Shown here piece after piece: positions 1 through 64,000 of a stretch of 64,000 nt of DNA. The translations under genes were made by a program, and so were the position numbers. How positions within the stretch are numbered: position 1 is the first letter of the stretch; every line of letters begins with the position of its first letter. Source of the DNA: an uncultured Rhodospirillaceae bacterium (lineage in GTDB: Bacteria > Pseudomonadota > Alphaproteobacteria > JAEULC01); assembly GCA_964557415.1 (NCBI GenBank), contig CAZLBB010000015.1, positions 616 through 64,615 on the forward strand. The letters run 5' to 3'. The notes beneath the pieces were generated by a model. The model was not told the origin of the DNA and did no database searches. It worked only from the letters and a program-made list of their open reading frames with translations.

Positions 1-1213
1 GCTTGCCGGAGTCGTGGGCGAAGAAGGCGAAATAGGGAATCTTGATGCCGGAGTGGTGGAACACGCCCGCGCTGGCGAACAGCAGGACCAGCCAGGTCCA
101 GAAGTAGCCCTGGTCCATGGCCGCGGCGATGATCAGCGCCTTGCTGACGAAGCCGCTGAACAGCGGGAAGGCCGAGATCGACGCCGCGCCGACGACGCAG
201 AAGCTGGCGGTCAGGGGCATCGACTTGTAGAGCCCGCCCAGCTCCGAGCCCTTGGCCGTGCCGACGCGGTGGAGCACCGCGCCCATCGCCATGAACAGCA
301 GCGCCTTGTAGAGGATGTGGCAGAAGGCGTGGGCGACCGTGCCGTTGACCGCCATCTCGGTGCCGATGCCGATCCCGACCACCATGAATCCCAGCTGGTT
401 GTTGAGGCTGTAGGCGAGCACGCGCCGCAGGTCGTTCTCGATCACGGCGTAGAAGATCGGAAAGGCGGTCATCGCCGCGCCGATCGGCACCAGAATCTCG
501 GCGCCGGCGAAGCCGCGCGCGAGCGCGTAGACGGCGAGCTTGGTGGTGAAGGCCGACAGCATCACCGTGCCCGTGACGGTGGCCTCGGGATAGGCGTCCT
601 GCAGCCAGTTGTGCAGCAGCGGGAAGGCGCACTTGATGCCGAAGGCAAGAAAGACGAGCCACGAGCCCGCCGAGCGGAGCTCCATGCCGGCGAACGCGAT
701 CGAACCCGTCTCGCGGTAGAGCAGGATCACGCCGCCGAGCAGCAGGACGCCCGAGCCGACCTGCACGACCAGGTAGCGCATGCCCGCGGCGAAGGCACGC
801 TCGTTGCGCGAAGCCCAGATCAGGAAGACCGAGGCGACCGCCGTGCCTTCCCAATAGACGAAGAGCGTCACCAGGTCGCCGGCGAATACCGCGCCGATGG
901 CGCTGCCGGCATAGACCAGGCCCGCCACGTGCTGGACGGTGTCGTCGACGTGCAGCGCATAGATCGCTCCGAGGAGCGCGGCTATGAGGAATATGTAGCC
1001 GAACACGGCGCTCAGGCGATCGACGCGCAGCGTGACGAGATCGAGCCCGAGCACATGCACCGCGCCGGATTCGCCGTAGGGCAGGCCGACGAGCTGAACG
1101 AAGGCCAGGACCGGCAGGGCGAGCAGGTAGAGCGCGCGCGCCCGGCCGCGCAGCAGCGGCACCGCCACGGCGCCGAGGATCAGGACCAGGCCGGGCGAAA
1201 GATCAGCGATCAT
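1..1213 (-). CDS. Mrp/Mnh antiporter-like NuoL/M/N-family subunit (third MrpD/MrpA-like paralog); 5' end in window, 3' end beyond window start
   Basis: Absent from ORF track (no stop inside window). My reverse-complement translation from ATG at ~1213 gives MIADLSPGLVLILGAV...ENDLRRVLAYSLNNQLGFMVVGIGIG...HAFCHILYKALLFMAMGAV. It carries the LAYSS-type signature of proton-pumping antiporter subunits (PF00361) and is multi-TM. The + strand ORF 14..1585 is its shadow. Confidence 0.8.
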   Translation of the reverse strand, partial: MIADLSPGLVLILGAVAVPLLRGRARALYLLALPVLAFVQLVGLPYGESGAVHVLGLDLVTLRVDRLSAVFGYIFLIAALLGAIYALHVDDTVQHVAGLVYAGSAIGAVFAGDLVTLFVYWEGTAVASVFLIWASRNERAFAAGMRYLVVQVGSGVLLLGGVILLYRETGSIAFAGMELRSAGSWLVFLAFGIKCAFPLLHNWLQDAYPEATVTGTVMLSAFTTKLAVYALARGFAGAEILVPIGAAMTAFPIFYAVIENDLRRVLAYSLNNQLGFMVVGIGIGTEMAVNGTVAHAFCHILYKALLFMAMGAVLHRVGTAKGSELGGLYKSMPLTASFCVVGAASISAFPLFSGFVSKALIIAAAMDQGYFWTWLVLLFASAGVFHHSGIKIPYFAFFAHDSGK

Positions 1214-1484
1214 AGTAGTCTTCCGGCCGCTTCAGCAGCACGCGCAGCGCCCGCGCCGCGAGCACGAGCCCGACGCAGGCGACGAAACCGAAGATGCCGT
1301 AGAAGCCCAGCCAGTGCTCCGCCGCGAACGGCCCGTGCTTCGGCACCAGCGCGTCGATCGCCAGCAGCGCCGCGCAGACGGCGTAGAGCGCATAGACGAT
1401 CCGGTCGACATTGCGCCGGTCGTCGAGCCAGCGGCGCCGCTCCTCGGCGCCGCCCGTCCCCGGCGATCGCGTGTCAGCGGCCAT
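1203..1484 (-). CDS. small 2-TM membrane protein (93 aa) embedded between antiporter-like subunits; MbhI-like position
   Basis: Track ORF; two hydrophobic helices (IVYALYAVCAALLAIDALV, GFYGIFGFVACVGLVLAARAL); co-directional and tightly packed in the Mrp-like array. Confidence 0.5.
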   Translation of the reverse strand: MAADTRSPGTGGAEERRRWLDDRRNVDRIVYALYAVCAALLAIDALVPKHGPFAAEHWLGFYGIFGFVACVGLVLAARALRVLLKRPEDYYDR

Positions 1485-1502
1485 GGCGACGGCTCCGGCG
1501 GT

Positions 1503-2975
1503 TCATGGCATCCTCAGCATGCCGGCGACGAGGGACTGCAGCGGATCGATCAGGAAGAACAGCGCGACGCACAGCAGCGCGGTGACGCAGAGGGGAACGA
1601 GGCACGCGATCGGCGCCTCCCGCACGCCGGCCGCTTCGCCGGCATCGGCCGGCGCCAGGAAGAAGGCGCGGCCGACGATCGACAGCAGGTAGGCGACGTT
1701 GAGCAGCGAGCTCAGCATCAGCACGGCAAGCACGAAGCGGTAGCCGCTGTCGAGCGCGCCGAGCGACAGCAGCCACTTGCTCCAGGCGCCGCCGAGCGGC
1801 GGCAGGCCGATGATGCTGAGCGAGCCGATCAGGAAGGCGAACATCGTCACCGGCATGCGTCGACCGAGGCCGTTCATCTCGCTGACGTTGTACTTGTGCG
1901 CGGCCACCTGGATGGCGCCGGCGCAGAAGAACAGCGTGATCTTGCCGGCGGCGTGCATGGCGATGTGCACGCCGCTGCCCGCCACGCTGGCCGTCGTGGC
2001 CAGCGCCGCGCCAAGTACCACATAGGCTAGCTGGCTCACGGTGGAGTAGGCGAGCCGGGCCTTGAGGTTGTCGCGACCGAGGGCGACGACCGACGCGGCC
2101 AGGAGACTGAACGAGGCGACGTAGACCAGCCAGGCGCTGGCGCCGGTCGAGGCCAGCGTGTCGATGCCGAACACGTAGACCACGACCTTCAAGACGGTGA
2201 ACACGCCCGCCTTGACCACGGCGACGGCGTGCAGCAGGGCGCTGACGGGCGTCGGCGCCACCATCGCCGCCGGCAGCCAGAAATGCAGCGGCATCAGCGC
2301 CGCCTTGCCGATGCCGAAGGCATAGAGCGCCAGCAGAACGGCAAGGGTCAGGTCCGAGGCCTTGCCGCCCAGGATGCCCCCGGGGGCGAAATCGGTGGTG
2401 CCGGCCAGCACGTAGGTCGCGGCGATGGCCGGCAGGAACAGGACCATCGACGTGCCGAGCAGCAGCAGCAGGTAGAGCCGGCCCGAGCGCATCGCCTCGG
2501 CGTCGCGGTGATGCGCGACGAGCGGGTAGGTCGAGATGGTCAGCGCCTCGTAGAACAGGAACAGCGTGAACAGGTTCCTGGAGAAGGCGAGGCCGATGGT
2601 GCTGCCGAGCGCGATGGCGAAGCAGACGTAGTAGCCGGTCTGGCGCGGCTCGTCGTGCGCGCGCATGTAGCCGATCGAGTAGATCGAGTTGACGACCCAC
2701 AAGGCGGAGGCGACCAGCGCGAACAGCATGCCGAGCGGCTCGACCGCGAAGGCGAAGGCGACGCCGGGCAGCACGGCGACGCCGACCCATTCGGGCCGCG
2801 CGCCGCCGAGCACCGAGGGCAGCAGCGACAGGACGGCGAGGAAGAGCGCGGCGGCGGCGACCAGCGTCACCGCCTCGCGCGGGTTCGGCGCCCGGCGGAA
2901 CAGCGGGATGACCAGCGCCGCCGCGAAAGGGATGACGATCGCCGCGAGCATCAGCGTCTCGGGCTGCGCGCTCAT
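1503..2975 (-). CDS. mrpD: Mrp/Mnh antiporter subunit D-like (NuoN/M-like), paralog 2
   Basis: C-terminal 490 aa of track ORF 1503..4322 starting MSAQPETLM; motif NLKARLAYSTVSQLAYVVLG; ATGA overlap with upstream paralog stop. Confidence 0.85.
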   Translation of the reverse strand: MSAQPETLMLAAIVIPFAAALVIPLFRRAPNPREAVTLVAAAALFLAVLSLLPSVLGGARPEWVGVAVLPGVAFAFAVEPLGMLFALVASALWVVNSIYSIGYMRAHDEPRQTGYYVCFAIALGSTIGLAFSRNLFTLFLFYEALTISTYPLVAHHRDAEAMRSGRLYLLLLLGTSMVLFLPAIAATYVLAGTTDFAPGGILGGKASDLTLAVLLALYAFGIGKAALMPLHFWLPAAMVAPTPVSALLHAVAVVKAGVFTVLKVVVYVFGIDTLASTGASAWLVYVASFSLLAASVVALGRDNLKARLAYSTVSQLAYVVLGAALATTASVAGSGVHIAMHAAGKITLFFCAGAIQVAAHKYNVSEMNGLGRRMPVTMFAFLIGSLSIIGLPPLGGAWSKWLLSLGALDSGYRFVLAVLMLSSLLNVAYLLSIVGRAFFLAPADAGEAAGVREAPIACLVPLCVTALLCVALFFLIDPLQSLVAGMLRMP

Positions 2976-4465
2976 CGGACCGCGGCCAGCAGCATGGCGG
3001 CAGCCTTGCCGGCGATGTCGGCGGTCAGACGCGTGTCGAAGCCGAACCAGATGGTGGCGACGGCGAGGACCAGGGTCGGCACCAGCATCGACAGCGGCGC
3101 CTCGCGCGCGCGCTCGGCCAAGGGCGAGGGCGGGCGGAACCACACGACCTCGACGACGCGGCCGACATAGACGACGGCGATCATCGAGCTCGCCACGATC
3201 AGGAGGACCAGCAGCCAGCCGCTGTGGCCGAAGGCGCCGACGGCGAGATACCACTTCGAGACGAAGCCGGACGTGCCCGGCGTGCCGATCAGCGCGAAAC
3301 CTCCGACCGCGAAGGCCGCCATGGTCAACGGCATCTTCGGCCCGATCCCCGCCAGGTCGTGCAGCTTGACCGAGCCGACGCGGAAGAACACGGCGCCGAG
3401 CGCCAGGAACAGGGCGGCCTTCATGATCGCATGGTTGAACAGATGCACGATCGCCCCGGTCAGCCCGGCCTGGTTGGCCAGCCCGATGCCGAGCGTGATG
3501 TAGCCGATCTGCGCCAGGGACGAATAGGCGAGCATGCGCTTGAGGTTGACCTCGAACACGGCGATGGCCGAGGCGACGAACATGGCGGCGAGCGACAGGA
3601 CCAGCAGGACGTCGGCGAGCTGCAGCGGTCCGAAGGCGGGCGAACCGGCGAGGATCACGGCGAAGAAGCGCACCAGCAGGTAGATCGCGACCTTGGTCGC
3701 GGTGCCGGCGAGGAACGCCGCGGCCAGCGACGGCGCGTAGGCGTAGGCGTTCGGCAGCCAGACGTGCAGCGGGAAGAGCGCGAGCTTGAGGCTGATCCCG
3801 ACGGCGAGGAACGCGACCGCCACGGCCACCGCCAGCGTCTGCTCGGGCGGCACCGAGGCGAGCCGGTGGGCGATGTCGACCATGTTGAGGCTGCCGGTCA
3901 CCAGGTAGAGGAAGCCGACGCCGATCACGTAGAAGGTCGCGCCGATCGTCCCCATGATGAGGTACTGGAACGCCGAGAGCAGGGCGCGGCGGTCGCGCCC
4001 CAGAGCGATCAGCACATAGGTCGACAGCGACGAGATCTCGAGGAAGACGAAGGCGTTGAACGCGTCGCCGGTGATGGCGATGCCGAGCAGCCCGGTCAGG
4101 CACAACAGGTACATGCAGTAGAACCACGCCCGGCGCCCTTCGTCGACCTCGAAGGCGACGCTGCGCCGCGCGAACGGCATGATGGCGGCGGCGACCGAGG
4201 CGACCAGCAGCAGCACGAACGCGTTCAGGAGGTCGACGCGGTACTCGATGCCCCAGGGCGGCGGCCAGCCGCCCATGGCATAGGAGATCGGGCCGCTCTG
4301 CAGCACCTGCCACAGCAGGCAAGCGGCGATCACCGGCATCAGCCAGGAAACCGCCAGCGCCAGCACGAAGCCCGTCGCCTCGCGCCGGGCGAACCCGGCG
4401 AGGACCGCGCCGAGCAGCGGGACGACGACCTGCAGGGCGGGAAGCTGCGCGGCGACCGAGTTCAC
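2972..4465 (-). CDS. mrpD: Mrp/Mnh antiporter subunit D-like (NuoM/N-like), paralog 1
   Basis: Track ORF, 497 aa, GTG start; motif NLKRMLAYSSLAQIGYITLG, HLFNHAIMKAALF. Confidence 0.85.
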   Translation of the reverse strand: MNSVAAQLPALQVVVPLLGAVLAGFARREATGFVLALAVSWLMPVIAACLLWQVLQSGPISYAMGGWPPPWGIEYRVDLLNAFVLLLVASVAAAIMPFARRSVAFEVDEGRRAWFYCMYLLCLTGLLGIAITGDAFNAFVFLEISSLSTYVLIALGRDRRALLSAFQYLIMGTIGATFYVIGVGFLYLVTGSLNMVDIAHRLASVPPEQTLAVAVAVAFLAVGISLKLALFPLHVWLPNAYAYAPSLAAAFLAGTATKVAIYLLVRFFAVILAGSPAFGPLQLADVLLVLSLAAMFVASAIAVFEVNLKRMLAYSSLAQIGYITLGIGLANQAGLTGAIVHLFNHAIMKAALFLALGAVFFRVGSVKLHDLAGIGPKMPLTMAAFAVGGFALIGTPGTSGFVSKWYLAVGAFGHSGWLLVLLIVASSMIAVVYVGRVVEVVWFRPPSPLAERAREAPLSMLVPTLVLAVATIWFGFDTRLTADIAGKAAAMLLAAVR

Positions 4466-4827
4466 GAATCGCCGTCCTTCTCGAAGATCTCGTCCTCCTC
4501 GATCGTGCCGTACGCCTCGTTGATGCGGACGACGAGCGCGAGGCCGAGCGCCAGCGTCGCCACGCCGACGACGATCGCGGTGAGGATCAGCACGTGCGGC
4601 AGCGGGTTCGAATAGACCGTGAAGGCGGGGTCGATGATCGGCGCGGTGCCGCCGACGATCTTGCCGGGCTCGATGTAGAGCAGGTAGACCGAGGTCTGGA
4701 AGATGCCGAGGCCGATCAGCTTCTTCACCATGTTGCCGCGGGCGATGACGATGTAGAGACCCGCGACCATCAGGAAGACGGTGATGACGTAGTTGTAGTG
4801 GCTGAAGAATCCCTGCAGCGCCTGCAT
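4462..4827 (-). CDS. mrpC: Mrp/Mnh antiporter subunit C (NuoK-like)
   Basis: 121-aa C-terminal part of track ORF 4462..5403 starting MQALQGFFSHYNY; 3 TM helices; overlaps stop of mrpB at 4827. Confidence 0.85.
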   Translation of the reverse strand: MQALQGFFSHYNYVITVFLMVAGLYIVIARGNMVKKLIGLGIFQTSVYLLYIEPGKIVGGTAPIIDPAFTVYSNPLPHVLILTAIVVGVATLALGLALVVRINEAYGTIEEDEIFEKDGDS

Positions 4828-5246
4828 CAGCGGCCCCGCTCGACGAAGGCGTAGAACAGCGCGGTCATCGTGCTCGACACGGTGACCAGCACGCCGCATT
4901 CGACCAGGAAGATGCCGAGCCCGCGCCCGTGCGCCGGATCGCTCGCCGACAGCACGGAGTAGTCGAGGAAGTTCTTCCCCAGGAGCAGCCCCAGCACGCC
5001 GGTGCCGGCGTAGATCAGCACGCCGAGCGGCACCATGGCCCGCACGAGTCCCGGCGGGGCGATGCGCTTGGCGGCGCCGAGGCCGAAGGTGATGCCGACC
5101 AGGATGACCATGGCGGCGGTGATGACGCCGGCCTGGAAGCCGCCGCCGGGGCCGTACTCGCCGTGGAACTGCACGTAGAGCGCGAACAGCAGGATGAAGG
5201 GCAGGATCAGCTTGGTGCCGATCCTGAGGATCAGGTTGGACCTCAT
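4827..5246 (-). CDS. mrpB: Mrp/Mnh antiporter subunit B
   Basis: 139-aa C-terminal part of track ORF 4827..5906 starting MRSNLILRIG; hallmark HGEYGPGGGFQAG motif of MrpB. Confidence 0.8.
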   Translation of the reverse strand: MRSNLILRIGTKLILPFILLFALYVQFHGEYGPGGGFQAGVITAAMVILVGITFGLGAAKRIAPPGLVRAMVPLGVLIYAGTGVLGLLLGKNFLDYSVLSASDPAHGRGLGIFLVECGVLVTVSSTMTALFYAFVERGR

Positions 5247-5716
5247 TGCGGCGGCTCCGCCTTCGCGTCCGCCGCGCCGCGCCGCCGCGATCCGCGCAGC
5301 AGCAGCATGACGCCGATCCCCGCCGTGAAGATGACGGTCGTCTCGCCCAGCGTGTCGTAGCCGCGGTAGTCGGCCAGGACCGAGGTGACCGCGTTGGGCA
5401 CATGCGTGTCCTTGACCGTGTCGGCCAGGTAGCGGGGCGCCACGTGCTGGTGGATCACCGCATCGGGCACGCCGAAGGGCGGCAGCACGAAGCTGCCCCA
5501 GGCGATGGCGAGCCCCGTGGCCAGCGCCAGGACCAGCGGGGCCCAGCTGCGGCGCCACGGCCGCACCTCGATCGTCCTGGTCAGGTGGAGCGTGCCGAGC
5601 AGCACGATCATCGAGACGCCGGCGCCGACCGAGGCCTCGGTCATGGCGACGTCGACGGCGTCGAGCACGATCAGGACGCTCGCCATCAGGAAGCTGTACA
5701 CGCCGCTCAGGATCAC
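5243..5716 (-). CDS. MnhB-domain membrane protein (MrpA C-terminal domain-like; MbhE/F-like)
   Basis: Track ORF, 157 aa; motif NAVTSVLADYRGYDTLGETTV, typical of the MnhB-related domain; GTG start. Confidence 0.7.
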   Translation of the reverse strand: MILSGVYSFLMASVLIVLDAVDVAMTEASVGAGVSMIVLLGTLHLTRTIEVRPWRRSWAPLVLALATGLAIAWGSFVLPPFGVPDAVIHQHVAPRYLADTVKDTHVPNAVTSVLADYRGYDTLGETTVIFTAGIGVMLLLRGSRRRGAADAKAEPPQ

Positions 5717-5799
5717 CGCGCCGAACAGGTTGCGCTGGCCGATGATGGCCAGCGTGACGACGGCGAGCAGCGTCAGCAGTACGGCATTGACGAAGGTTT

Positions 5800-6156
5800 C
5801 TATGGCCGCCTCCCGTCGTCGCTCGGGGACGCCGGGGCGCGCTGCCGCCGGTCCTCCGCCAGGAGCGGCTCGACCTTCTCGTGCAGCGCCGACTGGGCGA
5901 GCGCATGCGTCACGACCGGGCCGGTGAAGAAGAACAGCACCAGCAGGAAGAGGAGCTTGAGGGCGACCAGGCTCGCGCCCGCCTGGAGCATCATGCCCAG
6001 GATCAGGAACGCGGCGCCCAGCGTGTCCGTGATGCTGGCCGCGTGCATGCGCGTGAAGAGCTCGGGCATGCGCACGAGGCCGACGGCGCCGACGATCGTG
6101 AAGAAGGATCCGACCAGGATCAGCGCCCAGCTCAGGACGTCGACGACCAGCGCCAT
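5800..6156 (-). CDS. mrpG: Mrp/Mnh antiporter subunit G
   Basis: Track ORF, 118 aa; motif GLVRMPELFTRMHAASITDTLG. Confidence 0.8.
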   Translation of the reverse strand: MALVVDVLSWALILVGSFFTIVGAVGLVRMPELFTRMHAASITDTLGAAFLILGMMLQAGASLVALKLLFLLVLFFFTGPVVTHALAQSALHEKVEPLLAEDRRQRAPASPSDDGRRP

Positions 6157-6437
6157 CAGGACTGCCGCTCCTCGTCCACGTCGTAGGCGAGGTCGCCGTG
6201 GCGGAAGAACTTGAGCACGGCGAGCGTGCCGATGATGTTGAGCAGCCCGTAGGTCAGGCCGATGTCGAGGAACTCGGGCCGCCCGGTCAGGAACCCGACG
6301 ACGGCGAGCAGCAGGATGGCGAGCGTGCCGACCGAATTCGCCGCCAGGACGCGGTCGAACACGGTCGGCCCCTTGACGGCGCGGGTGACGGCGAGCGCCA
6401 GCGCCACCAGCACGGCCAGCGCTGCGGCGACGAACAT
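6156..6437 (-). CDS. mrpF: Mrp/Mnh antiporter subunit F
   Basis: 93-aa C-terminal part of track ORF 6156..6959 starting MFVAAALAV; motif GRPEFLDIGLTYGLLNIIGTLAVLKF; ATGA overlap with mrpE stop. Confidence 0.8.
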   Translation of the reverse strand: MFVAAALAVLVALALAVTRAVKGPTVFDRVLAANSVGTLAILLLAVVGFLTGRPEFLDIGLTYGLLNIIGTLAVLKFFRHGDLAYDVDEERQS

Positions 6438-6910
6438 CAGGCCGAGCCCTCGAACCGGCTGACGCGGCGATCCATGCCGCCGCCCTCGAGATCGAGCGCG
6501 CCGTCCCGGACCAGTGCGTGCACGGTCAGGTCGTTGCCGCTGACGCCGACCGTGATGGTGCCGGGGGTCAGGGTGATGGAATTGGCGTAGACGTTGACGC
6601 CGAGCGGCGTCCGCTGGCTCGCCTTTACCACGGTCATGGTCGGCGAGATGGGCAGCCTGGGGTCGACGACGATCTTGGTGACGGCCCAGGCCGACTTTGC
6701 GATCTCCCGGATCAGCCAGGGAATGTAGGTGAGGGCGCCGAAGAACAGGTGGATCGGATGGCCCTCGGCGTCGGCGGTGCGCATGCGCACGGCGGCGAGC
6801 GCGCAGAGGACCGCGCAGACGGCGCCGACGGCGACCAGCGCCGGCGTGTAGTGCCCGGACAGGACGAGCCAAAAGGCGAACAGGAAGCCCGCCAGACTGA
6901 CGATCCGCAT
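6437..6910 (-). CDS. mrpE: Mrp/Mnh antiporter subunit E
   Basis: 157-aa C-terminal part of track ORF 6437..7492 starting MRIVSLAGFLFAFWLVLSG; MnhE-like. Confidence 0.8.
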   Translation of the reverse strand: MRIVSLAGFLFAFWLVLSGHYTPALVAVGAVCAVLCALAAVRMRTADAEGHPIHLFFGALTYIPWLIREIAKSAWAVTKIVVDPRLPISPTMTVVKASQRTPLGVNVYANSITLTPGTITVGVSGNDLTVHALVRDGALDLEGGGMDRRVSRFEGSA

Positions 6911-7050
6911 GGCCGAAACCTGTCCCCCCGACGATGAAGATGCCGCACGCGCCGGGCACACTTGCGGAACGAACGGTGCCCTTCCGGGGGGTCTTTTAGC
7001 CTGTCGGCCCGGGGCCAGCCAACAGGCAAATGCGTGACGCTTCGACGGTA

Positions 7051-10000
7051 TTAATACGCTGGTACCGGGGCCGAGAGGGTGCCTTGCCGCTTGAGTCCAC
7101 GCGCCTTCACGAGCCCGTAGATCGCCGGGATAACCAGCAGCGTCAGCAGGGTCGACGACGCCATGCCGCCGATCATCGGCACGGCGATGCGCTGCATGAC
7201 CTCCGAGCCGGCGCCCTGGCTCCACAGGATCGGCAGCAGCCCGGCGGTGATCGCCGCGACCGTCATCATCTTTGGCCGTACGCGCTCGACCGCACCGACC
7301 ATGATCGCCTCGCGGAGGTCGGCTGCGGTGGGGCTGCGGCCTTCGATCTCGCAATGGGCCAAGCGATCGTTCCAGGCGTGATCGAGGTAGATCAGCATCA
7401 CCACGCCGGTCTCTGCCGCGACGCCGGCCAGCGCGATGAAGCCGACTGCGACGGCCACCGATAGATTGAACCCGAGCCACCACATCAGCCACAGCCCGCC
7501 GACCAGCGCGAAGGGCAGGGACAGCATGACGATCAGCGTCTCGGGCACACGGCGGAAATTGAGATACAGCAGCAGGAAGATGATCAGCAGCGTGAACGGC
7601 ACCACGATCACCAGCCGCGCCTTGGCGCGCTCGAGGTACTCGAACTGGCCGCTCCAGGCGACGTAGTAGCCGGGCGGGAACTTGACCGTTGCGGCCACCG
7701 CCTTCTGCGTGTCGGCGACGTAGCCGCCGAGGTCGCGCCCGCGCAGGTCGACATAGATATAGACCGCAAGCTGCGCGTTCTCGGTGCGGATGCTGGCCGG
7801 ACCCTGCGCCAAGCCGACCTTGGCCACCTGGCCGAGCGGTACCGCGCCGCCGTTCGGCAGCGGAACGAGGACCTGCGTCGCGATCGCGCGCGGGTCGCTG
7901 CGCAGGTCGCGCGGGTAGCGGATGCTGACGGTGTAGCGCTCGCGCCCCTCGACCGTGGTGGTCACCGGCTCGGCGCCGAGCGCCATGGCGATCGTGTCCT
8001 GGAGGTCGCCGACCATCAGCCCGTAGCGCGCGAGCTGCGCCCGGTCGGGGTCGATGTTGAGGTAATAGCCGCCGATCACCCGCTCGGCGAAGGCGCTGCT
8101 GGTGCCTGGGACGGTGCGGATCGCCGCTTCGACCTGCCGGGCCAGGCGCTCCATCTCGGCGAGGTCGGTGCCGAACAGCTTGACGCCGACCGGCGTGCGG
8201 ATGCCGGTCGACAGCATGTCGATGCGCGCCTTGATCGGCATGGTCCAGGCGTTGGAGACGCCGGGAAACTGCAGCGCCCTATCCATCTCGGCGATCAGCT
8301 TGTCGATCGTCATGGCGGGGCGCCATTCGGCTTCCGGCTTCAGGTTGATCACCGTCTCGAACATCTCGATCGGGGCCGGGTCGGTCGCGGTGCTGGCGCG
8401 ACCCGCCTTGGCCATGACCGAGGCGACCTCGGGGAAGGACTTGATGATCTTGTCCTGCGTCTGCGCCAGCTCGGCGGCCTTGGTGACCGAAAGCCCCGGC
8501 AGGGTCGTCGGCATGTAGAGCAGCGTGCCCTCGTTCAGGTTGGGCATGAACTCGGCGCCGAGTTTCAGGGCCGGCCAGGCGCTGGCTCCGAGCACAACGA
8601 GCGCGACCAGCACCGTAAGCATCTTGGCGCGCAGCACCATGCGGATGAGCGGGCGGTACAGCCAGATCAGCAGGCGGTTCAGCGGATTGCGGCGCTCCGG
8701 CAGGATGCGGCCGCGCACAAACAGGATCATGAGCGCCGGCACGAGCGTCACCGACAAGAGCGCCGCCGCCGCCATGGCGAAGGTCTTGGTATAGGCCAGC
8801 GGCTTGAACAGGCGGCCTTCCTGCGCTTCCAGCGCGAAGATCGGCAGGAACGACACGGTGATGATCAGGAGGCTGAAGAACAGGGCCGGGCCGACCTCGA
8901 CGGCAGCCGCGATCAGGACCTCCGTGCGGTTCTGCTCGGGCCGCGCGCGCTCCAGGTGCTTGTGCGCGTTCTCGATCATGACGATCGCGGCGTCGACCAT
9001 GGCGCCGACGGCGATCGCGATGCCGCCCAGGCTCATGATGTTCGAGCTCAGGCCCAGCCAGCGCATGCAGATGAAGGCGATCAGCACGCCGACCGGCAGG
9101 GTGATGATGGCGACCAGCGCGCTGCGCACGTGCAGCAGGAACAGCACGCAGACCAGGGCGACGATCGCGCTTTCCTCGATCAGCGTCGCCTTGAGCGTGT
9201 CGATCGCGCGCAGGATCAGGTCCGACCGGTCGTAGACCGCCTCGATCTCGATCCCGCGCGGCAGGCTCGCGGCGATGTCGGCCAGCTTCTCCTTGACGCT
9301 CGCGATCACCGACAGGGCGTTCTCGCCGTAGCGCTGCAGCGCGATGCCGGAGACGACCTCGCCCTCGCCGTCCAGCTCGGCGATGCCGCGCCGCTCGTCC
9401 GGCGTCAGCTCGATGCGGGCGACGTCGCGCAGCAGCACCGGCACGCCGCCGTCGCTCTTCACCACGACCTGCTCGAGGTCGGCGACGCCCTTCAGGTAGC
9501 CGCGTCCGCGCACGGCGAACTCGGTCTCGGCCAGCTCGACCGTGCGGCCGCCGACATCGAGGTTGCTCTGGCGCAGCGCTTCGCGCACGCGCGCCAGCGG
9601 CACGCGCAGCATCTGCAGCCGGTGCGGATCGATCACGACGCTGTACTGCTTGACGAAACCGCCGACGCTGGCGATCTCGGCGACGCCTTCGGCCTTGGCC
9701 AGGCCATAGCGGATGTGCCAGTCCTGCAGCGAGCGCAGCTCGGCCAGGCTGCGCTGGGCGCCGCGCACGACGTACTGGTAGACCCAGCCGACCCCGGTGG
9801 CATCGGGGCCGAGCGACGGCGTCACGCCGGCCGGCAGCCGGCGCGCCGCCGAGTTCAGGTACTCGAGCACGCGCGAGCGCGCCCAGTAGAGGTCCGTGCC
9901 CTCGGCGAAGATCACGTACACGAACGAGACGCCGAAATAGGAGAAGCCGCGCACCACGCGCGACTTGGGCACGCTGAGCAGCGCCGTGGTCAGCGGATAG

Positions 10001-10197
10001 GTGACCTGGTCCTCGACCACCTGCGGCGCCTGGCCCGGGTACTCGGTGTAGACGATCACCTGGACGTCGGAGAGGTCGGGGATCGCGTCGAGCGGCACGC
10101 GCGTCACGGAATAGAGGCCGGCGGCCACCAGCAAGACGGTCGCGACCAGGACCAGGAAGACGTTCCGGGCCGACCAGCGGATGACGGCGGCGATCAT
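7051..10197 (-). CDS. cusA: CusA/CzcA-family heavy-metal efflux RND transporter (copper/silver type by context)
   Basis: Track ORF, 1048 aa; N-terminus [23 protein letters not shown]...[34 protein letters not shown], typical CusA; adjacent cusB and cusF. Confidence 0.9.
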   Translation of the reverse strand: [1048 protein letters not shown]

Positions 10198-11618
10198 GGC
10201 TGCTGCTCCCCGTTCGCCGCGGGCGGTGGCGACGTGAAGGCCTGGAGCGCGGCCTTGAGGTTGCTTTCGGCGTCGATCAGGAAGGTGGCGCTGGTGACGA
10301 CCTCTTCGCCCTCGGCCAGGCCTTCGATGACCTCGACCATGCCCTCGCCGCGCCGGCCGATTTTGACCGCGCGCGGCTCGAAGCGGCCTTCGCCCCGGGC
10401 GACCAGCACGACCTGCCGCATGCCGCTGTCGATCACCGCGCTGTCGGGTGCCGCGATCACGGCGGCGCCGCTGCCGCCGGCGCCGATCGTCACGTGGGCG
10501 AACATGTCGGTCTTGAGCATCAGATCGGGATTAGGCAGCTCGATGCGCACGCGCGCGGTGCGCGTCTCGGGCTTGAGGTCGGGGTAGACGAAGGTGACCT
10601 TGCCTTCGCGCTCCTCGCCCGGCAGCGCCAGGAAGACGGCGGTGGCGCGATCGCCGATCCGCACCTGCGGCAGCTCCTGCTCCGGCACCTCGGCGATGAC
10701 CCAGACGGTGCCGAGGTCGGCGATGCGATAGAGCTCGCTGCCCATCGCCGCGCGCTGGCCGTCGATCACCTTCTTCTCCAGCACGATCCCGCTCATCGGC
10801 GACGGCCAGTCGATCGTGCGCGGGTTGGCACCGGTCGCGCGCACCTCGCGGATGCGAGCCTCGGGCAGGTCGAGATTGCGCAGCCGCTGCATCGGTCCCT
10901 CTATCATCGAATTGGGGATGGACGGATCGGCGTCGCCGCCGGTGCCGCCGCGCGCCTTGTGCTCGCGCGTCGCGACGATCAGGTCCACCTGCGCCTGCTG
11001 CAGCTGCGCGCTGTAGACGCGGAACAGCGGCTGGCCGGCCTTCACGCTCTGGCCGGTCGCGTTGACGAACAGCTCCTCGATGAAGCCGTCGAAGCGCAGC
11101 GTCACCGACTTGATGCGTCGCTCGTCGAGCTTGACCGTGCCCGGCACGCGCACGGGCGTCGCCAGCACGCGCCGCTCCACCTTCCCCGTGCGCACGCCGC
11201 TGCGCTGCACGCGGTCGAGGCTTACCTTCACAATCGAGCCGTCCTCCGGCTCCTCGCCCTCGTGGACGGCGATGTAGTCCATGCCCATCCAGTCCTTCTT
11301 GGGTGTCGGCGACGTGTCGGGCAGGCCCATCGGGTTGCGGTAGTAGAGGATGCGCCTGCCGCCCGCCGTTTCGGGCGTGGCGCGGGACCCGGACGGTGCC
11401 CCAGGCGCGGCGCTCGCGTCGCCGCCCGACGCGACGGCCGCGCCGGCCAGCTGCCGTGGCCACAGGGCTTCAAGCGAACGGCCCTGGCCCAGCCAGAATC
11501 CGGCGGCTCCGGCGGTTGCGACCGCCGCCAGCGCCAGGGCGACCGCGGCGCCGCGGCGCGCCAAGCCGGCGGCCCGGGAGGAATCCGTGCTCGACTCGTT
11601 TGTGGACATACTTGCCAC
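10194..11618 (-). CDS. cusB: CusB-like RND efflux periplasmic adaptor (MFP)
   Basis: Track ORF, 474 aa; stop overlaps cusA start; membrane-fusion-protein-like sequence. Confidence 0.85.
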   Translation of the reverse strand: MASMSTNESSTDSSRAAGLARRGAAVALALAAVATAGAAGFWLGQGRSLEALWPRQLAGAAVASGGDASAAPGAPSGSRATPETAGGRRILYYRNPMGLPDTSPTPKKDWMGMDYIAVHEGEEPEDGSIVKVSLDRVQRSGVRTGKVERRVLATPVRVPGTVKLDERRIKSVTLRFDGFIEELFVNATGQSVKAGQPLFRVYSAQLQQAQVDLIVATREHKARGGTGGDADPSIPNSMIEGPMQRLRNLDLPEARIREVRATGANPRTIDWPSPMSGIVLEKKVIDGQRAAMGSELYRIADLGTVWVIAEVPEQELPQVRIGDRATAVFLALPGEEREGKVTFVYPDLKPETRTARVRIELPNPDLMLKTDMFAHVTIGAGGSGAAVIAAPDSAVIDSGMRQVVLVARGEGRFEPRAVKIGRRGEGMVEVIEGLAEGEEVVTSATFLIDAESNLKAALQAFTSPPPAANGEQQP

Positions 11619-11739
11619 CCATCATCGGCCGGGCGCCCGTCTTGTCGGGGGCACCCGGCTACTCTCGCGGCACACGCCGCGAAGGAACATGCCGAAGGCG
11701 CGACCCGGAGGGCCGGCCGCGTCGGTCGGTCTGGGGGCT

Positions 11740-12081
11740 CTAAGCGCGCGGAGGCGGCTTGTCGGGCAGGAGGCGCTGTCCGTCCGAAATTGCTTCGGCG
11801 TCGGCGATGGCCGTGGGGATGGTCGCAACGAGCGGCATCGTGTCGGTCGCGAGGCCGACGTGCTGCAGCGAGCAGGCGCTCACGGCGCAGGCCGCGTAGC
11901 TGCAGTCCGCCATGCACGGCATGCCGGCGCAACCGTCTTCCATCGGCACCAGCGAAACCTGCTCATGGCCGATGGCGGGCGTACCCGAAGAGCATACGAC
12001 CTCGGCGCCTCCCGACACCGTCAAGGGCACCAGCATGGTGAGCACGAACAGGATCGTTCGCAGCACGCGCGACATGGTCAT
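11740..12081 (-). CDS. small secreted Cys/Met/His-rich protein (candidate periplasmic metal-binding; DUF2946-like by recollection only)
   Basis: Track ORF, 113 aa; signal peptide MTMSRVLRTILFVLTMLVPLTVSG; motif CAGMPCMADCSYAACAVSAC; paralog of 16274..16651. Confidence 0.6.
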   Translation of the reverse strand: MTMSRVLRTILFVLTMLVPLTVSGGAEVVCSSGTPAIGHEQVSLVPMEDGCAGMPCMADCSYAACAVSACSLQHVGLATDTMPLVATIPTAIADAEAISDGQRLLPDKPPPRA

Positions 12082-12250
12082 ACCTTGCCGTCATTCCCTA
12101 AAGGAGTAATTGACGCAGATCAGTTCACATCGCTGCGAGCCAAGCCTCAGGCGCGCTGATCCCGGGCTTTCCCGCGACACAGAGCCGGAAAAACCGGGCG
12201 TTGCCAAGCAACTGGGCGGCAGCCGCCGATGGCGCGGAGGCTTCCGGCGG

Positions 12251-12562
12251 CTATTTGGGCTCGACCGACTCGAGCCAGAATGCGCCCTTCTCGCGGATCA
12301 GCGCGAATCTCACCTGCTGCCCTTCCTTCACGGCGTCCAGCAGCTTCGGGTCCTTCACCCGGAACACCATGGTCATGGCCGACATCTTCATCTCCGGGAT
12401 GGGTCCGTGCCGCAGCGTGATCTTGGCCTGCTCGCGGTCAATCTTGCGCACTTCGCCCTCGCCGCGGCCGGATTCGGCCTGGGCAAGCGCCGGGGGCGTC
12501 GCGCCGGCCGTTCCCATGGCGATGAGGAATGCGGCGGCGAGGGTGTGCAGTCGACGCTTCAC
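12251..12562 (-). CDS. cusF: CusF-like periplasmic Cu(I)/Ag(I)-binding protein
   Basis: Track ORF, 103 aa; signal peptide; GEVRKIDREQAKITLRHGPIPEMKMSAMTMVF (His/Met metal site typical of CusF). Confidence 0.8.
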   Translation of the reverse strand: MKRRLHTLAAAFLIAMGTAGATPPALAQAESGRGEGEVRKIDREQAKITLRHGPIPEMKMSAMTMVFRVKDPKLLDAVKEGQQVRFALIREKGAFWLESVEPK

Positions 12563-12563
12563 G

Positions 12564-13079
12564 TCAGCCTCCGACGTTCTTCTCGGTGACGATGATTTCG
12601 CCTTTCATCCCGGCCTCGAAATGGCCGGGGATCAGGCAGCCGAAGTAGAACCTTCCCGGCCTGGTGAATTTCCAGACCAGCGTGCTCGTTCCGCCGCCCT
12701 CGGCGCTGGCCGCGTTCGGGTCGTCGTGCTCCATCTCCGGAAAGCGCTGCATCTCCTCGGCGTGCTCGGCCAGTTCGTCCAGCGTCCCCAGCACCATTTC
12801 GTGCTTCTGGGCGCCGACATTCCGCAATTGGAAGCGGATCGTTTCGCCGGCGCGGATGCTCACCCGGTCCGGCACGAAGCGGAACTCGTCGTTCATCACG
12901 ATCCGGATTGTCCGCGCCGGCGCCTTCGGGTCGCCCGGCTCGCCGAGCGCTTCGCCATGGCCCGGCTTGGCGGGAGTGGGCGCCGGTCCCATCTTGGCGT
13001 GCGGCTCCGGCCCGTGCGCCCAGGCGGCGTCAAACCAGCCGAGAGCGACCGAGGCGACAAGCATCGCAGTGAACTTCAT
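12564..13079 (-). CDS. periplasmic cupredoxin (blue-copper, pseudoazurin/CopI-like)
   Basis: Part of track ORF 12564..13121 from MKFTAMLVASVALGWFDAAWA signal; C-terminal FGCLIPGHFEAGMKGEI type-1 copper ligand motif. Confidence 0.8.
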   Translation of the reverse strand: MKFTAMLVASVALGWFDAAWAHGPEPHAKMGPAPTPAKPGHGEALGEPGDPKAPARTIRIVMNDEFRFVPDRVSIRAGETIRFQLRNVGAQKHEMVLGTLDELAEHAEEMQRFPEMEHDDPNAASAEGGGTSTLVWKFTRPGRFYFGCLIPGHFEAGMKGEIIVTEKNVGG

Positions 13080-13108
13080 GAGATCGAGTCTCCCATTCCT
13101 GTTGGGCG

Positions 13109-14392
13109 TTATGCTTTCCACTCATAGGCGACGGTTCCCTTCGGGTGGCTGTACCAGCCCGGGTCCCTGTAGTCGCCGCGCGCAAGCCCTTCCCTGACCT
13201 TGACCACCGTGAACATGCCGCCCATCTCGATCGGCCCGAACGGGCCGGTCCCGGTCATCATCGGCAGCGTGTTCTCGGGCAAAGGCATTTCCATCTCGCC
13301 CATGTCGGCCATGCCGCGCTCGCCCATCAGCATGTAGTCGGGCACGAGCGTGGTGATCCTCTTGGCGACCTTGCGATGGTCGACACCGATCATGTTGGGC
13401 ACGTCGTGGCCCATCGCGTTCATCGTGTGGTGGGACTTGTGGCAGTGCAGCGCCCAGTCGCCGGCCACGTCGGCGTCGAATTCGAAGGCGCGCATCGAGC
13501 CGACCGGCATGTCGATCGTCGTCTCGGGCCAGCGGGCCGAAGGCGGCACCCAGCCGCCGTCGGTGCATGTGACGCTGAAGTGGTAGCCGTGCATGTGGAT
13601 CGGATGGTTGGTCATGGTCAGGTTGCCCATGCGCACGCGCACGCGATCGCCGCGCCGAATGACCAGATGATCGATGCCCGGGAAGACGCGGCTGTTGAAC
13701 GACCACAGATTGAAGTCGAGCATGGTCGCGGTCGTCGGCGTCGCCGCGCCGGGCTTGATGTCGTAGGCGTTGACGAGGAAGCCGAAGTCTCGATCGACGC
13801 GGAACTGCGCCGGATCGCGCGGATGCACGATGAACAGGCCCATCATGCCCATCGCCATCTGCACCATCTCGTCGGCGTGCGGGTGATACATGAAGGTCCC
13901 GCTCTTCTTCAGCTCGAACTCGTAGACGTAGGTCTTTCCGACGGGAATCTGCGGCTGCGTCAGGCCGCCGACGCCGTCCATGCCCGACGGCAGCAGCATG
14001 CCGTGCCAGTGGATCGTCGTGTGCTCGGGCAGGCGGTTGGTGACGAAGATGCGGACCCTGTCACCCTCGACGGCTTCGATCGTCGGACCCGGGCTTTCGC
14101 CGTTGTAGCCCCAGAGATTCGCCTTCATGCCGGGCGCAAGCTCGCGCACGACCGGCTCGGCCACGAGATGGAACTCCTTCCAGCCGTTGTTCACCCGCCA
14201 GGGCGCCGACCAGCCGTTCAGGGTGACGATCGGGTTGAAGGGGCGGCCGTTCGGCGGCGGCGGCGGCACCTGCGTGGCGGGACCGCGCGCCGGATAGGCG
14301 GGATCCGGCAAGGCGGCGAGCGAGGAACGGGCCACGAGCCCGGCGCCGAGGGCGGCGGCGCCGGCGGACAGGATGGTTCGGCGGGTCATCAT
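13109..14392 (-). CDS. multicopper oxidase (CopA/PcoA/CueO family), Tat-exported
   Basis: Part of track ORF 13109..14440 from MMTRRTILSAGAAALGAG (twin-arginine); HWHG, HPIHMHG, HCHKSHH copper-site motifs. Confidence 0.85.
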   Translation of the reverse strand: MMTRRTILSAGAAALGAGLVARSSLAALPDPAYPARGPATQVPPPPPNGRPFNPIVTLNGWSAPWRVNNGWKEFHLVAEPVVRELAPGMKANLWGYNGESPGPTIEAVEGDRVRIFVTNRLPEHTTIHWHGMLLPSGMDGVGGLTQPQIPVGKTYVYEFELKKSGTFMYHPHADEMVQMAMGMMGLFIVHPRDPAQFRVDRDFGFLVNAYDIKPGAATPTTATMLDFNLWSFNSRVFPGIDHLVIRRGDRVRVRMGNLTMTNHPIHMHGYHFSVTCTDGGWVPPSARWPETTIDMPVGSMRAFEFDADVAGDWALHCHKSHHTMNAMGHDVPNMIGVDHRKVAKRITTLVPDYMLMGERGMADMGEMEMPLPENTLPMMTGTGPFGPIEMGGMFTVVKVREGLARGDYRDPGWYSHPKGTVAYEWKA

Positions 14393-14411
14393 GGCGGGAT
14401 TCCTTCCTTGC

Positions 14412-15833
14412 TCAATGCGCCGGCACGGACAGGCCGGCACCGGCGGCGACGCTGCGCAAGGGCCGGGATGCCTCGGGCGCGCCGCCGATCAACGTCACGA
14501 ACTGCAGGTCGGTTTCGGCGAGGCGGAAATCGCGCGCGGCCTCGATCGCCGCGACCACGACGCCGATCTGCTCGCGGGCGTCGGTCAGCAGCTCGAATAC
14601 GCTCACCAGCATGCCGTTGTACCGGAGCAGCAGCTCTTCCGAGATGCGCTTGCGCAGCGGCACGACCTCGTCGCGATAGTGGCGCGCGATGTCGTAGGCG
14701 GTGCGATACGACACGAAGGCGGTGCGCGCCTCGGACCGGGTGTTGATGGCGAGCGCTGCCAGACGGTTCACCGACTGCATGTAGGTCTGTTCCGCGCGCG
14801 ACGCGCGCGCGTCGCCGAGGTCGAAGATCGGCACTTCGAACGAGACCTCGAAGCCCTTTTGCGACACGCCGGCACGCTCGGTTTTCGACAGGTAGCCGGC
14901 TTCCAGCACATTGACGAAGCGCGTCGCGCGCGAAAGGTCGAGCGACTTGCGCAGCGCATCCGTGTCGGATTTCGCGACCTGGATGTCGTAGCGGGTGGCG
15001 ACGGCGCGCGCCTCGATGTCGGCCGCCTCTTCGATCCGGTCCGGCAGGTCCGGCAGGCGCGGCGGCAGGGTGAACGCGACGTTCTCGCCCCAAAGGCCCA
15101 GGAGCCGCGTCAGCGCCTCGCGCTCGCTCGCGGCATGCAGGCGCGCCCGTGCCAGCAGGCCGGCCGACTCGGCATAGAAGGCCTGCTGGCGCGCGGCGTC
15201 CAGCGCGCTGAAATTGCCGACCTGCCGCATCTGGCGCCCCAGCAAGGCCTGCGCCTCGGCCGCGTCCTTCGCCTGCGCGACGAAGGCGGCGATCTGCTCG
15301 GCCGCCACGGCCTTGATCCAGGCGCGCCGCGTCTCGGCCGCTAGCTGCAGCACGTCGCCGGCAGCCCGCAGCTTCGACTGCTCGAAGCGCCGCTGCTCGA
15401 TCAGGTAGTTGATGGGAAACACGAGGAACCCGAGGACGTTGACCGAGACATGGCGCTCGATCTCGAGCTCGCCGCTGCCCATGATCTTCGAATAGGAGAA
15501 GCCCGGGTTGGGTGGCCGGCTGGCAGCGGCAAGGTCCGCGGCCGCGATGCCGAGCTCGGCGAAGGAAGCCTGCAGGCCGCGGTTGTTCAAGAGCGCGACC
15601 TTGATCGCCTCATCCATGCCGAGCGGCTGGGCCAGCAGCGCGCGCGCCTGCTCTCGGAGCGCCTCGCGCTCCTTTTCCGAGGTGGCGTAGGTGGCGGCGA
15701 TGCCCGTGGTCGGGCGGGTCGTCGCGGCGACTTCCTCGATGGCCTCGTCGCGGAAGGTCGAGGCGCAGGCCGTGAGGCCGAGCGTCAGCACGCCGACCGC
15801 GACCGCACCGAGCTTGCGTCGGATGGCTGTCAT
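14412..15833 (-). CDS. TolC/CusC-like outer membrane efflux lipoprotein (NodT family)
   Basis: Part of track ORF 14412..16097 from MTAIRRKLGAVAVGVLTLGLTAC (lipobox); OMF repeats. Confidence 0.85.
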   Translation of the reverse strand: MTAIRRKLGAVAVGVLTLGLTACASTFRDEAIEEVAATTRPTTGIAATYATSEKEREALREQARALLAQPLGMDEAIKVALLNNRGLQASFAELGIAAADLAAASRPPNPGFSYSKIMGSGELEIERHVSVNVLGFLVFPINYLIEQRRFEQSKLRAAGDVLQLAAETRRAWIKAVAAEQIAAFVAQAKDAAEAQALLGRQMRQVGNFSALDAARQQAFYAESAGLLARARLHAASEREALTRLLGLWGENVAFTLPPRLPDLPDRIEEAADIEARAVATRYDIQVAKSDTDALRKSLDLSRATRFVNVLEAGYLSKTERAGVSQKGFEVSFEVPIFDLGDARASRAEQTYMQSVNRLAALAINTRSEARTAFVSYRTAYDIARHYRDEVVPLRKRISEELLLRYNGMLVSVFELLTDAREQIGVVVAAIEAARDFRLAETDLQFVTLIGGAPEASRPLRSVAAGAGLSVPAH

Positions 15834-15843
15834 GGACGCTCCC

Positions 15844-16200
15844 TCAGGGCTTGTGATGCTGGTGTTGTGCGTCGCCGGGCGTCTGGCCGGTCGGCGCCTG
15901 CTCGCCGGCCGGTCGCTCGCCGGCCGGTGCTTCCTCGAGGTGACCCATATGGCCGCCAAGGCGCCCCACGGCGTCGTTGGCGTCGCGCCACGAGGCTTTG
16001 GGGCCGTCCCGCCAGCCTTCGTAGCCGTCGAATGCCGAGCGATAGATGATGCCGGGCGCGGGCGCGCCGGGATCGCTCGGGTCGGCCGCCCGGGCAAACG
16101 GCATGGCGGCCAGCAAGCACGGCAGCAGCGATGTCAGGGCGGCGATCGCGATGCCGGGATTCCGCGCCGGCGGCATGCCGGGGCGTATTGAGGGCTTCAT
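15844..16200 (-). CDS. small secreted His-rich protein (candidate periplasmic metal-binding)
   Basis: Track ORF, 118 aa; signal peptide; C-terminal GGHMGHLEE...DAQHQHHKP; 10 nt upstream of the OMF gene. Confidence 0.5.
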   Translation of the reverse strand: MKPSIRPGMPPARNPGIAIAALTSLLPCLLAAMPFARAADPSDPGAPAPGIIYRSAFDGYEGWRDGPKASWRDANDAVGRLGGHMGHLEEAPAGERPAGEQAPTGQTPGDAQHQHHKP

Positions 16201-16273
16201 GACTGCTCCGCACGCACGTAACGCGACGGAACGCGCCGACAGGGGGCACGGTCCGCAAACGACTGACGTCGGA

Positions 16274-16651
16274 TCAGCGTGGCGGACGGTCGAGCGGTGG
16301 CGGGAACAGGCCGGCTGCGCCTTCGACCAGGCGGCTCAACAGGATGGACACGTCGGCGTCAACCGCAGCGATGCCCTGTTCCCCCGGCGCCACGCAACTG
16401 GCGCTTCCCCCAGTGCAATAGGCGTGGAGCGGCTCGTGCGCGCAACCGGAGTCTCCGTGCGGCGTATGATCGCTTGCCATTGCCGGCGCGACCGGGGCTC
16501 GAACCTGCGCTTCGTCCGCCGGCATGGTCGCGGTGTCGTTTCGGTCGCGCGCCGCTGTCTCACGGTCTTGATGGGCGCTGCCATGCGCGTACGCCGCGGG
16601 AATGGCCGTGAACGCCATGAGGAGCGCGACGACCAGCCCGGCAAGGAGCAT
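16274..16651 (-). CDS. small secreted Cys-rich protein, paralog of 11740..12081
   Basis: Part of track ORF 16274..16786 from MLLAGLVVALLMAFTAIPAAYA signal; CAHEPLHAYCTGGSASC; shared C-terminal tail with the other paralog. Confidence 0.55.
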   Translation of the reverse strand: MLLAGLVVALLMAFTAIPAAYAHGSAHQDRETAARDRNDTATMPADEAQVRAPVAPAMASDHTPHGDSGCAHEPLHAYCTGGSASCVAPGEQGIAAVDADVSILLSRLVEGAAGLFPPPLDRPPR

Positions 16652-17015
16652 CCATGCCGGTTTGCACACGCGCGACGAAGCGCAGGGCCATCGATGCGAT
16701 GCTAGGCAGGACACCATGCTCTCGCTCTTAGAGTCGGTCCCCTGAGACGTCAAGGGCATTCGCGGGGGGCAGGCGGTAACAAGCACGACAATTTGATGGC
16801 CTTATCCGTTGGGGCCTCGCTCGCGGAGCTTGCACTGGCGGCCGTCCCGACAATTTCGTGGAAGCAGTGTTGGTGCACCCGCCGTCCAAATGACCGCCGA
16901 CGGCCCTCTTCCATGGCCGCGGTACGGCAGGCGACAGCAATGCACGTCCTTTGCAACTGCCGCGGTCCCGTGCCAAGCTTCGGCGACCGCAAATAGGGGA
17001 CGGGGGCGATCGATC

Positions 17016-17768
17016 ATGACCGCGTTGCGCGAGGTGAGGCAGGCCGAGGACGTGGAGTGGCAGCTGCGTTGCGACCTCGCGGCGTCGTTCCGCGTGCAGG
17101 CGCGGCTCGGCATGAACGAGCATATCGGCAACCACCACAGCCTGATGCTGCCGGGCTCCGATACGCTGTTCCTCATCAACCCGCGCGGGCTGCTGTTTCA
17201 GGAGATCACCGCCAGCAAGCTGATCGTCTGCGACCTCGACGGCAACGTCGTGCGCGGGCGGGGCGAGCTGCGCAAGGTCGCGTTCCACATCCACACGCGC
17301 ATCCACCTGGCGCATCCGCAGGCCATATGCGTGATGCACGCCCATCCGCACTATCTGACCGCGCTGTCGCTGATGGAAGGCGGCCGGATGCAACTGTCGC
17401 ACCACAACGACCTCATGCTCTACGACCGCATCGTCTACGACGACGAGGCGCACGGGCCGGTGCACGACAACTCGGAAGGCGACCGCATCGCGCGCGTCAT
17501 GGGCGACAAGACCATCATGGTGATGGCCAACCACGGCGTCACCGTCGTGGGCCCGACCGTGCACGACGCCTTCGACGAGCTCTACATGGCCGAACGCACC
17601 TGCATGTACCAGATGACCGCGCGCATGGCAGGCGGCACGCTGCGGCGCCAGCCCGACGCGCTGCGCCGGCATCACCGCACAGCCTTCGGCGACTACTACG
17701 ATTCGCGGCTGCACCTCGACGCGTGGCGGCGCATCCTCGACCGCGAGGAACCGGACTACGCGAGCTGA
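17016..17768 (+). CDS. class II aldolase/adducin-family protein
   Basis: In-frame part of track ORF 16809..17768 from MTALREV; HIHTRIHLAHPQAICVMHAHPHY metal-binding His motif. Confidence 0.8.
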   Translation: MTALREVRQAEDVEWQLRCDLAASFRVQARLGMNEHIGNHHSLMLPGSDTLFLINPRGLLFQEITASKLIVCDLDGNVVRGRGELRKVAFHIHTRIHLAHPQAICVMHAHPHYLTALSLMEGGRMQLSHHNDLMLYDRIVYDDEAHGPVHDNSEGDRIARVMGDKTIMVMANHGVTVVGPTVHDAFDELYMAERTCMYQMTARMAGGTLRRQPDALRRHHRTAFGDYYDSRLHLDAWRRILDREEPDYAS

Positions 17769-17782
17769 ACCAAGGACCGCCC

Positions 17783-18841
17783 ATGCCCGATCAACGGCTT
17801 CCCCACCAAGAAGAGAGACAACAACCGCCCATGGCTGCCTCGCGCATCACGGCCACGATCGACTACGACAAGAGCGGCAGGCAGACGGGGTTCCTGCGCC
17901 TGCCGCATTCGGTGCACGAATCGGCCTATGGCTGGATCCCGATCCCGATCGTCTGCATCAAGAACGGCAGCGGGCCGACCGTGCTCCTGAGCTCGGGCAA
18001 CCACGGCGACGAGTACGAGGGCCAGGTCACGCTGATGAAGCTGATCCGCGAGCTCGAGCCGGCCATGGTGCAGGGGCGGATCATCTTCCTGCCCGCGGCG
18101 AACTTCCCGGCGGCGATGGCCGGCCGGCGCACCTCGCCGATCGACGGCGGCAACCTGAACCGCTCCTTCCCCGGCGACCCGGACGGCACGCCGACCAAGG
18201 TGATCGCGCATTACATCGACAGCGTGATCCTGACCCAGTGCAACTACGCCTTCGACCTGCACTCGGGCGGCAGCTCGCTGATGTACGTGCCGAGCGCGCT
18301 CGGCACGGTCGTGCCGGGCGCGACCGAACGCAACAAGCGGGTTCTGGAGTTGCTCGACGTGTTCGGCGCGCCGATCGGCTATGTCTCGAACCGGCCGATG
18401 GGCGCCGACCAGACGCTGGGCGCCTCCGCGGCGCGGCGGGGCGCCATCGCGCTCGGCACCGAGATGGGCGGCAGCGGCACGGTCACGCCGGCGGCGCTGA
18501 AGATCGCCGGCGCAGGCGTGCGCCGCCTCCTCAAGCATCTGGGGGTCGTGCCCGACGTGAAGGTCGAGAAGTCGCCCGGGACGCGGCTGATGGAGGTTGG
18601 CGGGCCCGACTACTACGTCTACACGCCCGAGAACGGCGGCGTGTTCGAGCCGCTGGTCGAACTGGGCGACACGGTCAAGGCCGGCCAGCCCGCCGCCGCG
18701 ATCCATTTCTCGCACACGCCCTGGCGCGAGCCGGAGGTCGTGCGCTTCGAGCGGGACGGCATGGTCCTGTGCAAGCGCATCCCCGGCCGCACCGAGCGCG
18801 GCGACTGCCTGTTCCATCTCGGGACCGACTATCGCAGCTAG
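17783..18841 (+). CDS. succinylglutamate desuccinylase/aspartoacylase (AstE/AspA) family deacylase
   Basis: In-frame part of track ORF 17057..18841 from MPDQRL; SGNHGDEYEG...NLNRSFPG...DLHSGG zinc-carboxypeptidase-like motifs. Confidence 0.75.
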   Translation: MPDQRLPHQEERQQPPMAASRITATIDYDKSGRQTGFLRLPHSVHESAYGWIPIPIVCIKNGSGPTVLLSSGNHGDEYEGQVTLMKLIRELEPAMVQGRIIFLPAANFPAAMAGRRTSPIDGGNLNRSFPGDPDGTPTKVIAHYIDSVILTQCNYAFDLHSGGSSLMYVPSALGTVVPGATERNKRVLELLDVFGAPIGYVSNRPMGADQTLGASAARRGAIALGTEMGGSGTVTPAALKIAGAGVRRLLKHLGVVPDVKVEKSPGTRLMEVGGPDYYVYTPENGGVFEPLVELGDTVKAGQPAAAIHFSHTPWREPEVVRFERDGMVLCKRIPGRTERGDCLFHLGTDYRS

Positions 18842-20967
18842 GCGTCGGGCACCTTGAACGGCGCCGGGTCGAGGAAGCGGTCGACGGCGTTGCGGATCAG
18901 GCGCGACACGTTGTTGTCGTAGTCGTTGTGCGCCAGGCTGGCGACGAAGCTGATGGCGCCGGTCGACAGCACGGCGCCGCCGCCCGCGGTCTCGAAGAAC
19001 ACGATGTCGGCCTTGACGCGCGGGTTGAGCGTGCCGTCGACGCCGTGCGTGTTCGACAGCATCTCCTCGTTCACCAGCAGGAAGGCGTTGGAGTGGTTCT
19101 CGGACGAGGCGACCACCAGCGCGTGCGGCGGCGAGCCGAGGCGCTGGTCGTAGCAGTCGATCTCGAGCCCGGCCGCGCCGTCGCCCCAGGCGCCGAAATC
19201 GCCGAGGATCTCGTCCTCGATGCCCTTGAACAGGAACGCGGCGCGTGGGTCGCGCGCGGCCGCGGTGCGGCGGTAGTAGGTCGAGGCGTCGAAGCCCTGG
19301 GCGATGAAGCCGATGCCGACCAGCGCGTTGGGCGGCCGGCCGATCCGGCGCCACAGGCCGCCGAGCTCGCCGGTCGCGTGGTAGTACTGCCCGGGCATCT
19401 CCTCCCAGGCGCGCGTGCCGTCCTCGGCGCGGCGCAGCTCGATCATGTCGGGATGCGCCGGCGGGAAGGTCACGCGCCAGTAGAAGCCGTTGCCGCCCAT
19501 GTACATGAACCGGCCGCCGCCGGCGAGATAGGCCTCGGTCGCGCGCAGCATCTCCAGCGTGTAGTACTCGGGATGGCTGCCGGACATGACGCAGCCATAG
19601 GGCTTGAGCAGCGCCGCGCCCTTCTCCTGCAGCTCGTGGTCGCTGATCACGTCGTACGCGATGCCCTGCCGGTCGAGCCAGTCGATCAGGCAGAGGTCCA
19701 TGTTGAAGTTCCAGAACCGCCCGGTCGGCCGGAAGTTGAACAGCGGCCGGCGCGCAGTCGCGTGCGCGACGCCGAACCCGTCGCGATGCACGTCGTAGGT
19801 CGAGCTGCCGAACTCCTTGTGCCCGGCCAGCATGACGTCGGTCATGTCCACCGTCGGCAGCGCGCCCATGGACAGCTCGAACGGTCCCGGCGTCATGCGC
19901 CTTCGGTAGTTGGCATAGGCGAGATAGGTCACGGTCGAGGCCTGGACCGCGAGCCGCGCGCGCTTCGCGCCGGGAGCGGGGCTGACGATGAAGCCCACGT
20001 AGAAGGCGGGGCCCGATGCAAGCAGCTTCACCGCGTAGAAGCCGCTGCGCAGCGAGGCGGGCAGGCGGAAGCGCAGGCTTTCCTTCCAGTGCGCGTCGGC
20101 CAGGTCGTCGCCGTGGAAATGGATCGCGCCGTAATGCGACGGATTCTGCTTCCAGCAATGCACCGTGCCGTCCCACGTGGCACCGGTGACCGCCCGCTTC
20201 GGCGCGTTGACGGTGCGGCCGTGCAGGGCGGCGGGCGAGAGGTCCTCGATCCAAGTCGTGTCGATGCCGCGCGAGAAATCCCAGCGCGCCTCGAGAGTCC
20301 CGGAGCTCAAGGCCGGCGCCTCGAGCTTGCCGTAGTAATGGTCGCGCGCGCCGGCGGGCGACGGCGCGGCCGCCATCAGCAGCGGCCCTTCGGCCTTGAT
20401 CCCCGGGCGCGCGCGGCCAGTGACCTCGACCGGCTGCTCGTCGTGGAAGCCCGCGGCGGGCTTGACGCCGAGCGTCACGGCGCCGGTCGCGACGTCGTAG
20501 CGCGCGTCGACGCGGTACCACCAGCGCGTCCGCAGCTTCCGTCCGGTCGTCACGATGTCGTCGCCGACGACGAGCGCGACGGCGCCGGCCTCGTCCAGCA
20601 CCAGGCGAACGGCGCCGAGCGACAGCAGCGCCTGCACGCCGCGGCCGGGCAGGGTTGGCCAGACCTCCACCGACAGCGCGATGCTCCCAAGCGCCGGCAG
20701 GCCGTCGACCACGGCGTAGGAGCCGATGCCGGTCGGCTGCGCCTCGCCGCGGTGCTCGTCCGCGAGCGCGTCGATCGCGACGGGTTCCTCCTTGAGGCCC
20801 GGGCCCTTCGGTCCGGTCTCGCCGCAGATCAGCCGCACGAGCTGGGCGCGGTAGCGCCGCGCCGGATCCAGCACGCTGACGCGCAGCGTCACCTCGTCGC
20901 CCGGATGGGCGTAGAGTCGGTCGACATAGCCGACGACGCCCGGGCCGCTCGGCGTCGGAGTGGTCAT
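18838..20967 (-). CDS. N,N-dimethylformamidase large (beta) subunit-like protein
   Basis: 709-aa C-terminal part of track ORF 18838..21438 from MTTPTPSGPGVVGYVDRLYAHPGDEV; family recognised from overall sequence; ATGA overlap with upstream small ORF. Confidence 0.8.
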   Translation of the reverse strand: MTTPTPSGPGVVGYVDRLYAHPGDEVTLRVSVLDPARRYRAQLVRLICGETGPKGPGLKEEPVAIDALADEHRGEAQPTGIGSYAVVDGLPALGSIALSVEVWPTLPGRGVQALLSLGAVRLVLDEAGAVALVVGDDIVTTGRKLRTRWWYRVDARYDVATGAVTLGVKPAAGFHDEQPVEVTGRARPGIKAEGPLLMAAAPSPAGARDHYYGKLEAPALSSGTLEARWDFSRGIDTTWIEDLSPAALHGRTVNAPKRAVTGATWDGTVHCWKQNPSHYGAIHFHGDDLADAHWKESLRFRLPASLRSGFYAVKLLASGPAFYVGFIVSPAPGAKRARLAVQASTVTYLAYANYRRRMTPGPFELSMGALPTVDMTDVMLAGHKEFGSSTYDVHRDGFGVAHATARRPLFNFRPTGRFWNFNMDLCLIDWLDRQGIAYDVISDHELQEKGAALLKPYGCVMSGSHPEYYTLEMLRATEAYLAGGGRFMYMGGNGFYWRVTFPPAHPDMIELRRAEDGTRAWEEMPGQYYHATGELGGLWRRIGRPPNALVGIGFIAQGFDASTYYRRTAAARDPRAAFLFKGIEDEILGDFGAWGDGAAGLEIDCYDQRLGSPPHALVVASSENHSNAFLLVNEEMLSNTHGVDGTLNPRVKADIVFFETAGGGAVLSTGAISFVASLAHNDYDNNVSRLIRNAVDRFLDPAPFKVPDA

Positions 20968-21284
20968 GGCAGCTTCAGTTCCTGCCCGCTCAGGGCGCGC
21001 CAGCGCCGCTTGAAGGCGGCCCATTCGCCGTCCTCGAGCCGCGTGAAGACCTCGTCGGTGAACAGGCGCGGCGGCTGGCCGTCGGGCAGGCGCTGGCCGA
21101 GCACCCACTTTCCCGGCTCGATCGAAACCAGGATAAGATCCTCGCAGTTCTCGGCGCGGCGCATGACGTTGAGCAGGGCCTGCAGCTCGGGGCTGTGGCG
21201 GCCGAAGGGACGCGCGCGGTATTCGGCCGCGAGGTCGGTGCGCTTCGGATCGATGCCGCCGACCGTCGATTTGCCGGGGCTCAT
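20964..21284 (-). CDS. small protein (106 aa), putative DMFase small-subunit-like partner
   Basis: C-terminal part of track ORF 20964..23468 from MSPGKSTVGG; protein-like composition; translationally coupled at both ends (ATGA overlaps). Confidence 0.55.
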   Translation of the reverse strand: MSPGKSTVGGIDPKRTDLAAEYRARPFGRHSPELQALLNVMRRAENCEDLILVSIEPGKWVLGQRLPDGQPPRLFTDEVFTRLEDGEWAAFKRRWRALSGQELKLP

Positions 21285-22351
21285 GCGACGTCGAACCGGG
21301 CGCTGACGCTGGCGGCGGCGTCCTGGATCTCGCGCCAGGTCGTGGCGTCGATGTCGATGCCCTTTGCCACGCGCTCGGCCCGGGCGATCCGCTCCGGCTC
21401 GCCCGGCACCAGGACGGGCAGGGCGGGGTCGGCCGCACGCGTCTGCTTCATATAGGCGATCAGGGCGTCGATCTCGGCCTCGACGAAGGCGCGCGTCGTC
21501 ATGCGCTCCGGGTCGATCACCACGGTCAGCATGCCGTTGACGATGCCGCGATCGCGCGGGTTGGCCGGCTGGATCGTGCCGGAGCCGACGATCGCGCCGG
21601 CCAAGAGCTCGGCGATCAGCGCGAGGCCATAGCCCTTGTGCTCGCCGAACGGCGTCACCGCGCCGATCGGCGGCTCGTAGATGACCGCGGGATCCGTGGT
21701 CGGCGCGCCGTTTGCGTCGATCAGGGCGCCCTCGACCACCTTCTTTCCCTCGTTGTAGGCGACGCGCACCTTGCCCAGCGCGATGCGGCTGGTGGCGAAA
21801 TCGAGGATGATCGGATCGGTCGCCGCCGTACCGGGCACGGCGATGCAGATGGGATTGGTCGACATGCGGCCTTCGCGGCCGCGGAACGGCGTGACCTTCG
21901 GCGGGCCGGAATTGCCGTTGACGAAATGCACCGACAGCAGGCCGGCTTTCGCCGCCTGCTCGCCATAGGCGCCGACGCGGCCGATGTGATGCGTGTTGCG
22001 CAGGCCGTGGACGGCGACGCCGTTGCCGCGCGCGACGCCGATCGCCCATTCCATCGCGTCGCGCGCGATCACCTGGCCATAGCCGTTGCGTCCGTCCCAG
22101 ACGGCGAACTGCGCGTTGTTGCTGAGGATCGTGGGCGACTGGTTGGGTACGAGCGTGCCGGCTTTGAAGTTGCGCACGTAGTGCGGCAGCATGCCGACGC
22201 CGTGGCTGTCGTGCCCGGCGAGGTTGGCGTCGACCAGATGATCGGCGACGGCCTTCGCCTCGGGCTCGCGGCTGCCCATCGCCATGAGCATGCTCGTGGT
22301 GGCGCGGCGCAGGCTCTGGTGATCGTGGCGCATCGGCGTCAGTCTTTCCAT
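21281..22351 (-). CDS. Ldh family oxidoreductase (malate/L-lactate dehydrogenase family 2)
   Basis: Track ORF, 356 aa; MLPHYVRNFKAG...GHKGYGLALIAELLAG motifs of the Ldh_2 family. Confidence 0.8.
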   Translation of the reverse strand: MERLTPMRHDHQSLRRATTSMLMAMGSREPEAKAVADHLVDANLAGHDSHGVGMLPHYVRNFKAGTLVPNQSPTILSNNAQFAVWDGRNGYGQVIARDAMEWAIGVARGNGVAVHGLRNTHHIGRVGAYGEQAAKAGLLSVHFVNGNSGPPKVTPFRGREGRMSTNPICIAVPGTAATDPIILDFATSRIALGKVRVAYNEGKKVVEGALIDANGAPTTDPAVIYEPPIGAVTPFGEHKGYGLALIAELLAGAIVGSGTIQPANPRDRGIVNGMLTVVIDPERMTTRAFVEAEIDALIAYMKQTRAADPALPVLVPGEPERIARAERVAKGIDIDATTWREIQDAAASVSARFDVA

Positions 22352-22514
22352 CGCGCAAAGACAGCGTCAAGCGCCACTTCACAATAGCGCGCATGCGCGA
22401 GGCTTGGCATGTGCTTTGCTCTGTGCTTAGGATACGCAAGGAACGGGGAGCCAATACGAATGTCGGGTTCAAGCGACCGAAGCGCCGCGCGTCTCGGCGC
22501 CGCCGCCGTGCCGG

Positions 22515-23465
22515 ATGAGCGCGGTCGCTAGCCTCGGTCCATCGCCCGCGGCCATGCTGCCCTCGATCAACGGTCTGGGGCTGGGCGATCCCTTCGCGCG
22601 GGCGCTGGCCGCCCGCTTCACGCTGCATCGCGCCCCCGAGGCGTTCGACCCGCAGGCCGAGGTGCTGGTCACGGTCGGCACGCGCATCGACGACACGCTG
22701 CTCGATCGATCGCCGGGGCTGCGCCTCGTCGCGGTGCTCGGCGCTGGCTACGACTATGTCGACACGGCGGCGCTCGGCCGGCGCGGCATCCAGCTCGCCA
22801 ACACGCCCGGCCTGACGGACGCCTGTGTCGCCGACCTGGCGATGGGGCTGTTGATTGCCGTGCAGCGGCGCGTGCTGGCCGCCGATCGCCATGTGCGCGA
22901 CGGCAAGTGGCCGCAGGGACGGTTTCCACTGGCGCCGCGTTTCAGCGGCCGGCGACTCGGCATCTTCGGCCTCGGGCGGATCGGCGCCGCGATCGCGCGG
23001 CGCTCTCTCGGGTTCGATCTTGAAATCGCTTACCACAATCGGGCCAGGCGGTCCGATCTGCCCTACCGCTATTTCGACGACGTCGCGGCGCTGGCGGCAT
23101 GGAGCGACTACCTGGTCGTCGCGTGCCCGCTGACGCCCGAGACGCGACACCGCGTCGACGCACGCGTGCTGCAGGCGCTGGGCCGCGAGGGCGTGGTCGT
23201 CAACATCGCCCGCGGCGCGGTGATCGACGAGGCGGCGCTGGTCCAGGCGCTCGAGGCGGGAACCATCGCCGGCGCCGGCCTCGACGTGTTCGAGAACGAA
23301 CCGCAGGTCCCGCCGCGGCTGCTGGCGCTGGACAACGTCGTGCTGACGCCGCACCTCGCCGGCGGCACGAACGAGACCTGGGCCGCGTGCTATGCTGGCG
23401 TCATCGCCAACATCGAGAGCTTCTTCCGCACCGGCCGGCCGGCGACGCCGGTCGAGCTTCCATGA
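22515..23465 (+). CDS. D-isomer-specific 2-hydroxyacid dehydrogenase (glyoxylate/hydroxypyruvate reductase-like)
   Basis: Track ORF, 316 aa; GLGRIGAAIARR NAD-binding motif; catalytic R/E/H region VNIARG...TPHLAG. Confidence 0.8.
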   Translation: MSAVASLGPSPAAMLPSINGLGLGDPFARALAARFTLHRAPEAFDPQAEVLVTVGTRIDDTLLDRSPGLRLVAVLGAGYDYVDTAALGRRGIQLANTPGLTDACVADLAMGLLIAVQRRVLAADRHVRDGKWPQGRFPLAPRFSGRRLGIFGLGRIGAAIARRSLGFDLEIAYHNRARRSDLPYRYFDDVAALAAWSDYLVVACPLTPETRHRVDARVLQALGREGVVVNIARGAVIDEAALVQALEAGTIAGAGLDVFENEPQVPPRLLALDNVVLTPHLAGGTNETWAACYAGVIANIESFFRTGRPATPVELP

Positions 23466-23491
23466 CAAGGCGACAACGAAGGGGAGTGACC

Positions 23492-25051
23492 ATGCAAAAG
23501 AGACACGTCGTGCAATTGGGCCTCGCGGTTGGGCTTCTTGGATTCGCGGGATCGGCGATGGCGGCGCCGTTCACCTGCGCGAAGAAGGGCGGCGACCTGG
23601 TGTTCGCCGGCGAGGCCAAGGTCAACAGCCTCGACCAGTACGCCTCGCAGACCATCTCGACCCGCAACGTCGTCTCGAACATCTTCGAGCCGCTGATGAC
23701 GCGCGACGAGACCAACCAGCCGATCCTCGACCTCGCCGAGTCGATGACGGAGACGCCGGACGGGCTCAGCTACACCTTCAAGATCCGCCAGGGCATCAAG
23801 TTCCACAACGGCAAGGACATGACCTCGGCCGACGTGGTGGCGTCGTTCGACCGCTACCACAAGATCGCCAACGAGCGCGGGTTCCTGGTCAACGTCGACA
23901 AGTGGGAGGCGCCGGACAAGTTCACCTTCATCATCCGGATGAAGAAGAAGCAGCCGACCTTCATCGAGGACCTGAGCTCGTTCAGCCAGCCGGTCGTCAT
24001 CATCCCGGCCGAACAGAAGGACGCGCCGCCGCTCCGGCTCGAGCCGATCGGCACCGGACCGTTCCAGGTCGTCGAATACGTCGCCGACAGCCACGTGAAG
24101 TTGAAGCGCTACGAGGGCTACAAGCCCAACACCAAGTTCGAGCAGCGCACCGGCTTCGGCGGCTACAAGGTCGCCTGCGTGGACACGGTGACCTACCGCA
24201 TCGTTACCGAGCCCGGTGCGCGCGTCGCCGGCCTCGAGACGGGCGAACTGCATCTCGCCGAGGACGTGCCGACCAAGGCGCAGGCCGAGCTCAAGAAGAA
24301 CAAGAACGTCACGCTGCTGCCGCTCGAGAACTGGTGGGTGCACATCATGCTGCCCAACACCAAGGGCGCGCCGACCAACAATCTCGCCTTCCGCAAGGCG
24401 GTTCAGGCGGCGCTCGACATGGACGAGATCATGGATGCGTCCACCGACGGCGCCTACAAGCTCAACATCGGCTTCCAGTACCCCGGCCGCGCCACCTACA
24501 CCGATGCCGGCAAGGAGACCTACAATCTTAAGAACAAGGACCTGGCCAAGAAGTACCTGGCCGAGGCCGGCTACAAGGGCGAGCCGATGGTCCTGCTCAC
24601 CAACAAGGACTACACCAGCATGTACAACGCGGCGCTGGTGGTGTCCGAGCAGCTCAAGGCGGTCGGCATCAACGCCAAGCTCGACGTGGTCGACTGGCCG
24701 ACCTCGGTGCAGCGCATGCAGAAGGAGACCGCGGGCTGGAACTTCTTCTACACCGGCTACGGCACGCAGCCGGCGCTGGGGCCGCTCGCCACCATGAAGT
24801 TCTTCGTCCACGGCGGCAGCGCCGAGCCGTCGCCGCGCGACGAGGAGCTGTACAAGGCATACGAGGACATGACCAACCTGCCCGACCCGAAGGCGCGCCA
24901 GGAAGCCTTCGCCCGCATGCAGAAGCGTATCCTCGAACAGGTCTATGCGGTGCCGTTCGGCTCGCTGACCAAGGTCCAGGCTTCGCGCGCGAACGTGAAG
25001 GGCTTCAAGCCGTTCCGCATCCCGCGCTTCTCGAACGTCTGGATCGAGTAG
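23492..25051 (+). CDS. ABC transporter substrate-binding protein, family 5 (peptide/nickel/opine type), Sec signal
   Basis: In-frame part of track ORF 23099..25051 from MQKRHVVQLGLAVGLLGFAGSAMA; GGAAGG-like RBS upstream. Confidence 0.85.
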   Translation: MQKRHVVQLGLAVGLLGFAGSAMAAPFTCAKKGGDLVFAGEAKVNSLDQYASQTISTRNVVSNIFEPLMTRDETNQPILDLAESMTETPDGLSYTFKIRQGIKFHNGKDMTSADVVASFDRYHKIANERGFLVNVDKWEAPDKFTFIIRMKKKQPTFIEDLSSFSQPVVIIPAEQKDAPPLRLEPIGTGPFQVVEYVADSHVKLKRYEGYKPNTKFEQRTGFGGYKVACVDTVTYRIVTEPGARVAGLETGELHLAEDVPTKAQAELKKNKNVTLLPLENWWVHIMLPNTKGAPTNNLAFRKAVQAALDMDEIMDASTDGAYKLNIGFQYPGRATYTDAGKETYNLKNKDLAKKYLAEAGYKGEPMVLLTNKDYTSMYNAALVVSEQLKAVGINAKLDVVDWPTSVQRMQKETAGWNFFYTGYGTQPALGPLATMKFFVHGGSAEPSPRDEELYKAYEDMTNLPDPKARQEAFARMQKRILEQVYAVPFGSLTKVQASRANVKGFKPFRIPRFSNVWIE

Positions 25052-25076
25052 CAGGCGGGGCAGGGGAGCCGGGCGG

Positions 25077-26027
25077 ATGGGCCGCGTCGTCATTCGCAGC
25101 ATCGCCGGGGCGATCCCGGTGGTGCTGCTGGTGACGCTCATCACCTTCGGGCTGATGCGGCTCATCCCCGGCGACGTCAGCGCCGTGCTGGGCGGCATCA
25201 GCTCGACCCCGGCCGAGCGCGAGCAGATCCGCAAGAACCTGGGTCTCGACGAGCCGACCCATGTGCAGCTGGTCAAGTGGTACAGCGGCCTGTTGCGCGG
25301 CGATCTCGGCCGGTCGATCTTCCTGGGCAAGGACGTCACCGGCGCCACGTTCGAGCGGCTGCCGGTGTCGTTCTCGCTCAGCGCCTATGCCCTGGTCATC
25401 ACGCTGGTCCTCGGCATCATCAGCGGCGTGCTGGCGGCGCTCAGGCAGAACACCTGGGTCGACCAGGCGGCGATGATGTTCGCCATGATCGGCGTGTCGA
25501 TGCCGAATTTCTGGCTCGGCCTGATGATGATCGTGCTGTTCTCGGTGCATCTCGGCTGGCTGCCCACCGGCGGCTACGTGCCGTTCACCGAGGATCCGGT
25601 CGGCTGGCTGCGCTCGACCACCATGCCGGCGGTCTCGCTCGCCCTGCTGCAAGTGGGCCTGCTGGCGCGCATCACCCGTTCGACCATGCTGGAGGTGCTG
25701 CGCCAGGACTACGTGCGCACTGCGCGCGCCAAGGGGATGCCGAACTACCTCGTGATCGGCAAGCACGCGCTGGCCAACGCGATGATCCCGATCATCACCG
25801 TGATCGGCATCATCGTCAGCCTGTCGATCTCGGGCGCCGTCGTGACCGAGACGGTGTTCTCGATCCCGGGCGTCGGGCAGCTCCTGACCTCGGCGATCCT
25901 CAATCGCGACTATCCGATGATCCAAGGAGGGCTGCTGTTCGTGACGCTGATGCTGGTCGGCATCAACATCGCCGTCGACGTCGCCTATGCCTGGCTCGAT
26001 CCGCGCGTGAGGTTCGAGCGTGGCTGA
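25077..26027 (+). CDS. ABC transporter permease (DppB/OppB-like)
   Basis: Track ORF, 316 aa; multi-TM; EAA-like loop. Confidence 0.85.
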   Translation: MGRVVIRSIAGAIPVVLLVTLITFGLMRLIPGDVSAVLGGISSTPAEREQIRKNLGLDEPTHVQLVKWYSGLLRGDLGRSIFLGKDVTGATFERLPVSFSLSAYALVITLVLGIISGVLAALRQNTWVDQAAMMFAMIGVSMPNFWLGLMMIVLFSVHLGWLPTGGYVPFTEDPVGWLRSTTMPAVSLALLQVGLLARITRSTMLEVLRQDYVRTARAKGMPNYLVIGKHALANAMIPIITVIGIIVSLSISGAVVTETVFSIPGVGQLLTSAILNRDYPMIQGGLLFVTLMLVGINIAVDVAYAWLDPRVRFERG

Positions 26028-26922
26028 CGGCGCCGTCGCCTTCGACGAAACCGTCGCCGCGCCGGACGAGCCCGCACGGCGCTCGGCGCGCTGGGACACG
26101 CTCCGGCGCCTGTGGCGGCACCGCTCGTTCCGGTTCGGCCTGGCGCTGTTCTCGATCATCGTCGCCGCGGCAATCCTCGCGCCGTGGATCAGCCCGATCA
26201 ACCCGAACAAGCTGCAGATGCGCCTGCGCTTCGAGCCGCCGAGCTGGGAGCATCCCTTCGGCACCGACAATCTGGGCCGCAGCCAGCTCGCCCGCGTCGT
26301 CTACGGCGCGCAGCTGTCGCTGTTCATCGGCACGATGGTGGTGCTCATCAACGCCGTGTTCGGCACGCTCATCGGCGCGCTGGCCGGCTATTTCAAGCAG
26401 CTCGACAACGCGCTGATGCGCGTCAACGACGCGATCATGGCGTTCCCCGCGGTGCTGCTGGCGATCGGCGTCGCGGCCGTGCTCGGCCGCTCGACGCCGA
26501 ACATGATCCTGGCGCTCAGCGTCGTCTACATCCCGCGCACCGCGCGCATCGTGCGGTCCTCGGTGATCGTGGTCAGCCAGATGGAATACGTGCAGGCGGC
26601 GGTCGCCGCCGGGGCGGGGCATTGGCGCATCCTGCGCCGGCACATTCTCCCCAACTCGATGGCGCCGCTGCTCGTGCAGCTCAGCTTCCTGTTCGCCTAC
26701 GCCGTGCTGACCGAGGCGACCCTGAGCTTTCTCGGCCTCGGCGCCGAGCCGCCGGCGCCGACCTGGGGCAACATCATGTCCGAGGGCCGGCAGTACATGC
26801 GCGAGGCGGCCTGGATCATCACCATTCCCGGCGCGGCACTCGCCATCACCGTCATGGCGCTCAACCTGCTGGGCGACGGTCTGCGCGACGTGCTCGACCC
26901 CAGGCTGAAGATCCAGCAGTGA
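26020..26922 (+). CDS. ABC transporter permease (DppC/OppC-like)
   Basis: Track ORF, 300 aa; GTG start overlapping upstream gene end. Confidence 0.85.
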
Positions 26923-27892
26923 CGCTGCTTTCCGTCCGCGACCTGAGGGTGCTGTTCGGGACCGAGCACGGCGAGATCGCGGCGGTCGACGACATCGGCT
27001 TCGATCTCGCGCCGGGCGAGATCCTCGGCGTGGTCGGCGAATCCGGCAGCGGCAAGAGCGTCACGGCGCTGGCGATCATGGGGCTGCTGCCGAAGCCGCC
27101 GTCGCGCATCGGCCAGGGGACGATCCACTTCCAGGGCCAGGACCTGCTCCAGCTCGGCGAGCGCGACATGCGCGGCATCCGCGGCCCCGGCATCGGCATG
27201 ATCTTCCAGGAGCCGATGACCTCGCTCAACCCGGTCTTCACCATCGGCGACCAGCTGATGGAGACGGTGCGGGTGCACCAGCGCCTGGGGCCGAAGGAGC
27301 AGCGCGAGCGCGCGGTCGAGATGCTGGCGCGGGTCGGCATCGCCCTGCCGGCGCGGCGGCTCGACGACTATCCGCACCAGCTCTCGGGTGGCATGCGCCA
27401 GCGCGTCATGATCGCCATGGCGCTGATCTGCAACCCGAAGATCCTGATCGCCGACGAGCCGACCACGGCGCTGGACGTGACGATCCAGCAGCAGATCCTC
27501 GAGCTGCTGCTCGACCTGCGCGACGAGTTCGGCATGGGCATCATCATCATCACGCACAACATGGGCGTCGTGGCCGAGATGGCCGACCGCGTGATCGTCA
27601 TGTACGCCGGCAAGATCGTCGAGCGCGCGCCGGTGAACGAGCTGTTCGAGCGGCCGGTGCACCCCTATACGCGCGGGCTGCTCGACAGCATCCCCTCGCT
27701 CGCCGACGAGCGCGAGCGGCTGAAGACCATTCCCGGCACGCTGCCGCGGCCCTGGGCGCTGCCGGCGGGTTGCCGCTTCCAGCCGCGCTGCCGCTGGCGG
27801 GTCGAGGCCTGCGCCACGACCGTGCCGCCGCTCGGGCCCGTGCGCGAGGGGCACGAGAGCGCGTGCCTGCGCCAGCAGGAGCTCGCCGCCGA

Positions 27893-27896
<4 letters not shown>
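26919..27896 (+). CDS. ABC transporter ATP-binding protein (DppD/OppD-like)
   Basis: In-frame part of track ORF 26112..27896 from GTG (VTLLSVRDL); Walker A GESGSGKS; LSGGMRQR signature; GTGA overlap. Confidence 0.85.
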
Positions 27897-28867
<971 letters not shown>

Positions 28868-28896
28868 CGCCGCCTCTCGTGGGAGAGCCCGAAACC

Positions 28897-30366
28897 ATGC
28901 GCCTGTTCGCTGCCACCATCGCCACCGAGACCAACACCTTCTCGCCGCTGCCGACCAGCATCGACGGCTACAAGGAGACGGTGTTCCTGCGGCCGGGCGA
29001 GCACCCGGACGACACGCCGCTGATGTGCACGGCGCCCTTGTGGGTGGCGCGCAAGCGGGCCAAGGCCGAGGGCTTCACGCTGATCGAGGGCAGCTGCTTC
29101 GCCGCCAGCCCGGCGGGGACCACCAACCGGGCCGACTACGAGCTCATGCGCGACGAGATCCTGGCGCAGCTCGAGGCCGCGCTGCCGGTCGACGGCGTGC
29201 TCTTGGGCCTGCACGGCGCCATGGTCGCGCACGGCTATGACGACGTCGAAGGCGACGTGATCGAGCGCGTGCGCGCGCTGGTCGGGCCCAAGGCGGTGAT
29301 CGGCGTCGAGCTGGATCCGCACTGCCACCTGACCCTGAAGCGCGTGAAGCTGTCGGACGTGATCGTGCTGTACAAGGAATTCCCGCACACCGACGTGGTC
29401 GAACGCGCCGAGGACGTGCTGGACATCGTGCTCAGGACGCTGCGCGGCAAGGTCAAGCCGGTCATGTCGGTCTACGACTGCCGGCAGATCAGCTCGTACC
29501 CGACGACGCTGCCGCTGATGCGCGGCTTCGTCGACAAGATCAAGGCCATGGAGGGCAAGGACGGCATCCTGTCCATCTCGATCGGCCATTGCTTCCCCTA
29601 TGCCGATGTCGAGGAGCTGGGCGGGCGCATCCTCGTGGTCATGGACGGCGACAAGAAGAAGGGCGACGCGCTGGCGACCGAGATCGGCAAGGAGTTCGTG
29701 TCGATGCGCGGCAAGACGATGCCGAGCTATTTCGGCATCGAGGAGGGCGTCAAGGCGGCGATGGAATCGAACGAGGCGCCGGTCGTGCTGGCCGACCCGG
29801 CCGACAATGCCGGCGGCGGCGCGCCGTCCGACAACACTTCGATCCTGCGCCGCCTGATGGAGCGGCAGGCGACGGACGCCGCGGTCGGCCCGATCTGGGA
29901 CCCGATCGCCGTGCGCCTGTGCTTCAACGCCGGGCTCGGCGCCGAGTTCGCCCTCAGGCTCGGCGGCAAGATCGGGCCGCGCTCGGGCGCGCCGATCGAC
30001 GCGATGGTCAAGGTCGTGGGCCTCAAGCGCGACTGCTGGCAGAGCTTCGGCCCGACGAAGGTTCCGCTCGGCGACTGCGCCGCCGTGCGAATCGGCGGCA
30101 TCGACGTGGTGCTGATCACCAGCCGCAGCCAGGCGCTGGGGCTCGAGCTGTTCACCAACCTGGGCATCGACCCGCGGCAGAAGAAGATCGTGCTGGTCAA
30201 GTCGACCAACCACTTCATGGCCGCCTTCGGACCGGTCGCCAAGCGCGTCATCTACATCGATTCCGACGGGCCGCTCAGCCGCGACTACCGCAAGATTCCC
30301 TATACCAAGGTCAAGCGCCCGATCTGGCCGCTCGACGCCGAAACCAGCCCGGGCCTGATCTTCTGA
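28897..30366 (+). CDS. M81-family metallopeptidase (MlrC/microcystinase C-like)
   Basis: Track ORF 28864..30366; likely ATG at 28897 (MRLFAATIATETNTF, typical MlrC N-terminus); last gene of the first peptide-ABC operon. Confidence 0.75.
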   Translation: MRLFAATIATETNTFSPLPTSIDGYKETVFLRPGEHPDDTPLMCTAPLWVARKRAKAEGFTLIEGSCFAASPAGTTNRADYELMRDEILAQLEAALPVDGVLLGLHGAMVAHGYDDVEGDVIERVRALVGPKAVIGVELDPHCHLTLKRVKLSDVIVLYKEFPHTDVVERAEDVLDIVLRTLRGKVKPVMSVYDCRQISSYPTTLPLMRGFVDKIKAMEGKDGILSISIGHCFPYADVEELGGRILVVMDGDKKKGDALATEIGKEFVSMRGKTMPSYFGIEEGVKAAMESNEAPVVLADPADNAGGGAPSDNTSILRRLMERQATDAAVGPIWDPIAVRLCFNAGLGAEFALRLGGKIGPRSGAPIDAMVKVVGLKRDCWQSFGPTKVPLGDCAAVRIGGIDVVLITSRSQALGLELFTNLGIDPRQKKIVLVKSTNHFMAAFGPVAKRVIYIDSDGPLSRDYRKIPYTKVKRPIWPLDAETSPGLIF

Positions 30367-30463
30367 TCGCGCCGGGACTTGCGGCCGGATGACAGCGATG
30401 CCTTAATCGTTCACCACGCAGGCCGGAGACGAGAACGAGCCTGTCCAACTTGGGAGGACTTCC

Positions 30464-32071
30464 ATGACCAGGATCACCCGCCGCGGCGCTCTCCAGACCG
30501 GGATTGCGGCTGCCGCCGTCGTCGGCGCGCCGTCCATCGTGCGCGGCCAGGCGAAGCCGAGCCCGGCACGCACGGTGCGCGCCGTGTTCCATGGCGACAT
30601 TCCGACCTACGACCCGATCTGGACCACGGCCAACATGACCGCCTACCACGGCGGCATGGTGTACGACACGCTGTTCGGGATCGACGCGCAGCAGCGGCCG
30701 CAGCCGCAGATGGTCAGCAAATGGGGCGTGTCGGACGACAAGCTGACCTACACGTTCGAGCTGCGCGACGGGCTGAAATGGCATGACGGCACGCCGGTCA
30801 CCACCGCCGACGTGGTGCCCTCGCTCAAGCGCTGGGCCGTGCGCGACGGCGGCGGCCAGCACATGATGCTGCGGGTCAAGGACATCGCCGCCAAGGACGC
30901 CAAGACCTTCACGATCCAGCTGAAGGAGCGCTACGGCCTGGTGCTGGACGTGCTGGCGAAGACCTCGACGCCGGTCTGCTTCATGATGCGCAAGAAGGAG
31001 GCCGAGACCGACCCGATGCAGAAGATCACCGAGGTCGTCGGCTCGGGCCCCTTCAAGCTGAACCTCGACGAGACCAAGCCCGGCACGCAGTACGTCTATG
31101 ACCGCAACCCGGACTACGTGCCGCGCAGCGAGCCGCCGGTCGGCATCGCCGGCGGCAAGAAGGTCAACCTCGACCGCGTGATCTTCGTCAACATGCCGGA
31201 CGCGCAGACCGCCGTCGCGGCGCTGCAGGCCGGCGAGATCGACTTCTACGAGGTGCCGCCGACCGACCTCCTGCCGCAGCTGGAAAGCGACAAGAACATC
31301 AAGATCGAGGTGCTGAACGCGCTCGGCAATGTCGGGCAGGTCCGGCCGAACTTCCTGCACCCGCCCTTCAACAACGAGAAGGCGCGCCAGGCGCTGCTCT
31401 ATCTCGTCAAGCAGTCCGACCACATGAAGGCGAGCTTCGGCGATTCCAAGTACGCTCGCACCTGCTCGTCCTTCTTCGGCATGGGCACGCCGATGGAGAA
31501 CGACGCCAACACGGATTGGTTCAAGGGCGGGCAGAACATCGCCAAGGCCAAGGAGCTGTTTAAGGAAGCCGGCTACGATGGGCGGCCGGTCGTGCTGATG
31601 CAGGCGACCAATATCGCCATCATGAGCAACGCCTCGCAGCTCCTGGCGCAGGAACTGCGCCAGGCGGGGATCAACGTGAAGCTCGAAGCCATGGACTGGT
31701 CGAACGTGGTGCAGCGCCGCGCCAACAAGGCGCCGCCCGACCAGGGCGGCTGGAATCTGTTCATCACCTGGTCCGGCGGCAACGCGATCGGCAATCCGAT
31801 CATCCTCAGCGCCCACGCGGCCACCGGCGACACGGCCTGGTTCGGCTGGCCCAAGGACGCCCTGCACGAGGAGCTGCGCACCAAGTGGGCGCTGGCGGAG
31901 ACGCTCGAGGAACGCAAGAAGATCGCGCGCGACATCCAGGCCAACGCGTGGAAGTTCGTGCCGCAGCTCTATTACGGCCAATGGGTGCAGCCGGCTGCGA
32001 TGCGCACCAGCATCAAGGGCGTCCTCCCCGTCGCCGAGATCATCCCGTGGTGGAACGTCACGAAGGGATGA
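30464..32071 (+). CDS. ABC transporter substrate-binding protein, family 5, Tat signal
   Basis: Track ORF, 535 aa; MTRITRRGALQTGIAAAAVVGAPSIVRGQA. Confidence 0.85.
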   Translation: MTRITRRGALQTGIAAAAVVGAPSIVRGQAKPSPARTVRAVFHGDIPTYDPIWTTANMTAYHGGMVYDTLFGIDAQQRPQPQMVSKWGVSDDKLTYTFELRDGLKWHDGTPVTTADVVPSLKRWAVRDGGGQHMMLRVKDIAAKDAKTFTIQLKERYGLVLDVLAKTSTPVCFMMRKKEAETDPMQKITEVVGSGPFKLNLDETKPGTQYVYDRNPDYVPRSEPPVGIAGGKKVNLDRVIFVNMPDAQTAVAALQAGEIDFYEVPPTDLLPQLESDKNIKIEVLNALGNVGQVRPNFLHPPFNNEKARQALLYLVKQSDHMKASFGDSKYARTCSSFFGMGTPMENDANTDWFKGGQNIAKAKELFKEAGYDGRPVVLMQATNIAIMSNASQLLAQELRQAGINVKLEAMDWSNVVQRRANKAPPDQGGWNLFITWSGGNAIGNPIILSAHAATGDTAWFGWPKDALHEELRTKWALAETLEERKKIARDIQANAWKFVPQLYYGQWVQPAAMRTSIKGVLPVAEIIPWWNVTKG

Positions 32072-32135
32072 GCGTCACTCCGGGCCGGATCATCGCGACT
32101 GGCGCCCGGGACCCGGCGTCGGGGACCCCGGGCGC

Positions 32136-33077
32136 ATGACCGCATACATCGTCCGCCGGCTGCTTTCGATGCTGCCGGTGATGGCGGTCGTCGCCCTGTT
32201 CGTGTTCCTGCTGCTGCGCCTGGCGCCGGGCGATCCGGCGGCGATCATCGCCGGCGACAATGCCACGCCCGCGAACATCGCCCAGATCCGCACCGCGCTG
32301 GGCCTCGACGAGCCGCTGTGGAAGCAGTTCCTTGTCTGGATCGGCAGCCTGGCGCAGGGCGATCTCGGCCGCTCGATGTTCTGGAACGATCCGGTCACCA
32401 CGCTGATCGGCCAGCGCGCCGAGCCGACCATCGCGCTCGCCTGCACGACGCTGCTCGTCGCCGTCGTGATCGCGATCACGCTCGGTGTCGTCGCCGCCGC
32501 GCGCGCCGGCACCATCGTCGATCGCCTGGTCATGGGCTTCGCCGTGATGGGCTTCTCGGTGCCGGTCTTCGTGGTCGGGTACCTGCTGATCTTCCTGTTC
32601 GCGATCCAGCTCAAGTGGCTGCCGGTGCAGGGCTACACGCCGATCGCCGAGGGATTCGCGCCGTGGCTGCGCAACCTGGTGCTGCCCTCGGTCGCGCTGG
32701 GCCTCGCCTATGTCGCGCTGATCGCCCGGATCACCCGCGCCACGATGCTGGACGTACTGGCCGAGGACTACATGCGCACCGCGCGGGCGAAGGGCGTGGC
32801 GCCGCGGCCGATGCTCCTGAAGCATGCGCTGAAGAACGCGGCCGTGCCGATCGTCACCGTCATCGGCATCGGCGTGGCGCTGCTGATCGGCGGCGTCGTG
32901 ATCACCGAGACCGTCTTCAACATCCCCGGCATCGGCCGGCTGGTGGTCGATGCCATCGCCCGGCGGGACTATCCGATCATCCAGGGCGTCATCATCATGT
33001 TCTCGGGCATCTATGTGCTCGTGAACCTGCTGGTCGACCTGTCCTACACGCTGCTCGACCCGCGGATCCGGTATTGA
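32136..33077 (+). CDS. ABC transporter permease (DppB-like)
   Basis: Track ORF, 313 aa; multi-TM. Confidence 0.85.
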   Translation: MTAYIVRRLLSMLPVMAVVALFVFLLLRLAPGDPAAIIAGDNATPANIAQIRTALGLDEPLWKQFLVWIGSLAQGDLGRSMFWNDPVTTLIGQRAEPTIALACTTLLVAVVIAITLGVVAAARAGTIVDRLVMGFAVMGFSVPVFVVGYLLIFLFAIQLKWLPVQGYTPIAEGFAPWLRNLVLPSVALGLAYVALIARITRATMLDVLAEDYMRTARAKGVAPRPMLLKHALKNAAVPIVTVIGIGVALLIGGVVITETVFNIPGIGRLVVDAIARRDYPIIQGVIIMFSGIYVLVNLLVDLSYTLLDPRIRY

Positions 33078-33078
33078 G

Positions 33079-33951
33079 ATGGCGAGCGTCGCCGAGATCG
33101 TCCGCGTGACCCCCGGCGCCGGCCGGCGCTTCTGGGTGTTCTGCCGCCGCAACCCGACCATCGTGCTGGGCGCCGCCCTCCTGGCGGCGATGACGGCGGT
33201 CGCAGTCGCGGCGCCCTGGATCGCCGGCGATCCGCGGCTGATGACGCCGACCAACCGCCTGCAGGCGCCGTCCGCGACCTTCTGGTTCGGCACCGACAAC
33301 CTGGGCCGCGACGTCTACGCGCGCAGCGTCTACGGCGCGCAGATCTCGCTGCTGGTCGGCCTGTCGGTCGCGATCGTCTCCGTCGTGGTGGGACTCGCGA
33401 TCGGACTCGCCGCCGGCTACTACCGCAGGGTCGACGGCGTGGTGATGCGCGTCATGGACGGGCTGATGGCGATTCCGGCCATCCTGCTCGCCATCGCGCT
33501 GGTATCCCTCAACAAGGCGAGCGTCTGGATCGTGATCGTCGCGATCTCGATCCCCGAGATTCCGCGCGTCGTGCGTCTGGTGCGCTCGGTCGTGCTGACC
33601 ACGCGCGAGCAGCCTTTCATCGAGGCAGCGGTCGGTGGCGGCAGCCGCGACCTCAAGATCATCGCCCGCCACATCCTGCCGTCGACCGTCGCCCCGCTGA
33701 TCGTGCAGGCGACCTACGTTACCGCCTCGGCCATCCTGATCGAGGCGGCCCTGTCGTTCCTCGGCGCCGGCGTGCCGCCGGAGATCCCGACCTGGGGCAA
33801 CATGATCGCCTCCAGCCGGCTGTTCCTGGCGCGTGCGCCCTGGACCATTTTCTTTCCCGGCGCGGCGCTGGCCCTGGTCATCCTGGCGGTCAACCTGATG
33901 GGCGACGGATTGCGCGACCGGCTCGACCCGCGCCTGGCGCGGCGCATGTGA
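33079..33951 (+). CDS. ABC transporter permease (DppC-like)
   Basis: Track ORF, 290 aa. Confidence 0.85.
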
Positions 33952-34961
33952 CGATGCCGGACGCCGCGAGTCCCGACACGCCCCTGCTCTCGGTCGAGAG
34001 CCTGCGCACGCATTTCTTCACGCTCGACGGCGTCACAAGGGCGGTCGACGGGGTGGATCTCCAGATCCGCGCCGGCGAGACGCTCGGCATCGTCGGCGAG
34101 TCGGGCTGCGGCAAGAGCGTCACGGCGCTGTCGATCATGCGGCTGCTGCCTCCCCGGCTCGGCCGCATCGTCGCCGGCACGATCCGCTTCGAGGGGCAGG
34201 ATCTGGCGCAACTGGACGAAGCCGAGATGCGCAAGATCCGCGGCGACCGCATCGCCATGATCTTCCAGGAGCCGATGACCAGCCTGAACCCGGTGCTGAC
34301 CGTCGGCGACCAGATCGCCGAGGCGGTCACGATCCACCAGGGCAAGGACCGTTCCGCCGCGATGGCGCGCGCGGTCGAGATGCTGCGGCTCGTGCGCATC
34401 CCGGACGCCGAGCGCCGCGTGCGCGACTACCCGCACCAGTTCTCGGGCGGGATGCGCCAGCGCGTCATGATCGCCATGGCGCTGTCGTGCAATCCCAGGC
34501 TGCTGATCGCGGACGAGCCGACGACGGCGCTCGACGTCACCATCCAGGCGCAGATCCTCAAGCTGATGCTCGAGCTCAAGGGTGCGTTCGGCGCGGCGGT
34601 CATGCTGATCACGCACGACCTGGGCGTGGTAGCGGAGACCTGCCAGCGGGTCATCGTCATGTATGCCGGTCGCAAGGTCGAGGAGGCCGAGGTCACCGAG
34701 CTGTTCGACCGCCCGATCCATCCCTATACGCGCGGCCTGATGGCGTCCATTCCACGACGGCGGGGCGCCGCCCGCGCGCGGCGCCTGAAGGAAATCCCCG
34801 GCATCGTGCCCTCGCTGCGCGAGCCGATCCCCGGCTGCGCCTTCGCCGAGCGCTGCGCCTTCGCGACCGACCGATGCCGGCGCGAGGCGCCGCCCTTGGT
34901 CGCGAACGGGACCGGACACCTGGTCGCCTGCTGGGAAGTCGACCGGGTGCTGGCGGCATGA
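33948..34961 (+). CDS. ABC transporter ATP-binding protein (DppD-like)
   Basis: Track ORF, 337 aa; GESGCGKS; FSGGMRQR. Confidence 0.85.
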
Positions 34962-35938
34962 ACCGCCCCGCGCCGCTGCTCGAGGTCGAGGACCTGCGCA
35001 AGCACTTCCCGGTGCAGCGCGGCATCCTGCGCAAGACCGTGGCGTCGGTTCAGGCGGTCGACGGCGTCAGCTTCGCGATCGCGGCCGGCGAGACCCTCTG
35101 CCTCGTCGGCGAGTCCGGTTGCGGCAAGTCGACGGTCGGCAAGCTGGTCATGCGCTTCATCGAGCCGACCGCCGGGCGCGTGGTGCTGGAAGGCAGCGAC
35201 ATCACCGGGCTCGACCGCGAGCGGATGCGGCAGCATCGCCGGCACGTGCAGATGGTGTTCCAGGATCCCTACGCGTCGCTCAATCCCCGGCTGACGGCGG
35301 GGACGATCGTCGCCGAGCCCCTGGAGAATTTCGAGCGCCTGTCGCCCGATGCGCGCGAGGCCCGGGTCGCCGCGGTGCTCCAGCGCGTCGGCCTGCGCGC
35401 CGACGCCATGCGGCGCTATCCGTTCGAGTTCTCCGGCGGGCAGCGCCAGCGCCTGGGCATCGCGCGCGCGCTCGTCGTCAATCCCAAGCTGATCATCGCC
35501 GACGAGCCGGTCTCGGCGCTCGACGTCTCGGTGCAGGCGCAGGTGCTCAATCTGCTGATGGACCTGCAGGAGGAGTTCCGCCTGGCCTACCTGTTCGTCT
35601 CGCACGACCTCGGCGTGGTCGAGCATATTGGCCATCGCATCGCGGTGATGTATCTCGGACGGATCGTCGAGGTCGCGCCGAAGGAGGCGCTGTTCGAGAA
35701 GCCGCTGCATCCCTACACGCAGGCGCTGATCGACGCCGCGCCGCTGCCGGACCCGCGCGCGCGCCGGCAGCGCATGGTGATCGAGGGCGACGTGCCGAGC
35801 CCGATCAACCCGCCGCGCGGCTGCCGCTTCCACACGCGCTGCCCGCACGTCATGCCGGTCTGCCGCGAGGCCGAGCCGCCGACGACCGCGCCGGCGGCGG
35901 ACCGGCAGGTGGCGTGCCATCTTTTTCCCGCGGCGTGA
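34958..35938 (+). CDS. ABC transporter ATP-binding protein (DppF-like)
   Basis: In-frame part of track ORF 34487..35938 from [13 protein letters not shown]; ATGA overlap; C-terminal 25 aa identical to the 27893..28867 paralog. Confidence 0.85.
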
Positions 35939-35946
35939 GCGCGGCG

Positions 35947-36897
35947 ATGCTCACCCTGCGCCAGATCGAGGTCGTGCGCGCCATCATGGTGACGGGAACG
36001 GTCGGCGGCGCGGCGCGGCTGCTCAACGTCTCCTCGCCCGGCATCAGCCGGGTGATGAAGCACACCGAGAGCATTCTTGGCATCAAGCTGTTCAGCCGCC
36101 GCCACGGCCGCTACACGCCGACCCACGAGGCCAAGGACATCTTCAGCCAGATCAACGGCGTCTACGACAAGGTCGAAGACCTGCACTACGTCATCAGGCG
36201 GCTGGAGCGCGGCGCCGATTCCGAGCTGCGCATCGGCTCGGTGCCCAGCATCTCGAACGTCATGGTCCCGGCCGCCGTCGCCGACGTACGGCGGAAATAC
36301 CCGAACCTGGTGATCGACGTCGACATCCTCAAGATCGAGGAGGCGATCGACTACCTGTTGCTGGGCAAGGGCGAGGTCGTCGCCGTCAGCTACAAGTACG
36401 ATCACCCGATGCTGGCCTTCGAGGAGCTGGCGAAGGGACGGCTGCTCTGCATCGCGCCGCAGGGGCACGAGCTGGCGCGGCTCGACCGCGTGCCGGCCGC
36501 GCGCATCGTGCAATACCCGCTGATCGGCATCGACCCGAACGATCCCTACGGCCGGATCATGGCCGGCATCTTCGCCGAGCGGTCGCTGTCGTACGCGGTC
36601 GCGATCAAGGCCCGGTTCGGCTCGACGGTATGCGCCCTGGTGTCGCGCGGCCTCGGCATCGCCGTGATCGACGAGTTCACCGTCGCGGGCGGCAACTGGC
36701 CGGACATCCGCGCCATCCCGATCGCCGAACCGACCGAGTTCCAGACCTACATCGCCTTCCGCAAGGACGCCGTCCTGTCGAGCTACTGCGAGTACTTCAT
36801 CGCCGCACTGCGCGGCCGGATGGAGCGGCTCGGCGACCCCAAGTTGCGGCCCGCCGGCGCCCTGACACCGGCGCGGGGCCGGCGGGGAAAAAAGTAA
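35947..36897 (+). CDS. LysR-family transcriptional regulator (QsuR-like by context)
   Basis: In-frame part of track ORF 35119..36897 from MLTLRQIEVVRAIMVTGTVGGAARLLNVSSPGISRVMK (wHTH). Confidence 0.8.
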   Translation: MLTLRQIEVVRAIMVTGTVGGAARLLNVSSPGISRVMKHTESILGIKLFSRRHGRYTPTHEAKDIFSQINGVYDKVEDLHYVIRRLERGADSELRIGSVPSISNVMVPAAVADVRRKYPNLVIDVDILKIEEAIDYLLLGKGEVVAVSYKYDHPMLAFEELAKGRLLCIAPQGHELARLDRVPAARIVQYPLIGIDPNDPYGRIMAGIFAERSLSYAVAIKARFGSTVCALVSRGLGIAVIDEFTVAGGNWPDIRAIPIAEPTEFQTYIAFRKDAVLSSYCEYFIAALRGRMERLGDPKLRPAGALTPARGRRGKK

Positions 36898-37030
36898 CAT
36901 CAGGTTTGCTTTTGCCAAAATTTTGTTAATTGACGTTATGCGCGTGCAAGCGCAGACAGAATGTCCGCGTCTGGCGCGTCGCGCCTTGCGCCAAAGAAGT
37001 CGAAACCCGGACCATTCGAGGGAGGATGAC

Positions 37031-38170
37031 GTGAAGACACTCGTTGCCGGCCTGGCCTGCGCCGCCGGGCTTGCGCTGTCGGTTCCCGCGACCGCCCAGG
37101 ACACCATCAAGATCCCCAACATCATCGAGCTCTCGGGCGCCGGCGCGACCGTGGGCAACAACTGGAAGAACGGCGCCGACCTCGCCATCGCCGAGATCAA
37201 CGCGGCCGGCGGCATCCTCGGCAAGAAGATCGCGACGGAGGTCGTCGATACGGCCAGCGACCCGGGCAAGGCGCGCGCCGCCATCCAGCGCGCGCTCGAC
37301 CAGAAGCCGCTGGTGATCTTCGGGCCGATCTACTCGGGCTCGGTCAAGGCCACGATGCCGCTGACCGCCGAGGCCGAGGTGCCGCAGATTATGGGCGGCG
37401 AGGCCGGCGAGCTGACGGCGCTGGGGTCGAAGTACATCTTCCGCACCTCCTTCGGCCAGAACGTGTCGATGCCGAAGATCGCCAACTATCTGCGCGACGA
37501 GGTGAAGGCGAAGTCGGTCGCCGTCGTCTTCGTCAACAACGACTTCGGCAAGGGCGGCCGCAACGCCATCACCAAGGAGCTGACCAGCCGCAACATCAAG
37601 GTGGCGGCCGACATCTCGACCGAGTCCGGCCAGGCCGACTTCGCGTCCGACGTCGTCAAGCTCAAGGGCTCGGGCGCCGACGCCGCCTTCGTCTACCTGA
37701 ACGAGGAGGAGAGCGCGCGCTTCCTGCGCGAGGTGAAGAAGCAGGGCCTGACCATGCCGCTGATCGGCGAGACGACGCTGCTGGGCCAGAAGGTGATCGA
37801 CCTCGCCGGCGATGCCGCAAACGGCGTGAGGGGCCATGTGGGGCTCACGGTCGACGCGCCGATCCCGGCGATGCAGGAGTTCGGCAAGAAGTTCCAGGCC
37901 AAGTACAACTACAAGCCGGACCACAACGGCGTGAAGGGCTACATCGCGCCCTACATGGTCAAGGCCGCCGCCGAGAAGGCCGGCAAGCTCGACGCCAAGG
38001 CGATCGCCGCGGCGCTGCACGGCCTGACGATCACGCCCGACAAGGTGCCGGGCATCCTGATCGAGGCGACCTGGGACGAGACGGGCGAGATCGACCGCAT
38101 CAGCTTCCTGGCCGAGGTCAAGGACGGCAAGCAGGTCATCACGAAGACCCTGCCGAAGCTGAAGAAGTAG
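37031..38170 (+). CDS. HAAT-family (LivJ/LivK-like) ABC substrate-binding protein
   Basis: In-frame part of track ORF 36923..38170 from GTG (VKTLVAGLACAAGLALSVPATA signal); GAGGGAGG RBS-like stretch upstream. Confidence 0.8.
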   Translation: MKTLVAGLACAAGLALSVPATAQDTIKIPNIIELSGAGATVGNNWKNGADLAIAEINAAGGILGKKIATEVVDTASDPGKARAAIQRALDQKPLVIFGPIYSGSVKATMPLTAEAEVPQIMGGEAGELTALGSKYIFRTSFGQNVSMPKIANYLRDEVKAKSVAVVFVNNDFGKGGRNAITKELTSRNIKVAADISTESGQADFASDVVKLKGSGADAAFVYLNEEESARFLREVKKQGLTMPLIGETTLLGQKVIDLAGDAANGVRGHVGLTVDAPIPAMQEFGKKFQAKYNYKPDHNGVKGYIAPYMVKAAAEKAGKLDAKAIAAALHGLTITPDKVPGILIEATWDETGEIDRISFLAEVKDGKQVITKTLPKLKK

Positions 38171-38172
38171 TA

Positions 38173-38410
38173 GAGGGGAGGGGAAGGATGCTGGTCGTTC
38201 GGCGCCTTCCCCCCTCACCCGACTTCGGGTAAGGCGCGACCTGCGCTACGCTTCGGTCCCGCCTAACCCTTCGTATCCCTCTCCCCCCGCTGTCGCGGGT
38301 GGCGAGGGGCGGAATTCCTAACCCCTCGCCCCGCGAAGCGGGGAGAGGGAGGGGCCCGCCGAAGGCGGGAGGGTGAGGGGCCGGCGCGGAAGGCACCGAC
38401 GGGACTCGTT
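38173..38410. repeat. REP-like mosaic of G/C-rich imperfect palindromes between the SBP and permease genes
   Basis: Seen directly: GAGGGGAGGGGAAGG...CCTTCCCCCCTCACCC hairpin; CCCTCTCCCCCCGC / GCGGGTGGCGAGGGG and CCCCTCGCCCCGC / GCGGGGAGAGGGAGGGG arms; direct repeats of GGG(T/A)GG(C/G)GAGGGG. The only track ORF over it (38139..38453, minus) looks like a shadow ORF. Confidence 0.6.
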
Positions 38411-38412
38411 CC

Positions 38413-39291
38413 ATGGCCGATTTCCTCCAGCTCGTGATCGCCGGGCTCGCCACGGGCGCGATCTACGCGCTGGCGGCGATCGGGTTCACGCTGCTGTGGC
38501 AGACCTCGCAGACCATCAACTTCGCCCAGGGCGAGTTCGTCATGCTGCCGGCGTTCTTCGCCCTCGTGGGCATGAAGACGCTGGGGCTCCCGCTGTCGAT
38601 GGCGGCGCTGCTGGCCGTGACGGTGGCCATGTTCCTGCTCGGGTTCGCGTTCAAGCGGCTGATCGTCGATCCGCTGATCCGGCAGGGCGTGATCCCGCTG
38701 GTCATCTCCACCATCGCGGTCGGCCTGCTGCTCAAGGAAGGCACGCGCGAGTTCTACAGCGCCGAGGCGCAGCCGTTCCCGGCCCTGCTGCCGGAGACGC
38801 TCGTCAGCTTCCTGGGCGTCAGGATCTCGCTCGCGCAGCTCGGCGTGCTCGCCGTCGCCGTGGCCGCGATCGCGGCGCTGCAGTGGTTCCTCGCCGGCAC
38901 GCGCACCGGCCGGCAGATGCAGGCGACGGCGCAGAACCCGGGCGTGGCGCGCATCCTCGGCGTGCCGGTCGAGCGCATGGTGCTCTACACGTTCCTCATC
39001 AACGCCGCGCTGGCGGCGATCGCCTCGGTGCTGATCTCGCCGATCTACCTGGTGAAGTTCTCCAACGGCGAGATCCTCGGGCTTGCCGCCTTCGTCGCGG
39101 CGATCGTCGGCGGCTTCAACCAGGTGCGCGGCGCGATCGCCGGCGGCATCCTGGTCGGCATCATCGACAACCTCGCCGCCGCCTACGTGTCGGCGGCGTA
39201 CCGCCAGGCCGTGCCGCTGGCGCTGCTCGTGCTGGTCATCCTGTTCCGGCCGCAGGGCCTGCTCGGGCGGCGCGAGGAGCGCACGGTATGA
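38413..39291 (+). CDS. HAAT-family ABC permease (LivH-like)
   Basis: Track ORF, 292 aa. Confidence 0.85.
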   Translation: MADFLQLVIAGLATGAIYALAAIGFTLLWQTSQTINFAQGEFVMLPAFFALVGMKTLGLPLSMAALLAVTVAMFLLGFAFKRLIVDPLIRQGVIPLVISTIAVGLLLKEGTREFYSAEAQPFPALLPETLVSFLGVRISLAQLGVLAVAVAAIAALQWFLAGTRTGRQMQATAQNPGVARILGVPVERMVLYTFLINAALAAIASVLISPIYLVKFSNGEILGLAAFVAAIVGGFNQVRGAIAGGILVGIIDNLAAAYVSAAYRQAVPLALLVLVILFRPQGLLGRREERTV

Positions 39292-40292
39292 CGCCGCGCT
39301 GGCTCGTCCTGCTGCTCGCGGCCGCCGTCGCGGCCGCGCTGGTCCTGGCCCCGCTCGGCCTGCAGCGCTACGGCGTCTACATCCTGACCCTGTGGCTGGT
39401 GACTTCGGTCGCCGCGATGGGCGTCAACCTGATCGTCGGCTATGCCGGGCAGGAGACGCTGGCGCAGGCGGCCTTCCTCGGCATCGGCGCCTACACCACG
39501 GCGCTCGCGATGCAGGCCGGCGTGCCGTTCGGCTTCGCCTTCCTGCTCTCCGGGGCGGCGGCGTTCGTGGTCGGCCTCGTCGTCGGCTTCCCGGCGCTGC
39601 GCGTGCAGAAGCACTATCTCGCCTTCGTCACGCTCGCCTTCTCCGTCTTCGTCTGGCTGGTGATCCGCAACGAGGAGTGGCTCACCGGCGGCGTGACGGG
39701 CCTGATGGGCATCAAGCGGCCGACCTTGGCGGGAACGAGCCTGCGCCCGGCGCCCTACTTCTACTGGTTCGTGCTGGCGATCAGCGCGGGCCTGACCTTC
39801 GCCATGTGGTGGCTGCTGCGCAGCCCCTGGGGCCGCGCCTTCATGGCGCTGCGCGAGAACCCGATCCGGGCGGAAAGCCTGGGGGTCGACGTGCGGCGCT
39901 ACACGCTGCTCGCCTTCGCCATCGGTTCCGCCTATGGCGGCTTCGCCGGGGCGCTCTACGCGCCGCTGGTCGAGTTCATCGACCCGGCGCCCTTCGCCCT
40001 CGGGCCGTCGCTGCTGTTCCTGCTCATGGTCGTGGTCGGCGGCGCCGGCTCGTTCCTCGGGCCGTTCGTCGGCGCCGCCGTCGCCGTGCTGCTGCCGGAA
40101 TGGCTGCGCTTCGCGCAGGGCTACTACCTCATCGTGTACGCCCTGCTGGTGATCGTGCTGATGGCGTTGTGTCCCAGCGGCATCGCCGGCCTCGTCGCGC
40201 GCGTCGTCGGCCGCGCGCGCAAGGCGTCGCCGGCGGCGCTGCCGGCGAAGGCCGGCCTCGCGCCCGCCGCCAGGCCGGAGACGCAGGCATGA
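39288..40292 (+). CDS. HAAT-family ABC permease (LivM-like)
   Basis: In-frame part of track ORF 38373..40292 from MTPRWLVLLLAAAV; ATGA overlap. Confidence 0.85.
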   Translation: MTPRWLVLLLAAAVAAALVLAPLGLQRYGVYILTLWLVTSVAAMGVNLIVGYAGQETLAQAAFLGIGAYTTALAMQAGVPFGFAFLLSGAAAFVVGLVVGFPALRVQKHYLAFVTLAFSVFVWLVIRNEEWLTGGVTGLMGIKRPTLAGTSLRPAPYFYWFVLAISAGLTFAMWWLLRSPWGRAFMALRENPIRAESLGVDVRRYTLLAFAIGSAYGGFAGALYAPLVEFIDPAPFALGPSLLFLLMVVVGGAGSFLGPFVGAAVAVLLPEWLRFAQGYYLIVYALLVIVLMALCPSGIAGLVARVVGRARKASPAALPAKAGLAPAARPETQA

Positions 40293-41032
40293 CCGCCGTG
40301 CTCGAGGTGCGCGACATGCGCAAATCGTTCGGCGGCGTGCACGCCGTCAACGGCGTCTCGTTCGACGTGGAGGAGGGCGAGATCCTCGGCATCATCGGCC
40401 CGAACGGCTCGGGCAAGTCGACGCTGTTCAACTGCATCCTCGGCCAGCTCGCGCCGAGCGCGGGATCGGTGCGGCTGGACGGGCGCGACGTGACGGGATT
40501 GCGTCCCTCGCAGCTGAACCGCCGCGGCGTCAGCCGCACGTTCCAGCTGCTGCAGGTGTTTCCCAAGCTCAGCGTGCGCGAGAACCTGGTCCTGGCCGGG
40601 CAGGAGCACCGCGGGACGATGCTCGGGCGCCTGGTCGGCGCGCGCGACGCCGGCCTCGCCGCCGAGGCGGACCGCATGATCGCCTTCTTCCGCCTGGGCC
40701 ACCTGGCGGACGAGCGGGCGGGCGACCTGTCCTACGGCCAGCAGAAGCTGCTCGACGCCGCCATGGCCTTCATGGCCGGGCCGCGCCTGGTGCTGCTCGA
40801 CGAGCCGGCCGGCGGCGTGAACCCGACGATGCTCGGCGACCTCAAGGAGCGGCTGCAGGCGATCAACCGCGAGACGCGGGCGACCTTCGTGGTGATCGAA
40901 CACAACATGGAATTCGTCATGACCTTGTGCTCGCGCATCCTGGTGCTGGCCGAGGGACAGGTCATCGCCGAAGGCACGCCCGCCGCCGTGCGGCAGAGCG
41001 CCAAGGTGATCGAGGCCTATCTTGGGCACTGA
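40289..41032 (+). CDS. HAAT-family ABC ATP-binding protein (LivG-like)
   Basis: In-frame part of track ORF 39083..41032 from MTAVLEVRDMRKSFGG; GPNGSGKST; ATGA overlap. Confidence 0.85.
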   Translation: MTAVLEVRDMRKSFGGVHAVNGVSFDVEEGEILGIIGPNGSGKSTLFNCILGQLAPSAGSVRLDGRDVTGLRPSQLNRRGVSRTFQLLQVFPKLSVRENLVLAGQEHRGTMLGRLVGARDAGLAAEADRMIAFFRLGHLADERAGDLSYGQQKLLDAAMAFMAGPRLVLLDEPAGGVNPTMLGDLKERLQAINRETRATFVVIEHNMEFVMTLCSRILVLAEGQVIAEGTPAAVRQSAKVIEAYLGH

Positions 41033-41768
41033 CCCCATCCTGACGCTCGACGGGATCGTGTCCGGCTACGACCGGACGACGATCCTCAACGGCACCGACG
41101 CGCGAATCCGCCGCGGCGCCATCACGACGGTGATCGGACCGAACGGGGCCGGAAAGTCGACGGTGTTCAAGACCGTGTTCGGCCTCCTGCCGGTGCGCAG
41201 CGGCCGCATCGCGCTGAACGGCCGCGACACGACCGGCTTCAGCCCGCGGCAGATGCTCGATGCGGGCGTGTGCTACGTGCCGCAGGGCCGCAACATCTTC
41301 CCCGAGCTGACCGTGCGCCACAATCTCGAGCTCGGCGGCGTCGCGCTGAAGGACCAGGCGCGGCTGCGGCCGCGCGTGGAGGCGATGCTGGCGCGTTTTC
41401 CGGCGCTCGCCGTCAAGGCCGACACCCAGGCCTCGACCCTGTCGGGCGGGCAGCAGAAGCTGCTCGAGGTCGCCCGCGGGCTGCTGCTCGACCCCGAGCT
41501 GATGCTGATCGACGAGCCGTCGATCGGGTTGTCGCCGCTGCTGGTGCAGGAAGTCTTCGCCATCCTCAAGGACCTGCGCGGCCGCGGCGTGACGATCCTC
41601 CTGATCGAGCAGAACGCGAAGCAGGCGCTGGAGATCTCGGACTACGGCCTGGTGCTGGAGCAGGGCCAGACGCGGATCGAGGATACGGCGCGCGCCATCC
41701 TCGGCGATCCGCGCATCGCCCAGCTGTTCCTCGGCGGCGGGCTGCCGGGCCAGGCGAGGGTGGCATGA
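41022..41768 (+). CDS. HAAT-family ABC ATP-binding protein (LivF-like)
   Basis: Track ORF, 248 aa, TTG start; GPNGAGKST; LSGGQQKLLEVAR. Confidence 0.85.
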   Translation: MGTDPILTLDGIVSGYDRTTILNGTDARIRRGAITTVIGPNGAGKSTVFKTVFGLLPVRSGRIALNGRDTTGFSPRQMLDAGVCYVPQGRNIFPELTVRHNLELGGVALKDQARLRPRVEAMLARFPALAVKADTQASTLSGGQQKLLEVARGLLLDPELMLIDEPSIGLSPLLVQEVFAILKDLRGRGVTILLIEQNAKQALEISDYGLVLEQGQTRIEDTARAILGDPRIAQLFLGGGLPGQARVA

Positions 41769-42649
41769 CCAGGGCGAAGATCCTCGTCGGGCTGATCGGC
41801 GCGAACATCCAGAAGTCGCTCTCGCCGCTGCTGCACGAGGACGCCTTCGCCGATGCCGGCATCGACGGCCACTACCACCTGATGGATTTCGACCAGCTGC
41901 CGGGCCGCCGGCTGGAGGAACTGCTCGCCGGCGCCTGTGCGACCGGCTTCGCCGGCGTCAACGTGACCTACCCCTGCAAGGAGGCGGTGCTGCCGCTGCT
42001 GGACGAGGTCTCGGCCGAGGCGCGCCAGATCGGCGCCGTGAACACGGTCACGATCGAGCGCAACGGCCGCACGGTCGGCTACAACACCGACCGCACCGGC
42101 TTCCGCGCCAGCTTCGAGGAGACGCTGGGCCGCGACGCCGTCGCCGGCAGGCCGGCGGTGGTGGTCGGCGCGGGCGGGGCGGGGCGCGCGGTCGCCTTCG
42201 CGCTGCTCGACCTCGGCGCCGGCTCGATCCTGGTGCACGACCGCGACGCCGCGCGCGCCACCGCGCTGGTGGCGGAGCTCATCCTGCAGTTCGGCGCGCA
42301 GCGCTGCCAGTTGCTGTCCGACCTGCACGCCGGCCTCGGCGCCGCGTCGGGCGTCGTCAACGCGACCCCGGTCGGCATGCTGGGCTTCCCGGGAACGGCC
42401 GTGCCGTTCGAGGCGATCAAGCCCGAGCACTGGGTCGCCGACGTCGTCTACACGCCGCTGGAGACCGCCCTGGTCAAGGCTGCCCGCCTGCGCGGCGCGC
42501 GCGTGCTGACGGGCGGCGGCATGTGCGTGCACCAGGCCGCGGCGGCGTTCCGCCTGTTCGTCGGCATCGCGCCGGACGTCGCCCGCATGCATCGCGTGTT
42601 CGCCGAGGCCGTCGCCGCGCGCGACGCGGCGCTGGCCCCGGTCGCCTGA
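41765..42649 (+). CDS. shikimate/quinate 5-dehydrogenase family protein (AroE/QsuD-like)
   Basis: In-frame part of track ORF 41270..42649 from MTRAKILVGLIGANIQKSLSPLLH (shikimate DH N-terminal substrate motif); GAGGAGRAVAFAL NAD(P) site; ATGA overlap. Confidence 0.8.
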   Translation: MTRAKILVGLIGANIQKSLSPLLHEDAFADAGIDGHYHLMDFDQLPGRRLEELLAGACATGFAGVNVTYPCKEAVLPLLDEVSAEARQIGAVNTVTIERNGRTVGYNTDRTGFRASFEETLGRDAVAGRPAVVVGAGGAGRAVAFALLDLGAGSILVHDRDAARATALVAELILQFGAQRCQLLSDLHAGLGAASGVVNATPVGMLGFPGTAVPFEAIKPEHWVADVVYTPLETALVKAARLRGARVLTGGGMCVHQAAAAFRLFVGIAPDVARMHRVFAEAVAARDAALAPVA

Positions 42650-42676
42650 GGCTGCACTTCGGGAAGGAGGGAGCGG

Positions 42677-44563
42677 ATGCGGACGTCGATTGCCACGGTT
42701 TCGCTGAGCGGCGCCCTGAACGAGAAGCTCGAGGCGATCGCCGCCGCCCGCTTCCAGGGCGTGGAAATCTTCGAGAACGACCTGCTGTCGTTTGGCGGCA
42801 CGGCGCGCGACGTGCGCCGGATGGTCGCGGACCTGGGCCTCGAGACCATCACCTTCCAGCCCTTCCGCGACTTCGAGGGCATGCCGCCGGCGCAGCGCGA
42901 GCGCGTTTTCGCCCGCGCCGAGCGCAAGTTCGACCTGATGCAGGAGCTGGGCTGCGACCGGCTGCTGGTCTGCTCGAACATATCGCCCGACTCGCTCGGC
43001 GGCATCGACCGCGCCGCCGCCGACCTGCGCGAGCTGGGCGAACGCGCGGCCCGGCGCGGCCTGCGCGTCGGCTTCGAGGCGCTCGCCTGGGGCCTGCACA
43101 TCAACGACTACCGCGACGCCTGGGAAGCCGTGCGGCGCGCGGACCATCCGGCGGTCGGACTGGTGCTCGACAGCTTCCATGTCCTCGCGCGCAAGACCGA
43201 CCTCAAGCCGCTGCGCGGCATCCCGGCGGACCGCATCACCCTGGTGCAGATCGCCGACGCGCCGCTGCTGGAGATGGACTACCTGTCCTGGAGCCGGCAT
43301 TTCCGCAGCTTTCCGGGCCAAGGCGAGCTGCCCGTGCTGGCGTTCATGGAGGCGCTCTGGTCCACCGGGTTCGACGACTGGCTTTCGCTCGAGATCTTCA
43401 ACGACCAGTTCCGCGCCGGATCGGCGCGGCGGGTCGCGGTCGACGGCCAGCGCTCGCTGCGCTTCCTGCTCGACGCGCTCGCCGCCCGCACCGGCCGGCC
43501 GGTCGCCGGCACCGAGGCGATGCCGGCGCGCTCGGCCTGCAACGGCGTCGAATTCATCGAGTTCGCTGTCGACGAGACGGCGGCAAGCGCCCTCGAGCGC
43601 GTGCTGCGGGGCCTGGGATTCCGCAAGGCGGGGCTGCATCGCTCGAAATCGGTCGCGCGCTGGGCGCAGGGGGCGATCAACATCGTCACCAACACCGAGA
43701 AGGAAGGCTTTGCCCATTCCTTCAACATCACGCATGGCAGCGCGGTGTGCGCGATCGGGCTCAGGGTCGACGATGCCGCGGCGACGCTCGAGCGGGCGCA
43801 GAAGCTGCTCGACCAGCCCTTCCGCCAGGCGGTCGGCCCGGGCGAGCTGGAGATACCGGCCGTGCGCGGCCTCGGCGGCAGCCTGCTCTATTTCATCGAC
43901 GCGAAGAGCGCGCTCGGCCGCGTCTGGGACATCGAGTTCACGCCGGTCGCGGGCGGCGACGACGCCGGGATCGGCCTCGCTTCGGTCGACCACGTCTCGC
44001 AGTCGATGCATCACGAGGAGATGCTGTCCTGGCTGCTGTTCTACACCTCGCTGCTGGAGGTGACGAAGACGCCGGTGCAGGACGTGATCGATCCCGGCGG
44101 CATCGTGCTGAGCCAGGTCGTGCAGTCGACGGACGGGAGCCTGCGCATTGTGCTGAACGCCTCGCAGAGCCAGCGCACGCAGTCGGCGCGGTTCCTGACC
44201 GAGCTGTTCGGCTCGGGCGTGCAGCACATCGCGTTCGCGACCGACGACATCTTCGCCGCCGTGGCGGGACTCCGCCGCAACGGCGTCACGCTGCTGCCGA
44301 TCACCGAGAACTACTACGACGACCTCGAGGCGCGCACTGGGCTCGCGCCCGAGCTGATCGACCGCATGCGCGCCGCCAGCATCCTCTACGACCGCGAGGG
44401 CGGCGCCGAGTATTTCCAGGTCTACACGCCAAGCTTCGAGGACCGCTTCTTCTTCGAGATCGTCGAACGTCGGCGCTACCGCGGCTTCGGCGCCGTCAAC
44501 GCGCCGATCCGGCTGGCCGCGCAGACGCGGCTGGTCCGGGGCCTTGTGCCGCTGGAGCGGTGA
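42677..44563 (+). CDS. fused sugar-phosphate isomerase/epimerase (TIM-barrel) + 4-hydroxyphenylpyruvate-dioxygenase-like protein; 3-dehydroshikimate dehydratase (QuiC/QsuB type)
   Basis: Track ORF, 628 aa; two-domain architecture recognised from sequence; context with the shikimate DH and LysR genes. Confidence 0.75.
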   Translation: MRTSIATVSLSGALNEKLEAIAAARFQGVEIFENDLLSFGGTARDVRRMVADLGLETITFQPFRDFEGMPPAQRERVFARAERKFDLMQELGCDRLLVCSNISPDSLGGIDRAAADLRELGERAARRGLRVGFEALAWGLHINDYRDAWEAVRRADHPAVGLVLDSFHVLARKTDLKPLRGIPADRITLVQIADAPLLEMDYLSWSRHFRSFPGQGELPVLAFMEALWSTGFDDWLSLEIFNDQFRAGSARRVAVDGQRSLRFLLDALAARTGRPVAGTEAMPARSACNGVEFIEFAVDETAASALERVLRGLGFRKAGLHRSKSVARWAQGAINIVTNTEKEGFAHSFNITHGSAVCAIGLRVDDAAATLERAQKLLDQPFRQAVGPGELEIPAVRGLGGSLLYFIDAKSALGRVWDIEFTPVAGGDDAGIGLASVDHVSQSMHHEEMLSWLLFYTSLLEVTKTPVQDVIDPGGIVLSQVVQSTDGSLRIVLNASQSQRTQSARFLTELFGSGVQHIAFATDDIFAAVAGLRRNGVTLLPITENYYDDLEARTGLAPELIDRMRAASILYDREGGAEYFQVYTPSFEDRFFFEIVERRRYRGFGAVNAPIRLAAQTRLVRGLVPLER

Positions 44564-44668
44564 GCGGACGGCAGCGTGCCTTGACTTCGTTCGGCCGTTG
44601 GCGGCATGACAGGCCGGCCCGGCGGGGTGCGCCCTGCCGACGCCCAGCATCGACCGGCGCGGGAACCG

Positions 44669-44694
44669 CCGGCCCCGCGACGAGACGGGGCCGG
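44669..44694 (+). terminator. GC hairpin downstream of the quiC-like gene (CCGGCCCC-N10-GGGGCCGG), possible intrinsic terminator without U-tract
   Basis: Perfect 8-bp stem seen in sequence, 105 nt after the stop at 44563. Confidence 0.3.
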
Positions 44695-44726
44695 AGAGGG
44701 CGGGGCCGACTCGCGAGGACGCACGT

Positions 44727-46592
44727 ATGCGGATTGTCCGCTATTTCGAGACGCTGCTCGAGCCGACGGCCCTGCCACCGGACGCGCCGCCGCCGACGGG
44801 CCTGATCGCTTTCTACTGGCACTACGCGCGCCAGGCGCGGTTCCTGGTCGCCGGCCTGTTCGTGACCGGGTTCGCCGTCGCCCTGCTCGACACCACGATC
44901 CCAATCTTCATCGGCCGCGTGGTCGGTCTGATCGCGAATCACCCGCCGGCGAGCCTGCTCGAGCAAGCCTGGCCGGAGCTGTTGGGCATGGCGCTGGTGC
45001 TGCTGATCGCGCGGCCCGCTTCGATCCTGCTGCAGAACCTGTTCACGCACCAGGCCATCGCCGCCGGGTTGAGCAATCTCGTGCGCTGGCAGAGCCATTG
45101 GCACGTCGTACGCCAGAGCTGGAGCTTCTTCCAGAACGACTTCGCCGGCCGCGTCGCCAACCGCGTGATGCAGACGGGGCCGGCCCTGCGCGAGAGCGTC
45201 GTCGCTGGCACCAACGCCGTGCTCTACATCCTGGTCTATGGCGGCAGCGCCATCCTCTTGATGTCGTCCAACGATGTCCGCCTCGCCCTGCCGGCGATGC
45301 TGTGGTTCGCCGGCTACAGCCTACTGCTGTGGCGCTTCGTGCCGCGCCTGCGGCGCGGCTCGCGCGAGATGTCCGAGGTACGCTCGGCGCTGACCGGCCG
45401 GGTGGTCGACAGCTACACCAACATCCTGACCGTGAAGCTGTTCGCGCGGCCGCAGGACGAGGATCAGTTCGTGCGCAGCTCGGTCGACGAGCATACCGAG
45501 AAGTTCCGCGGCCAGCTGCGCCTGATCACGCATTTCGGCATCTCGCTCGCGCTCATCAACGCGGCCATGGTCGTCGGCACCGGGGCGGTCGCGCTCTGGC
45601 TGTGGACGCGGGGTGACGTCACCGTCGCCGCCGTGGCCATGGCGCTGCCGCTCACCTGGCAGATCGCCAGCGTCGCCGGCTGGGTCGCGCAGAACGTCAC
45701 GTCGATCTTCGAGAACGTGGGCGTCGTGCAGGACGGCATGCGCTCGATCGCCGTGCCGCGCCAGATGCAGGACAGGCCCGGCGCCGCCACCTTGCGCGTG
45801 ACGCGCGGCGCCGTGCGGTTCGAGGGCGTGTATTTCGGCTACGGCAAGACCAGGGGCGTGCTCAACGGCATCGACCTCGCGATCGCGCCGGGCGAGCGGG
45901 TCGGCCTGGTCGGCCGCTCGGGCTCCGGCAAGTCGACGCTGGTGAACCTGCTGCTCCGGTTCTACGAGCTGGAAGGCGGCCGCGTCCTGATCGACGGCCA
46001 GGACATCGCTGAGGTCACGCAGGAAAGCCTGCGCGCGCATATCGCCATGGTGACGCAGGACACCTCGCTGCTGCACCGCTCGATCCGCGACAACATCCGC
46101 TACGGAAGGCCCAGCGCCAGCGAGGCCGAGATCCGCGACGCGGCCGAGCGGGCGCACGCGCTGTCGTTCATCGAGGCGGCCGAGGACTGGCATGGGCGGC
46201 GCGGCTTCGACGCTCATGTCGGCGAGCGTGGCGTGAAGCTGTCGGGCGGCCAGCGCCAGCGCATCGCCATCGCGCGCGTGATCCTGAAGAACGCGCCGAT
46301 CCTGGTGCTGGACGAGGCGACCTCGGCGCTCGACTCCGAGGTCGAGGCCGCGATCCAGGAGCAGCTCGACAGCCTGATGAAGGGACGCACCGTCATCGCC
46401 ATCGCCCACCGCCTGTCGACGATCGCGCGCATGGACCGCCTGATCGTGCTCGACCACGGCCGCGTGGTCGAGGAGGGCGCGCATGCCGGCCTGCTTGCGG
46501 CGGGCGGCACCTACGCCAGGCTCTGGCAACGCCAGTCCGGCGGGTTCCAGACCCTCGCGCCCGACGCGCATCTCGACGTGACGCCGGCATAG
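44727..46592 (+). CDS. ABC transporter fused permease/ATP-binding protein (MsbA-like exporter)
   Basis: Track ORF, 621 aa; N-terminal 6-TM domain; GRSGSGKST; [13 protein letters not shown]. Confidence 0.85.
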   Translation: MRIVRYFETLLEPTALPPDAPPPTGLIAFYWHYARQARFLVAGLFVTGFAVALLDTTIPIFIGRVVGLIANHPPASLLEQAWPELLGMALVLLIARPASILLQNLFTHQAIAAGLSNLVRWQSHWHVVRQSWSFFQNDFAGRVANRVMQTGPALRESVVAGTNAVLYILVYGGSAILLMSSNDVRLALPAMLWFAGYSLLLWRFVPRLRRGSREMSEVRSALTGRVVDSYTNILTVKLFARPQDEDQFVRSSVDEHTEKFRGQLRLITHFGISLALINAAMVVGTGAVALWLWTRGDVTVAAVAMALPLTWQIASVAGWVAQNVTSIFENVGVVQDGMRSIAVPRQMQDRPGAATLRVTRGAVRFEGVYFGYGKTRGVLNGIDLAIAPGERVGLVGRSGSGKSTLVNLLLRFYELEGGRVLIDGQDIAEVTQESLRAHIAMVTQDTSLLHRSIRDNIRYGRPSASEAEIRDAAERAHALSFIEAAEDWHGRRGFDAHVGERGVKLSGGQRQRIAIARVILKNAPILVLDEATSALDSEVEAAIQEQLDSLMKGRTVIAIAHRLSTIARMDRLIVLDHGRVVEEGAHAGLLAAGGTYARLWQRQSGGFQTLAPDAHLDVTPA

Positions 46593-46644
46593 CAAGGATC
46601 CCCGGCTGATCGCGGCACGGCGCGCGCACGGCAAATATCGCCAA

Positions 46645-46658
46645 ATGATATTTATCAA
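46645..46658 (+). promoter_or_regulatory. FNR/Anr-type box (ATGAT-ATTT-ATCAA) about 185 bp upstream of narK1
   Basis: 9/10 match to TTGAT-N4-ATCAA; embedded in an AT-rich island (AAATATC-N7-GATATTT palindrome). Confidence 0.5.
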
Positions 46659-46682
46659 GATTATCACTGGCAAACCGCAATG

Positions 46683-46727
46683 CTGCAATTGCGTGCTCGC
46701 AATGCAGCGCCCGATTTTCCTGCATTT
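46683..46727 (+). promoter_or_regulatory. cluster of imperfect palindromes (CTGCAATTGCG-N5-CGCAATGCAG; AATGCAG-N13-CTGCATT) in the nar promoter region
   Basis: Seen in sequence; candidate binding site for an additional regulator (NarL/NsrR/NnrR-type unknown). Confidence 0.3.
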
Positions 46728-46739
46728 CCGGCCGCACTC

Positions 46740-46753
46740 TTGATCCAGGTCAA
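46740..46753 (+). promoter_or_regulatory. FNR/Dnr-type box (TTGAT-CCAG-GTCAA) about 90 bp upstream of narK1 ATG
   Basis: 9/10 match to TTGAT-N4-ATCAA consensus. Confidence 0.55.
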
Positions 46754-46835
46754 CGGCGGCTGACCGCCTCCTCTTCAGGATGCCTCGCGTCCCGATCCGC
46801 CCACTCGGCGCGGATGCGGAACATGGAGAGTGGAC

Positions 46836-48245
46836 ATGACCGCCTCAGCCGTATCGCCGCGCGAGCGCACCACCGCGCTGACCATGAGCACGCTGGCCTT
46901 CACCGCCTGCTTCGCGGTGTGGACGATCTTCTCGATCATCGGCGTGCAGATCAAGAAGGACCTCGGCCTCAACGACACCCAGTTCGGCCTTTTGGTCGGC
47001 ACGCCGATCCTGACCGGCTCGCTGATCCGCCTGATGCTCGGCATCTGGACCGACCAGTACGGCGGGCGCATCGTCTACACGGCGGTCATGGTTTCGGCCG
47101 CGATCGCCACCTGGCTCTTGTCCTGGGCCCACAGCTACGAGACCTTCCTGATCGCGGCGCTCGGCGTCGGCATCGCCGGCGGCTCCTTCGCCGTCGGCAT
47201 CGCCTACGTCTCGAAGTGGTATCCGAAGGAGCAGCAGGGCACCGCCCTCGGCATCTTCGGCGCCGGCAATGTCGGCGCGGCCGTCACCAAGTTCGCCGCC
47301 CCCTTCGTGATGGTCGCCTTCGGCTGGACGGCGGTGGCGCAGGTCTGGGCCATCGGCCTGCTGGTCATGGCCGCGGTCTTCTGGCTCGCGACCAGGGACG
47401 ATCCGTCGCTGGCCGAGCGCAAGCGCACGAACCGCGCGCCCGAGCCGTTCATGGCCCAGCTCGCGCCGCTGACCAAGGTCCAGGTCTGGCGCTTCTCGCT
47501 CTACTACTTCTTCGTGTTCGGCGGCTTCGTCGCCCTGGCGCTGTGGCTGCCGCGCTACTATGTCGGCGTCTACGGGCTCGACATCACGCTCGCCGGCATG
47601 CTCGGCGCGGCCTACTCGATCCCGGGCTCGCTGTTCCGCATCCTCGGCGGCACGCTGTCCGACAAGTACGGCGCCAGGCGCGTGATGTACTGGACCTTCA
47701 TCGGCTCGGTCATCTGCACGTTCCTCCTGTCCTATCCCGCGACGCGCTACGTGGTGACCGGCATCCGCGGGCCGATCGAGTTCACCATCGCCATCGGCTT
47801 CGTCCCCTTCACCTTGCTGACCTTCGCCCTCGGCTTCTTCATGTCGCTGGGCAAGGCCGCGGTCTACAAGCACATCCCCGTCTACTATCCGGGTCATGTC
47901 GGCTCGGTCGGCGGCGTCGTCGGCCTGATCGGCGGCCTCGGCGGCTTCGTGCTGCCGATCGCCTTCGGTGCGATGAACGACCTGACCGGCGTCTGGACCA
48001 GCTGCTTCATGCTGCTGTTCCTGGTCGTCGCCGCCTCGCTGCTGTGGATGCACGCCGCGATCCGCTACATGGAGAAGCGCCAGATCCCCGCGCTCGCCGC
48101 GCCGCAGTACCTGCCCGAGGAGGACATCCTCGGGCCGGTGCTGCCGCATGAGCCTGGCGCTGCCGCACCCAGCCCGACGCCGTCGCCCGGCGGAGGCCCC
48201 GGCGTGGCGCCGCTGCGCGGCGCGCGCCCGGCCGGTCGCGCCTGA
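46836..48245 (+). CDS. narK: NarK-family MFS nitrate/nitrite transporter (NarK1-type)
   Basis: In-frame part of track ORF 46830..48245 from MTASAVS; 12 TM; NNP-family motifs (GxxxNFG-like GNVGAA). Confidence 0.85.
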   Translation: MTASAVSPRERTTALTMSTLAFTACFAVWTIFSIIGVQIKKDLGLNDTQFGLLVGTPILTGSLIRLMLGIWTDQYGGRIVYTAVMVSAAIATWLLSWAHSYETFLIAALGVGIAGGSFAVGIAYVSKWYPKEQQGTALGIFGAGNVGAAVTKFAAPFVMVAFGWTAVAQVWAIGLLVMAAVFWLATRDDPSLAERKRTNRAPEPFMAQLAPLTKVQVWRFSLYYFFVFGGFVALALWLPRYYVGVYGLDITLAGMLGAAYSIPGSLFRILGGTLSDKYGARRVMYWTFIGSVICTFLLSYPATRYVVTGIRGPIEFTIAIGFVPFTLLTFALGFFMSLGKAAVYKHIPVYYPGHVGSVGGVVGLIGGLGGFVLPIAFGAMNDLTGVWTSCFMLLFLVVAASLLWMHAAIRYMEKRQIPALAAPQYLPEEDILGPVLPHEPGAAAPSPTPSPGGGPGVAPLRGARPAGRA

Positions 48246-48269
48246 CCCCGAGCCGAAAGGAACATCGCC

Positions 48270-49625
48270 ATGACCGTCCCGGACAAAATCGGCGCCGCTG
48301 GAGGCGGCAAGGGCCGCACCTGGCTCCAGCACTGGCAGCCCGAGGACACGGCGAGCTGGGACAAGGGGCTCGCCTGGCGCACGCTGTGGATCACCACCGC
48401 CAACCTGGTGCTCGCCTTCATCGTCTGGTTCGTGGTGAGCGCGCTGGTCGTGCGCCTGCCCGGCGTCGGCTTCAAGCTGACCGGCGGGCAGCTGTTCTGG
48501 CTCGCCGCCATGCCGGGCCTCGCCGGCGGCACGCTGCGGATCATCCACACCTTCCTCGTGCCGCTCTACGGCACGCGCCACGTGGTGACCTTCTCGACCT
48601 TGAGCCTGCTGGTCCCGGCGGTCGGCTGGATGTACGCGGTGCAGGATCCGGCGACGCCCTACTGGGTGCTGCTGCTGCTCGCCTTCTTCGCCGGCCTCGG
48701 CGGCGGCAACTTCTCGTCCTTCATGCCGTCGACCAGCCTGTTCTTCCCCAAGCGCCTGCAGGGCACGGCGCTGGCGATCCAGGCCGGCATCGGCAATTTC
48801 GGCGTCAGCGTCGTGCAGTTCCTGACGCCGTGGCTGATCGGCTTCGCCATGGCCGGCTCGCTGATCGGCGAGCCGCAGACCTTCACCAAGGGCACGGCGG
48901 CCTCGCCGATCTGGCTGCAGAACGCGACCGCCGTCTACGTGCCGCTGATCGTGATCACCGCCGCGCTCGCCTGGATTTTCCTGCGCAGCGTGCCGGTGCG
49001 CGCGAACTTCCGCGAGCAGACCGACATCTTCAAGCTCAAGCACGCGTTCTTCATGACGCTGCTGTACATCATGACCTTCGGCTCGTTCTCGGGCCTCTCG
49101 GCGACCTTCCCGCTCCTGATCCGCCAGCTCTACGGCGGCCTGCCCGGCGCGCCCGACCCGCTGGCCTTCGCGTTCCTCGGGCCGCTGGTCGGATCGGTCG
49201 TGCGCGTGCTGGCAGGCCCCGTGTCCGACAAGCTCGGCGGCGCGCGCGTGACGCACGTCGCCGGCATCGGCATGGTTGCCTGCGCCATCGGCGTGACGTT
49301 CTTCACCAGCCCGACCTCGATGGCCGACTTCCCCTGGTTCGTCGGCCTGATGCTCGGCCTGTTCTTCTTCGCCGGCGTTGGCAACGCCTCGACCTTCAAG
49401 CAGATGCCGATGCTGTTTCCGCCGCGCCAGGCCGGCGGCGTGATCGGCTGGACCGGCGCCATGGCCGCCTACGGGCCGTTTGCGTGCGGCCTGATGCTCG
49501 GATATTCGATCGAGTGGTTCGGCTCGCCCAACGCCTTCTTCTACTGGGCGGCCTTCTTCTTCGCCGTCTGCGTCGCGATCAACTGGTGGTACTATGCCCG
49601 CAAGGGCGCAGAAGCACCCTGTTGA
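48270..49625 (+). CDS. narK: NarK-family MFS nitrate/nitrite antiporter (NarK2-type)
   Basis: Track ORF, 451 aa; WLQHWQPED N-terminus; GGGNFSSFM. Confidence 0.85.
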   Translation: MTVPDKIGAAGGGKGRTWLQHWQPEDTASWDKGLAWRTLWITTANLVLAFIVWFVVSALVVRLPGVGFKLTGGQLFWLAAMPGLAGGTLRIIHTFLVPLYGTRHVVTFSTLSLLVPAVGWMYAVQDPATPYWVLLLLAFFAGLGGGNFSSFMPSTSLFFPKRLQGTALAIQAGIGNFGVSVVQFLTPWLIGFAMAGSLIGEPQTFTKGTAASPIWLQNATAVYVPLIVITAALAWIFLRSVPVRANFREQTDIFKLKHAFFMTLLYIMTFGSFSGLSATFPLLIRQLYGGLPGAPDPLAFAFLGPLVGSVVRVLAGPVSDKLGGARVTHVAGIGMVACAIGVTFFTSPTSMADFPWFVGLMLGLFFFAGVGNASTFKQMPMLFPPRQAGGVIGWTGAMAAYGPFACGLMLGYSIEWFGSPNAFFYWAAFFFAVCVAINWWYYARKGAEAPC

Positions 49626-49656
49626 GCCCCGTACGTAGAAACCCGGAGTTCAACCG

Positions 49657-52600
49657 ATGAGCCATTTCCTCGACCGCCTGATGTTCTTCAAGAAGAACGT
49701 CGACACCTTCGCCGGGGAGCACGGCGTCGTCACCAACGAGGACCGCACCTGGGAAGACGCCTACCGCAACCGCTGGGCGCACGACCGCATCGTGCGCTCG
49801 ACGCACGGCGCCAACTGCACCGGCTCGTGCTCGTGGAAGATCTACGTCAAGGGCGGCATCGTCACCTGGGAGACGCAGCAGACCGACTATCCGCGCACGC
49901 GGCCGGACCTGCCGAACCACGAGCCGCGCGGCTGCTCGCGCGGCGCCAGCTACTCCTGGTACCTCTACAGCGCCAACCGGGTGAAGTACCCGATGGTGCG
50001 CGGCCGGCTGCTGCGGCTGTGGCGCGCCGCCAAGGCCGAGCACAAGGACCCGGTGCTGGCCTGGAAATCGATCGTCGAGAACCCGCAGAAGGCGCAGGAA
50101 TACAAGTCGATCCGCGGGCGCGGCGGCTTCGTGCGCGTCGGCTGGGACGAGGCCAACGAGATCATCGCCGCCGCCAACGTGCACACGGTCAAGACGCACG
50201 GCCCCGACCGCGTCATCGGCTTCTCGCCGATCCCGGCGATGTCGATGGTGTCCTACGCCGCCGGCTCGCGCTACCTGTCGCTGATCGGCGGCGTGTGCAT
50301 GAGCTTCTACGACTGGTACTGCGACCTGCCGCCGAGCTCGCCGCAGACCTGGGGCGAGCAGACCGACGTGCCGGAATCGGCCGACTGGTACAACTCCACC
50401 TTTATCATGATGTGGGGCTCGAACGTGCCGCAGACGCGCACGCCCGACGCCCATTTCATGACCGAGGTGCGCTACAAGGGCGCCAAGACCGTGACCGTCA
50501 CGCCCGACTACAGCGAGGCGTCGAAATTCGCCGACCTGTGGCTGGCGCCGAAGCAGGGCACCGACGCGGCGCTGGCGATGGCGATGGGCCACGTCATCCT
50601 CAAGGAGTTCCACCTCGCCGGCAAGAGCCCGTATTTCGAGAACTACTGCCGGCAGTACACCGACATGCCGATGCTGGTGCGCCTGGTCGAGCGCGACGGG
50701 CGCTACGTGCCGGACCGGCTGGTGCGCGCCGCCGATTTCGAGGGCGCGCTGGGCGAGACGAACAACCCGGACTGGAAGACCGTGGCGGTCGACCAGGCGA
50801 CCGGCAAGGTCGTCGTGCCGCGCGGCTCGGTCGGCTTCCGCTGGGGCGAGCAGGGCAAGTGGAACCTCGAGCCCAAGGCGGCGGACGGCAGCGAGATCAA
50901 GACCCGGCTGACGCTGATCGACGCGCGTGACGCCGTGCTGCCGGCCGCCTTCCCCTATTTCGGCGGCCAGCGGCACGAGCATTTCGCGTCGACCGGCCAT
51001 GACGACGTGCTGCTGCGCAACGTGCCGGCCAAGCGCGTGAAGCTGAAGGACGGCGAGGCGATGGTCGCGACCGTGTTCGACCTGTTCGTCGCCAACTACG
51101 GCATCGACCGGGGCCTTGGCGGCGGCAACGTCGCAGCCTCGTTCGACGACGACGTTCCCTACACGCCGGCCTGGCAGGAGAAGGTCACCGGCGTCTCGCG
51201 CGACAAGGTGATCGCCGTGGCGCGCGACTTCGCCGACAACGCGGCCAAGACGCAGGGCAAGTCGATGGTGATCCTCGGCGCCGCGGTGAACCACTGGTAC
51301 CACGGCGACATGATCTACCGCGGCATCATCAACCTGCTGGCGATGTGCGGCTGCGTCGGCCAGTCCGGCGGCGGCTGGTCGCACTATGTCGGCCAGGAGA
51401 AGCTGCGGCCGCAGACCGGCTGGCTGCCGCTCGCCTTCGCGCTCGACTGGAACCGCCCGCCGCGGCAGATGAACAGCACCTCGTTCTTCTACGCGCACAC
51501 CTCGCAGTGGCGGCACGAGAAGCTCGGCGTCGAGGAGATCCTCTCGCCGCTCGCCGACAGGAAGGCGATGGAAGGCAGCCTGATCGACTTCAACGTGCGC
51601 GCCGAGCGCATGGGCTGGCTGCCGTCGGCGCCGCAGCTCGGGGCGAACCCGCTGGCGGTCGCGCGCGACGCGGCGGCCGCGGGCAAGGAAGCGGTGCCGC
51701 ATGCGGTGGCCGCGCTCAAGTCGGGCGCGCTCAAGATGGCCTGCGAGGACCCGGACAACCCGGCCAATTTCCCGCGCAACCTGTTCGTCTGGCGCTCCAA
51801 CCTGCTCGGCTCGAGCGGCAAGGGCCACGAGTACTTCCTCAAGTACCTGCTCGGCGCGCAGCACGGCGTGCAGGGCAAGGACCTGGGCGCCGAGGGCGGG
51901 CAGAAGCCGCAGGAGGTCGTCTGGCGCGAGCGCGGCGCGGAGGGCAAGCTCGACCTGCTGGTGACGCTCGACTTCCGCATGTCGACGACCTGCATGTATT
52001 CCGACGTCGTGCTGCCGACCGCCACCTGGTACGAGAAGCACGACCTCAACACGTCCGACATGCACCCGTTCATCCATCCGCTGAGCGCGGCGGTGGATCC
52101 GGCCTGGCAGGCGCGCAGCGACTGGGAGATCTTCAAGGGCATCGCCCGGAAGTTCTCCGAGGTCTGCGTCGGCCATCTGGGCGTCGAGAAGGACCTGGTG
52201 CTGACGCCGATCCAGCACGACACGCCGGCCGAGCTGGCGCAGCCCTACCAGCCGAAGGACTGGAAGAAGGGCGAGTGCGAGCCGGTGCCGGGCAAGACCA
52301 TGCCGGCGATGGCCGTGGTCGAGCGCGACTACCCGAACACCTACAAGAAGTACACGGCGCTCGGGCCGCTCATGAGCAAGATCGGAAACGGCGGCAAGGG
52401 CATCGCCTGGAACACCGAGGCCGAGGTCAAGGCGCTGGCCGAGCTCAACCACGTCGTGACCGAGGAAGGGGTCAGCAAGGGCCTGCCGCGCATCGCGACC
52501 GACATCGAAGCGGCCGAGGTGATCCTGATGCTGGCGCCCGAAACCAACGGCCATGTCGCCGTGAAGGCCTGGCAGGCGCTGGAGAAGCAGACCGGCCGCG

Positions 52601-53397
52601 AGCACGCGCATCTCGCCGACACGCGCGAGGACGAGAAGCTGCGCTTCCGCGACCTGCAGGCGCAGCCGCGCAAGATCATCTCGTCGCCGACCTGGAGCGG
52701 CATCGAATCCGAGCATGTCAGCTACAACGCCGGATACACCAACGTGCACGAGCTGATCCCCTGGCGCACGCTGACCGGCCGCCAGCAGCTCTACCAGGAT
52801 CACCCCTGGATGATCGCCTTCGGCGAGGCCTTGTGCCTCTACCGACCACCGATCGACACGAAGACCGTTCACCCGATGCTGGGCAAGCGCGGCAACGGCA
52901 ATCCCGAACTGGTGCTGAACTTCATCACGCCGCACCAGAAATGGGGCATCCACAGCACCTACACGGACAACCTGCTGATGCTGACGCTCTCGCGCGGCGG
53001 GCCGATCGTGTGGCTGAGCGAGGTGGACGCGAAGAAGGCCGGGATCGAGGACAACGACTGGGTCGAGGCCTTCAACATCAACGGCGCGCTGGTCGCGCGC
53101 GCGGTGGTCAGCCAGCGCGTGCCGCAGGGCATGATCCTGATGTACCACGCGCAGGAGAAGATCGTGAACGTCCCGGGCAGCGAGATCACGCAGGCCCGCG
53201 GCGGCATCCACAACTCCGTCACGCGCGCATGCCCGAAGCCGACCCACATGATCGGCGGCTACGCGCAGCAGAGCTACGGCTTCAACTACCACGGCACGAT
53301 CGGCACCAACCGCGACGAGTTCGTCATCGTGCGCAAGATGGCGAACGTCGACTGGCTGGATCGGCCCGCGCCGGCGTCCGCCGCGGCCGCCGAATAG
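49657..53397 (+). CDS. narG: respiratory nitrate reductase alpha subunit
   Basis: Track ORF, 1246 aa; N-terminal HGANCTGSCSW FeS/Mo-bisMGD motif; full-length NarG. Confidence 0.95.
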   Translation: MSHFLDRLMFFKKNVDTFAGEHGVVTNEDRTWEDAYRNRWAHDRIVRSTHGANCTGSCSWKIYVKGGIVTWETQQTDYPRTRPDLPNHEPRGCSRGASYSWYLYSANRVKYPMVRGRLLRLWRAAKAEHKDPVLAWKSIVENPQKAQEYKSIRGRGGFVRVGWDEANEIIAAANVHTVKTHGPDRVIGFSPIPAMSMVSYAAGSRYLSLIGGVCMSFYDWYCDLPPSSPQTWGEQTDVPESADWYNSTFIMMWGSNVPQTRTPDAHFMTEVRYKGAKTVTVTPDYSEASKFADLWLAPKQGTDAALAMAMGHVILKEFHLAGKSPYFENYCRQYTDMPMLVRLVERDGRYVPDRLVRAADFEGALGETNNPDWKTVAVDQATGKVVVPRGSVGFRWGEQGKWNLEPKAADGSEIKTRLTLIDARDAVLPAAFPYFGGQRHEHFASTGHDDVLLRNVPAKRVKLKDGEAMVATVFDLFVANYGIDRGLGGGNVAASFDDDVPYTPAWQEKVTGVSRDKVIAVARDFADNAAKTQGKSMVILGAAVNHWYHGDMIYRGIINLLAMCGCVGQSGGGWSHYVGQEKLRPQTGWLPLAFALDWNRPPRQMNSTSFFYAHTSQWRHEKLGVEEILSPLADRKAMEGSLIDFNVRAERMGWLPSAPQLGANPLAVARDAAAAGKEAVPHAVAALKSGALKMACEDPDNPANFPRNLFVWRSNLLGSSGKGHEYFLKYLLGAQHGVQGKDLGAEGGQKPQEVVWRERGAEGKLDLLVTLDFRMSTTCMYSDVVLPTATWYEKHDLNTSDMHPFIHPLSAAVDPAWQARSDWEIFKGIARKFSEVCVGHLGVEKDLVLTPIQHDTPAELAQPYQPKDWKKGECEPVPGKTMPAMAVVERDYPNTYKKYTALGPLMSKIGNGGKGIAWNTEAEVKALAELNHVVTEEGVSKGLPRIATDIEAAEVILMLAPETNGHVAVKAWQALEKQTGREHAHLADTREDEKLRFRDLQAQPRKIISSPTWSGIESEHVSYNAGYTNVHELIPWRTLTGRQQLYQDHPWMIAFGEALCLYRPPIDTKTVHPMLGKRGNGNPELVLNFITPHQKWGIHSTYTDNLLMLTLSRGGPIVWLSEVDAKKAGIEDNDWVEAFNINGALVARAVVSQRVPQGMILMYHAQEKIVNVPGSEITQARGGIHNSVTRACPKPTHMIGGYAQQSYGFNYHGTIGTNRDEFVIVRKMANVDWLDRPAPASAAAAE

Positions 53398-53418
53398 CGA
53401 ACGGAAAGGGTGAGAGCC

Positions 53419-54927
53419 ATGAAAATCCGCGCGCAGATCGCGATGGTGCTGAACCTCGACAAGTGCATCGGGTGCCACACCTGCTCCGTCACGTGCAAGA
53501 ACGTCTGGACCAGCCGCGATGGCATGGAATACGCCTGGTTCAACAACGTCGAGACCAAGCCCGGGATCGGCTATCCAAAGGAATGGGAGAACCAGGACAA
53601 GTGGCAAGGCGGCTGGACGCGCACGCGCTCCGGGCGGCTGAAGCCGCGCATCGGCGGCAAATGGCGCGTGCTGGCGAAGATCTTCGCCAACCCGCACATG
53701 CCCGAGATCGACGACTACTACGAGCCGTTCACCTTCGACTACGAGCACCTGCAATCGGCACCCGAGAGCGAGGCGATGCCGGTGGCGCGGCCGGTCTCGC
53801 TGATCACCGGCCAGCGCATGGAGAAGATCGAGTGGGGCCCGAACTGGGAGGAGATTCTCGGCACCGAGTTCCACAAGCGCTCGAAGGACAAGAACTTCGA
53901 CCAAGTGCAGAAGGAGATCTACGGGCAGTTCGAGAACACCTTCATGTTCTACCTGCCGCGCCTGTGCGAGCACTGCCTCAACCCGGCTTGCGTCGCCTCC
54001 TGCCCGTCGGGCTCGATCTACAAACGCGAGGAGGACGGCATCGTCCTGATCGACCAGGACAAGTGCCGCGGCTGGCGCATGTGCGTCAGCGCCTGCCCGT
54101 ACAAGAAGATCTACTACAACTGGCAGTCGGGCAAGGCCGAGAAGTGCATCTTCTGCTACCCGCGCATCGAGGCGGGCGAGCCGACCGTGTGCTCCGAGAC
54201 CTGCGTCGGCCGCATCCGCTATCTCGGCGTATTGCTCTACGACGCCGACCGCATCGAGGAGGCCGCCAGCGTCGAGCGGGAGCAGGATCTCTACCCGGCG
54301 CAGCTCGGCATCTTCCTCAATCCCTACGACCCGCAGGTGATCGAGCAGGCGCGCAAGGACGGCGTGCCGCAGGCCTGGCTCGACGCCGCGCAGCGCTCGC
54401 CCGCCTACAAGATGGCGATCGACTGGAAGGTCGCCTTCCCGCTGCACCCCGAGTACCGCACGCTGCCGATGGTCTGGTACGTGCCGCCGCTGTCGCCGAT
54501 CCAGGCCGCGGCCGACGCCGGCAAGGTCGGTTTCGACGGCGCGCTGCCCGACGTGCGCAAGCTGCGCATCCCGGTCAAGTACCTCGCCAACCTGCTGACC
54601 GCCGGCGACGAGGAAGCCGTGGTCGGCGGGCTCGAGCGCATGATGGCGATGCGCGTGCACATGCGCGCGCGCCACGTCGAGGGCCGCGTCGACACCGCCG
54701 TGCTCGACCGCGTCGGCCTGAGCCAGGCGCAGGTCGACGAGATGTACCGCTACATGGCGATCGCCAACTACGAGGACCGCTACGTCATCCCGTCGACGCA
54801 CCGCGAGTACGCCGAGGACGCCTACGACCTGAAGTCGAGCTGCGGCTTCAGCTTCGGCAACGGCTGCTCCGACGGCGCCAGCACCGCCTCGCTCTTCGGG
54901 GCAGCGAAGAAGAAGGAGACCGTGTGA
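53419..54927 (+). CDS. narH: respiratory nitrate reductase beta subunit
   Basis: In-frame part of track ORF 53410..54927 from MKIRAQIAMVLNLDKCIGCHTCSVTCK; four FeS Cys clusters. Confidence 0.95.
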   Translation: MKIRAQIAMVLNLDKCIGCHTCSVTCKNVWTSRDGMEYAWFNNVETKPGIGYPKEWENQDKWQGGWTRTRSGRLKPRIGGKWRVLAKIFANPHMPEIDDYYEPFTFDYEHLQSAPESEAMPVARPVSLITGQRMEKIEWGPNWEEILGTEFHKRSKDKNFDQVQKEIYGQFENTFMFYLPRLCEHCLNPACVASCPSGSIYKREEDGIVLIDQDKCRGWRMCVSACPYKKIYYNWQSGKAEKCIFCYPRIEAGEPTVCSETCVGRIRYLGVLLYDADRIEEAASVEREQDLYPAQLGIFLNPYDPQVIEQARKDGVPQAWLDAAQRSPAYKMAIDWKVAFPLHPEYRTLPMVWYVPPLSPIQAAADAGKVGFDGALPDVRKLRIPVKYLANLLTAGDEEAVVGGLERMMAMRVHMRARHVEGRVDTAVLDRVGLSQAQVDEMYRYMAIANYEDRYVIPSTHREYAEDAYDLKSSCGFSFGNGCSDGASTASLFGAAKKKETV

Positions 54928-55598
54928 TGCGGCGCAGCTTGAAGGCGCTGGCGGCGCTCATCGCCTATCCCGAGGCGCCGCTGGTCCGGGCGATGCCCGA
55001 GATCATGGGCGAGCTCGCCGCCGAGAAGCGGCTGCCCGAGGGCGTGCGGGTCCAGCTGGTGCGGCTGTGCACGATGCTCGGCCGCGACGACCTGATCGAC
55101 CTGCAGGAGCGCTATGTCGCCCTGTTCGACCGCACGCGCTCGCTGTCGCTGCACCTGTTCGAGCACGTGCACGGCGATTCGCGCGACCGCGGGCCGGCCA
55201 TGGTCGACCTGCTGTCGATCTACCGCAAGCAGGGCCTCGAGATCGCCGACAACGAGCTGCCGGACTACCTGCCGGTCTACATCGAATATGCGGCGACGCT
55301 CGGGGACGGTGCCGCCGTGTCGGCGCTCGGCGACATCGCCGCGATCCTGGCGCCGGTCCGCGACCGCCTCGCCAGACGCGAATCGCCCTACGCGCCGGTG
55401 TTCGACGCGCTGCTGGCGCTCGCCGGCGCCGAGATCGCGCGCGGACCGGGCGCCGGCGATCCCGACGAGGACGATCCGGAGGCAATGGACCGCGCCTGGG
55501 AAGAGGCCGCGGTCGTGTTCGGGCCCGACGCGGCGCCCGGCAAAGACCAGGGCTGCCGCCGCGCCGAGGACATCCTCGCGCGCATGAACGCGCAGTGA
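54927..55598 (+). CDS. narJ: nitrate reductase molybdenum cofactor assembly chaperone
   Basis: In-frame part of long track ORF 51345..55598 from MRRSLKALAALIAYPEA; overlaps narH stop. Confidence 0.85.
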   Translation: MRRSLKALAALIAYPEAPLVRAMPEIMGELAAEKRLPEGVRVQLVRLCTMLGRDDLIDLQERYVALFDRTRSLSLHLFEHVHGDSRDRGPAMVDLLSIYRKQGLEIADNELPDYLPVYIEYAATLGDGAAVSALGDIAAILAPVRDRLARRESPYAPVFDALLALAGAEIARGPGAGDPDEDDPEAMDRAWEEAAVVFGPDAAPGKDQGCRRAEDILARMNAQ

Positions 55599-55611
55599 CG
55601 GAGGAGCCAAG

Positions 55612-56319
55612 ATGTCCGCCTATGTTCACGAGTTCGTCTTCGGCATCTATCCCTATATCTGCGCGGCAGTGTTCCTCGTCGGCAGCCTGATCCGCTTCGA
55701 CCGCGAGCAGTACACCTGGCGCAGCGGCTCGAGCCAGCTGTTGCGCAAGCGCCAGCTGCGCTGGGGCAGCAACCTGTTCCACATCGGCATCCTGTTCCTG
55801 TTCTTCGGCCACTCGGTCGGCATGCTGACGCCGCATTGGGGCTACGAATGGCTGATGTCGTCCGGCAGCAAGCAGGTGCTCGCCATGGTGAGCGGCGGCG
55901 TCGCCGGCCTGCTGTGCTTCGTCGGTCTGACGATGCTGCTGCATCGCCGCCTGGTCGACCCGCGCATCCGCGCGACCAGCAGCCGCATGGACATCGCCAT
56001 CCTCGCGATCCTGTGGGTGCAGCTCGTCCTCGGGCTCATCACCATCCCGTTCTCGGGCCAGCATCTCGATGGCTCGACCATGGTGAAGCTGGCCGAGTGG
56101 GCGCAGCACATCGTGACCCTGCGGCCCGGCGCCGCCGACCTGGTGGTCGATGTGGCGTGGGTGTTCAAGCTGCACATGGCGCTGGGCATGACGATCTTCC
56201 TGATCTTCCCGTTCGGACGCCTGGTGCATATCTGGAGCGCGCCGGTCGGCTACCTCTTCCGCCCGTACCAGGTCGTGCGCCGGCGCGGCGGTGGCCGTGC
56301 GGTGGGAGCGCGCGGCTGA
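55612..56319 (+). CDS. narI: respiratory nitrate reductase gamma subunit (cytochrome b)
   Basis: Track ORF, 235 aa; 5 TM; heme-ligand His residues. Confidence 0.9.
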   Translation: MSAYVHEFVFGIYPYICAAVFLVGSLIRFDREQYTWRSGSSQLLRKRQLRWGSNLFHIGILFLFFGHSVGMLTPHWGYEWLMSSGSKQVLAMVSGGVAGLLCFVGLTMLLHRRLVDPRIRATSSRMDIAILAILWVQLVLGLITIPFSGQHLDGSTMVKLAEWAQHIVTLRPGAADLVVDVAWVFKLHMALGMTIFLIFPFGRLVHIWSAPVGYLFRPYQVVRRRGGGRAVGARG

Positions 56320-57101
56320 TGGACCGGATCGCCGTAAACGGCGTCGCGATCGAGCCCCAGGCGATCTTCGCCGAGATGCAGAACCATCCCGCCGACAAAC
56401 CGGAGGCGGCGATGGCGGCCGCGGCCGAGGCGCTGGTGGTGCGCGAGCTCTTGTGGCAGGAGGCGCGCCGCCAGGGCCTGGATGCGGCGCCGCCGGAGGG
56501 CGACGAGACGCCGCAGGAGCAGGCGATCCGGCTCCTGATCGAGCGCGAGGTCAAGACGCCCGAGGCGGACGAAGCGACCTGTTGGCGCTTCTATGAAAAC
56601 AACCGGGGGCGCTTCCGCTCGCCTGACGCGTTCGACGCGCAGCACATCCTCTATGCCGCCGCGCCCGACGACAAGGCGGCGCGCGACGCGGCGCGCGCCA
56701 AGGCGTCGGAAGCGCTGGCTCGCCTGCTGAAAGCCCCTGCGCTGCTCGAGGAGATCGCCCGCGCCGAGTCCGCCTGCAGCTCGAAGGACCAGGGCGGGCG
56801 CCTTGGCACGATCCAGCGCGGCGACGCGGACCCGGTGTTCGAGACCTACCTGATGAGCCTCGAGGACGGCGAAATCTGCCCTGTGCCCGTCGAGACGCGC
56901 TACGGCTTCCACGTCATCCGCCTCGTCAAGAGCGCCCGCGGTCGCGAGCTGCCATTCGAAGCGGTCAAGCAACGCATCGCCGGCTACCTCGAGGATGCGG
57001 CATGGCGCCGCGGCGTGCATCAATACGTTGCGATCCTGGCCGGCAGGGCCAATATCGAAGGCATCGCGCTCGAGGCCGCGACGTCGCCGCTCGTGCAGTA
57101 A
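56319..57101 (+). CDS. PpiC-type peptidyl-prolyl cis-trans isomerase (NifM/SurA-like)
   Basis: In-frame part of track ORF 55836..57101 from MDRIAVNGVAIEP; parvulin domain FDAQHILYAA...GGRLGTIQRGD...YGFHVIRL; ATGA overlap with narI stop. Confidence 0.75.
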   Translation: MDRIAVNGVAIEPQAIFAEMQNHPADKPEAAMAAAAEALVVRELLWQEARRQGLDAAPPEGDETPQEQAIRLLIEREVKTPEADEATCWRFYENNRGRFRSPDAFDAQHILYAAAPDDKAARDAARAKASEALARLLKAPALLEEIARAESACSSKDQGGRLGTIQRGDADPVFETYLMSLEDGEICPVPVETRYGFHVIRLVKSARGRELPFEAVKQRIAGYLEDAAWRRGVHQYVAILAGRANIEGIALEAATSPLVQ

Positions 57102-57113
57102 CCGGAGCCGCGC

Positions 57114-58319
57114 ATGATCTCCTGTCCCGTGACCGGCGCCCGTATCGAAAGCGTCGCCGACCATCCCGTCCTCGGCTACGGCTTCCGCCCGTTCTTCGCG
57201 CTCTGCGGCCTGTACGGCGCCCTCGCCGTCCCGGCCTGGGTCGCGACCTGGCTCGGCTACCTGCCGCTCGCGCCGGCGCTGCCGCCGAGCTATTGGCACG
57301 CGCACGAGATGCTCTACGGCTTCGCCGCCGCGGCGCTGGGCGGCTTCCTCCTGACCGCGGTGCCGAACTGGACTGGGCAGGGCCCGGTGCGCGGCTGGCC
57401 GCTCCTGGTGCTGGTGCTGGCCTGGCTCGCCGGGCGCGTGGCGATGTGGCTGTCGGGTGTCCTGCCGCCGGCGGCGGTCGCCGTGGCCGACATCGCCTTC
57501 CTGGTGGTGCTGGCGCTGTTCCAGGCGCCGGCGATCATGGCGCGCAGCGCACGCCGCAACGCGGTGTTCATCGTCATCCTCGCCGCCTTGACGGTGGCCA
57601 ATCTCGGCGTCCATTTCGAAGCGCTCGGCCTCGCCGAAACCGGCAAGTGGGGCCTGCTGCTGGGGCTGAACCTGTTCGTGCTGGCGGTGACGCTGGTTGG
57701 CGGCCGCATCGTGCCCGCCTTCACCCAGGGCGGGCTAAAGGCGCAGGGCATCCCGACCGCGATCACGCCGCTGCCGCGGCTCGACCTCGCCGCCATCCTG
57801 TCGGTCGCTGCGATGGCCGTCGGCGAGGCGGCCTATGCGCCGGCGCCGCTGGTCGGCGCCCTTGCCGCCTTCGCCGCCGCCGCGGCGCTGCTGCGCCTGG
57901 CGCGGTGGCACGGCCACAAGACCTGGCGCTGGCCGCTGCTCTGGGTGCTGCAGCTCGGCATGGGCTGGCTGGTCGCCGGCCTCGCGCTCAAGTCGGCCGC
58001 CGCGTTCGAGCTGGTCCCGGAAGCCATGGCGCTGCACGCGCTCGGCGCCGGCGCGATCGGCACGATGATCCTCGCCGTCATGACCCGCGCCACTTTGGGC
58101 CACACCGGCCGCGAGCTGATCGCCGTGCCGGGCAGCGGCACGGGCTATCTCGCGCTCAGCCTCGGCACGCTGTGCCGCGTCGTGGCGCCGCTGCTGCCGG
58201 AGTGGCAGATCGCGCTGACCATCGCCGGCGGCGCCTTGTGGACGGTGGCGTTCCTGCTGTTCCTCAGGCTCTACGGCCCGATGCTGCTCTTTCCGCGACC
58301 GGACGGCCGCAAGGGCTGA
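57114..58319 (+). CDS. nnrS: NnrS-family heme-copper membrane protein (NO-stress response)
   Basis: Track ORF, 401 aa; 12 TM; conserved His residues; 12 nt after ppiC. Confidence 0.8.
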   Translation: MISCPVTGARIESVADHPVLGYGFRPFFALCGLYGALAVPAWVATWLGYLPLAPALPPSYWHAHEMLYGFAAAALGGFLLTAVPNWTGQGPVRGWPLLVLVLAWLAGRVAMWLSGVLPPAAVAVADIAFLVVLALFQAPAIMARSARRNAVFIVILAALTVANLGVHFEALGLAETGKWGLLLGLNLFVLAVTLVGGRIVPAFTQGGLKAQGIPTAITPLPRLDLAAILSVAAMAVGEAAYAPAPLVGALAAFAAAAALLRLARWHGHKTWRWPLLWVLQLGMGWLVAGLALKSAAAFELVPEAMALHALGAGAIGTMILAVMTRATLGHTGRELIAVPGSGTGYLALSLGTLCRVVAPLLPEWQIALTIAGGALWTVAFLLFLRLYGPMLLFPRPDGRKG

Positions 58320-58328
58320 ACCGCCGTC

Positions 58329-58949
58329 CTACCGCCGCCGCGGATAGATGATGATCGACAGGTACTGCATCGGCACGTCGATCAGCTCTTCCGGCCCGTG
58401 CGGCGCGGCGGCGTCGAAGAACAGCGCGTCGCCCGGCTCGAGCAGGTAGAGCCGGTCGGCGTGGCGGTAGCGTACGCTTCCCGACAGCATGTAGATGAAC
58501 TCGACGCCGGCATGGCGGAAATGCGGGTACGGCTCGGCGTCCCGGCGCAGCGTGATCAGGTAGGGCTCGACGTTGACGTCGCCGGCAAGCGAATGGCCAA
58601 GCAGGTCGTAGAGATGCCCGGCCTTGGTGCCGCGCCGCTCGATGCGCACGCCGGTGCCGGCCTTGACGAACGAGCAGTCGCGATGCCCGTCGTCCTCGGT
58701 GAACAGCCGCCCGACCGGGACGTTGAGCGCGGCGCTCAGCGCCTCGAGCGTCGCCAGCGACGGCGAGATGCCGCCGTTCTCGATCTTCGACAGCATGCCG
58801 GGCGAGATCGACGCCGCGTCGGCCAGCTCGGACAAGGTCAGGTCGAGCGCGCGCCGGAGCCGCCGCACCTCGCCGCCGATGCGCGACTCGAGCGACCGCG
58901 GCTGCGCCTCGCTCGGCGCCCGCGAGCCGGTCTTCAGCGCGCGTACCAT
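58329..58949 (-). CDS. XRE-family HTH regulator with C-terminal cupin domain
   Basis: 206-aa C-terminal part of track ORF 58329..59966 from MVRALKTGS; HTH LSELADAASISPGMLSKIENG; cupin region. Confidence 0.75.
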   Translation of the reverse strand: MVRALKTGSRAPSEAQPRSLESRIGGEVRRLRRALDLTLSELADAASISPGMLSKIENGGISPSLATLEALSAALNVPVGRLFTEDDGHRDCSFVKAGTGVRIERRGTKAGHLYDLLGHSLAGDVNVEPYLITLRRDAEPYPHFRHAGVEFIYMLSGSVRYRHADRLYLLEPGDALFFDAAAPHGPEELIDVPMQYLSIIIYPRRR

Positions 58950-59042
58950 GGCCTCTCCTTCGCACGCCGTAGATTTCCTATCAAGAAAAAAACATTCCCT
59001 GGGATTGACTTCGCCGAACCGGCCGTGGCAGGTTCTTCGGCC

Positions 59043-59969
59043 ATGTGCGGGATCGTCGGTCTGTTCCTCAAGGATGCGCGGCTGGAAACGCAGCTCGGCG
59101 GGCTGCTCGCCGGCATGCTCGGCACGATGTGCGATCGCGGGCCGGACTCGGCGGGCTTCGCCGTCTACGGGCCCGAGCGCGCGGACACGCTCAAGCTGAC
59201 CCTGCGCGGGCCGGCCGGCTGCGATCTTCATGGCTTGGCGAAGGCGCTGCAGGCGGCGGCAGGAGGCAAGCTCGCCCATGTCGTGCGCGACACGCACATG
59301 GTCGTGACCGTGCCGGCCGGGTCGGAGCAGGCCGTCCGCGACCAGCTCGCCGCGGCGGCGCCGCAGGTCGCGGTGGTCGGCGTCGGGCGGCGCATGGAGA
59401 TCTTCAAGGAGGTCGGCCGGCCCGACCGCGTGGCCGATCGCTTCGGCCTGCCCGGCATGGGCGGCACGCACGCGATCGGCCACACGCGCATGGCGACCGA
59501 ATCGGCGGTGACCATCGACGGCGCGCATCCCTTCACGACCGGCGCCGACCAGTGCCTGGTGCACAACGGCTCGCTGTCGAACCACAACGCGGTCAGGCGC
59601 GAGCTGATGCGCGACGGACTCCGCTTCCGGACCGAGAACGATTCCGAGGTCGCCGCCGGCTACGTGACCTGGCGCATGCGCCAGGGCATGACGCTCAGCC
59701 AGGCGCTGGAGCGGTCGCTCGCCGATCTCGACGGGTTCTTCACCTTCGTCATCGGCACCGAATCCGGCTTCGCCGTGCTGCGCGACCCGATCGCCTGCAA
59801 GCCGGCGGTGCTGGCCGAGACCGACCGCTATGTCGCCTTCGGCACGGAGTACCGCGCCCTGGTCGACCTGCCGGGGATCGAGCAGGCGCAGGTGTGGGAG
59901 CCGGAGCCCGCGACGGTGTACGCCTGGGAGCGGGAGTCGGCGACCGGGCATCGCGCGGAGAGGCATTGA
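59043..59969 (+). CDS. mgsA: class II glutamine amidotransferase-domain protein (N-methylglutamate synthase subunit A-like)
   Basis: In-frame part of track ORF 58398..59969 from MCGIVGLF (N-terminal Cys nucleophile); context with GXGXG and FMN-GltS genes. Confidence 0.75.
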   Translation: MCGIVGLFLKDARLETQLGGLLAGMLGTMCDRGPDSAGFAVYGPERADTLKLTLRGPAGCDLHGLAKALQAAAGGKLAHVVRDTHMVVTVPAGSEQAVRDQLAAAAPQVAVVGVGRRMEIFKEVGRPDRVADRFGLPGMGGTHAIGHTRMATESAVTIDGAHPFTTGADQCLVHNGSLSNHNAVRRELMRDGLRFRTENDSEVAAGYVTWRMRQGMTLSQALERSLADLDGFFTFVIGTESGFAVLRDPIACKPAVLAETDRYVAFGTEYRALVDLPGIEQAQVWEPEPATVYAWERESATGHRAERH

Positions 59970-60655
59970 TGCCGAGCGTCGACCTGGCCGCGACCTCCTT
60001 GCGCGAGCTGAACGCCGCGCTGCACCGCATCGGGCCGCACAGCAACGAGACGTACTGGCGCATCCTCAATCCGCGCGGCCAGCATGCCGTCGCTGCCGGC
60101 ATCGACGCACCCATCGCCGTCGAGGTCGAGGGCCATGTCGGCTACTACTGCGCCGGCATGAACAAGCAGGCGACCGTGGTCATCCACGGCAATGCCGGGC
60201 AGGGCGTGGCCGAGAACATGATGTCCGGCCAGGTGCACGTGAAGGGCGACGTGTCGCAGGCCGCCGGCGCCACCGGCTGCGGCGGGCTGCTCGTGGTCGA
60301 CGGCAACGCCTCGGCGCGGTGCGGCATCTCGATGAAGGGCATCGATATCGTCGTGAAGGGCTCGGTCGGGCATCTCTCCGCCTTCATGGCCCAGGCCGGC
60401 AGCCTGGTCGTGCTCGGCGACGCCGGCGACGCGCTCGGCGATTCGATCTACGAGGCGCGGCTCTACGTGCGCGGCGCGGTCAAGAGCCTCGGCGCCGACT
60501 GCGTCGAGAAGAAGATGACCGACCATCACAAGGGCAAGCTCGCGCGGCTGCTCGGCGCGGCGGGTGTCTCGGGCATCGATATCGGGTCGTTCCGCCGCTA
60601 CGGCTCGGCGCGCAAGCTCTATCACTTCCACATCGACAACGTCGGGTCCTACTGA
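59969..60655 (+). CDS. mgsB: GXGXG-domain protein (glutamate synthase alpha C-terminal domain-like; N-methylglutamate synthase subunit B-like)
   Basis: In-frame part of track ORF 59045..60655 from MPSVDLAATS; repeated GxGxG beta-helix motifs (HGNAGQG, GDVSQAAG, KGSVGH). Confidence 0.75.
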   Translation: MPSVDLAATSLRELNAALHRIGPHSNETYWRILNPRGQHAVAAGIDAPIAVEVEGHVGYYCAGMNKQATVVIHGNAGQGVAENMMSGQVHVKGDVSQAAGATGCGGLLVVDGNASARCGISMKGIDIVVKGSVGHLSAFMAQAGSLVVLGDAGDALGDSIYEARLYVRGAVKSLGADCVEKKMTDHHKGKLARLLGAAGVSGIDIGSFRRYGSARKLYHFHIDNVGSY

Positions 60656-62001
60656 TGGACCAGCAGGACCGCCAGCGGGACCGATGGATCCACACGCCGC
60701 CGCGCCGGTCGGCGACGTTCGACGAGCACGCCATCGCCGAGATCCGGCGCGCCGCGGCGACCGGGCTCTACGACATCCGCGGCTTCGGCGCCAAGCGCCG
60801 CCTGCCGCATTTCGACGACCTGCTGTTCCTCGGCGCCTCGATCAGCCGCTATCCGCTCGAGGGCTATCGAGAGAAATGCGCGACCGAGGTCACCATCGGC
60901 ACGCGCTTCGCGAAGAAGCCGATCACGCTCAAGACCCCGATCACCATCGCCGGCATGAGCTTCGGCTCGCTGTCGGCCCAGGCCAAGGAGGCGCTCGGCC
61001 GCGGCGCCAGCGCCGTCGGCACCTCGACCACGACCGGCGACGGCGGCATGACGCCCGAGGAGCGCGAGCACTCCGCGACGCTGGTCTACCAGGTCCTGCC
61101 GTCGCGCTACGGCATGAACCCGGACGACCTGCGCAAGGCGGATGCGATCGAGGTCGTGGTCGGGCAGGGCGCCAAGCCGGGCGGGGGCGGCATGCTGCTG
61201 GGGCAGAAGATCTCCGCCCGCGTCGCCGCGATGCGCACCCTGCCCGAAGGCATCGACCAGCGCTCGGCCTGCCGCCATCCCGACTGGACCGGCCCGGACG
61301 ACCTCGAGATCAAGATCCACGAGCTGCGCGAGATCACCGACTGGGAGAAGCCCGTCTACGTCAAGGTCGGCGCGTCGCGGCCGTATTACGACACGGCGCT
61401 GGCGGTGAAGGCCGGCGCCGACGCGGTCGTGCTCGACGGCATGCAGGGCGGCACGGCGGCGACGCAGGACGTGTTCATCGAGCATGTCGGCATCCCCACG
61501 CTGGCCTCGATCCGTCCGGCGGCGCAGGCGCTGCAGGATCTGGGCATGCACCGCAAGGTGCAGCTGATCGTCTCGGGCGGCATCCGCAACGGCGCCGACG
61601 TGGCCAAGTGCCTCGCGCTCGGCGCCGACGCCGTGTCGATCGGCACGGCGGCGCTGATCGCGCTGGGCGACAACGACCCGCATCTGGAAGCCGAGTACAA
61701 CAGGCTCGGCACCACGGCCGGCGCCTATGACGACTGGCACGAGGGCCGCGACCCGGCCGGCATCACGACGCAGGACCCCGAGCTCGCGCGGCGCCTCGAC
61801 CCGGTCATGGCCGGGCGCAAGCTCGCCAACTACCTGTCCGTCCTGACGCTGGAGACGCAGACCATCGCGCGCGCCTGCGGCAAGTCGCACGTGCACAACC
61901 TCGAGCCCGAGGACCTGGTGGCGCTGACGATGGAGGCCGCCGCGATGGCGCGCGTGCCGCTCGCCGGCACCGACTGGATACCCGGGCAGACCGGACGCTG
62001 A
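60655..62001 (+). CDS. mgsC: FMN-dependent glutamate synthase-domain protein (N-methylglutamate synthase subunit C-like)
   Basis: In-frame part of track ORF 59830..62001 from MDQQDRQRDRW; GltS FMN-domain motifs (GMSFGSLS, GQGAKPGGGG, SGGIRNGADV). Confidence 0.8.
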   Translation: MDQQDRQRDRWIHTPPRRSATFDEHAIAEIRRAAATGLYDIRGFGAKRRLPHFDDLLFLGASISRYPLEGYREKCATEVTIGTRFAKKPITLKTPITIAGMSFGSLSAQAKEALGRGASAVGTSTTTGDGGMTPEEREHSATLVYQVLPSRYGMNPDDLRKADAIEVVVGQGAKPGGGGMLLGQKISARVAAMRTLPEGIDQRSACRHPDWTGPDDLEIKIHELREITDWEKPVYVKVGASRPYYDTALAVKAGADAVVLDGMQGGTAATQDVFIEHVGIPTLASIRPAAQALQDLGMHRKVQLIVSGGIRNGADVAKCLALGADAVSIGTAALIALGDNDPHLEAEYNRLGTTAGAYDDWHEGRDPAGITTQDPELARRLDPVMAGRKLANYLSVLTLETQTIARACGKSHVHNLEPEDLVALTMEAAAMARVPLAGTDWIPGQTGR

Positions 62002-62026
62002 TCATGAAGGGCAGGGGGACAGCATC

Positions 62027-63331
62027 ATGCCGTCACTGGCGGAGATCGCGAAGAAGCGCGGCATCAAGTACTACCTGATCTCGTTCGTCGACCTGTTCGG
62101 CACGCTGCGCGCCAAGCTGGTGCCGGCGGTGGCGATCGACGCCGTCGCCAAGGCGGGCGCCGGCTTTGCCGGCTTCGCCGCCTGGTTCGACATGACGCCG
62201 GCCGATCCCGATGTGCTGGCCATGCCCGATCCGTCGAGCCTGATCCAGCTGCCGTGGAAGCCCGAGGTCGGTTGGCTGGCAGCCGACCTGGTCATGGCCG
62301 GCAAGGAAGTGACGCAGAACCCGCGCCAGGTGCTGAAGCGCGTTGCCGCCGAGGCCGCCGGCCAGGGCTACGACCTGCGGACCGGCGTCGAGTGCGAGTA
62401 TTTCCTGATCACGCCGGACGGCGCGGCGATCGCCGACGGCGCCGACCAGCAGTCGAAGCCCTGCTACGACCAGCAGGCGCTGATGCGCCGCTATGACGTG
62501 GTGGCCGAGATCTGCGACGCCATGGTCGAACTCGGCTGGAAGCCGTACCAGAACGACCACGAGGACGCGAACGGCCAGTTCGAGATGAACTGGGAGTACG
62601 ACACGGCGCTGGTGACCGCCGACCGGCACGTCTTCTTCAAGTACATGGTCAAGTCGATCGCCGAGAAGCACGGTCTGCGCGCCACGTTCATGCCCAAGCC
62701 GTTCATCAACCTCACCGGCAACGGCTGCCACGTGCACGCCTCGGTATGGTCGACCAGGACCGGCAAGAACCTGTTCGACGACCCGAAGGGCGACCTTGGT
62801 CTGTCGGCGCTGGCCTACCAGTTCATGGGCGGCGTCATGCATTCCGCGCCGGCGCTGACGGCGATCGCCAACCCGACGGTCAACTCCTACAAGCGCATCA
62901 ACGCGCCGGTGACGCTGTCGGGCGCGACCTGGTCGCCCAACACGGTGACGCATGGCGGCAACAACCGCACGCACATGATCCGCGTGCCCGAAGGGGGCCG
63001 GTTCGAGCTGCGCCTGGCCGACGGCGCCGCCAATCCCTATCTGCTCCAGGCGGCCGTGCTGGTCGCCGGCCTCGACGGGATCAGGCACAAGCGCAGTCCG
63101 GGCAAGCGCCACGACATCAACATGTACATCGACGGCCACAAGGTGAAGGACGCCAAGAAGCTGCCGCTCAACCTGCTCGACGCGCTGCGCGCGCTGCAGG
63201 ATTCGTCCGTCCTGCAGGCCGGGCTCGGCAAGGACGTCGTCGCCTCCTACGTCAAGCTGCGCGAGGCCGACTGGAACGCCTATGCCCGTCACCTGACCGA
63301 CTGGGAGCGGCAGACGACGCTGGATTGCTGA
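62027..63331 (+). CDS. gmaS: glutamine synthetase type III-like protein; gamma-glutamylmethylamide synthetase by context
   Basis: Track ORF, 434 aa; GS catalytic-domain motifs; immediately follows mgsABC. Confidence 0.8.
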   Translation: MPSLAEIAKKRGIKYYLISFVDLFGTLRAKLVPAVAIDAVAKAGAGFAGFAAWFDMTPADPDVLAMPDPSSLIQLPWKPEVGWLAADLVMAGKEVTQNPRQVLKRVAAEAAGQGYDLRTGVECEYFLITPDGAAIADGADQQSKPCYDQQALMRRYDVVAEICDAMVELGWKPYQNDHEDANGQFEMNWEYDTALVTADRHVFFKYMVKSIAEKHGLRATFMPKPFINLTGNGCHVHASVWSTRTGKNLFDDPKGDLGLSALAYQFMGGVMHSAPALTAIANPTVNSYKRINAPVTLSGATWSPNTVTHGGNNRTHMIRVPEGGRFELRLADGAANPYLLQAAVLVAGLDGIRHKRSPGKRHDINMYIDGHKVKDAKKLPLNLLDALRALQDSSVLQAGLGKDVVASYVKLREADWNAYARHLTDWERQTTLDC

Positions 63332-63398
63332 CGCACCGCCTGGCGGGCGATAATGGAGTGGCCCGGCAATTCTGCCGCCGATCTTCAGCGAGGCCCCC

Positions 63399-63725
63399 GT
63401 GATCTACGAGCTCCGCATCTACCACTGCGCCCCCGGGCGCCTGCCCGCGCTGCTGCAGCGTTTCGAGAAGGTGACGCTCGCGATGTGGCAGAAGCACGGC
63501 ATCCGCCAGGCCGGGTTCTGGACCGTGCAGATCGGCGAATCGAACCACGACCTCTACTACATGCTGCAATGGGAATCGCTGGCCGAGCGCGAGAAGAAGT
63601 GGAACGGCTTCATGGCCGATCCCGACTGGGTCAAGGCGCGGGCCGAGAGCGAGCGCGACGGGCCGATCCTCGCCTCGGTCAGCAACCTGATCCTGCAGCC
63701 GACCTCCTTCTCCTCGGTGAAGTGA
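63399..63725 (+). CDS. NIPSNAP-family protein
   Basis: Track ORF, 108 aa; MIYELRIYHCAPGRLPALLQRFEK typical NIPSNAP N-terminus. Confidence 0.7.
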   Translation: MIYELRIYHCAPGRLPALLQRFEKVTLAMWQKHGIRQAGFWTVQIGESNHDLYYMLQWESLAEREKKWNGFMADPDWVKARAESERDGPILASVSNLILQPTSFSSVK

Positions 63726-63726
63726 C

Positions 63727-64000
63727 ATGCGGGCGGCGCGGCACCTGATCGGCATCGCGGCCTGCCTCGTCCTGCCGCTCGCCGCCTCCTCGGCCGCGTC
63801 GCTCGGCGACGCCGAGATCGCCGCGGGGCTCAAGGAGGCGCTGCGGCTGGGCAGCGAGCGCGTGATCGGCACGCTCGGCCGCGTCGACGGCTTCAACAAG
63901 TCGCCCGACGTGCACATCCCGCTGCCGGGACCGCTGCAGACCGCGCGCAAGGTGCTGGACGCGGTCGGCGCCGGCTACCTGGCCGACGACCTGGAGCTGC
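63727..64000 (+). CDS. secreted protein, DUF4197-like (partial, 3' end beyond window)
   Basis: ATG at 63727, not in track (no stop); signal peptide MRAARHLIGIAACLVLPLAASSAAS then LGDAEIAAGLKEALRLGSERVIGTLGRVDGFNKSPDVHIPLP. Confidence 0.5.
   Translation, partial: MRAARHLIGIAACLVLPLAASSAASLGDAEIAAGLKEALRLGSERVIGTLGRVDGFNKSPDVHIPLPGPLQTARKVLDAVGAGYLADDLEL

Follow-up and report, generated by a model that had tools for sequence, protein, structure and literature searches.

Group 3 Mrp antiporters have been described as lacking a full-length mrpA, as having an irregular gene order, and as carrying mrpD-type genes only, often in multiple copies (Ito 2017; Haja 2021). The group 3 layouts found in the literature are mrpEFGBB'CD of Pyrococcus furiosus and 'MrpEFGBBCDD', and homologies among the subunits of Mrp, MBH and complex I have been described. 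It has been proposed that Na+ entry drives H+ extrusion in the stand-alone Mrp of P. furiosus (PMC8415708), and the Ah-mrp system of Aphanothece halophytica is a demonstrated Na+/H+ antiporter. The Na+ ligands that have been proposed are H40c in Mrp and D37g/H41g in MBH.

The locus studied here lies at one end of a 64,000-nucleotide stretch of DNA from an uncultured Rhodospirillaceae bacterium, which is referred to as the window. Positions 1-6910 contain ten genes on the minus strand, all co-directional and tightly packed or overlapping, in the order mrpE-F-G-A^C-B-C-D1-D2-S-D3. We conclude that the operon very probably encodes a complete, stand-alone 'group 3' Mrp (CPA3) multisubunit cation/proton antiporter that belongs to a widespread ten-gene class. 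The gene order is irregular in the manner of group 3, and the longest antiporter-like protein of the operon has 563 aa and no fused MbhD/E domain. The marks of groups 1 and 2, an mrpA fusion of ~800-960 aa and the order mrpA(B)CDEFG, are both absent. The adjacent catalytic or anchor genes of Mbh, Mbs, Fdh-Mnh and Codh-Mnh clusters are also absent, where the downstream side was judged on a 98.9 %-identical contig.

The operon begins with mrpE (6437..6910; 157 aa; PF01899 MNHE, E 1e-28), which starts with an ATG at 6910 and whose stop overlaps the start of mrpF (6156..6437; 93 aa; PF04066, E 3.5e-15). It is followed by mrpG (5800..6156; 118 aa; PF03334, E 1e-23; TIGR01300 84 bits, cut-off 63.1), the MbhD+MbhE-type gene MrpA^C (5243..5803; PF13244 and PF20501; NF009159 178 bits, cut-off 141), mrpB (4827..5246; 139 aa; PF04039, E 4e-26; NF009162 173.5 bits, cut-off 120) and the NuoK-like mrpC (4462..4827; 121 aa; PF00420, E 1e-19; NF005624 135 bits, cut-off 95). 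At most junctions the adjacent genes share 1 or 4 nt, S and D3 share 11 nt, and D2 and S are 18 nt apart, in keeping with a translationally coupled operon. The set of Mrp domain types is complete (PF00361 three times, PF13244 with PF20501, PF04039, PF00420, PF01899, PF04066 and PF03334), and four subunits, A^C, B, C and D3, pass NCBIfam equivalog cut-offs. The initial annotation had read the order as E-F-G-B'-B-C-D-D-small-D, and the Pfam and NCBIfam searches bear out this order and the subunit assignments. It was also right about the GPGGGFQ motif in MrpB, the three NuoL/M/N-like paralogs, all with PF00361, of which the third runs off the window, and the 93-aa protein with two transmembrane helices that precedes the third paralog. 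An Rfam scan of the whole window returned zero families, and a repeat scan of 1-12000 gave high-GC noise alone.

The protein between MrpG and MrpB had been labeled an MnhB-domain protein. It is instead the C-terminal domain of MrpA, since it consists of PF13244 and PF20501 (MbhD+MbhE) and aligns to MrpA residues 604-765 of 7d3u (~600-800) as well as to MbhD and MbhE. A glutamate in its 'TEA' motif is conserved. MrpA is split rather than absent; its two parts are D3, which is L-type, and the free MbhD/E-like protein MrpA^C. The NuoL-like and MbhD/E-like domains are encoded by separate genes that lie 4 kb apart, toward the two ends of the operon. The earlier statement that there is no MrpA fusion is correct in that a fused MrpA is absent, but 'no MrpA' is better stated as 'MrpA split'.

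The MrpA^C gene appears to have an unconventional start. The first ATG, GTG or TTG codon does not occur before 5716, yet TM1 is coded upstream of all such codons. A candidate start is the ATA at 5803-5801, which overlaps the TAG stop of mrpG and has a GGGAGG Shine-Dalgarno motif 6 nt upstream. It would give a protein of ~186 aa, compared with 157 aa from the first GTG, and it is the probable start judging from the sequence. An alternative explanation, a programmed frameshift that leads from mrpG into the A^C frame, was rejected. A conserved slippery site is absent, in several loci the ATH codon is preceded by an in-frame stop at a distance of 1-2 codons, and the Shine-Dalgarno motif is at initiation distance. 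In about half of the lineages ATA or ATC appears to serve as the start codon of MrpA^C, and because of this the gene is systematically truncated by gene callers, which affects annotation quality. The apparent MrpA^C start is a minor novelty and may be a useful example from nature of initiation that is non-canonical or coupled.

The three antiporter-like subunits differ in their relatives, but together they match solved chains of MrpD, MrpA, NuoL and MbsH. D1 (2972..4465; 497 aa; PF00361, E 3e-56) has MbsH, MrpD (7qru_D) and MbhH as its best solved relatives and is the MrpD equivalent. D2 (1503..2975; 490 aa; PF00361, E 3e-49; weak PF00662 match) is most similar, among solved proteins, to MbhH, NdhF, MrpA and NuoL. 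It has an L/MrpA-N-like core, the lateral helix is absent, and it is an additional antiporter-like subunit. D3 (1..1213; PF00361) is the distal L-type subunit. The window holds 404 of its 563 residues (P0125; L001), and these alone score 602.5 bits against NF009310 (PRK12668), for which the cut-off is 564. In an AF2 model of D3 (moderate confidence, pLDDT 68), residues 487-530 form a helix of 44 residues and residues 543-562 a terminal transmembrane helix. The top full-length Foldseek matches of this model are MrpA, NuoL and MbsH', with MrpA as the best fold match. D3 is therefore predicted by the model to carry a long amphipathic lateral helix of the L type and a final transmembrane helix.

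The best solved relatives of MrpC are MbsG, MbhG and MrpC. In the MrpC family found here, Q and Y of a conserved 'FQTS..Y' motif occupy the proposed Na+-binding positions. The cation site may differ from that of Mrp and MBH because these residues replace the proposed His/Asp ligands.

The small protein S (1203..1484; 93 aa) has no curated family. There were zero Pfam or NCBIfam matches, and a profile comparison with the PDB gave chance matches only (E about 1). Searches with S gave 400 clusters at 90 % identity and, with E<=1e-3, 1709 clusters at 50 % identity. It sits between D2 and D3 in every locus that covers the region, and its AF2 model is a helical hairpin of moderate confidence. The possibility that S is a degenerate second MrpC, as reported for cyanobacteria, was rejected on an hhalign probability of 1 % against MrpC. 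The two-helix subunit S is specific to this family and goes together with D2 and D3, and its lack of a curated family is a minor novelty.

How common is this arrangement? The initial annotation considered a stand-alone permuted Mrp of this kind unusual, and this did not hold up. Of 82 independent loci, 65 have the identical ten-gene order; a further 14 loci, and L082 as judged by eye, are consistent with it but truncated at the edge of a contig. Carriers of this order belong to Alpha-, Beta- and Gammaproteobacteria, Acidobacteriota, Gemmatimonadota, Latescibacterota and Binatia. The D3 family is present in at least 586 species genomes from six or more phyla. NCBI and JGI already name these proteins as Na+/H+ antiporter subunits, with D3 as 'Na(+)/H(+) antiporter subunit D'. 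The operon is an ordinary member of a common group 3 Mrp class that has been annotated before. This class, a naturally occurring Mrp that stands alone and has three antiporter-like subunits, is abundant (at least 586 species genomes), and no assay or solved structure of any member was found in the literature searched.

The likeness to the archaeal Mbh membrane-module order, pointed out earlier, is genuine; the order matches Mbh and Mbs and is also the known group 3 Mrp order. The E-F-G-D/E-B-C-D order common to MBH and MBS membrane modules, together with the fact that the window stops within D3, left room for a reading of the operon as the membrane arm of a respiratory complex that is redox-driven like Mbh, Mbx, Fdh-Mnh or Codh-Mnh, with its catalytic subunits coded outside the window or elsewhere. 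The flank of D3 was read from a 98.9 %-identical Logan contig, which stands in for the source contig beyond position 1. On this contig the D3 frame closes after 563 aa, and the next genes are convergent and unrelated, coding for a lipoprotein and a GTA-type holin, so the attached catalytic module that had been envisaged is missing, with no hydrogenase, FDH or CODH gene after D3. On the upstream side lies cusA, no neighbor family is recurrent among the 82 related loci, and a Pfam domain search of the ten genes found no NuoH/MbhM-type anchor gene. A redox-driven arm is already largely refuted and is very improbable, whereas we are rather confident that the Mrp operon is complete and stand-alone, with the flank inferred from the 98.9 %-identical contig. 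For the original question the operon is of little consequence, as a new partner enzyme is absent. Even less credible is a reading in which the mrp genes and the upstream cusBA heavy-metal efflux genes are one functional and transcriptional unit. The upstream gene is a true CusA/CzcA (TIGR00914, 1228 bits), and the coordinates confirm that the module starts 140 nt downstream of it on the same strand (cusA stop 7051, mrpE start 6910, spacer 6911..7050). A scan of the spacer found no consensus promoter or terminator, and the absence of a terminator, like the shared strand and the 140-nt gap, would fit a single unit; the spacer has one GC hairpin without a U tract and a fold z-score of -0.8. However, a cusA homolog adjoins the operon in none of the 82 related loci, and the upstream genes vary from lineage to lineage.

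For a stand-alone Mrp antiporter, a mechanism can be suggested by homology to the solved Mrp, MBH and MBS structures. E-F-G-B-A^C-C would form the path of the cation, which is probably Na+. D1, D2 and D3 may each provide one proton path because all three share an aligned and invariant Glu in TM5 and Lys in TM7, TM8 and TM12. H+ influx down the proton-motive force would drive cation export and thereby contribute to Na+ and pH homeostasis, and a redox module would play no part. With three proton modules per cation module the H+/cation ratio is perhaps higher than in the two-module canonical Mrp, although this is speculation. We can only infer the ion specificity and the transport direction of the operon. 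An Mrp-type antiporter for another cation (K+, Ca2+), or one that works in another physiological direction, e.g. with Na+ entry driving H+ extrusion, would be in keeping with the family-specific FQTS..Y of MrpC in place of the proposed His/Asp ligands, and there are literature reports of group 1 Mrps specific for Ca2+ or K+ and of a P. furiosus Mrp with its role reversed. This is nevertheless unlikely, as the closest assayed relative by architecture, Ah-mrp (mrpCD1D2EFGAB), is a Na+/H+ antiporter and the 'TEA' glutamate of A^C is conserved.

It has also been considered whether the ten-gene class is a distinct Mrp subtype, in which a detachable D2-S-D3 extension has been placed on a P. furiosus-like EFG-A^C-B-C-D core, with three proton channels, a changed H+/cation stoichiometry and an AUA/AUC start of MrpA^C in about half of the lineages. 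This proposal is tentative and we regard it as somewhat doubtful. The extension would consist of an L-like extra subunit, the uncurated two-helix subunit and the distal L-type subunit with its lateral helix, and translation of MrpA^C from AUA/AUC would probably be reinitiation coupled to mrpG termination. If true, these codons would be among the few evolutionarily recurrent non-NTG start codons in bacteria.

Similarities to known systems extend as far as the membrane arm of complex I (NuoL/M/N/K/J). Both have three antiporter-like subunits, of which the distal one is L-type with a lateral helix, and the operon has a NuoK-like subunit in MrpC and a NuoJ-like one in A^C. However, NuoH, NuoA and the peripheral arm are absent from the operon, and MrpE, F, G and B are present. 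Judged from its length alone, the D3 lateral helix (~44 residues) does not seem long enough to reach across two subunits. The MBH and MBS arms (PDB 6cfw, 6u8y) have their Mrp-like part in the same order as here; the best sequence matches include MbsH, MbsG, MbhE and MbsE, and TM15-16 and the lateral helix of MbsH' resemble D3. They differ in having the catalytic and anchor genes MbhJKLMN/MbsJKLMN, which are absent here.

The canonical group 1/2 Mrp systems of Bacillus, Anoxybacillus and Dietzia (PDB 7qru, 6z16, 7d3u) share the domain types A^N, A^C, B, C, D, E, F and G with the operon, the charged residues of the antiporter subunits are conserved, and MrpA is the protein whose fold D3 matches best. 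In the operon, however, MrpA is found in two genes at opposite ends, EFG comes first, there is one more antiporter-like subunit, S is added, and the cation-site residues of MrpC are different. The cyanobacterial clusters (A. halophytica mrpCD1D2EFGAB; Synechocystis slr2006-2013, mrpCDCDEFGBB; PMC5703873, PMC4390856) are group 3 like the operon described here. Short MrpA/B-type proteins replace a full MrpA, there are several D paralogs, and the genes follow a cyclic permutation of the order found here, but two D paralogs have been described in cyanobacteria compared with three in this operon. The stand-alone group 3 Mrp of P. furiosus (mrpEFGBB'CD, PF1147-53; PMC8415708) has the identical order of E-F-G, an MbhD/E-type 'B', an MnhB-type 'B'', C and D. 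In both systems a full-length mrpA and a redox module are absent, and MbhD and MbhE are fused in one protein. The P. furiosus system is archaeal and has one antiporter-like subunit, whereas the operon described here is bacterial and also has D2, S and D3, the last being L-type and bearing a lateral helix, so that its antiporter-like subunits number three.

Because of its G+C content of about 70 %, the region contains many spurious ORFs, but a single coherent gene set with strong family support lies on the minus strand. mrpE (6437-6910, PF01899), mrpF (6156-6437, PF04066) and mrpG (5800-6156, PF03334) are followed by a gene for an MbhD+MbhE-type protein, A^C (5243-5803, PF13244 and PF20501), and by mrpB (4827-5246, PF04039, motif GPGGGFQ) and mrpC (4462-4827, PF00420). 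The remaining genes encode the antiporter-like paralogs D1 (2972-4465, 497 aa) and D2 (1503-2975, 490 aa), a 93-aa protein without a family, S (1203-1484), and a third paralog, D3, which runs from 1213 to beyond position 1 with 404 aa inside the window. The junctions are mostly 1- or 4-nt overlaps; S and D3 overlap by 11 nt and the D2-S spacing is 18 nt. The ten genes and their order, as proposed in the initial annotation, were confirmed almost to the base by coordinates and family matches, since the family-supported gene set and the 140-nt gap between cusA and mrpE were found as described. The gene 5' of mrpE encodes a true CusA/CzcA and is accompanied by a gene for a CusB/CzcB-type adaptor. 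Just past the cusA stop, an 11-bp GC-rich hairpin (GCCTGTTGGCTGG...CCGACAGGC) is located at 6990-7020 on the minus strand, followed by UAAAAG and not a U tract. The fold stability of the whole spacer does not exceed that of shuffled sequences (z = -0.8), and cusA adjoins the operon in none of 82 annotated related loci.

It had been suggested that a catalytic partner module might lie just past the window. The exact 93-aa S protein was found on four short Logan contigs. Logan contig L003 matches the window at 100 % identity, and Logan contig L001 (98.9 % identity over 2695 nt) extends 970 nt further. D3 in L001 is 563 aa long, and the protein record P0125, from a 67,291-bp NCBI contig, is the window's own D3, with 100 % identity over 404 residues and the same full length of 563 aa. 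Two genes convergent to D3 are found at 3165-3661 in L001, which corresponds to a stretch some 500-1000 nt outside the window, past its position 1. One encodes a 77-aa lipoprotein with the lipobox LAGC and the other a 3-TM holin (PF11351 GTA_holin_3TM, phrog_3427); together they resemble a lysis cassette from a prophage or a gene-transfer agent. No hydrogenase, formate dehydrogenase, CODH or Nuo-type module follows D3 in this contig, which largely refutes the suggestion.

One genome per species was scanned with two D3-specific peptides, and at least 586 of at least 600 matched stretches were confirmed as relatives. With the ten window proteins as queries, 82 loci were annotated, 80 among the matches listed and two found through S. 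By their record titles, the carriers belong to the Alpha-, Beta- and Gammaproteobacteria, Nitrospira, Gemmatimonadota, Acidobacteriota, Latescibacterota and Binatia. The exact order E-F-G-A^C-B-C-D1-D2-S-D3 is present in 65 loci. Another 14 end at a contig edge, yet are consistent with it, as is L082, a locus whose S was recognised by eye. The loci L035 and L043, from related gammaproteobacterial MAGs, have only a three-gene D2-S-D3 cluster (8200-11700), with unrelated opposite-strand genes upstream. When all flanking ORFs were clustered, no family occurred in more than 17 of the 82 loci and the top clusters were generic, for example ABC ATPases; the complex is therefore self-contained.

In L072 (Latescibacterota chromosome OZ244937.1, 890-20200), the ten-gene mrp operon is flanked by NuoL/NuoM-like genes (891-4365) on one side and a NuoN-like gene (11859-13304) on the other, and the operon for an F-type ATP synthase comes immediately afterwards; chance could account for this synteny, which was seen in one locus. 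The Mrp proteins of L051 (VGXC01000056.1, labelled Nitrospira sp.) are 63-89 % identical to the window's, a similarity equal to that of Xanthobacteraceae/Hyphomicrobiales loci and far above that of other non-alphaproteobacterial loci; mis-binning or a recent transfer may explain this. Aerobic-type CO-dehydrogenase/xanthine-dehydrogenase-family genes (CoxL-, CoxS- and CoxG-like) lie no more than 4 kb from the operon in about 8-9 loci, on either side and either strand (e.g. L034, L037 and L080), and their recurrence probably reflects lineage synteny and not a functional link.

The start codon of A^C appears to be non-canonical. In the window there is no ATG, GTG or TTG ahead of GTG 5716 (residue 30), and automatic gene callers cut the protein to 157 aa, losing the first transmembrane helix (residues 8-29), which aligns to MrpA TM17. 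The conserved N-terminus starts at ATA 5803-5801 on the minus strand, which overlaps the mrpG TAG stop (ccATAGaa) and has a GGGAGG motif upstream. A sequencing error is ruled out because three independent near-identical contigs share the sequence. Of 65 loci, 34 appear to use ATA or ATC at a site that overlaps the mrpG stop or lies just before it, and between codons -12 and +3 they contain no canonical alternative; in 30 others a canonical start occupies the corresponding codon or is only a few codons away. In some loci the reading frame is interrupted by a stop 1-2 codons before this site. A Shine-Dalgarno-like motif lies 4-11 nt upstream of the ATA/ATC in 27 of the 34, compared with a background of 4.2 % at ATH codons inside the genes of these operons, and the E-x-L-I-N stretch at residues 2-6 is conserved. 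A neighbour-joining tree of D3 shows at least 13 switches of the start between ATA/ATC and NTG. E. coli has only two confirmed starts other than NTG, those of infC and pcnB, and initiation there from AUA or AUC reaches 1-2 % of the AUG level. The best reading of these sequences is genuine AUA/AUC initiation, which would probably be helped by termination-reinitiation coupling with mrpG.

The searches gave 400 S clusters at the 90 % identity level and 1709 at the 50 % level, with the conserved motif WLD..NV...D..HKH..F..E..FGFYG.YGF...LR..L.RPEDYYD. S is predicted to be a helical hairpin (AF2 model) and has no match in Pfam, NCBIfam or the PDB; a relationship to MrpC was ruled out by comparison. 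Wherever the region is covered S lies between D2 and D3, and it accompanies them in L035 and L043, which suggests that D2-S-D3 is a separable add-on to an EFG-A^C-B-C-D core.

The 186-aa A^C aligns to residues ~600-800 of MrpA in three Mrp complexes of solved structure, as well as to MbhD, MbhE, MbsD and MbsE, which identifies it as the MrpA C-terminal domain. D3 is divergent. The best full-length fold matches of its AF2 model (pLDDT 68) are MrpA (7qru_A, 6z16_A), NuoL/ND5 and MbsH'; the model ends in a helix of 44 residues (487-530) followed by a last transmembrane helix (543-562). Since A^C corresponds to this domain and D3 is predicted to fold like MrpA, MrpA is split and not missing, with its parts carried by these two proteins. 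The nearest solved relatives of D1 are MbsH, MrpD and MbhH, and those of D2 are MbhH, NdhF, MrpA and NuoL, with a weak Proton_antipo_N match. D1, D2 and D3 share 30-32 % pairwise identity and all keep the TM5 Glu, TM7 Lys and His, TM8 Lys, TM11 His/His/Lys and TM12 Lys. By homology, they would form three proton paths powered by the proton-motive force, and E-F-G-B-A^C-C would carry the cation path. The MrpC motif NIFQTSV(F/Y)LLYI (residues about 40-50) is conserved family-wide (74 members); its FQTS..Y puts Gln and Tyr where characterised Mrp/MBH have His/Asp..His, the proposed Na+ ligands, and may indicate a different cation site or specificity.

The gene description thus stood, but the implied novelty and possible partner module did not, because no partner module follows D3 in the 98.9 %-identical contig and the order is common and already annotated. 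A^C, B, C and D3 score above curated NCBIfam equivalog cut-offs (NF009159, NF009162, NF005624 and NF009310), and D3 relatives are named 'Na(+)/H(+) antiporter subunit D' by NCBI and JGI. Only the ten-subunit class, the uncurated S and the recurrent non-canonical start may be worth follow-up. The operon belongs to the known group 3 Mrp, defined as being without mrpA and having an irregular gene order and often several mrpD genes. The stand-alone Mrp of Pyrococcus furiosus is mrpEFGBB'CD (PMC8415708), and its 'B' is an MbhD+MbhE fusion, the same as A^C. The genome paper on the Solemya velum symbiont lists an 'MrpEFGBBCDD complex' and treats it as an ordinary Na+:H+ antiporter. Na+/H+ antiport activity has been reported for cyanobacterial mrpCD1D2EFGAB (PMC5703873, PMC4390856), which is a cyclic permutation of the gene order in the window.

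Follow-up and report, generated by a model that had tools for sequence, protein, structure and literature searches.

What do two small ORFs with predicted signal peptides contribute to a copper-defence locus: a pair of periplasmic Cu(I)-handling proteins, or control of the efflux genes next to them? The window, i.e. the whole 64-kb stretch of DNA that was analysed, contains a cus cluster of the order B–X118–cusC–MCO–copI–cusF–A–cusB–cusA, all on the minus strand. X118 (15844..16200) is a conserved secreted His-containing 118-aa protein of unknown family, whose stop codon lies 11 nt ahead of the ATG of a cusC-like outer-membrane factor (OEP; 14412..15832). The cluster further comprises a multicopper oxidase (MCO) with a Tat-type leader (13109..14440), a CopI-like cupredoxin (12564..13121), cusF (12251..12562; PF11604, E 1e-25), cusB (10194..11609) and cusA (7051..10197). 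The cusB ORF 10194..11618 matches HlyD_D23 (E 4e-71), and its start at ATG 11609 is kept in homologues. An earlier note had placed ORF A between cusF and cusB and ORF B as the most 5' gene of the cluster, and the ORF list and profile matches bear this out: both are present on the minus strand, at 11740..12081 and 16274..16651, with peptides identical to those quoted there. We consider it reasonably probable that A and B are unrelated-looking CutF-like (DUF2946-like) leader peptides that sense copper in cis; a role as free Cu(I) chaperones is improbable. Leader A would control cusBA, and leader B X118–cusC and the later genes.

Two small ORFs and their relatives

ORF A, a putative CutF-like leader ORF (11740..12081, minus strand, 113 aa; the public record P0001 starts at ATG 12075 and has 111 aa), contains CAGMPCMADCSYAACAVSAC and ends in LLPDKPPPRA. 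Its coding statistics are good (GC3 0.86), homologous clusters were found (n=5), and judged by its sequence it is a real gene. In a survey of homologous loci, A-like genes always lie immediately 5' of cusB-cusA with an intergenic region (IGR) of 130–141 nt. What lies upstream of them differs: cusF here, an MsrP-like gene in loci L002/L005, and, in L003 as well as L010, divergent genes. An AT-rich element 5' of A (12094..12131, minus strand; GATGTGAACTGATC..GTCAAT..CTTTAGGGAAT) also stands ahead of the L010/L006 and L003 homologues of A, despite the unrelated upstream gene there, and probably serves an A-cusBA unit as promoter or operator.

ORF B, likewise a putative CutF-like leader ORF (16274..16717, minus strand, 147 aa), contains CAHEPLHAYCTGGSASC and ends in LFPPPLDRPPR. 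Its start had earlier been set at 16651 (125 aa), which is probably too short: the Arg-rich n-region and the 'SW' before the hydrophobic core of the homologues match ATG 16717, the more likely start, and the mechanical ORF reaches GTG 16786. Directly 5' of B, sequence inspection revealed a promoter-like element, CTTGAC-N17-CTAAGA (16726..16754, minus strand), which a sigma-70 scan did not find. It recurs in L007 and L009 as CTTGAC-N16-18-(C/T)A-rich; with it, the B transcript would begin with a very short 5' leader or none at all. B-like genes always precede an X118-like gene, followed by cusC, and X118 would be the first gene controlled by B.

It could be argued that B is a chance ORF of GC-rich DNA, lying in a 5' untranslated or promoter region of the operon: its coding statistics are weak (GC3 only 0.76 versus 0.85–0.94 in the neighbours), the region has overlapping ORFs in other frames, and B is missing from both public protein collections searched. 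We hold this to be very improbable, since full-length relatives (38–43% identity) with the same C-terminal end occur in four other, independent contigs, synteny is conserved, a promoter-like element is kept upstream, and invariant residues carry differing synonymous codons. Such synonymous variation points to selection on the peptide and hence to translation of B, which, taken together with its conservation, indicates a real, unannotated gene.

The earlier note regarded A and B as paralogues arisen by duplication, a view that finds no backing in BLASTP (E 0.61) or in profile-profile comparison by hhalign (probability 0.3%, E 0.21). What they have in common is their architecture and a short C-x3-P-x4-C spacing; homology is not demonstrable. 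The signal peptides ascribed to both are borne out by inspection (an N-terminal hydrophobic segment, then an AxA-type site), and the description 'rich in Met/His' is true only loosely.

Motifs, spacing and the CutF-like class

Profile and structure-database searches found no Pfam or PDB relatives of A and B, and Pfam DUF2946 (PF11162) gave no match at E<=10 for A, B or any homologue. The suggestion of a DUF2946-type family thus holds for architecture, copper link and position 5' of Cus genes, but not for the profile itself; this negative result is weak, as SilD, counted as CutF-like in the literature, likewise fails PF11162. Nor did the PF11162 profile or hhalign against SilD (E 0.1–0.4, not significant) reveal a sequence-level link of A and B to CutF, CruR or SilD. 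A rule-based definition of CutF-like proteins is nevertheless available (Ozturk et al. 2023, PMC9973294): the product has fewer than 150 aa, begins with a signal peptide and has PP among its last 15 residues, and the next gene follows on the same strand after an IGR under 1000 nt. All these features are present in both A and B, with IGRs of 130 nt (A) and 73 nt (B). In both, a Cys/His motif is combined with a Pro-rich C-terminus that is invariant, and a metal-efflux gene follows on the same strand at a distance of 73–141 nt. When the whole window was scanned in six frames for products of 60–180 aa with an N-terminal hydrophobic stretch and PP in the last 15 residues, A, B, one Mnh subunit, one antisense artefact and nothing else came up, so that the joint occurrence of A and B in the cus cluster does not look like GC-rich background noise.

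Frequent downstream neighbours of CutF-like genes are OEP/CusC, CusB, CusA and CusF (PMC9973294); here, CusB follows A, and behind B the OEP comes one gene beyond X118. The position within the cus locus, considered unexplained in the earlier note, is indeed kept in the homologues, but had already been reported for CutF-like genes (PMC9973294). Similarly, the family is not uncharacterised as a class: CutF (PMC8456105, PMC9973294, bioRxiv 10.1101/2025.02.05.636593) and CruR (PMC9426467) sense copper in cis as nascent chains and have ribosome-arrest motifs, a mode of action first reported in 2021–2025.

The putative metal motif of A (11872..11931, minus strand; GCAGMPCMADCSYAACAVSAC(SLQH)) includes C56xxxC60, and all five Cys residues are invariant in the alignment of five homologues. 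That of B (16394..16444, minus strand) reads C-A-H-E-P-L-H-A-Y-C-x6-C, with D..C.H.PL...C invariant in the family. The putative arrest motifs at the C-termini are LLPDKPPPRA in A (11743..11772, minus strand; LLPDKPPPR invariant, the family ending in PDKPPPRA/L/I in 5/5 homologues) and LFPPPLDRPPR in B (16277..16309, minus strand; GL.P.PLDRPPR-stop invariant in 5/5). In these shallow alignments (4–5 sequences), invariant residues are concentrated at two places, the Cys motif and the C-terminus, which are separated by a linker of variable sequence. Its length is fixed in all five members of family A (PPP follows CxxxC after 48 residues and the last Cys after 38), and the corresponding distance in family B is 41–42 residues in 5/5, unlike the N-terminal length, which varies by 12–24 residues. 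The comparable spacings are 40 residues in CutF, 45 in CruR and 47 in SilD; in CruR, the distance is conserved within 1–2 residues and functionally required (PMC9426467). Conservation extends to rare codons: the middle Pro codon of the A motif is CCT in 5/5 (only 4.2% of Pro codons here) and the Arg codon of the B motif is CGT in 4/4 homologues (only 2.7% of Arg codons here), with synonymous sites beside them varying freely. AlphaFold, from an input alignment of five sequences, gave no confident fold of A past the signal helix (pLDDT 46.7).

Leader junctions and the proposed copper switch

The B–X118 intergenic region (16201..16273, minus strand, 73 nt) contains an internal hairpin and the Shine-Dalgarno (SD) sequence GGAG at 16206..16209. 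The fold of this junction is better than that of shuffled sequences (z = -3.0, 1/200), and in the MFE structure the SD pairs with the LFPPP codons; in the consensus of four homologues, the SD region pairs with the RPPR codons instead. A helix of 10 bp between the RPPR codons and GCGCGUGCGGA persists in all homologues compared (4/4), without covariation among them, and owing to its CG-repeat character it tolerates a slide of +/-2. At the A–cusB intergenic region (11610..11739, minus strand, 130 nt), the MFE structure encloses three internal hairpins by pairing GCCCCCA (11732..11738, one base past the stop) with GGGTGGC (11614..11620). The latter, GGGUGGC in the RNA, is invariant upstream of the cusB start in A-family loci, and all A homologues have at least one C-rich complement to it, either in the KPPP codons or just past the stop. 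This junction folds no better than shuffles (z = -1.07), and RNAalifold assigns the SD a different partner. In silico masking of the leader 3' end freed the SD only partly and inconsistently, and the C-rich nature of Pro codons by itself accounts for part of the complementarity to a G-rich SD. The IGR length behind A, compared with <100 nt in most CutF-like cases, counts against a CutF-like leader function of A, as does, for B, the fact that X118 and not a transporter comes first behind it.

By analogy to R. capsulatus CutF, A and B would be translated and their signal peptides would drive co-translational Sec export, so that the Cys/His motif enters the periplasm while the ribosome decodes the Pro motif, a fixed 38–48 residues on. 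Bound copper may then delay export and elongation, with the ribosome pausing close to the stop, on the codons of PPP or RPP. The paused ribosome would cover the Pro-motif codons and the bases past the stop that otherwise pair with the SD of the next gene, and by occupying these nucleotides would switch on translation of cusB-cusA (A) or of X118-cusC and, probably by coupling, MCO-copI-cusF (B). It is from this analogy that we infer, for A and B, that copper is bound and the ribosome stalls, which way regulation runs, and that an RNA switch operates.

Alternatively, A and B could act in trans, as mature secreted Cu(I)-binding chaperones or buffers that cooperate with CusF, CusB or the oxidase and whose Pro tail is a protein-interaction motif. 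Signal peptides, invariant Cys clusters (CxxxC in A) and a place among periplasmic copper proteins would suit this, and CutF itself was first interpreted in this way (PMC8456105). The residue after the predicted signal-peptidase site is always His in the B family; it could form an N-terminal metal site and hints at a role for the processed chain. We rate such a function as rather unlikely, since the only two proteins of such architecture that have been tested, CutF and CruR, cannot be detected in mature form and act only in cis (PMC9973294, PMC9426467). Moreover, the invariant Pro motif, the fixed Cys-Pro spacing across a variable linker, the fixed rare codons, SD complementarity, linkage to the downstream gene only and the lack of a confident fold all fit a regulatory role better than periplasmic Cu(I) handling. 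A further possibility, concerning mainly A, is a CruR-like leader at which the stalled ribosome governs Rho-dependent termination in a long IGR, without SD unmasking; for an efflux operon, such a scheme would require copper to favour stalling and to prevent Rho from loading. The IGR of A comes near the 162 nt of cruR-bfrG, the first ~20 nt past the A stop are C-rich and G-poor (AGCCCCCAGACCGACCGAC) and thus rut-like, and SD masking at A is without statistical support. On the other hand, the A motif PPPR(A/L/I) is of the CutF type and not CruR's RAPP, and the invariant GGGUGGC by the cusB start with its complements favours control at the ribosome binding site, which makes Rho-based control unlikely. 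The preferred reading is still that of CutF-like leaders acting on the translation of the next gene.

Comparison with known leader peptides

CutF of the Rhodobacter capsulatus cutFOG operon (Ozturk et al. 2021, 2023, 2025 preprint) has 118 aa, compared with 111–147 aa here. It has in common with A and B a Sec signal peptide, a CxxxC-type Cys motif and, ~40 residues on, a C-terminal PPP followed by R-x-stop (PEGPPPRL versus PDKPPPRA in A); in its C-terminus, P109EPEGPPPRL118, the PPP is needed for regulation. All three lie immediately 5' of a periplasmic copper-defence gene on the same strand, whose SD is able to pair with an upstream anti-SD. A and B have no detectable sequence homology to CutF. 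The target of CutF is a multicopper oxidase, whereas the targets here would be cusBA and X118-cusC. CutF also has a separate intergenic stem-loop, whereas the candidate anti-SD here lies in or beside the arrest-motif codons, the IGR behind A is longer (130–141 nt), and two such leaders would serve one gene cluster.

CruR (Bp2923, Bordetella pertussis; DUF2946, PF11162) is likewise the exported product of a small uORF at the head of a copper operon with a long IGR. As in A and B, where the arrest motif is putative, its Cys motif lies at a conserved distance (45 residues in CruR) from a Pro-containing arrest motif that comes a few residues before the stop. The defining motifs of DUF2946 are CXXC and RAPP, in contrast to CxxxC and PPPR in A and C-x8-C and RPPR in B, neither of which is matched by the PF11162 HMM. 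Negative control of an importer via Rho and a dispensable signal peptide are features of CruR only. SilD/CusD of Cupriavidus metallidurans, CutF-like according to PMC9973294, heads a silCBA/cusCBA-type RND operon and has a signal or TM segment and a CxxxC (LCQAHC) 47 residues before RPPPRP. B is its positional counterpart, although the extra gene X118 separates B from cusC, and SilD, unlike A and B, runs 12 residues past the Pro motif. As in SecM and RAPP-type arrest peptides, where the C-terminal Pro-containing motif of an exported leader holds the ribosome and exposes the next RBS, A and B would act through a pause near their own stop codon; SecM, however, senses secretion activity and not a metal, and its arrest sequence differs from those of A and B.

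Two small ORFs within a copper-efflux cluster

The copper cluster is located on the minus strand, in DNA of ~69% GC. It begins with ORF B (16274..16651, 16274..16717 or 16274..16786, depending on the start), followed by X118, an ORF of 118 aa (15844..16200), a cusC-like outer-membrane factor (14412..15832; OEP, E 6e-24), a Tat-type multicopper oxidase (MCO; 13109..14440), a CopI-like cupredoxin (12564..13121) and cusF (12251..12562; PF11604, E 1e-25). ORF A (11740..12081) comes after cusF and before cusB (10194..11609; HlyD_D23, E 4e-71), and cusA (7051..10197) is last. The MCO is short (about 430 aa), carries an RRTIL leader of the Tat type and overlaps the end of cusC; its domain matches are Cu-oxidase_3 and Cu-oxidase_2 only, the middle Cu-oxidase domain not being matched. 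Judged by eye, the ORFs next to the cluster are Mnh/Mrp antiporter subunits at one end and metabolic genes without relation to it at the other. No copper-responsive regulator (CusRS/CopRS, CueR) adjoining the cluster was evident among the ORFs of 6157..7050 and 16790..21440, likewise judged by eye. Rfam gave no match in the window at the gathering threshold, nor at E<=1 over 11400..17000.

An earlier note had drawn attention to A and B as small Cys-rich proteins. This observation is real, and the peptides quoted for both ORFs are present exactly as quoted. A has 111–113 aa and B, according to the start chosen, 125–147 aa; both are below 150 aa. A is clearly coding, as its GC3 of 0.86 lies within the range of the neighbouring genes (0.85–0.94); for B (GC3 0.76) composition is ambiguous in this respect. 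Among 5.8 billion proteins only five clusters were homologous to A, to which one locus of an Alphaproteobacteria MAG (L010) can be added; a profile built from the A alignment retrieved no further members. B gave zero matches in a word-indexed protein search, B itself included. An exhaustive phmmer search yielded three relatives over the full length (38–43% identity, E 3e-10 to 3e-5), again lacking the self-hit, so that B is an unannotated ORF. Scans of genome and metagenome DNA contributed one additional locus each, the metagenome scan providing the fourth relative of B (L011), and none of 72,556 plasmids matched A, B or X118 in tblastn. Sequencing run SRR8109493 yielded both L001, a contig identical to the A region of the window, and L007, a B-family locus of another organism (39% identical to B).

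Invariant stretches are GCAG.PC...C...ACA..ACSLQH and S.G..LLPDKPPPR in the A family, and D..C.H.PL...C and GL.P.PLDRPPR-stop in the B family. Invariant residues are encoded by varying codons, which argues for selection on the peptide and for translation of B. On the strength of this conservation, a reading of B as a chance ORF was rejected. A reading of the ORFs as RiPP precursors was dropped, since genes for modifying enzymes are absent nearby.

The start of B assumed in the earlier note had to be revised. B homologues share an Arg-rich n-region and "SW" ahead of the hydrophobic core, so that B probably starts at ATG 16717 (147 aa). A mechanically called ORF from GTG 16786 would comprise 170 aa and exceed the 150-aa limit of the CutF-like class discussed below; the homologues speak against this start, as does a promoter-like element, CTTGAC-N17-CTAAGA (16726..16754, minus strand). 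Because this element, with similar geometry in L007 and a further B-family locus (L009), ends ~8 nt before ATG 16717, B may be translated from a leaderless mRNA or one with a very short leader. Upstream of the A-family genes, an AT-rich element is conserved, GATGTGAACTGATC..GTCAAT..CTTTAGG(G)AAT (window 12094..12131, minus strand; L010 7300..7345; also in L003), set in DNA of 69% GC. It is likely a promoter or operator, and this suggests that A-cusBA can be transcribed apart from the upstream genes. A sigma-70 consensus scan of 6000..17200 detected no promoter, and terminator-like matches were at chance level.

X118 (15844..16200, minus strand) is a conserved secreted protein kept in L007/L008, L009 and L011, with the features AADPSDP..YRSAFDGYERWRDGPK..WRDAND.VGRMGGHMGH..QHQ[QH]HKP-stop and without a match in Pfam, NCBIfam or PDB. 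Its stop lies 11 nt ahead of the cusC ATG and overlaps the Shine-Dalgarno sequence (SD; GGGAG). X118 may be a positional analogue of CzcI.

Hallmarks of CutF-like leader peptides

CutF-like proteins are defined by rules: fewer than 150 aa, PP within the last 15 residues, a Sec (SPI) signal peptide that SignalP predicts at the N-terminus, and a same-strand gene downstream within 1000 nt; as a measure of relatedness, members are retrieved by iterative jackhmmer starting from 29 CutF-like clusters of a sequence similarity network (Ozturk et al. 2023, PMC9973294). Genes frequently found downstream are OEP/CusC, CusA, CusB and CusF, and SilD and CusD of C. metallidurans are members (PMC9973294). 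R. capsulatus CutF itself has 118 aa, a Sec signal peptide, C69xxxC73 and the C-terminus P109EPEGPPPRL118. It is not detectable as a protein and acts in cis only (PMC8456105, PMC9973294, bioRxiv 10.1101/2025.02.05.636593). When periplasmic copper is bound by CutF, ribosomes stall at PPP, whereupon a stem-loop masking the SD of cutO melts. Functionally, CutF-like proteins are defined by a central Cys/His metal motif a conserved distance away from the Pro motif, an mRNA structure that hides the downstream SD until the stalled ribosome opens it, copper-dependent stalling, cis-only action and dependence on EF-P and the signal peptide. The second published sensor, B. pertussis CruR, belongs to DUF2946 proper. 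Its CXXC and RAPP motifs are 45 +/- 2 residues apart, a spacing that is functionally required, with RAPP located ~3 residues from the C-terminus, and it controls a TonB-dependent importer through Rho (PMC9426467).

In length, C-terminal PP and downstream gene, A and B conform to the rule set; signal peptides were judged by eye and hydropathy. In both candidates the Kyte-Doolittle value exceeds 2 across a hydrophobic core of 12 residues, and there are AxA-type sites, with putative cleavage (slash) at ASA/G in the A homologues and at AYA/H, AQA/H and AAA/H in B. Apart from A and B, just two ORFs, both irrelevant, passed the rules when the 64-kb window was scanned in six frames. The C-termini, PDKPPPRA in A and PPPLDRPPR in B, are invariant in all homologues. 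The A family has C56xxxC60 and three other invariant Cys, with 48 residues from CxxxC and 38 from the last Cys to PPP (5/5), and the B family has C-x8-C positioned 41–42 residues ahead of RPPR (5/5). In either family conservation is lowest between the two motifs, and the N-terminal length is variable. Rare codons are fixed in the proline motifs: within PPP, the second Pro codon is CCT in five of five A-family genes (of all Pro codons in genes of the window, 4.2% are CCT), and the Arg of DRPPR is CGT in all four B-family genes (2.7% of Arg codons), with variation at adjacent synonymous sites. These codons may be taken as an indirect hint at stalling.

Gene order is equally constant. Downstream of A, a gap of 130 nt leads to cusB, and in every locus A-like genes lie 130–141 nt upstream of cusB-cusA, the upstream neighbour varying between loci. 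B is followed after 73 nt by X118 and then by cusC, an arrangement likewise present in every locus with a B-like gene. The contig of L010, which carries an A homologue, also harbours a third CutF-like ORF (3913..4317, plus strand; 134 aa) with a CC..P motif and the C-terminal end REPPPPRL; no Pfam model matches it, and a membrane ORF of 81 aa lies downstream.

The paralogy of A and B proposed in the earlier note was not borne out (BLASTP E 0.61; hhalign probability 0.3%, E 0.21). The hhalign alignment covers the GC..P...C segment only, with C-x3-P-x4-C as common spacing. Nor could the suspected DUF2946 membership be upheld: PF11162 matched neither A nor B at E<=1, and at E<=10 none of six homologues and the two window proteins. 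The DUF2946/CruR hallmarks CXXC and RAPP are absent from both, A having CxxxC and PPPR, B C-x8-C and RPPR. Their motif spacing, at 38–48 residues, is nevertheless similar in magnitude to that of CruR. A check of A and B for CopK, CusF and other copper families in Pfam and NCBIfam gave no match beyond chance level, scans of X118 and of the homologues likewise identified no family, and sequence searches found no PDB relative of A or B. Such negative Pfam results do not exclude affiliation with the CutF-like class, since SilD (pMOL30), a class member, fails PF11162 as well. In hhalign comparisons with SilD, the one CutF-like reference compared, E values were 0.11 for A and 0.37 for B and hence not significant.

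Junction RNA structures and competing readings

A and B, we consider it likely, are CutF-like sensors that act in cis as nascent chains, each independent of the other. A would gate cusBA, and B would gate X118-cusC and probably, by coupling, the oxidase, cupredoxin and cusF genes. At the B-X118 junction, the predicted fold (-49.7 kcal/mol) is better than those of shuffled sequences (z = -3.0) and pairs the SD GGAG with the LFPPP codons. The consensus of four homologues pairs the RPPR codons CGU CCG CCG CGC with GCGCGUGCGGA, SD included, in a helix of 10 bp (97.5% of cells paired, 4/4), which has zero covariation and whose CG-repeat character tolerates a slide of +/-2. At the A junction, an invariant GGGUGGC before the cusB ATG pairs in the minimum free energy structure with GCCCCCA, one base past the A stop; the KPPP codons (GCCNCC) offer another complement, and one or both are retained in each homologue. 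Here the fold is not better than shuffles (z = -1.07), and RNAalifold chooses a different partner. In-silico masking by a ribosome changed SD accessibility only slightly and inconsistently. With the A fold at shuffle level, RNAalifold in disagreement, inconsistent masking and no covariation in B, the SD-masking step is consistent with the data but unproven, and a Rho-type mechanism is retained as a live alternative for the A junction.

The earlier note had regarded A and B as free periplasmic Cu(I)-handling proteins, a view that we consider improbable. Their Cys clusters would fit it, as would the invariant His following the predicted cleavage site of B. This His is present in all five B-family proteins (window ~16583..16585, minus strand; P0006-P0008; L011), with predicted sites AYA/HGS, AQA/HNG, AAA/HDG and GRA/HSG. 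A model of B purely as a leader peptide leaves the invariant His unexplained; as the N-terminus of a processed chain, it might form a copper site of the histidine-brace type. For A, AlphaFold (shallow alignment of five sequences) reached a pLDDT of 46.7 and no confident fold past the signal helix, which is weak evidence against a stable fold.

Going beyond the proposal of two CutF-like sensors, we tentatively envisage a single copper-efflux cluster run by two independent nascent-chain sensors whose peptide families are unrelated and which gate one half of the Cus system each, and in which the codons of the arrest motif, with their fixed rare codon, double as anti-SD; in this full form the idea is rather doubtful. 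If true, a peptide arrest signal and an RNA switch would share one dozen nucleotides. Translational sensing could then be the main copper input, as no transcription factor gene is seen beside the cluster. With its invariant N-terminal His, B might have a further site of the Cu(II) type, in which case the leaders could differ in the copper species or the threshold that they read.

Relation to known copper-sensing leaders

The kind of system and its association with cus genes are already known from published work. New are two very rare subfamilies invisible to HMM libraries, one unannotated gene and the presence of two putative leaders within a single cluster; judged from the sequences, this extends to rare codons fixed inside putative arrest motifs and to arrest-motif codons doubling as candidate anti-SD. 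Among billions of proteins, the families at this locus account for five (A) and four (B) clusters; neither is detected by standard HMMs, and one escapes gene callers entirely. The locus would also be convenient for tests, being compact and having one leader for the adaptor/pump pair cusBA and another for the outer-membrane/oxidase genes of a single Cus system. The consequence for annotation is that small ORFs in cus/cop clusters should be regarded as regulatory leaders and not be recorded as hypothetical secreted proteins for copper.

For only two proteins has it been shown by experiment that a nascent peptide, while being exported, senses a metal outside the cytoplasm in the manner of CutF; the wider class is rule-defined. 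The locus indicates that such leaders can be recognized in the absence of sequence homology, from a constant distance between the motifs, a Pro tail that is invariant and contains rare codons, and a sequence complementary to the SD of the gene downstream. The tails PDKPPPRA of A and PDKPPPRL of P0002, another A-family protein, compare with PEGPPPRL of CutF, and the motif spacings of 48 residues (38 from the last Cys) in A and 41–42 in B with 40 in CutF, 45 in CruR and 47 in SilD.
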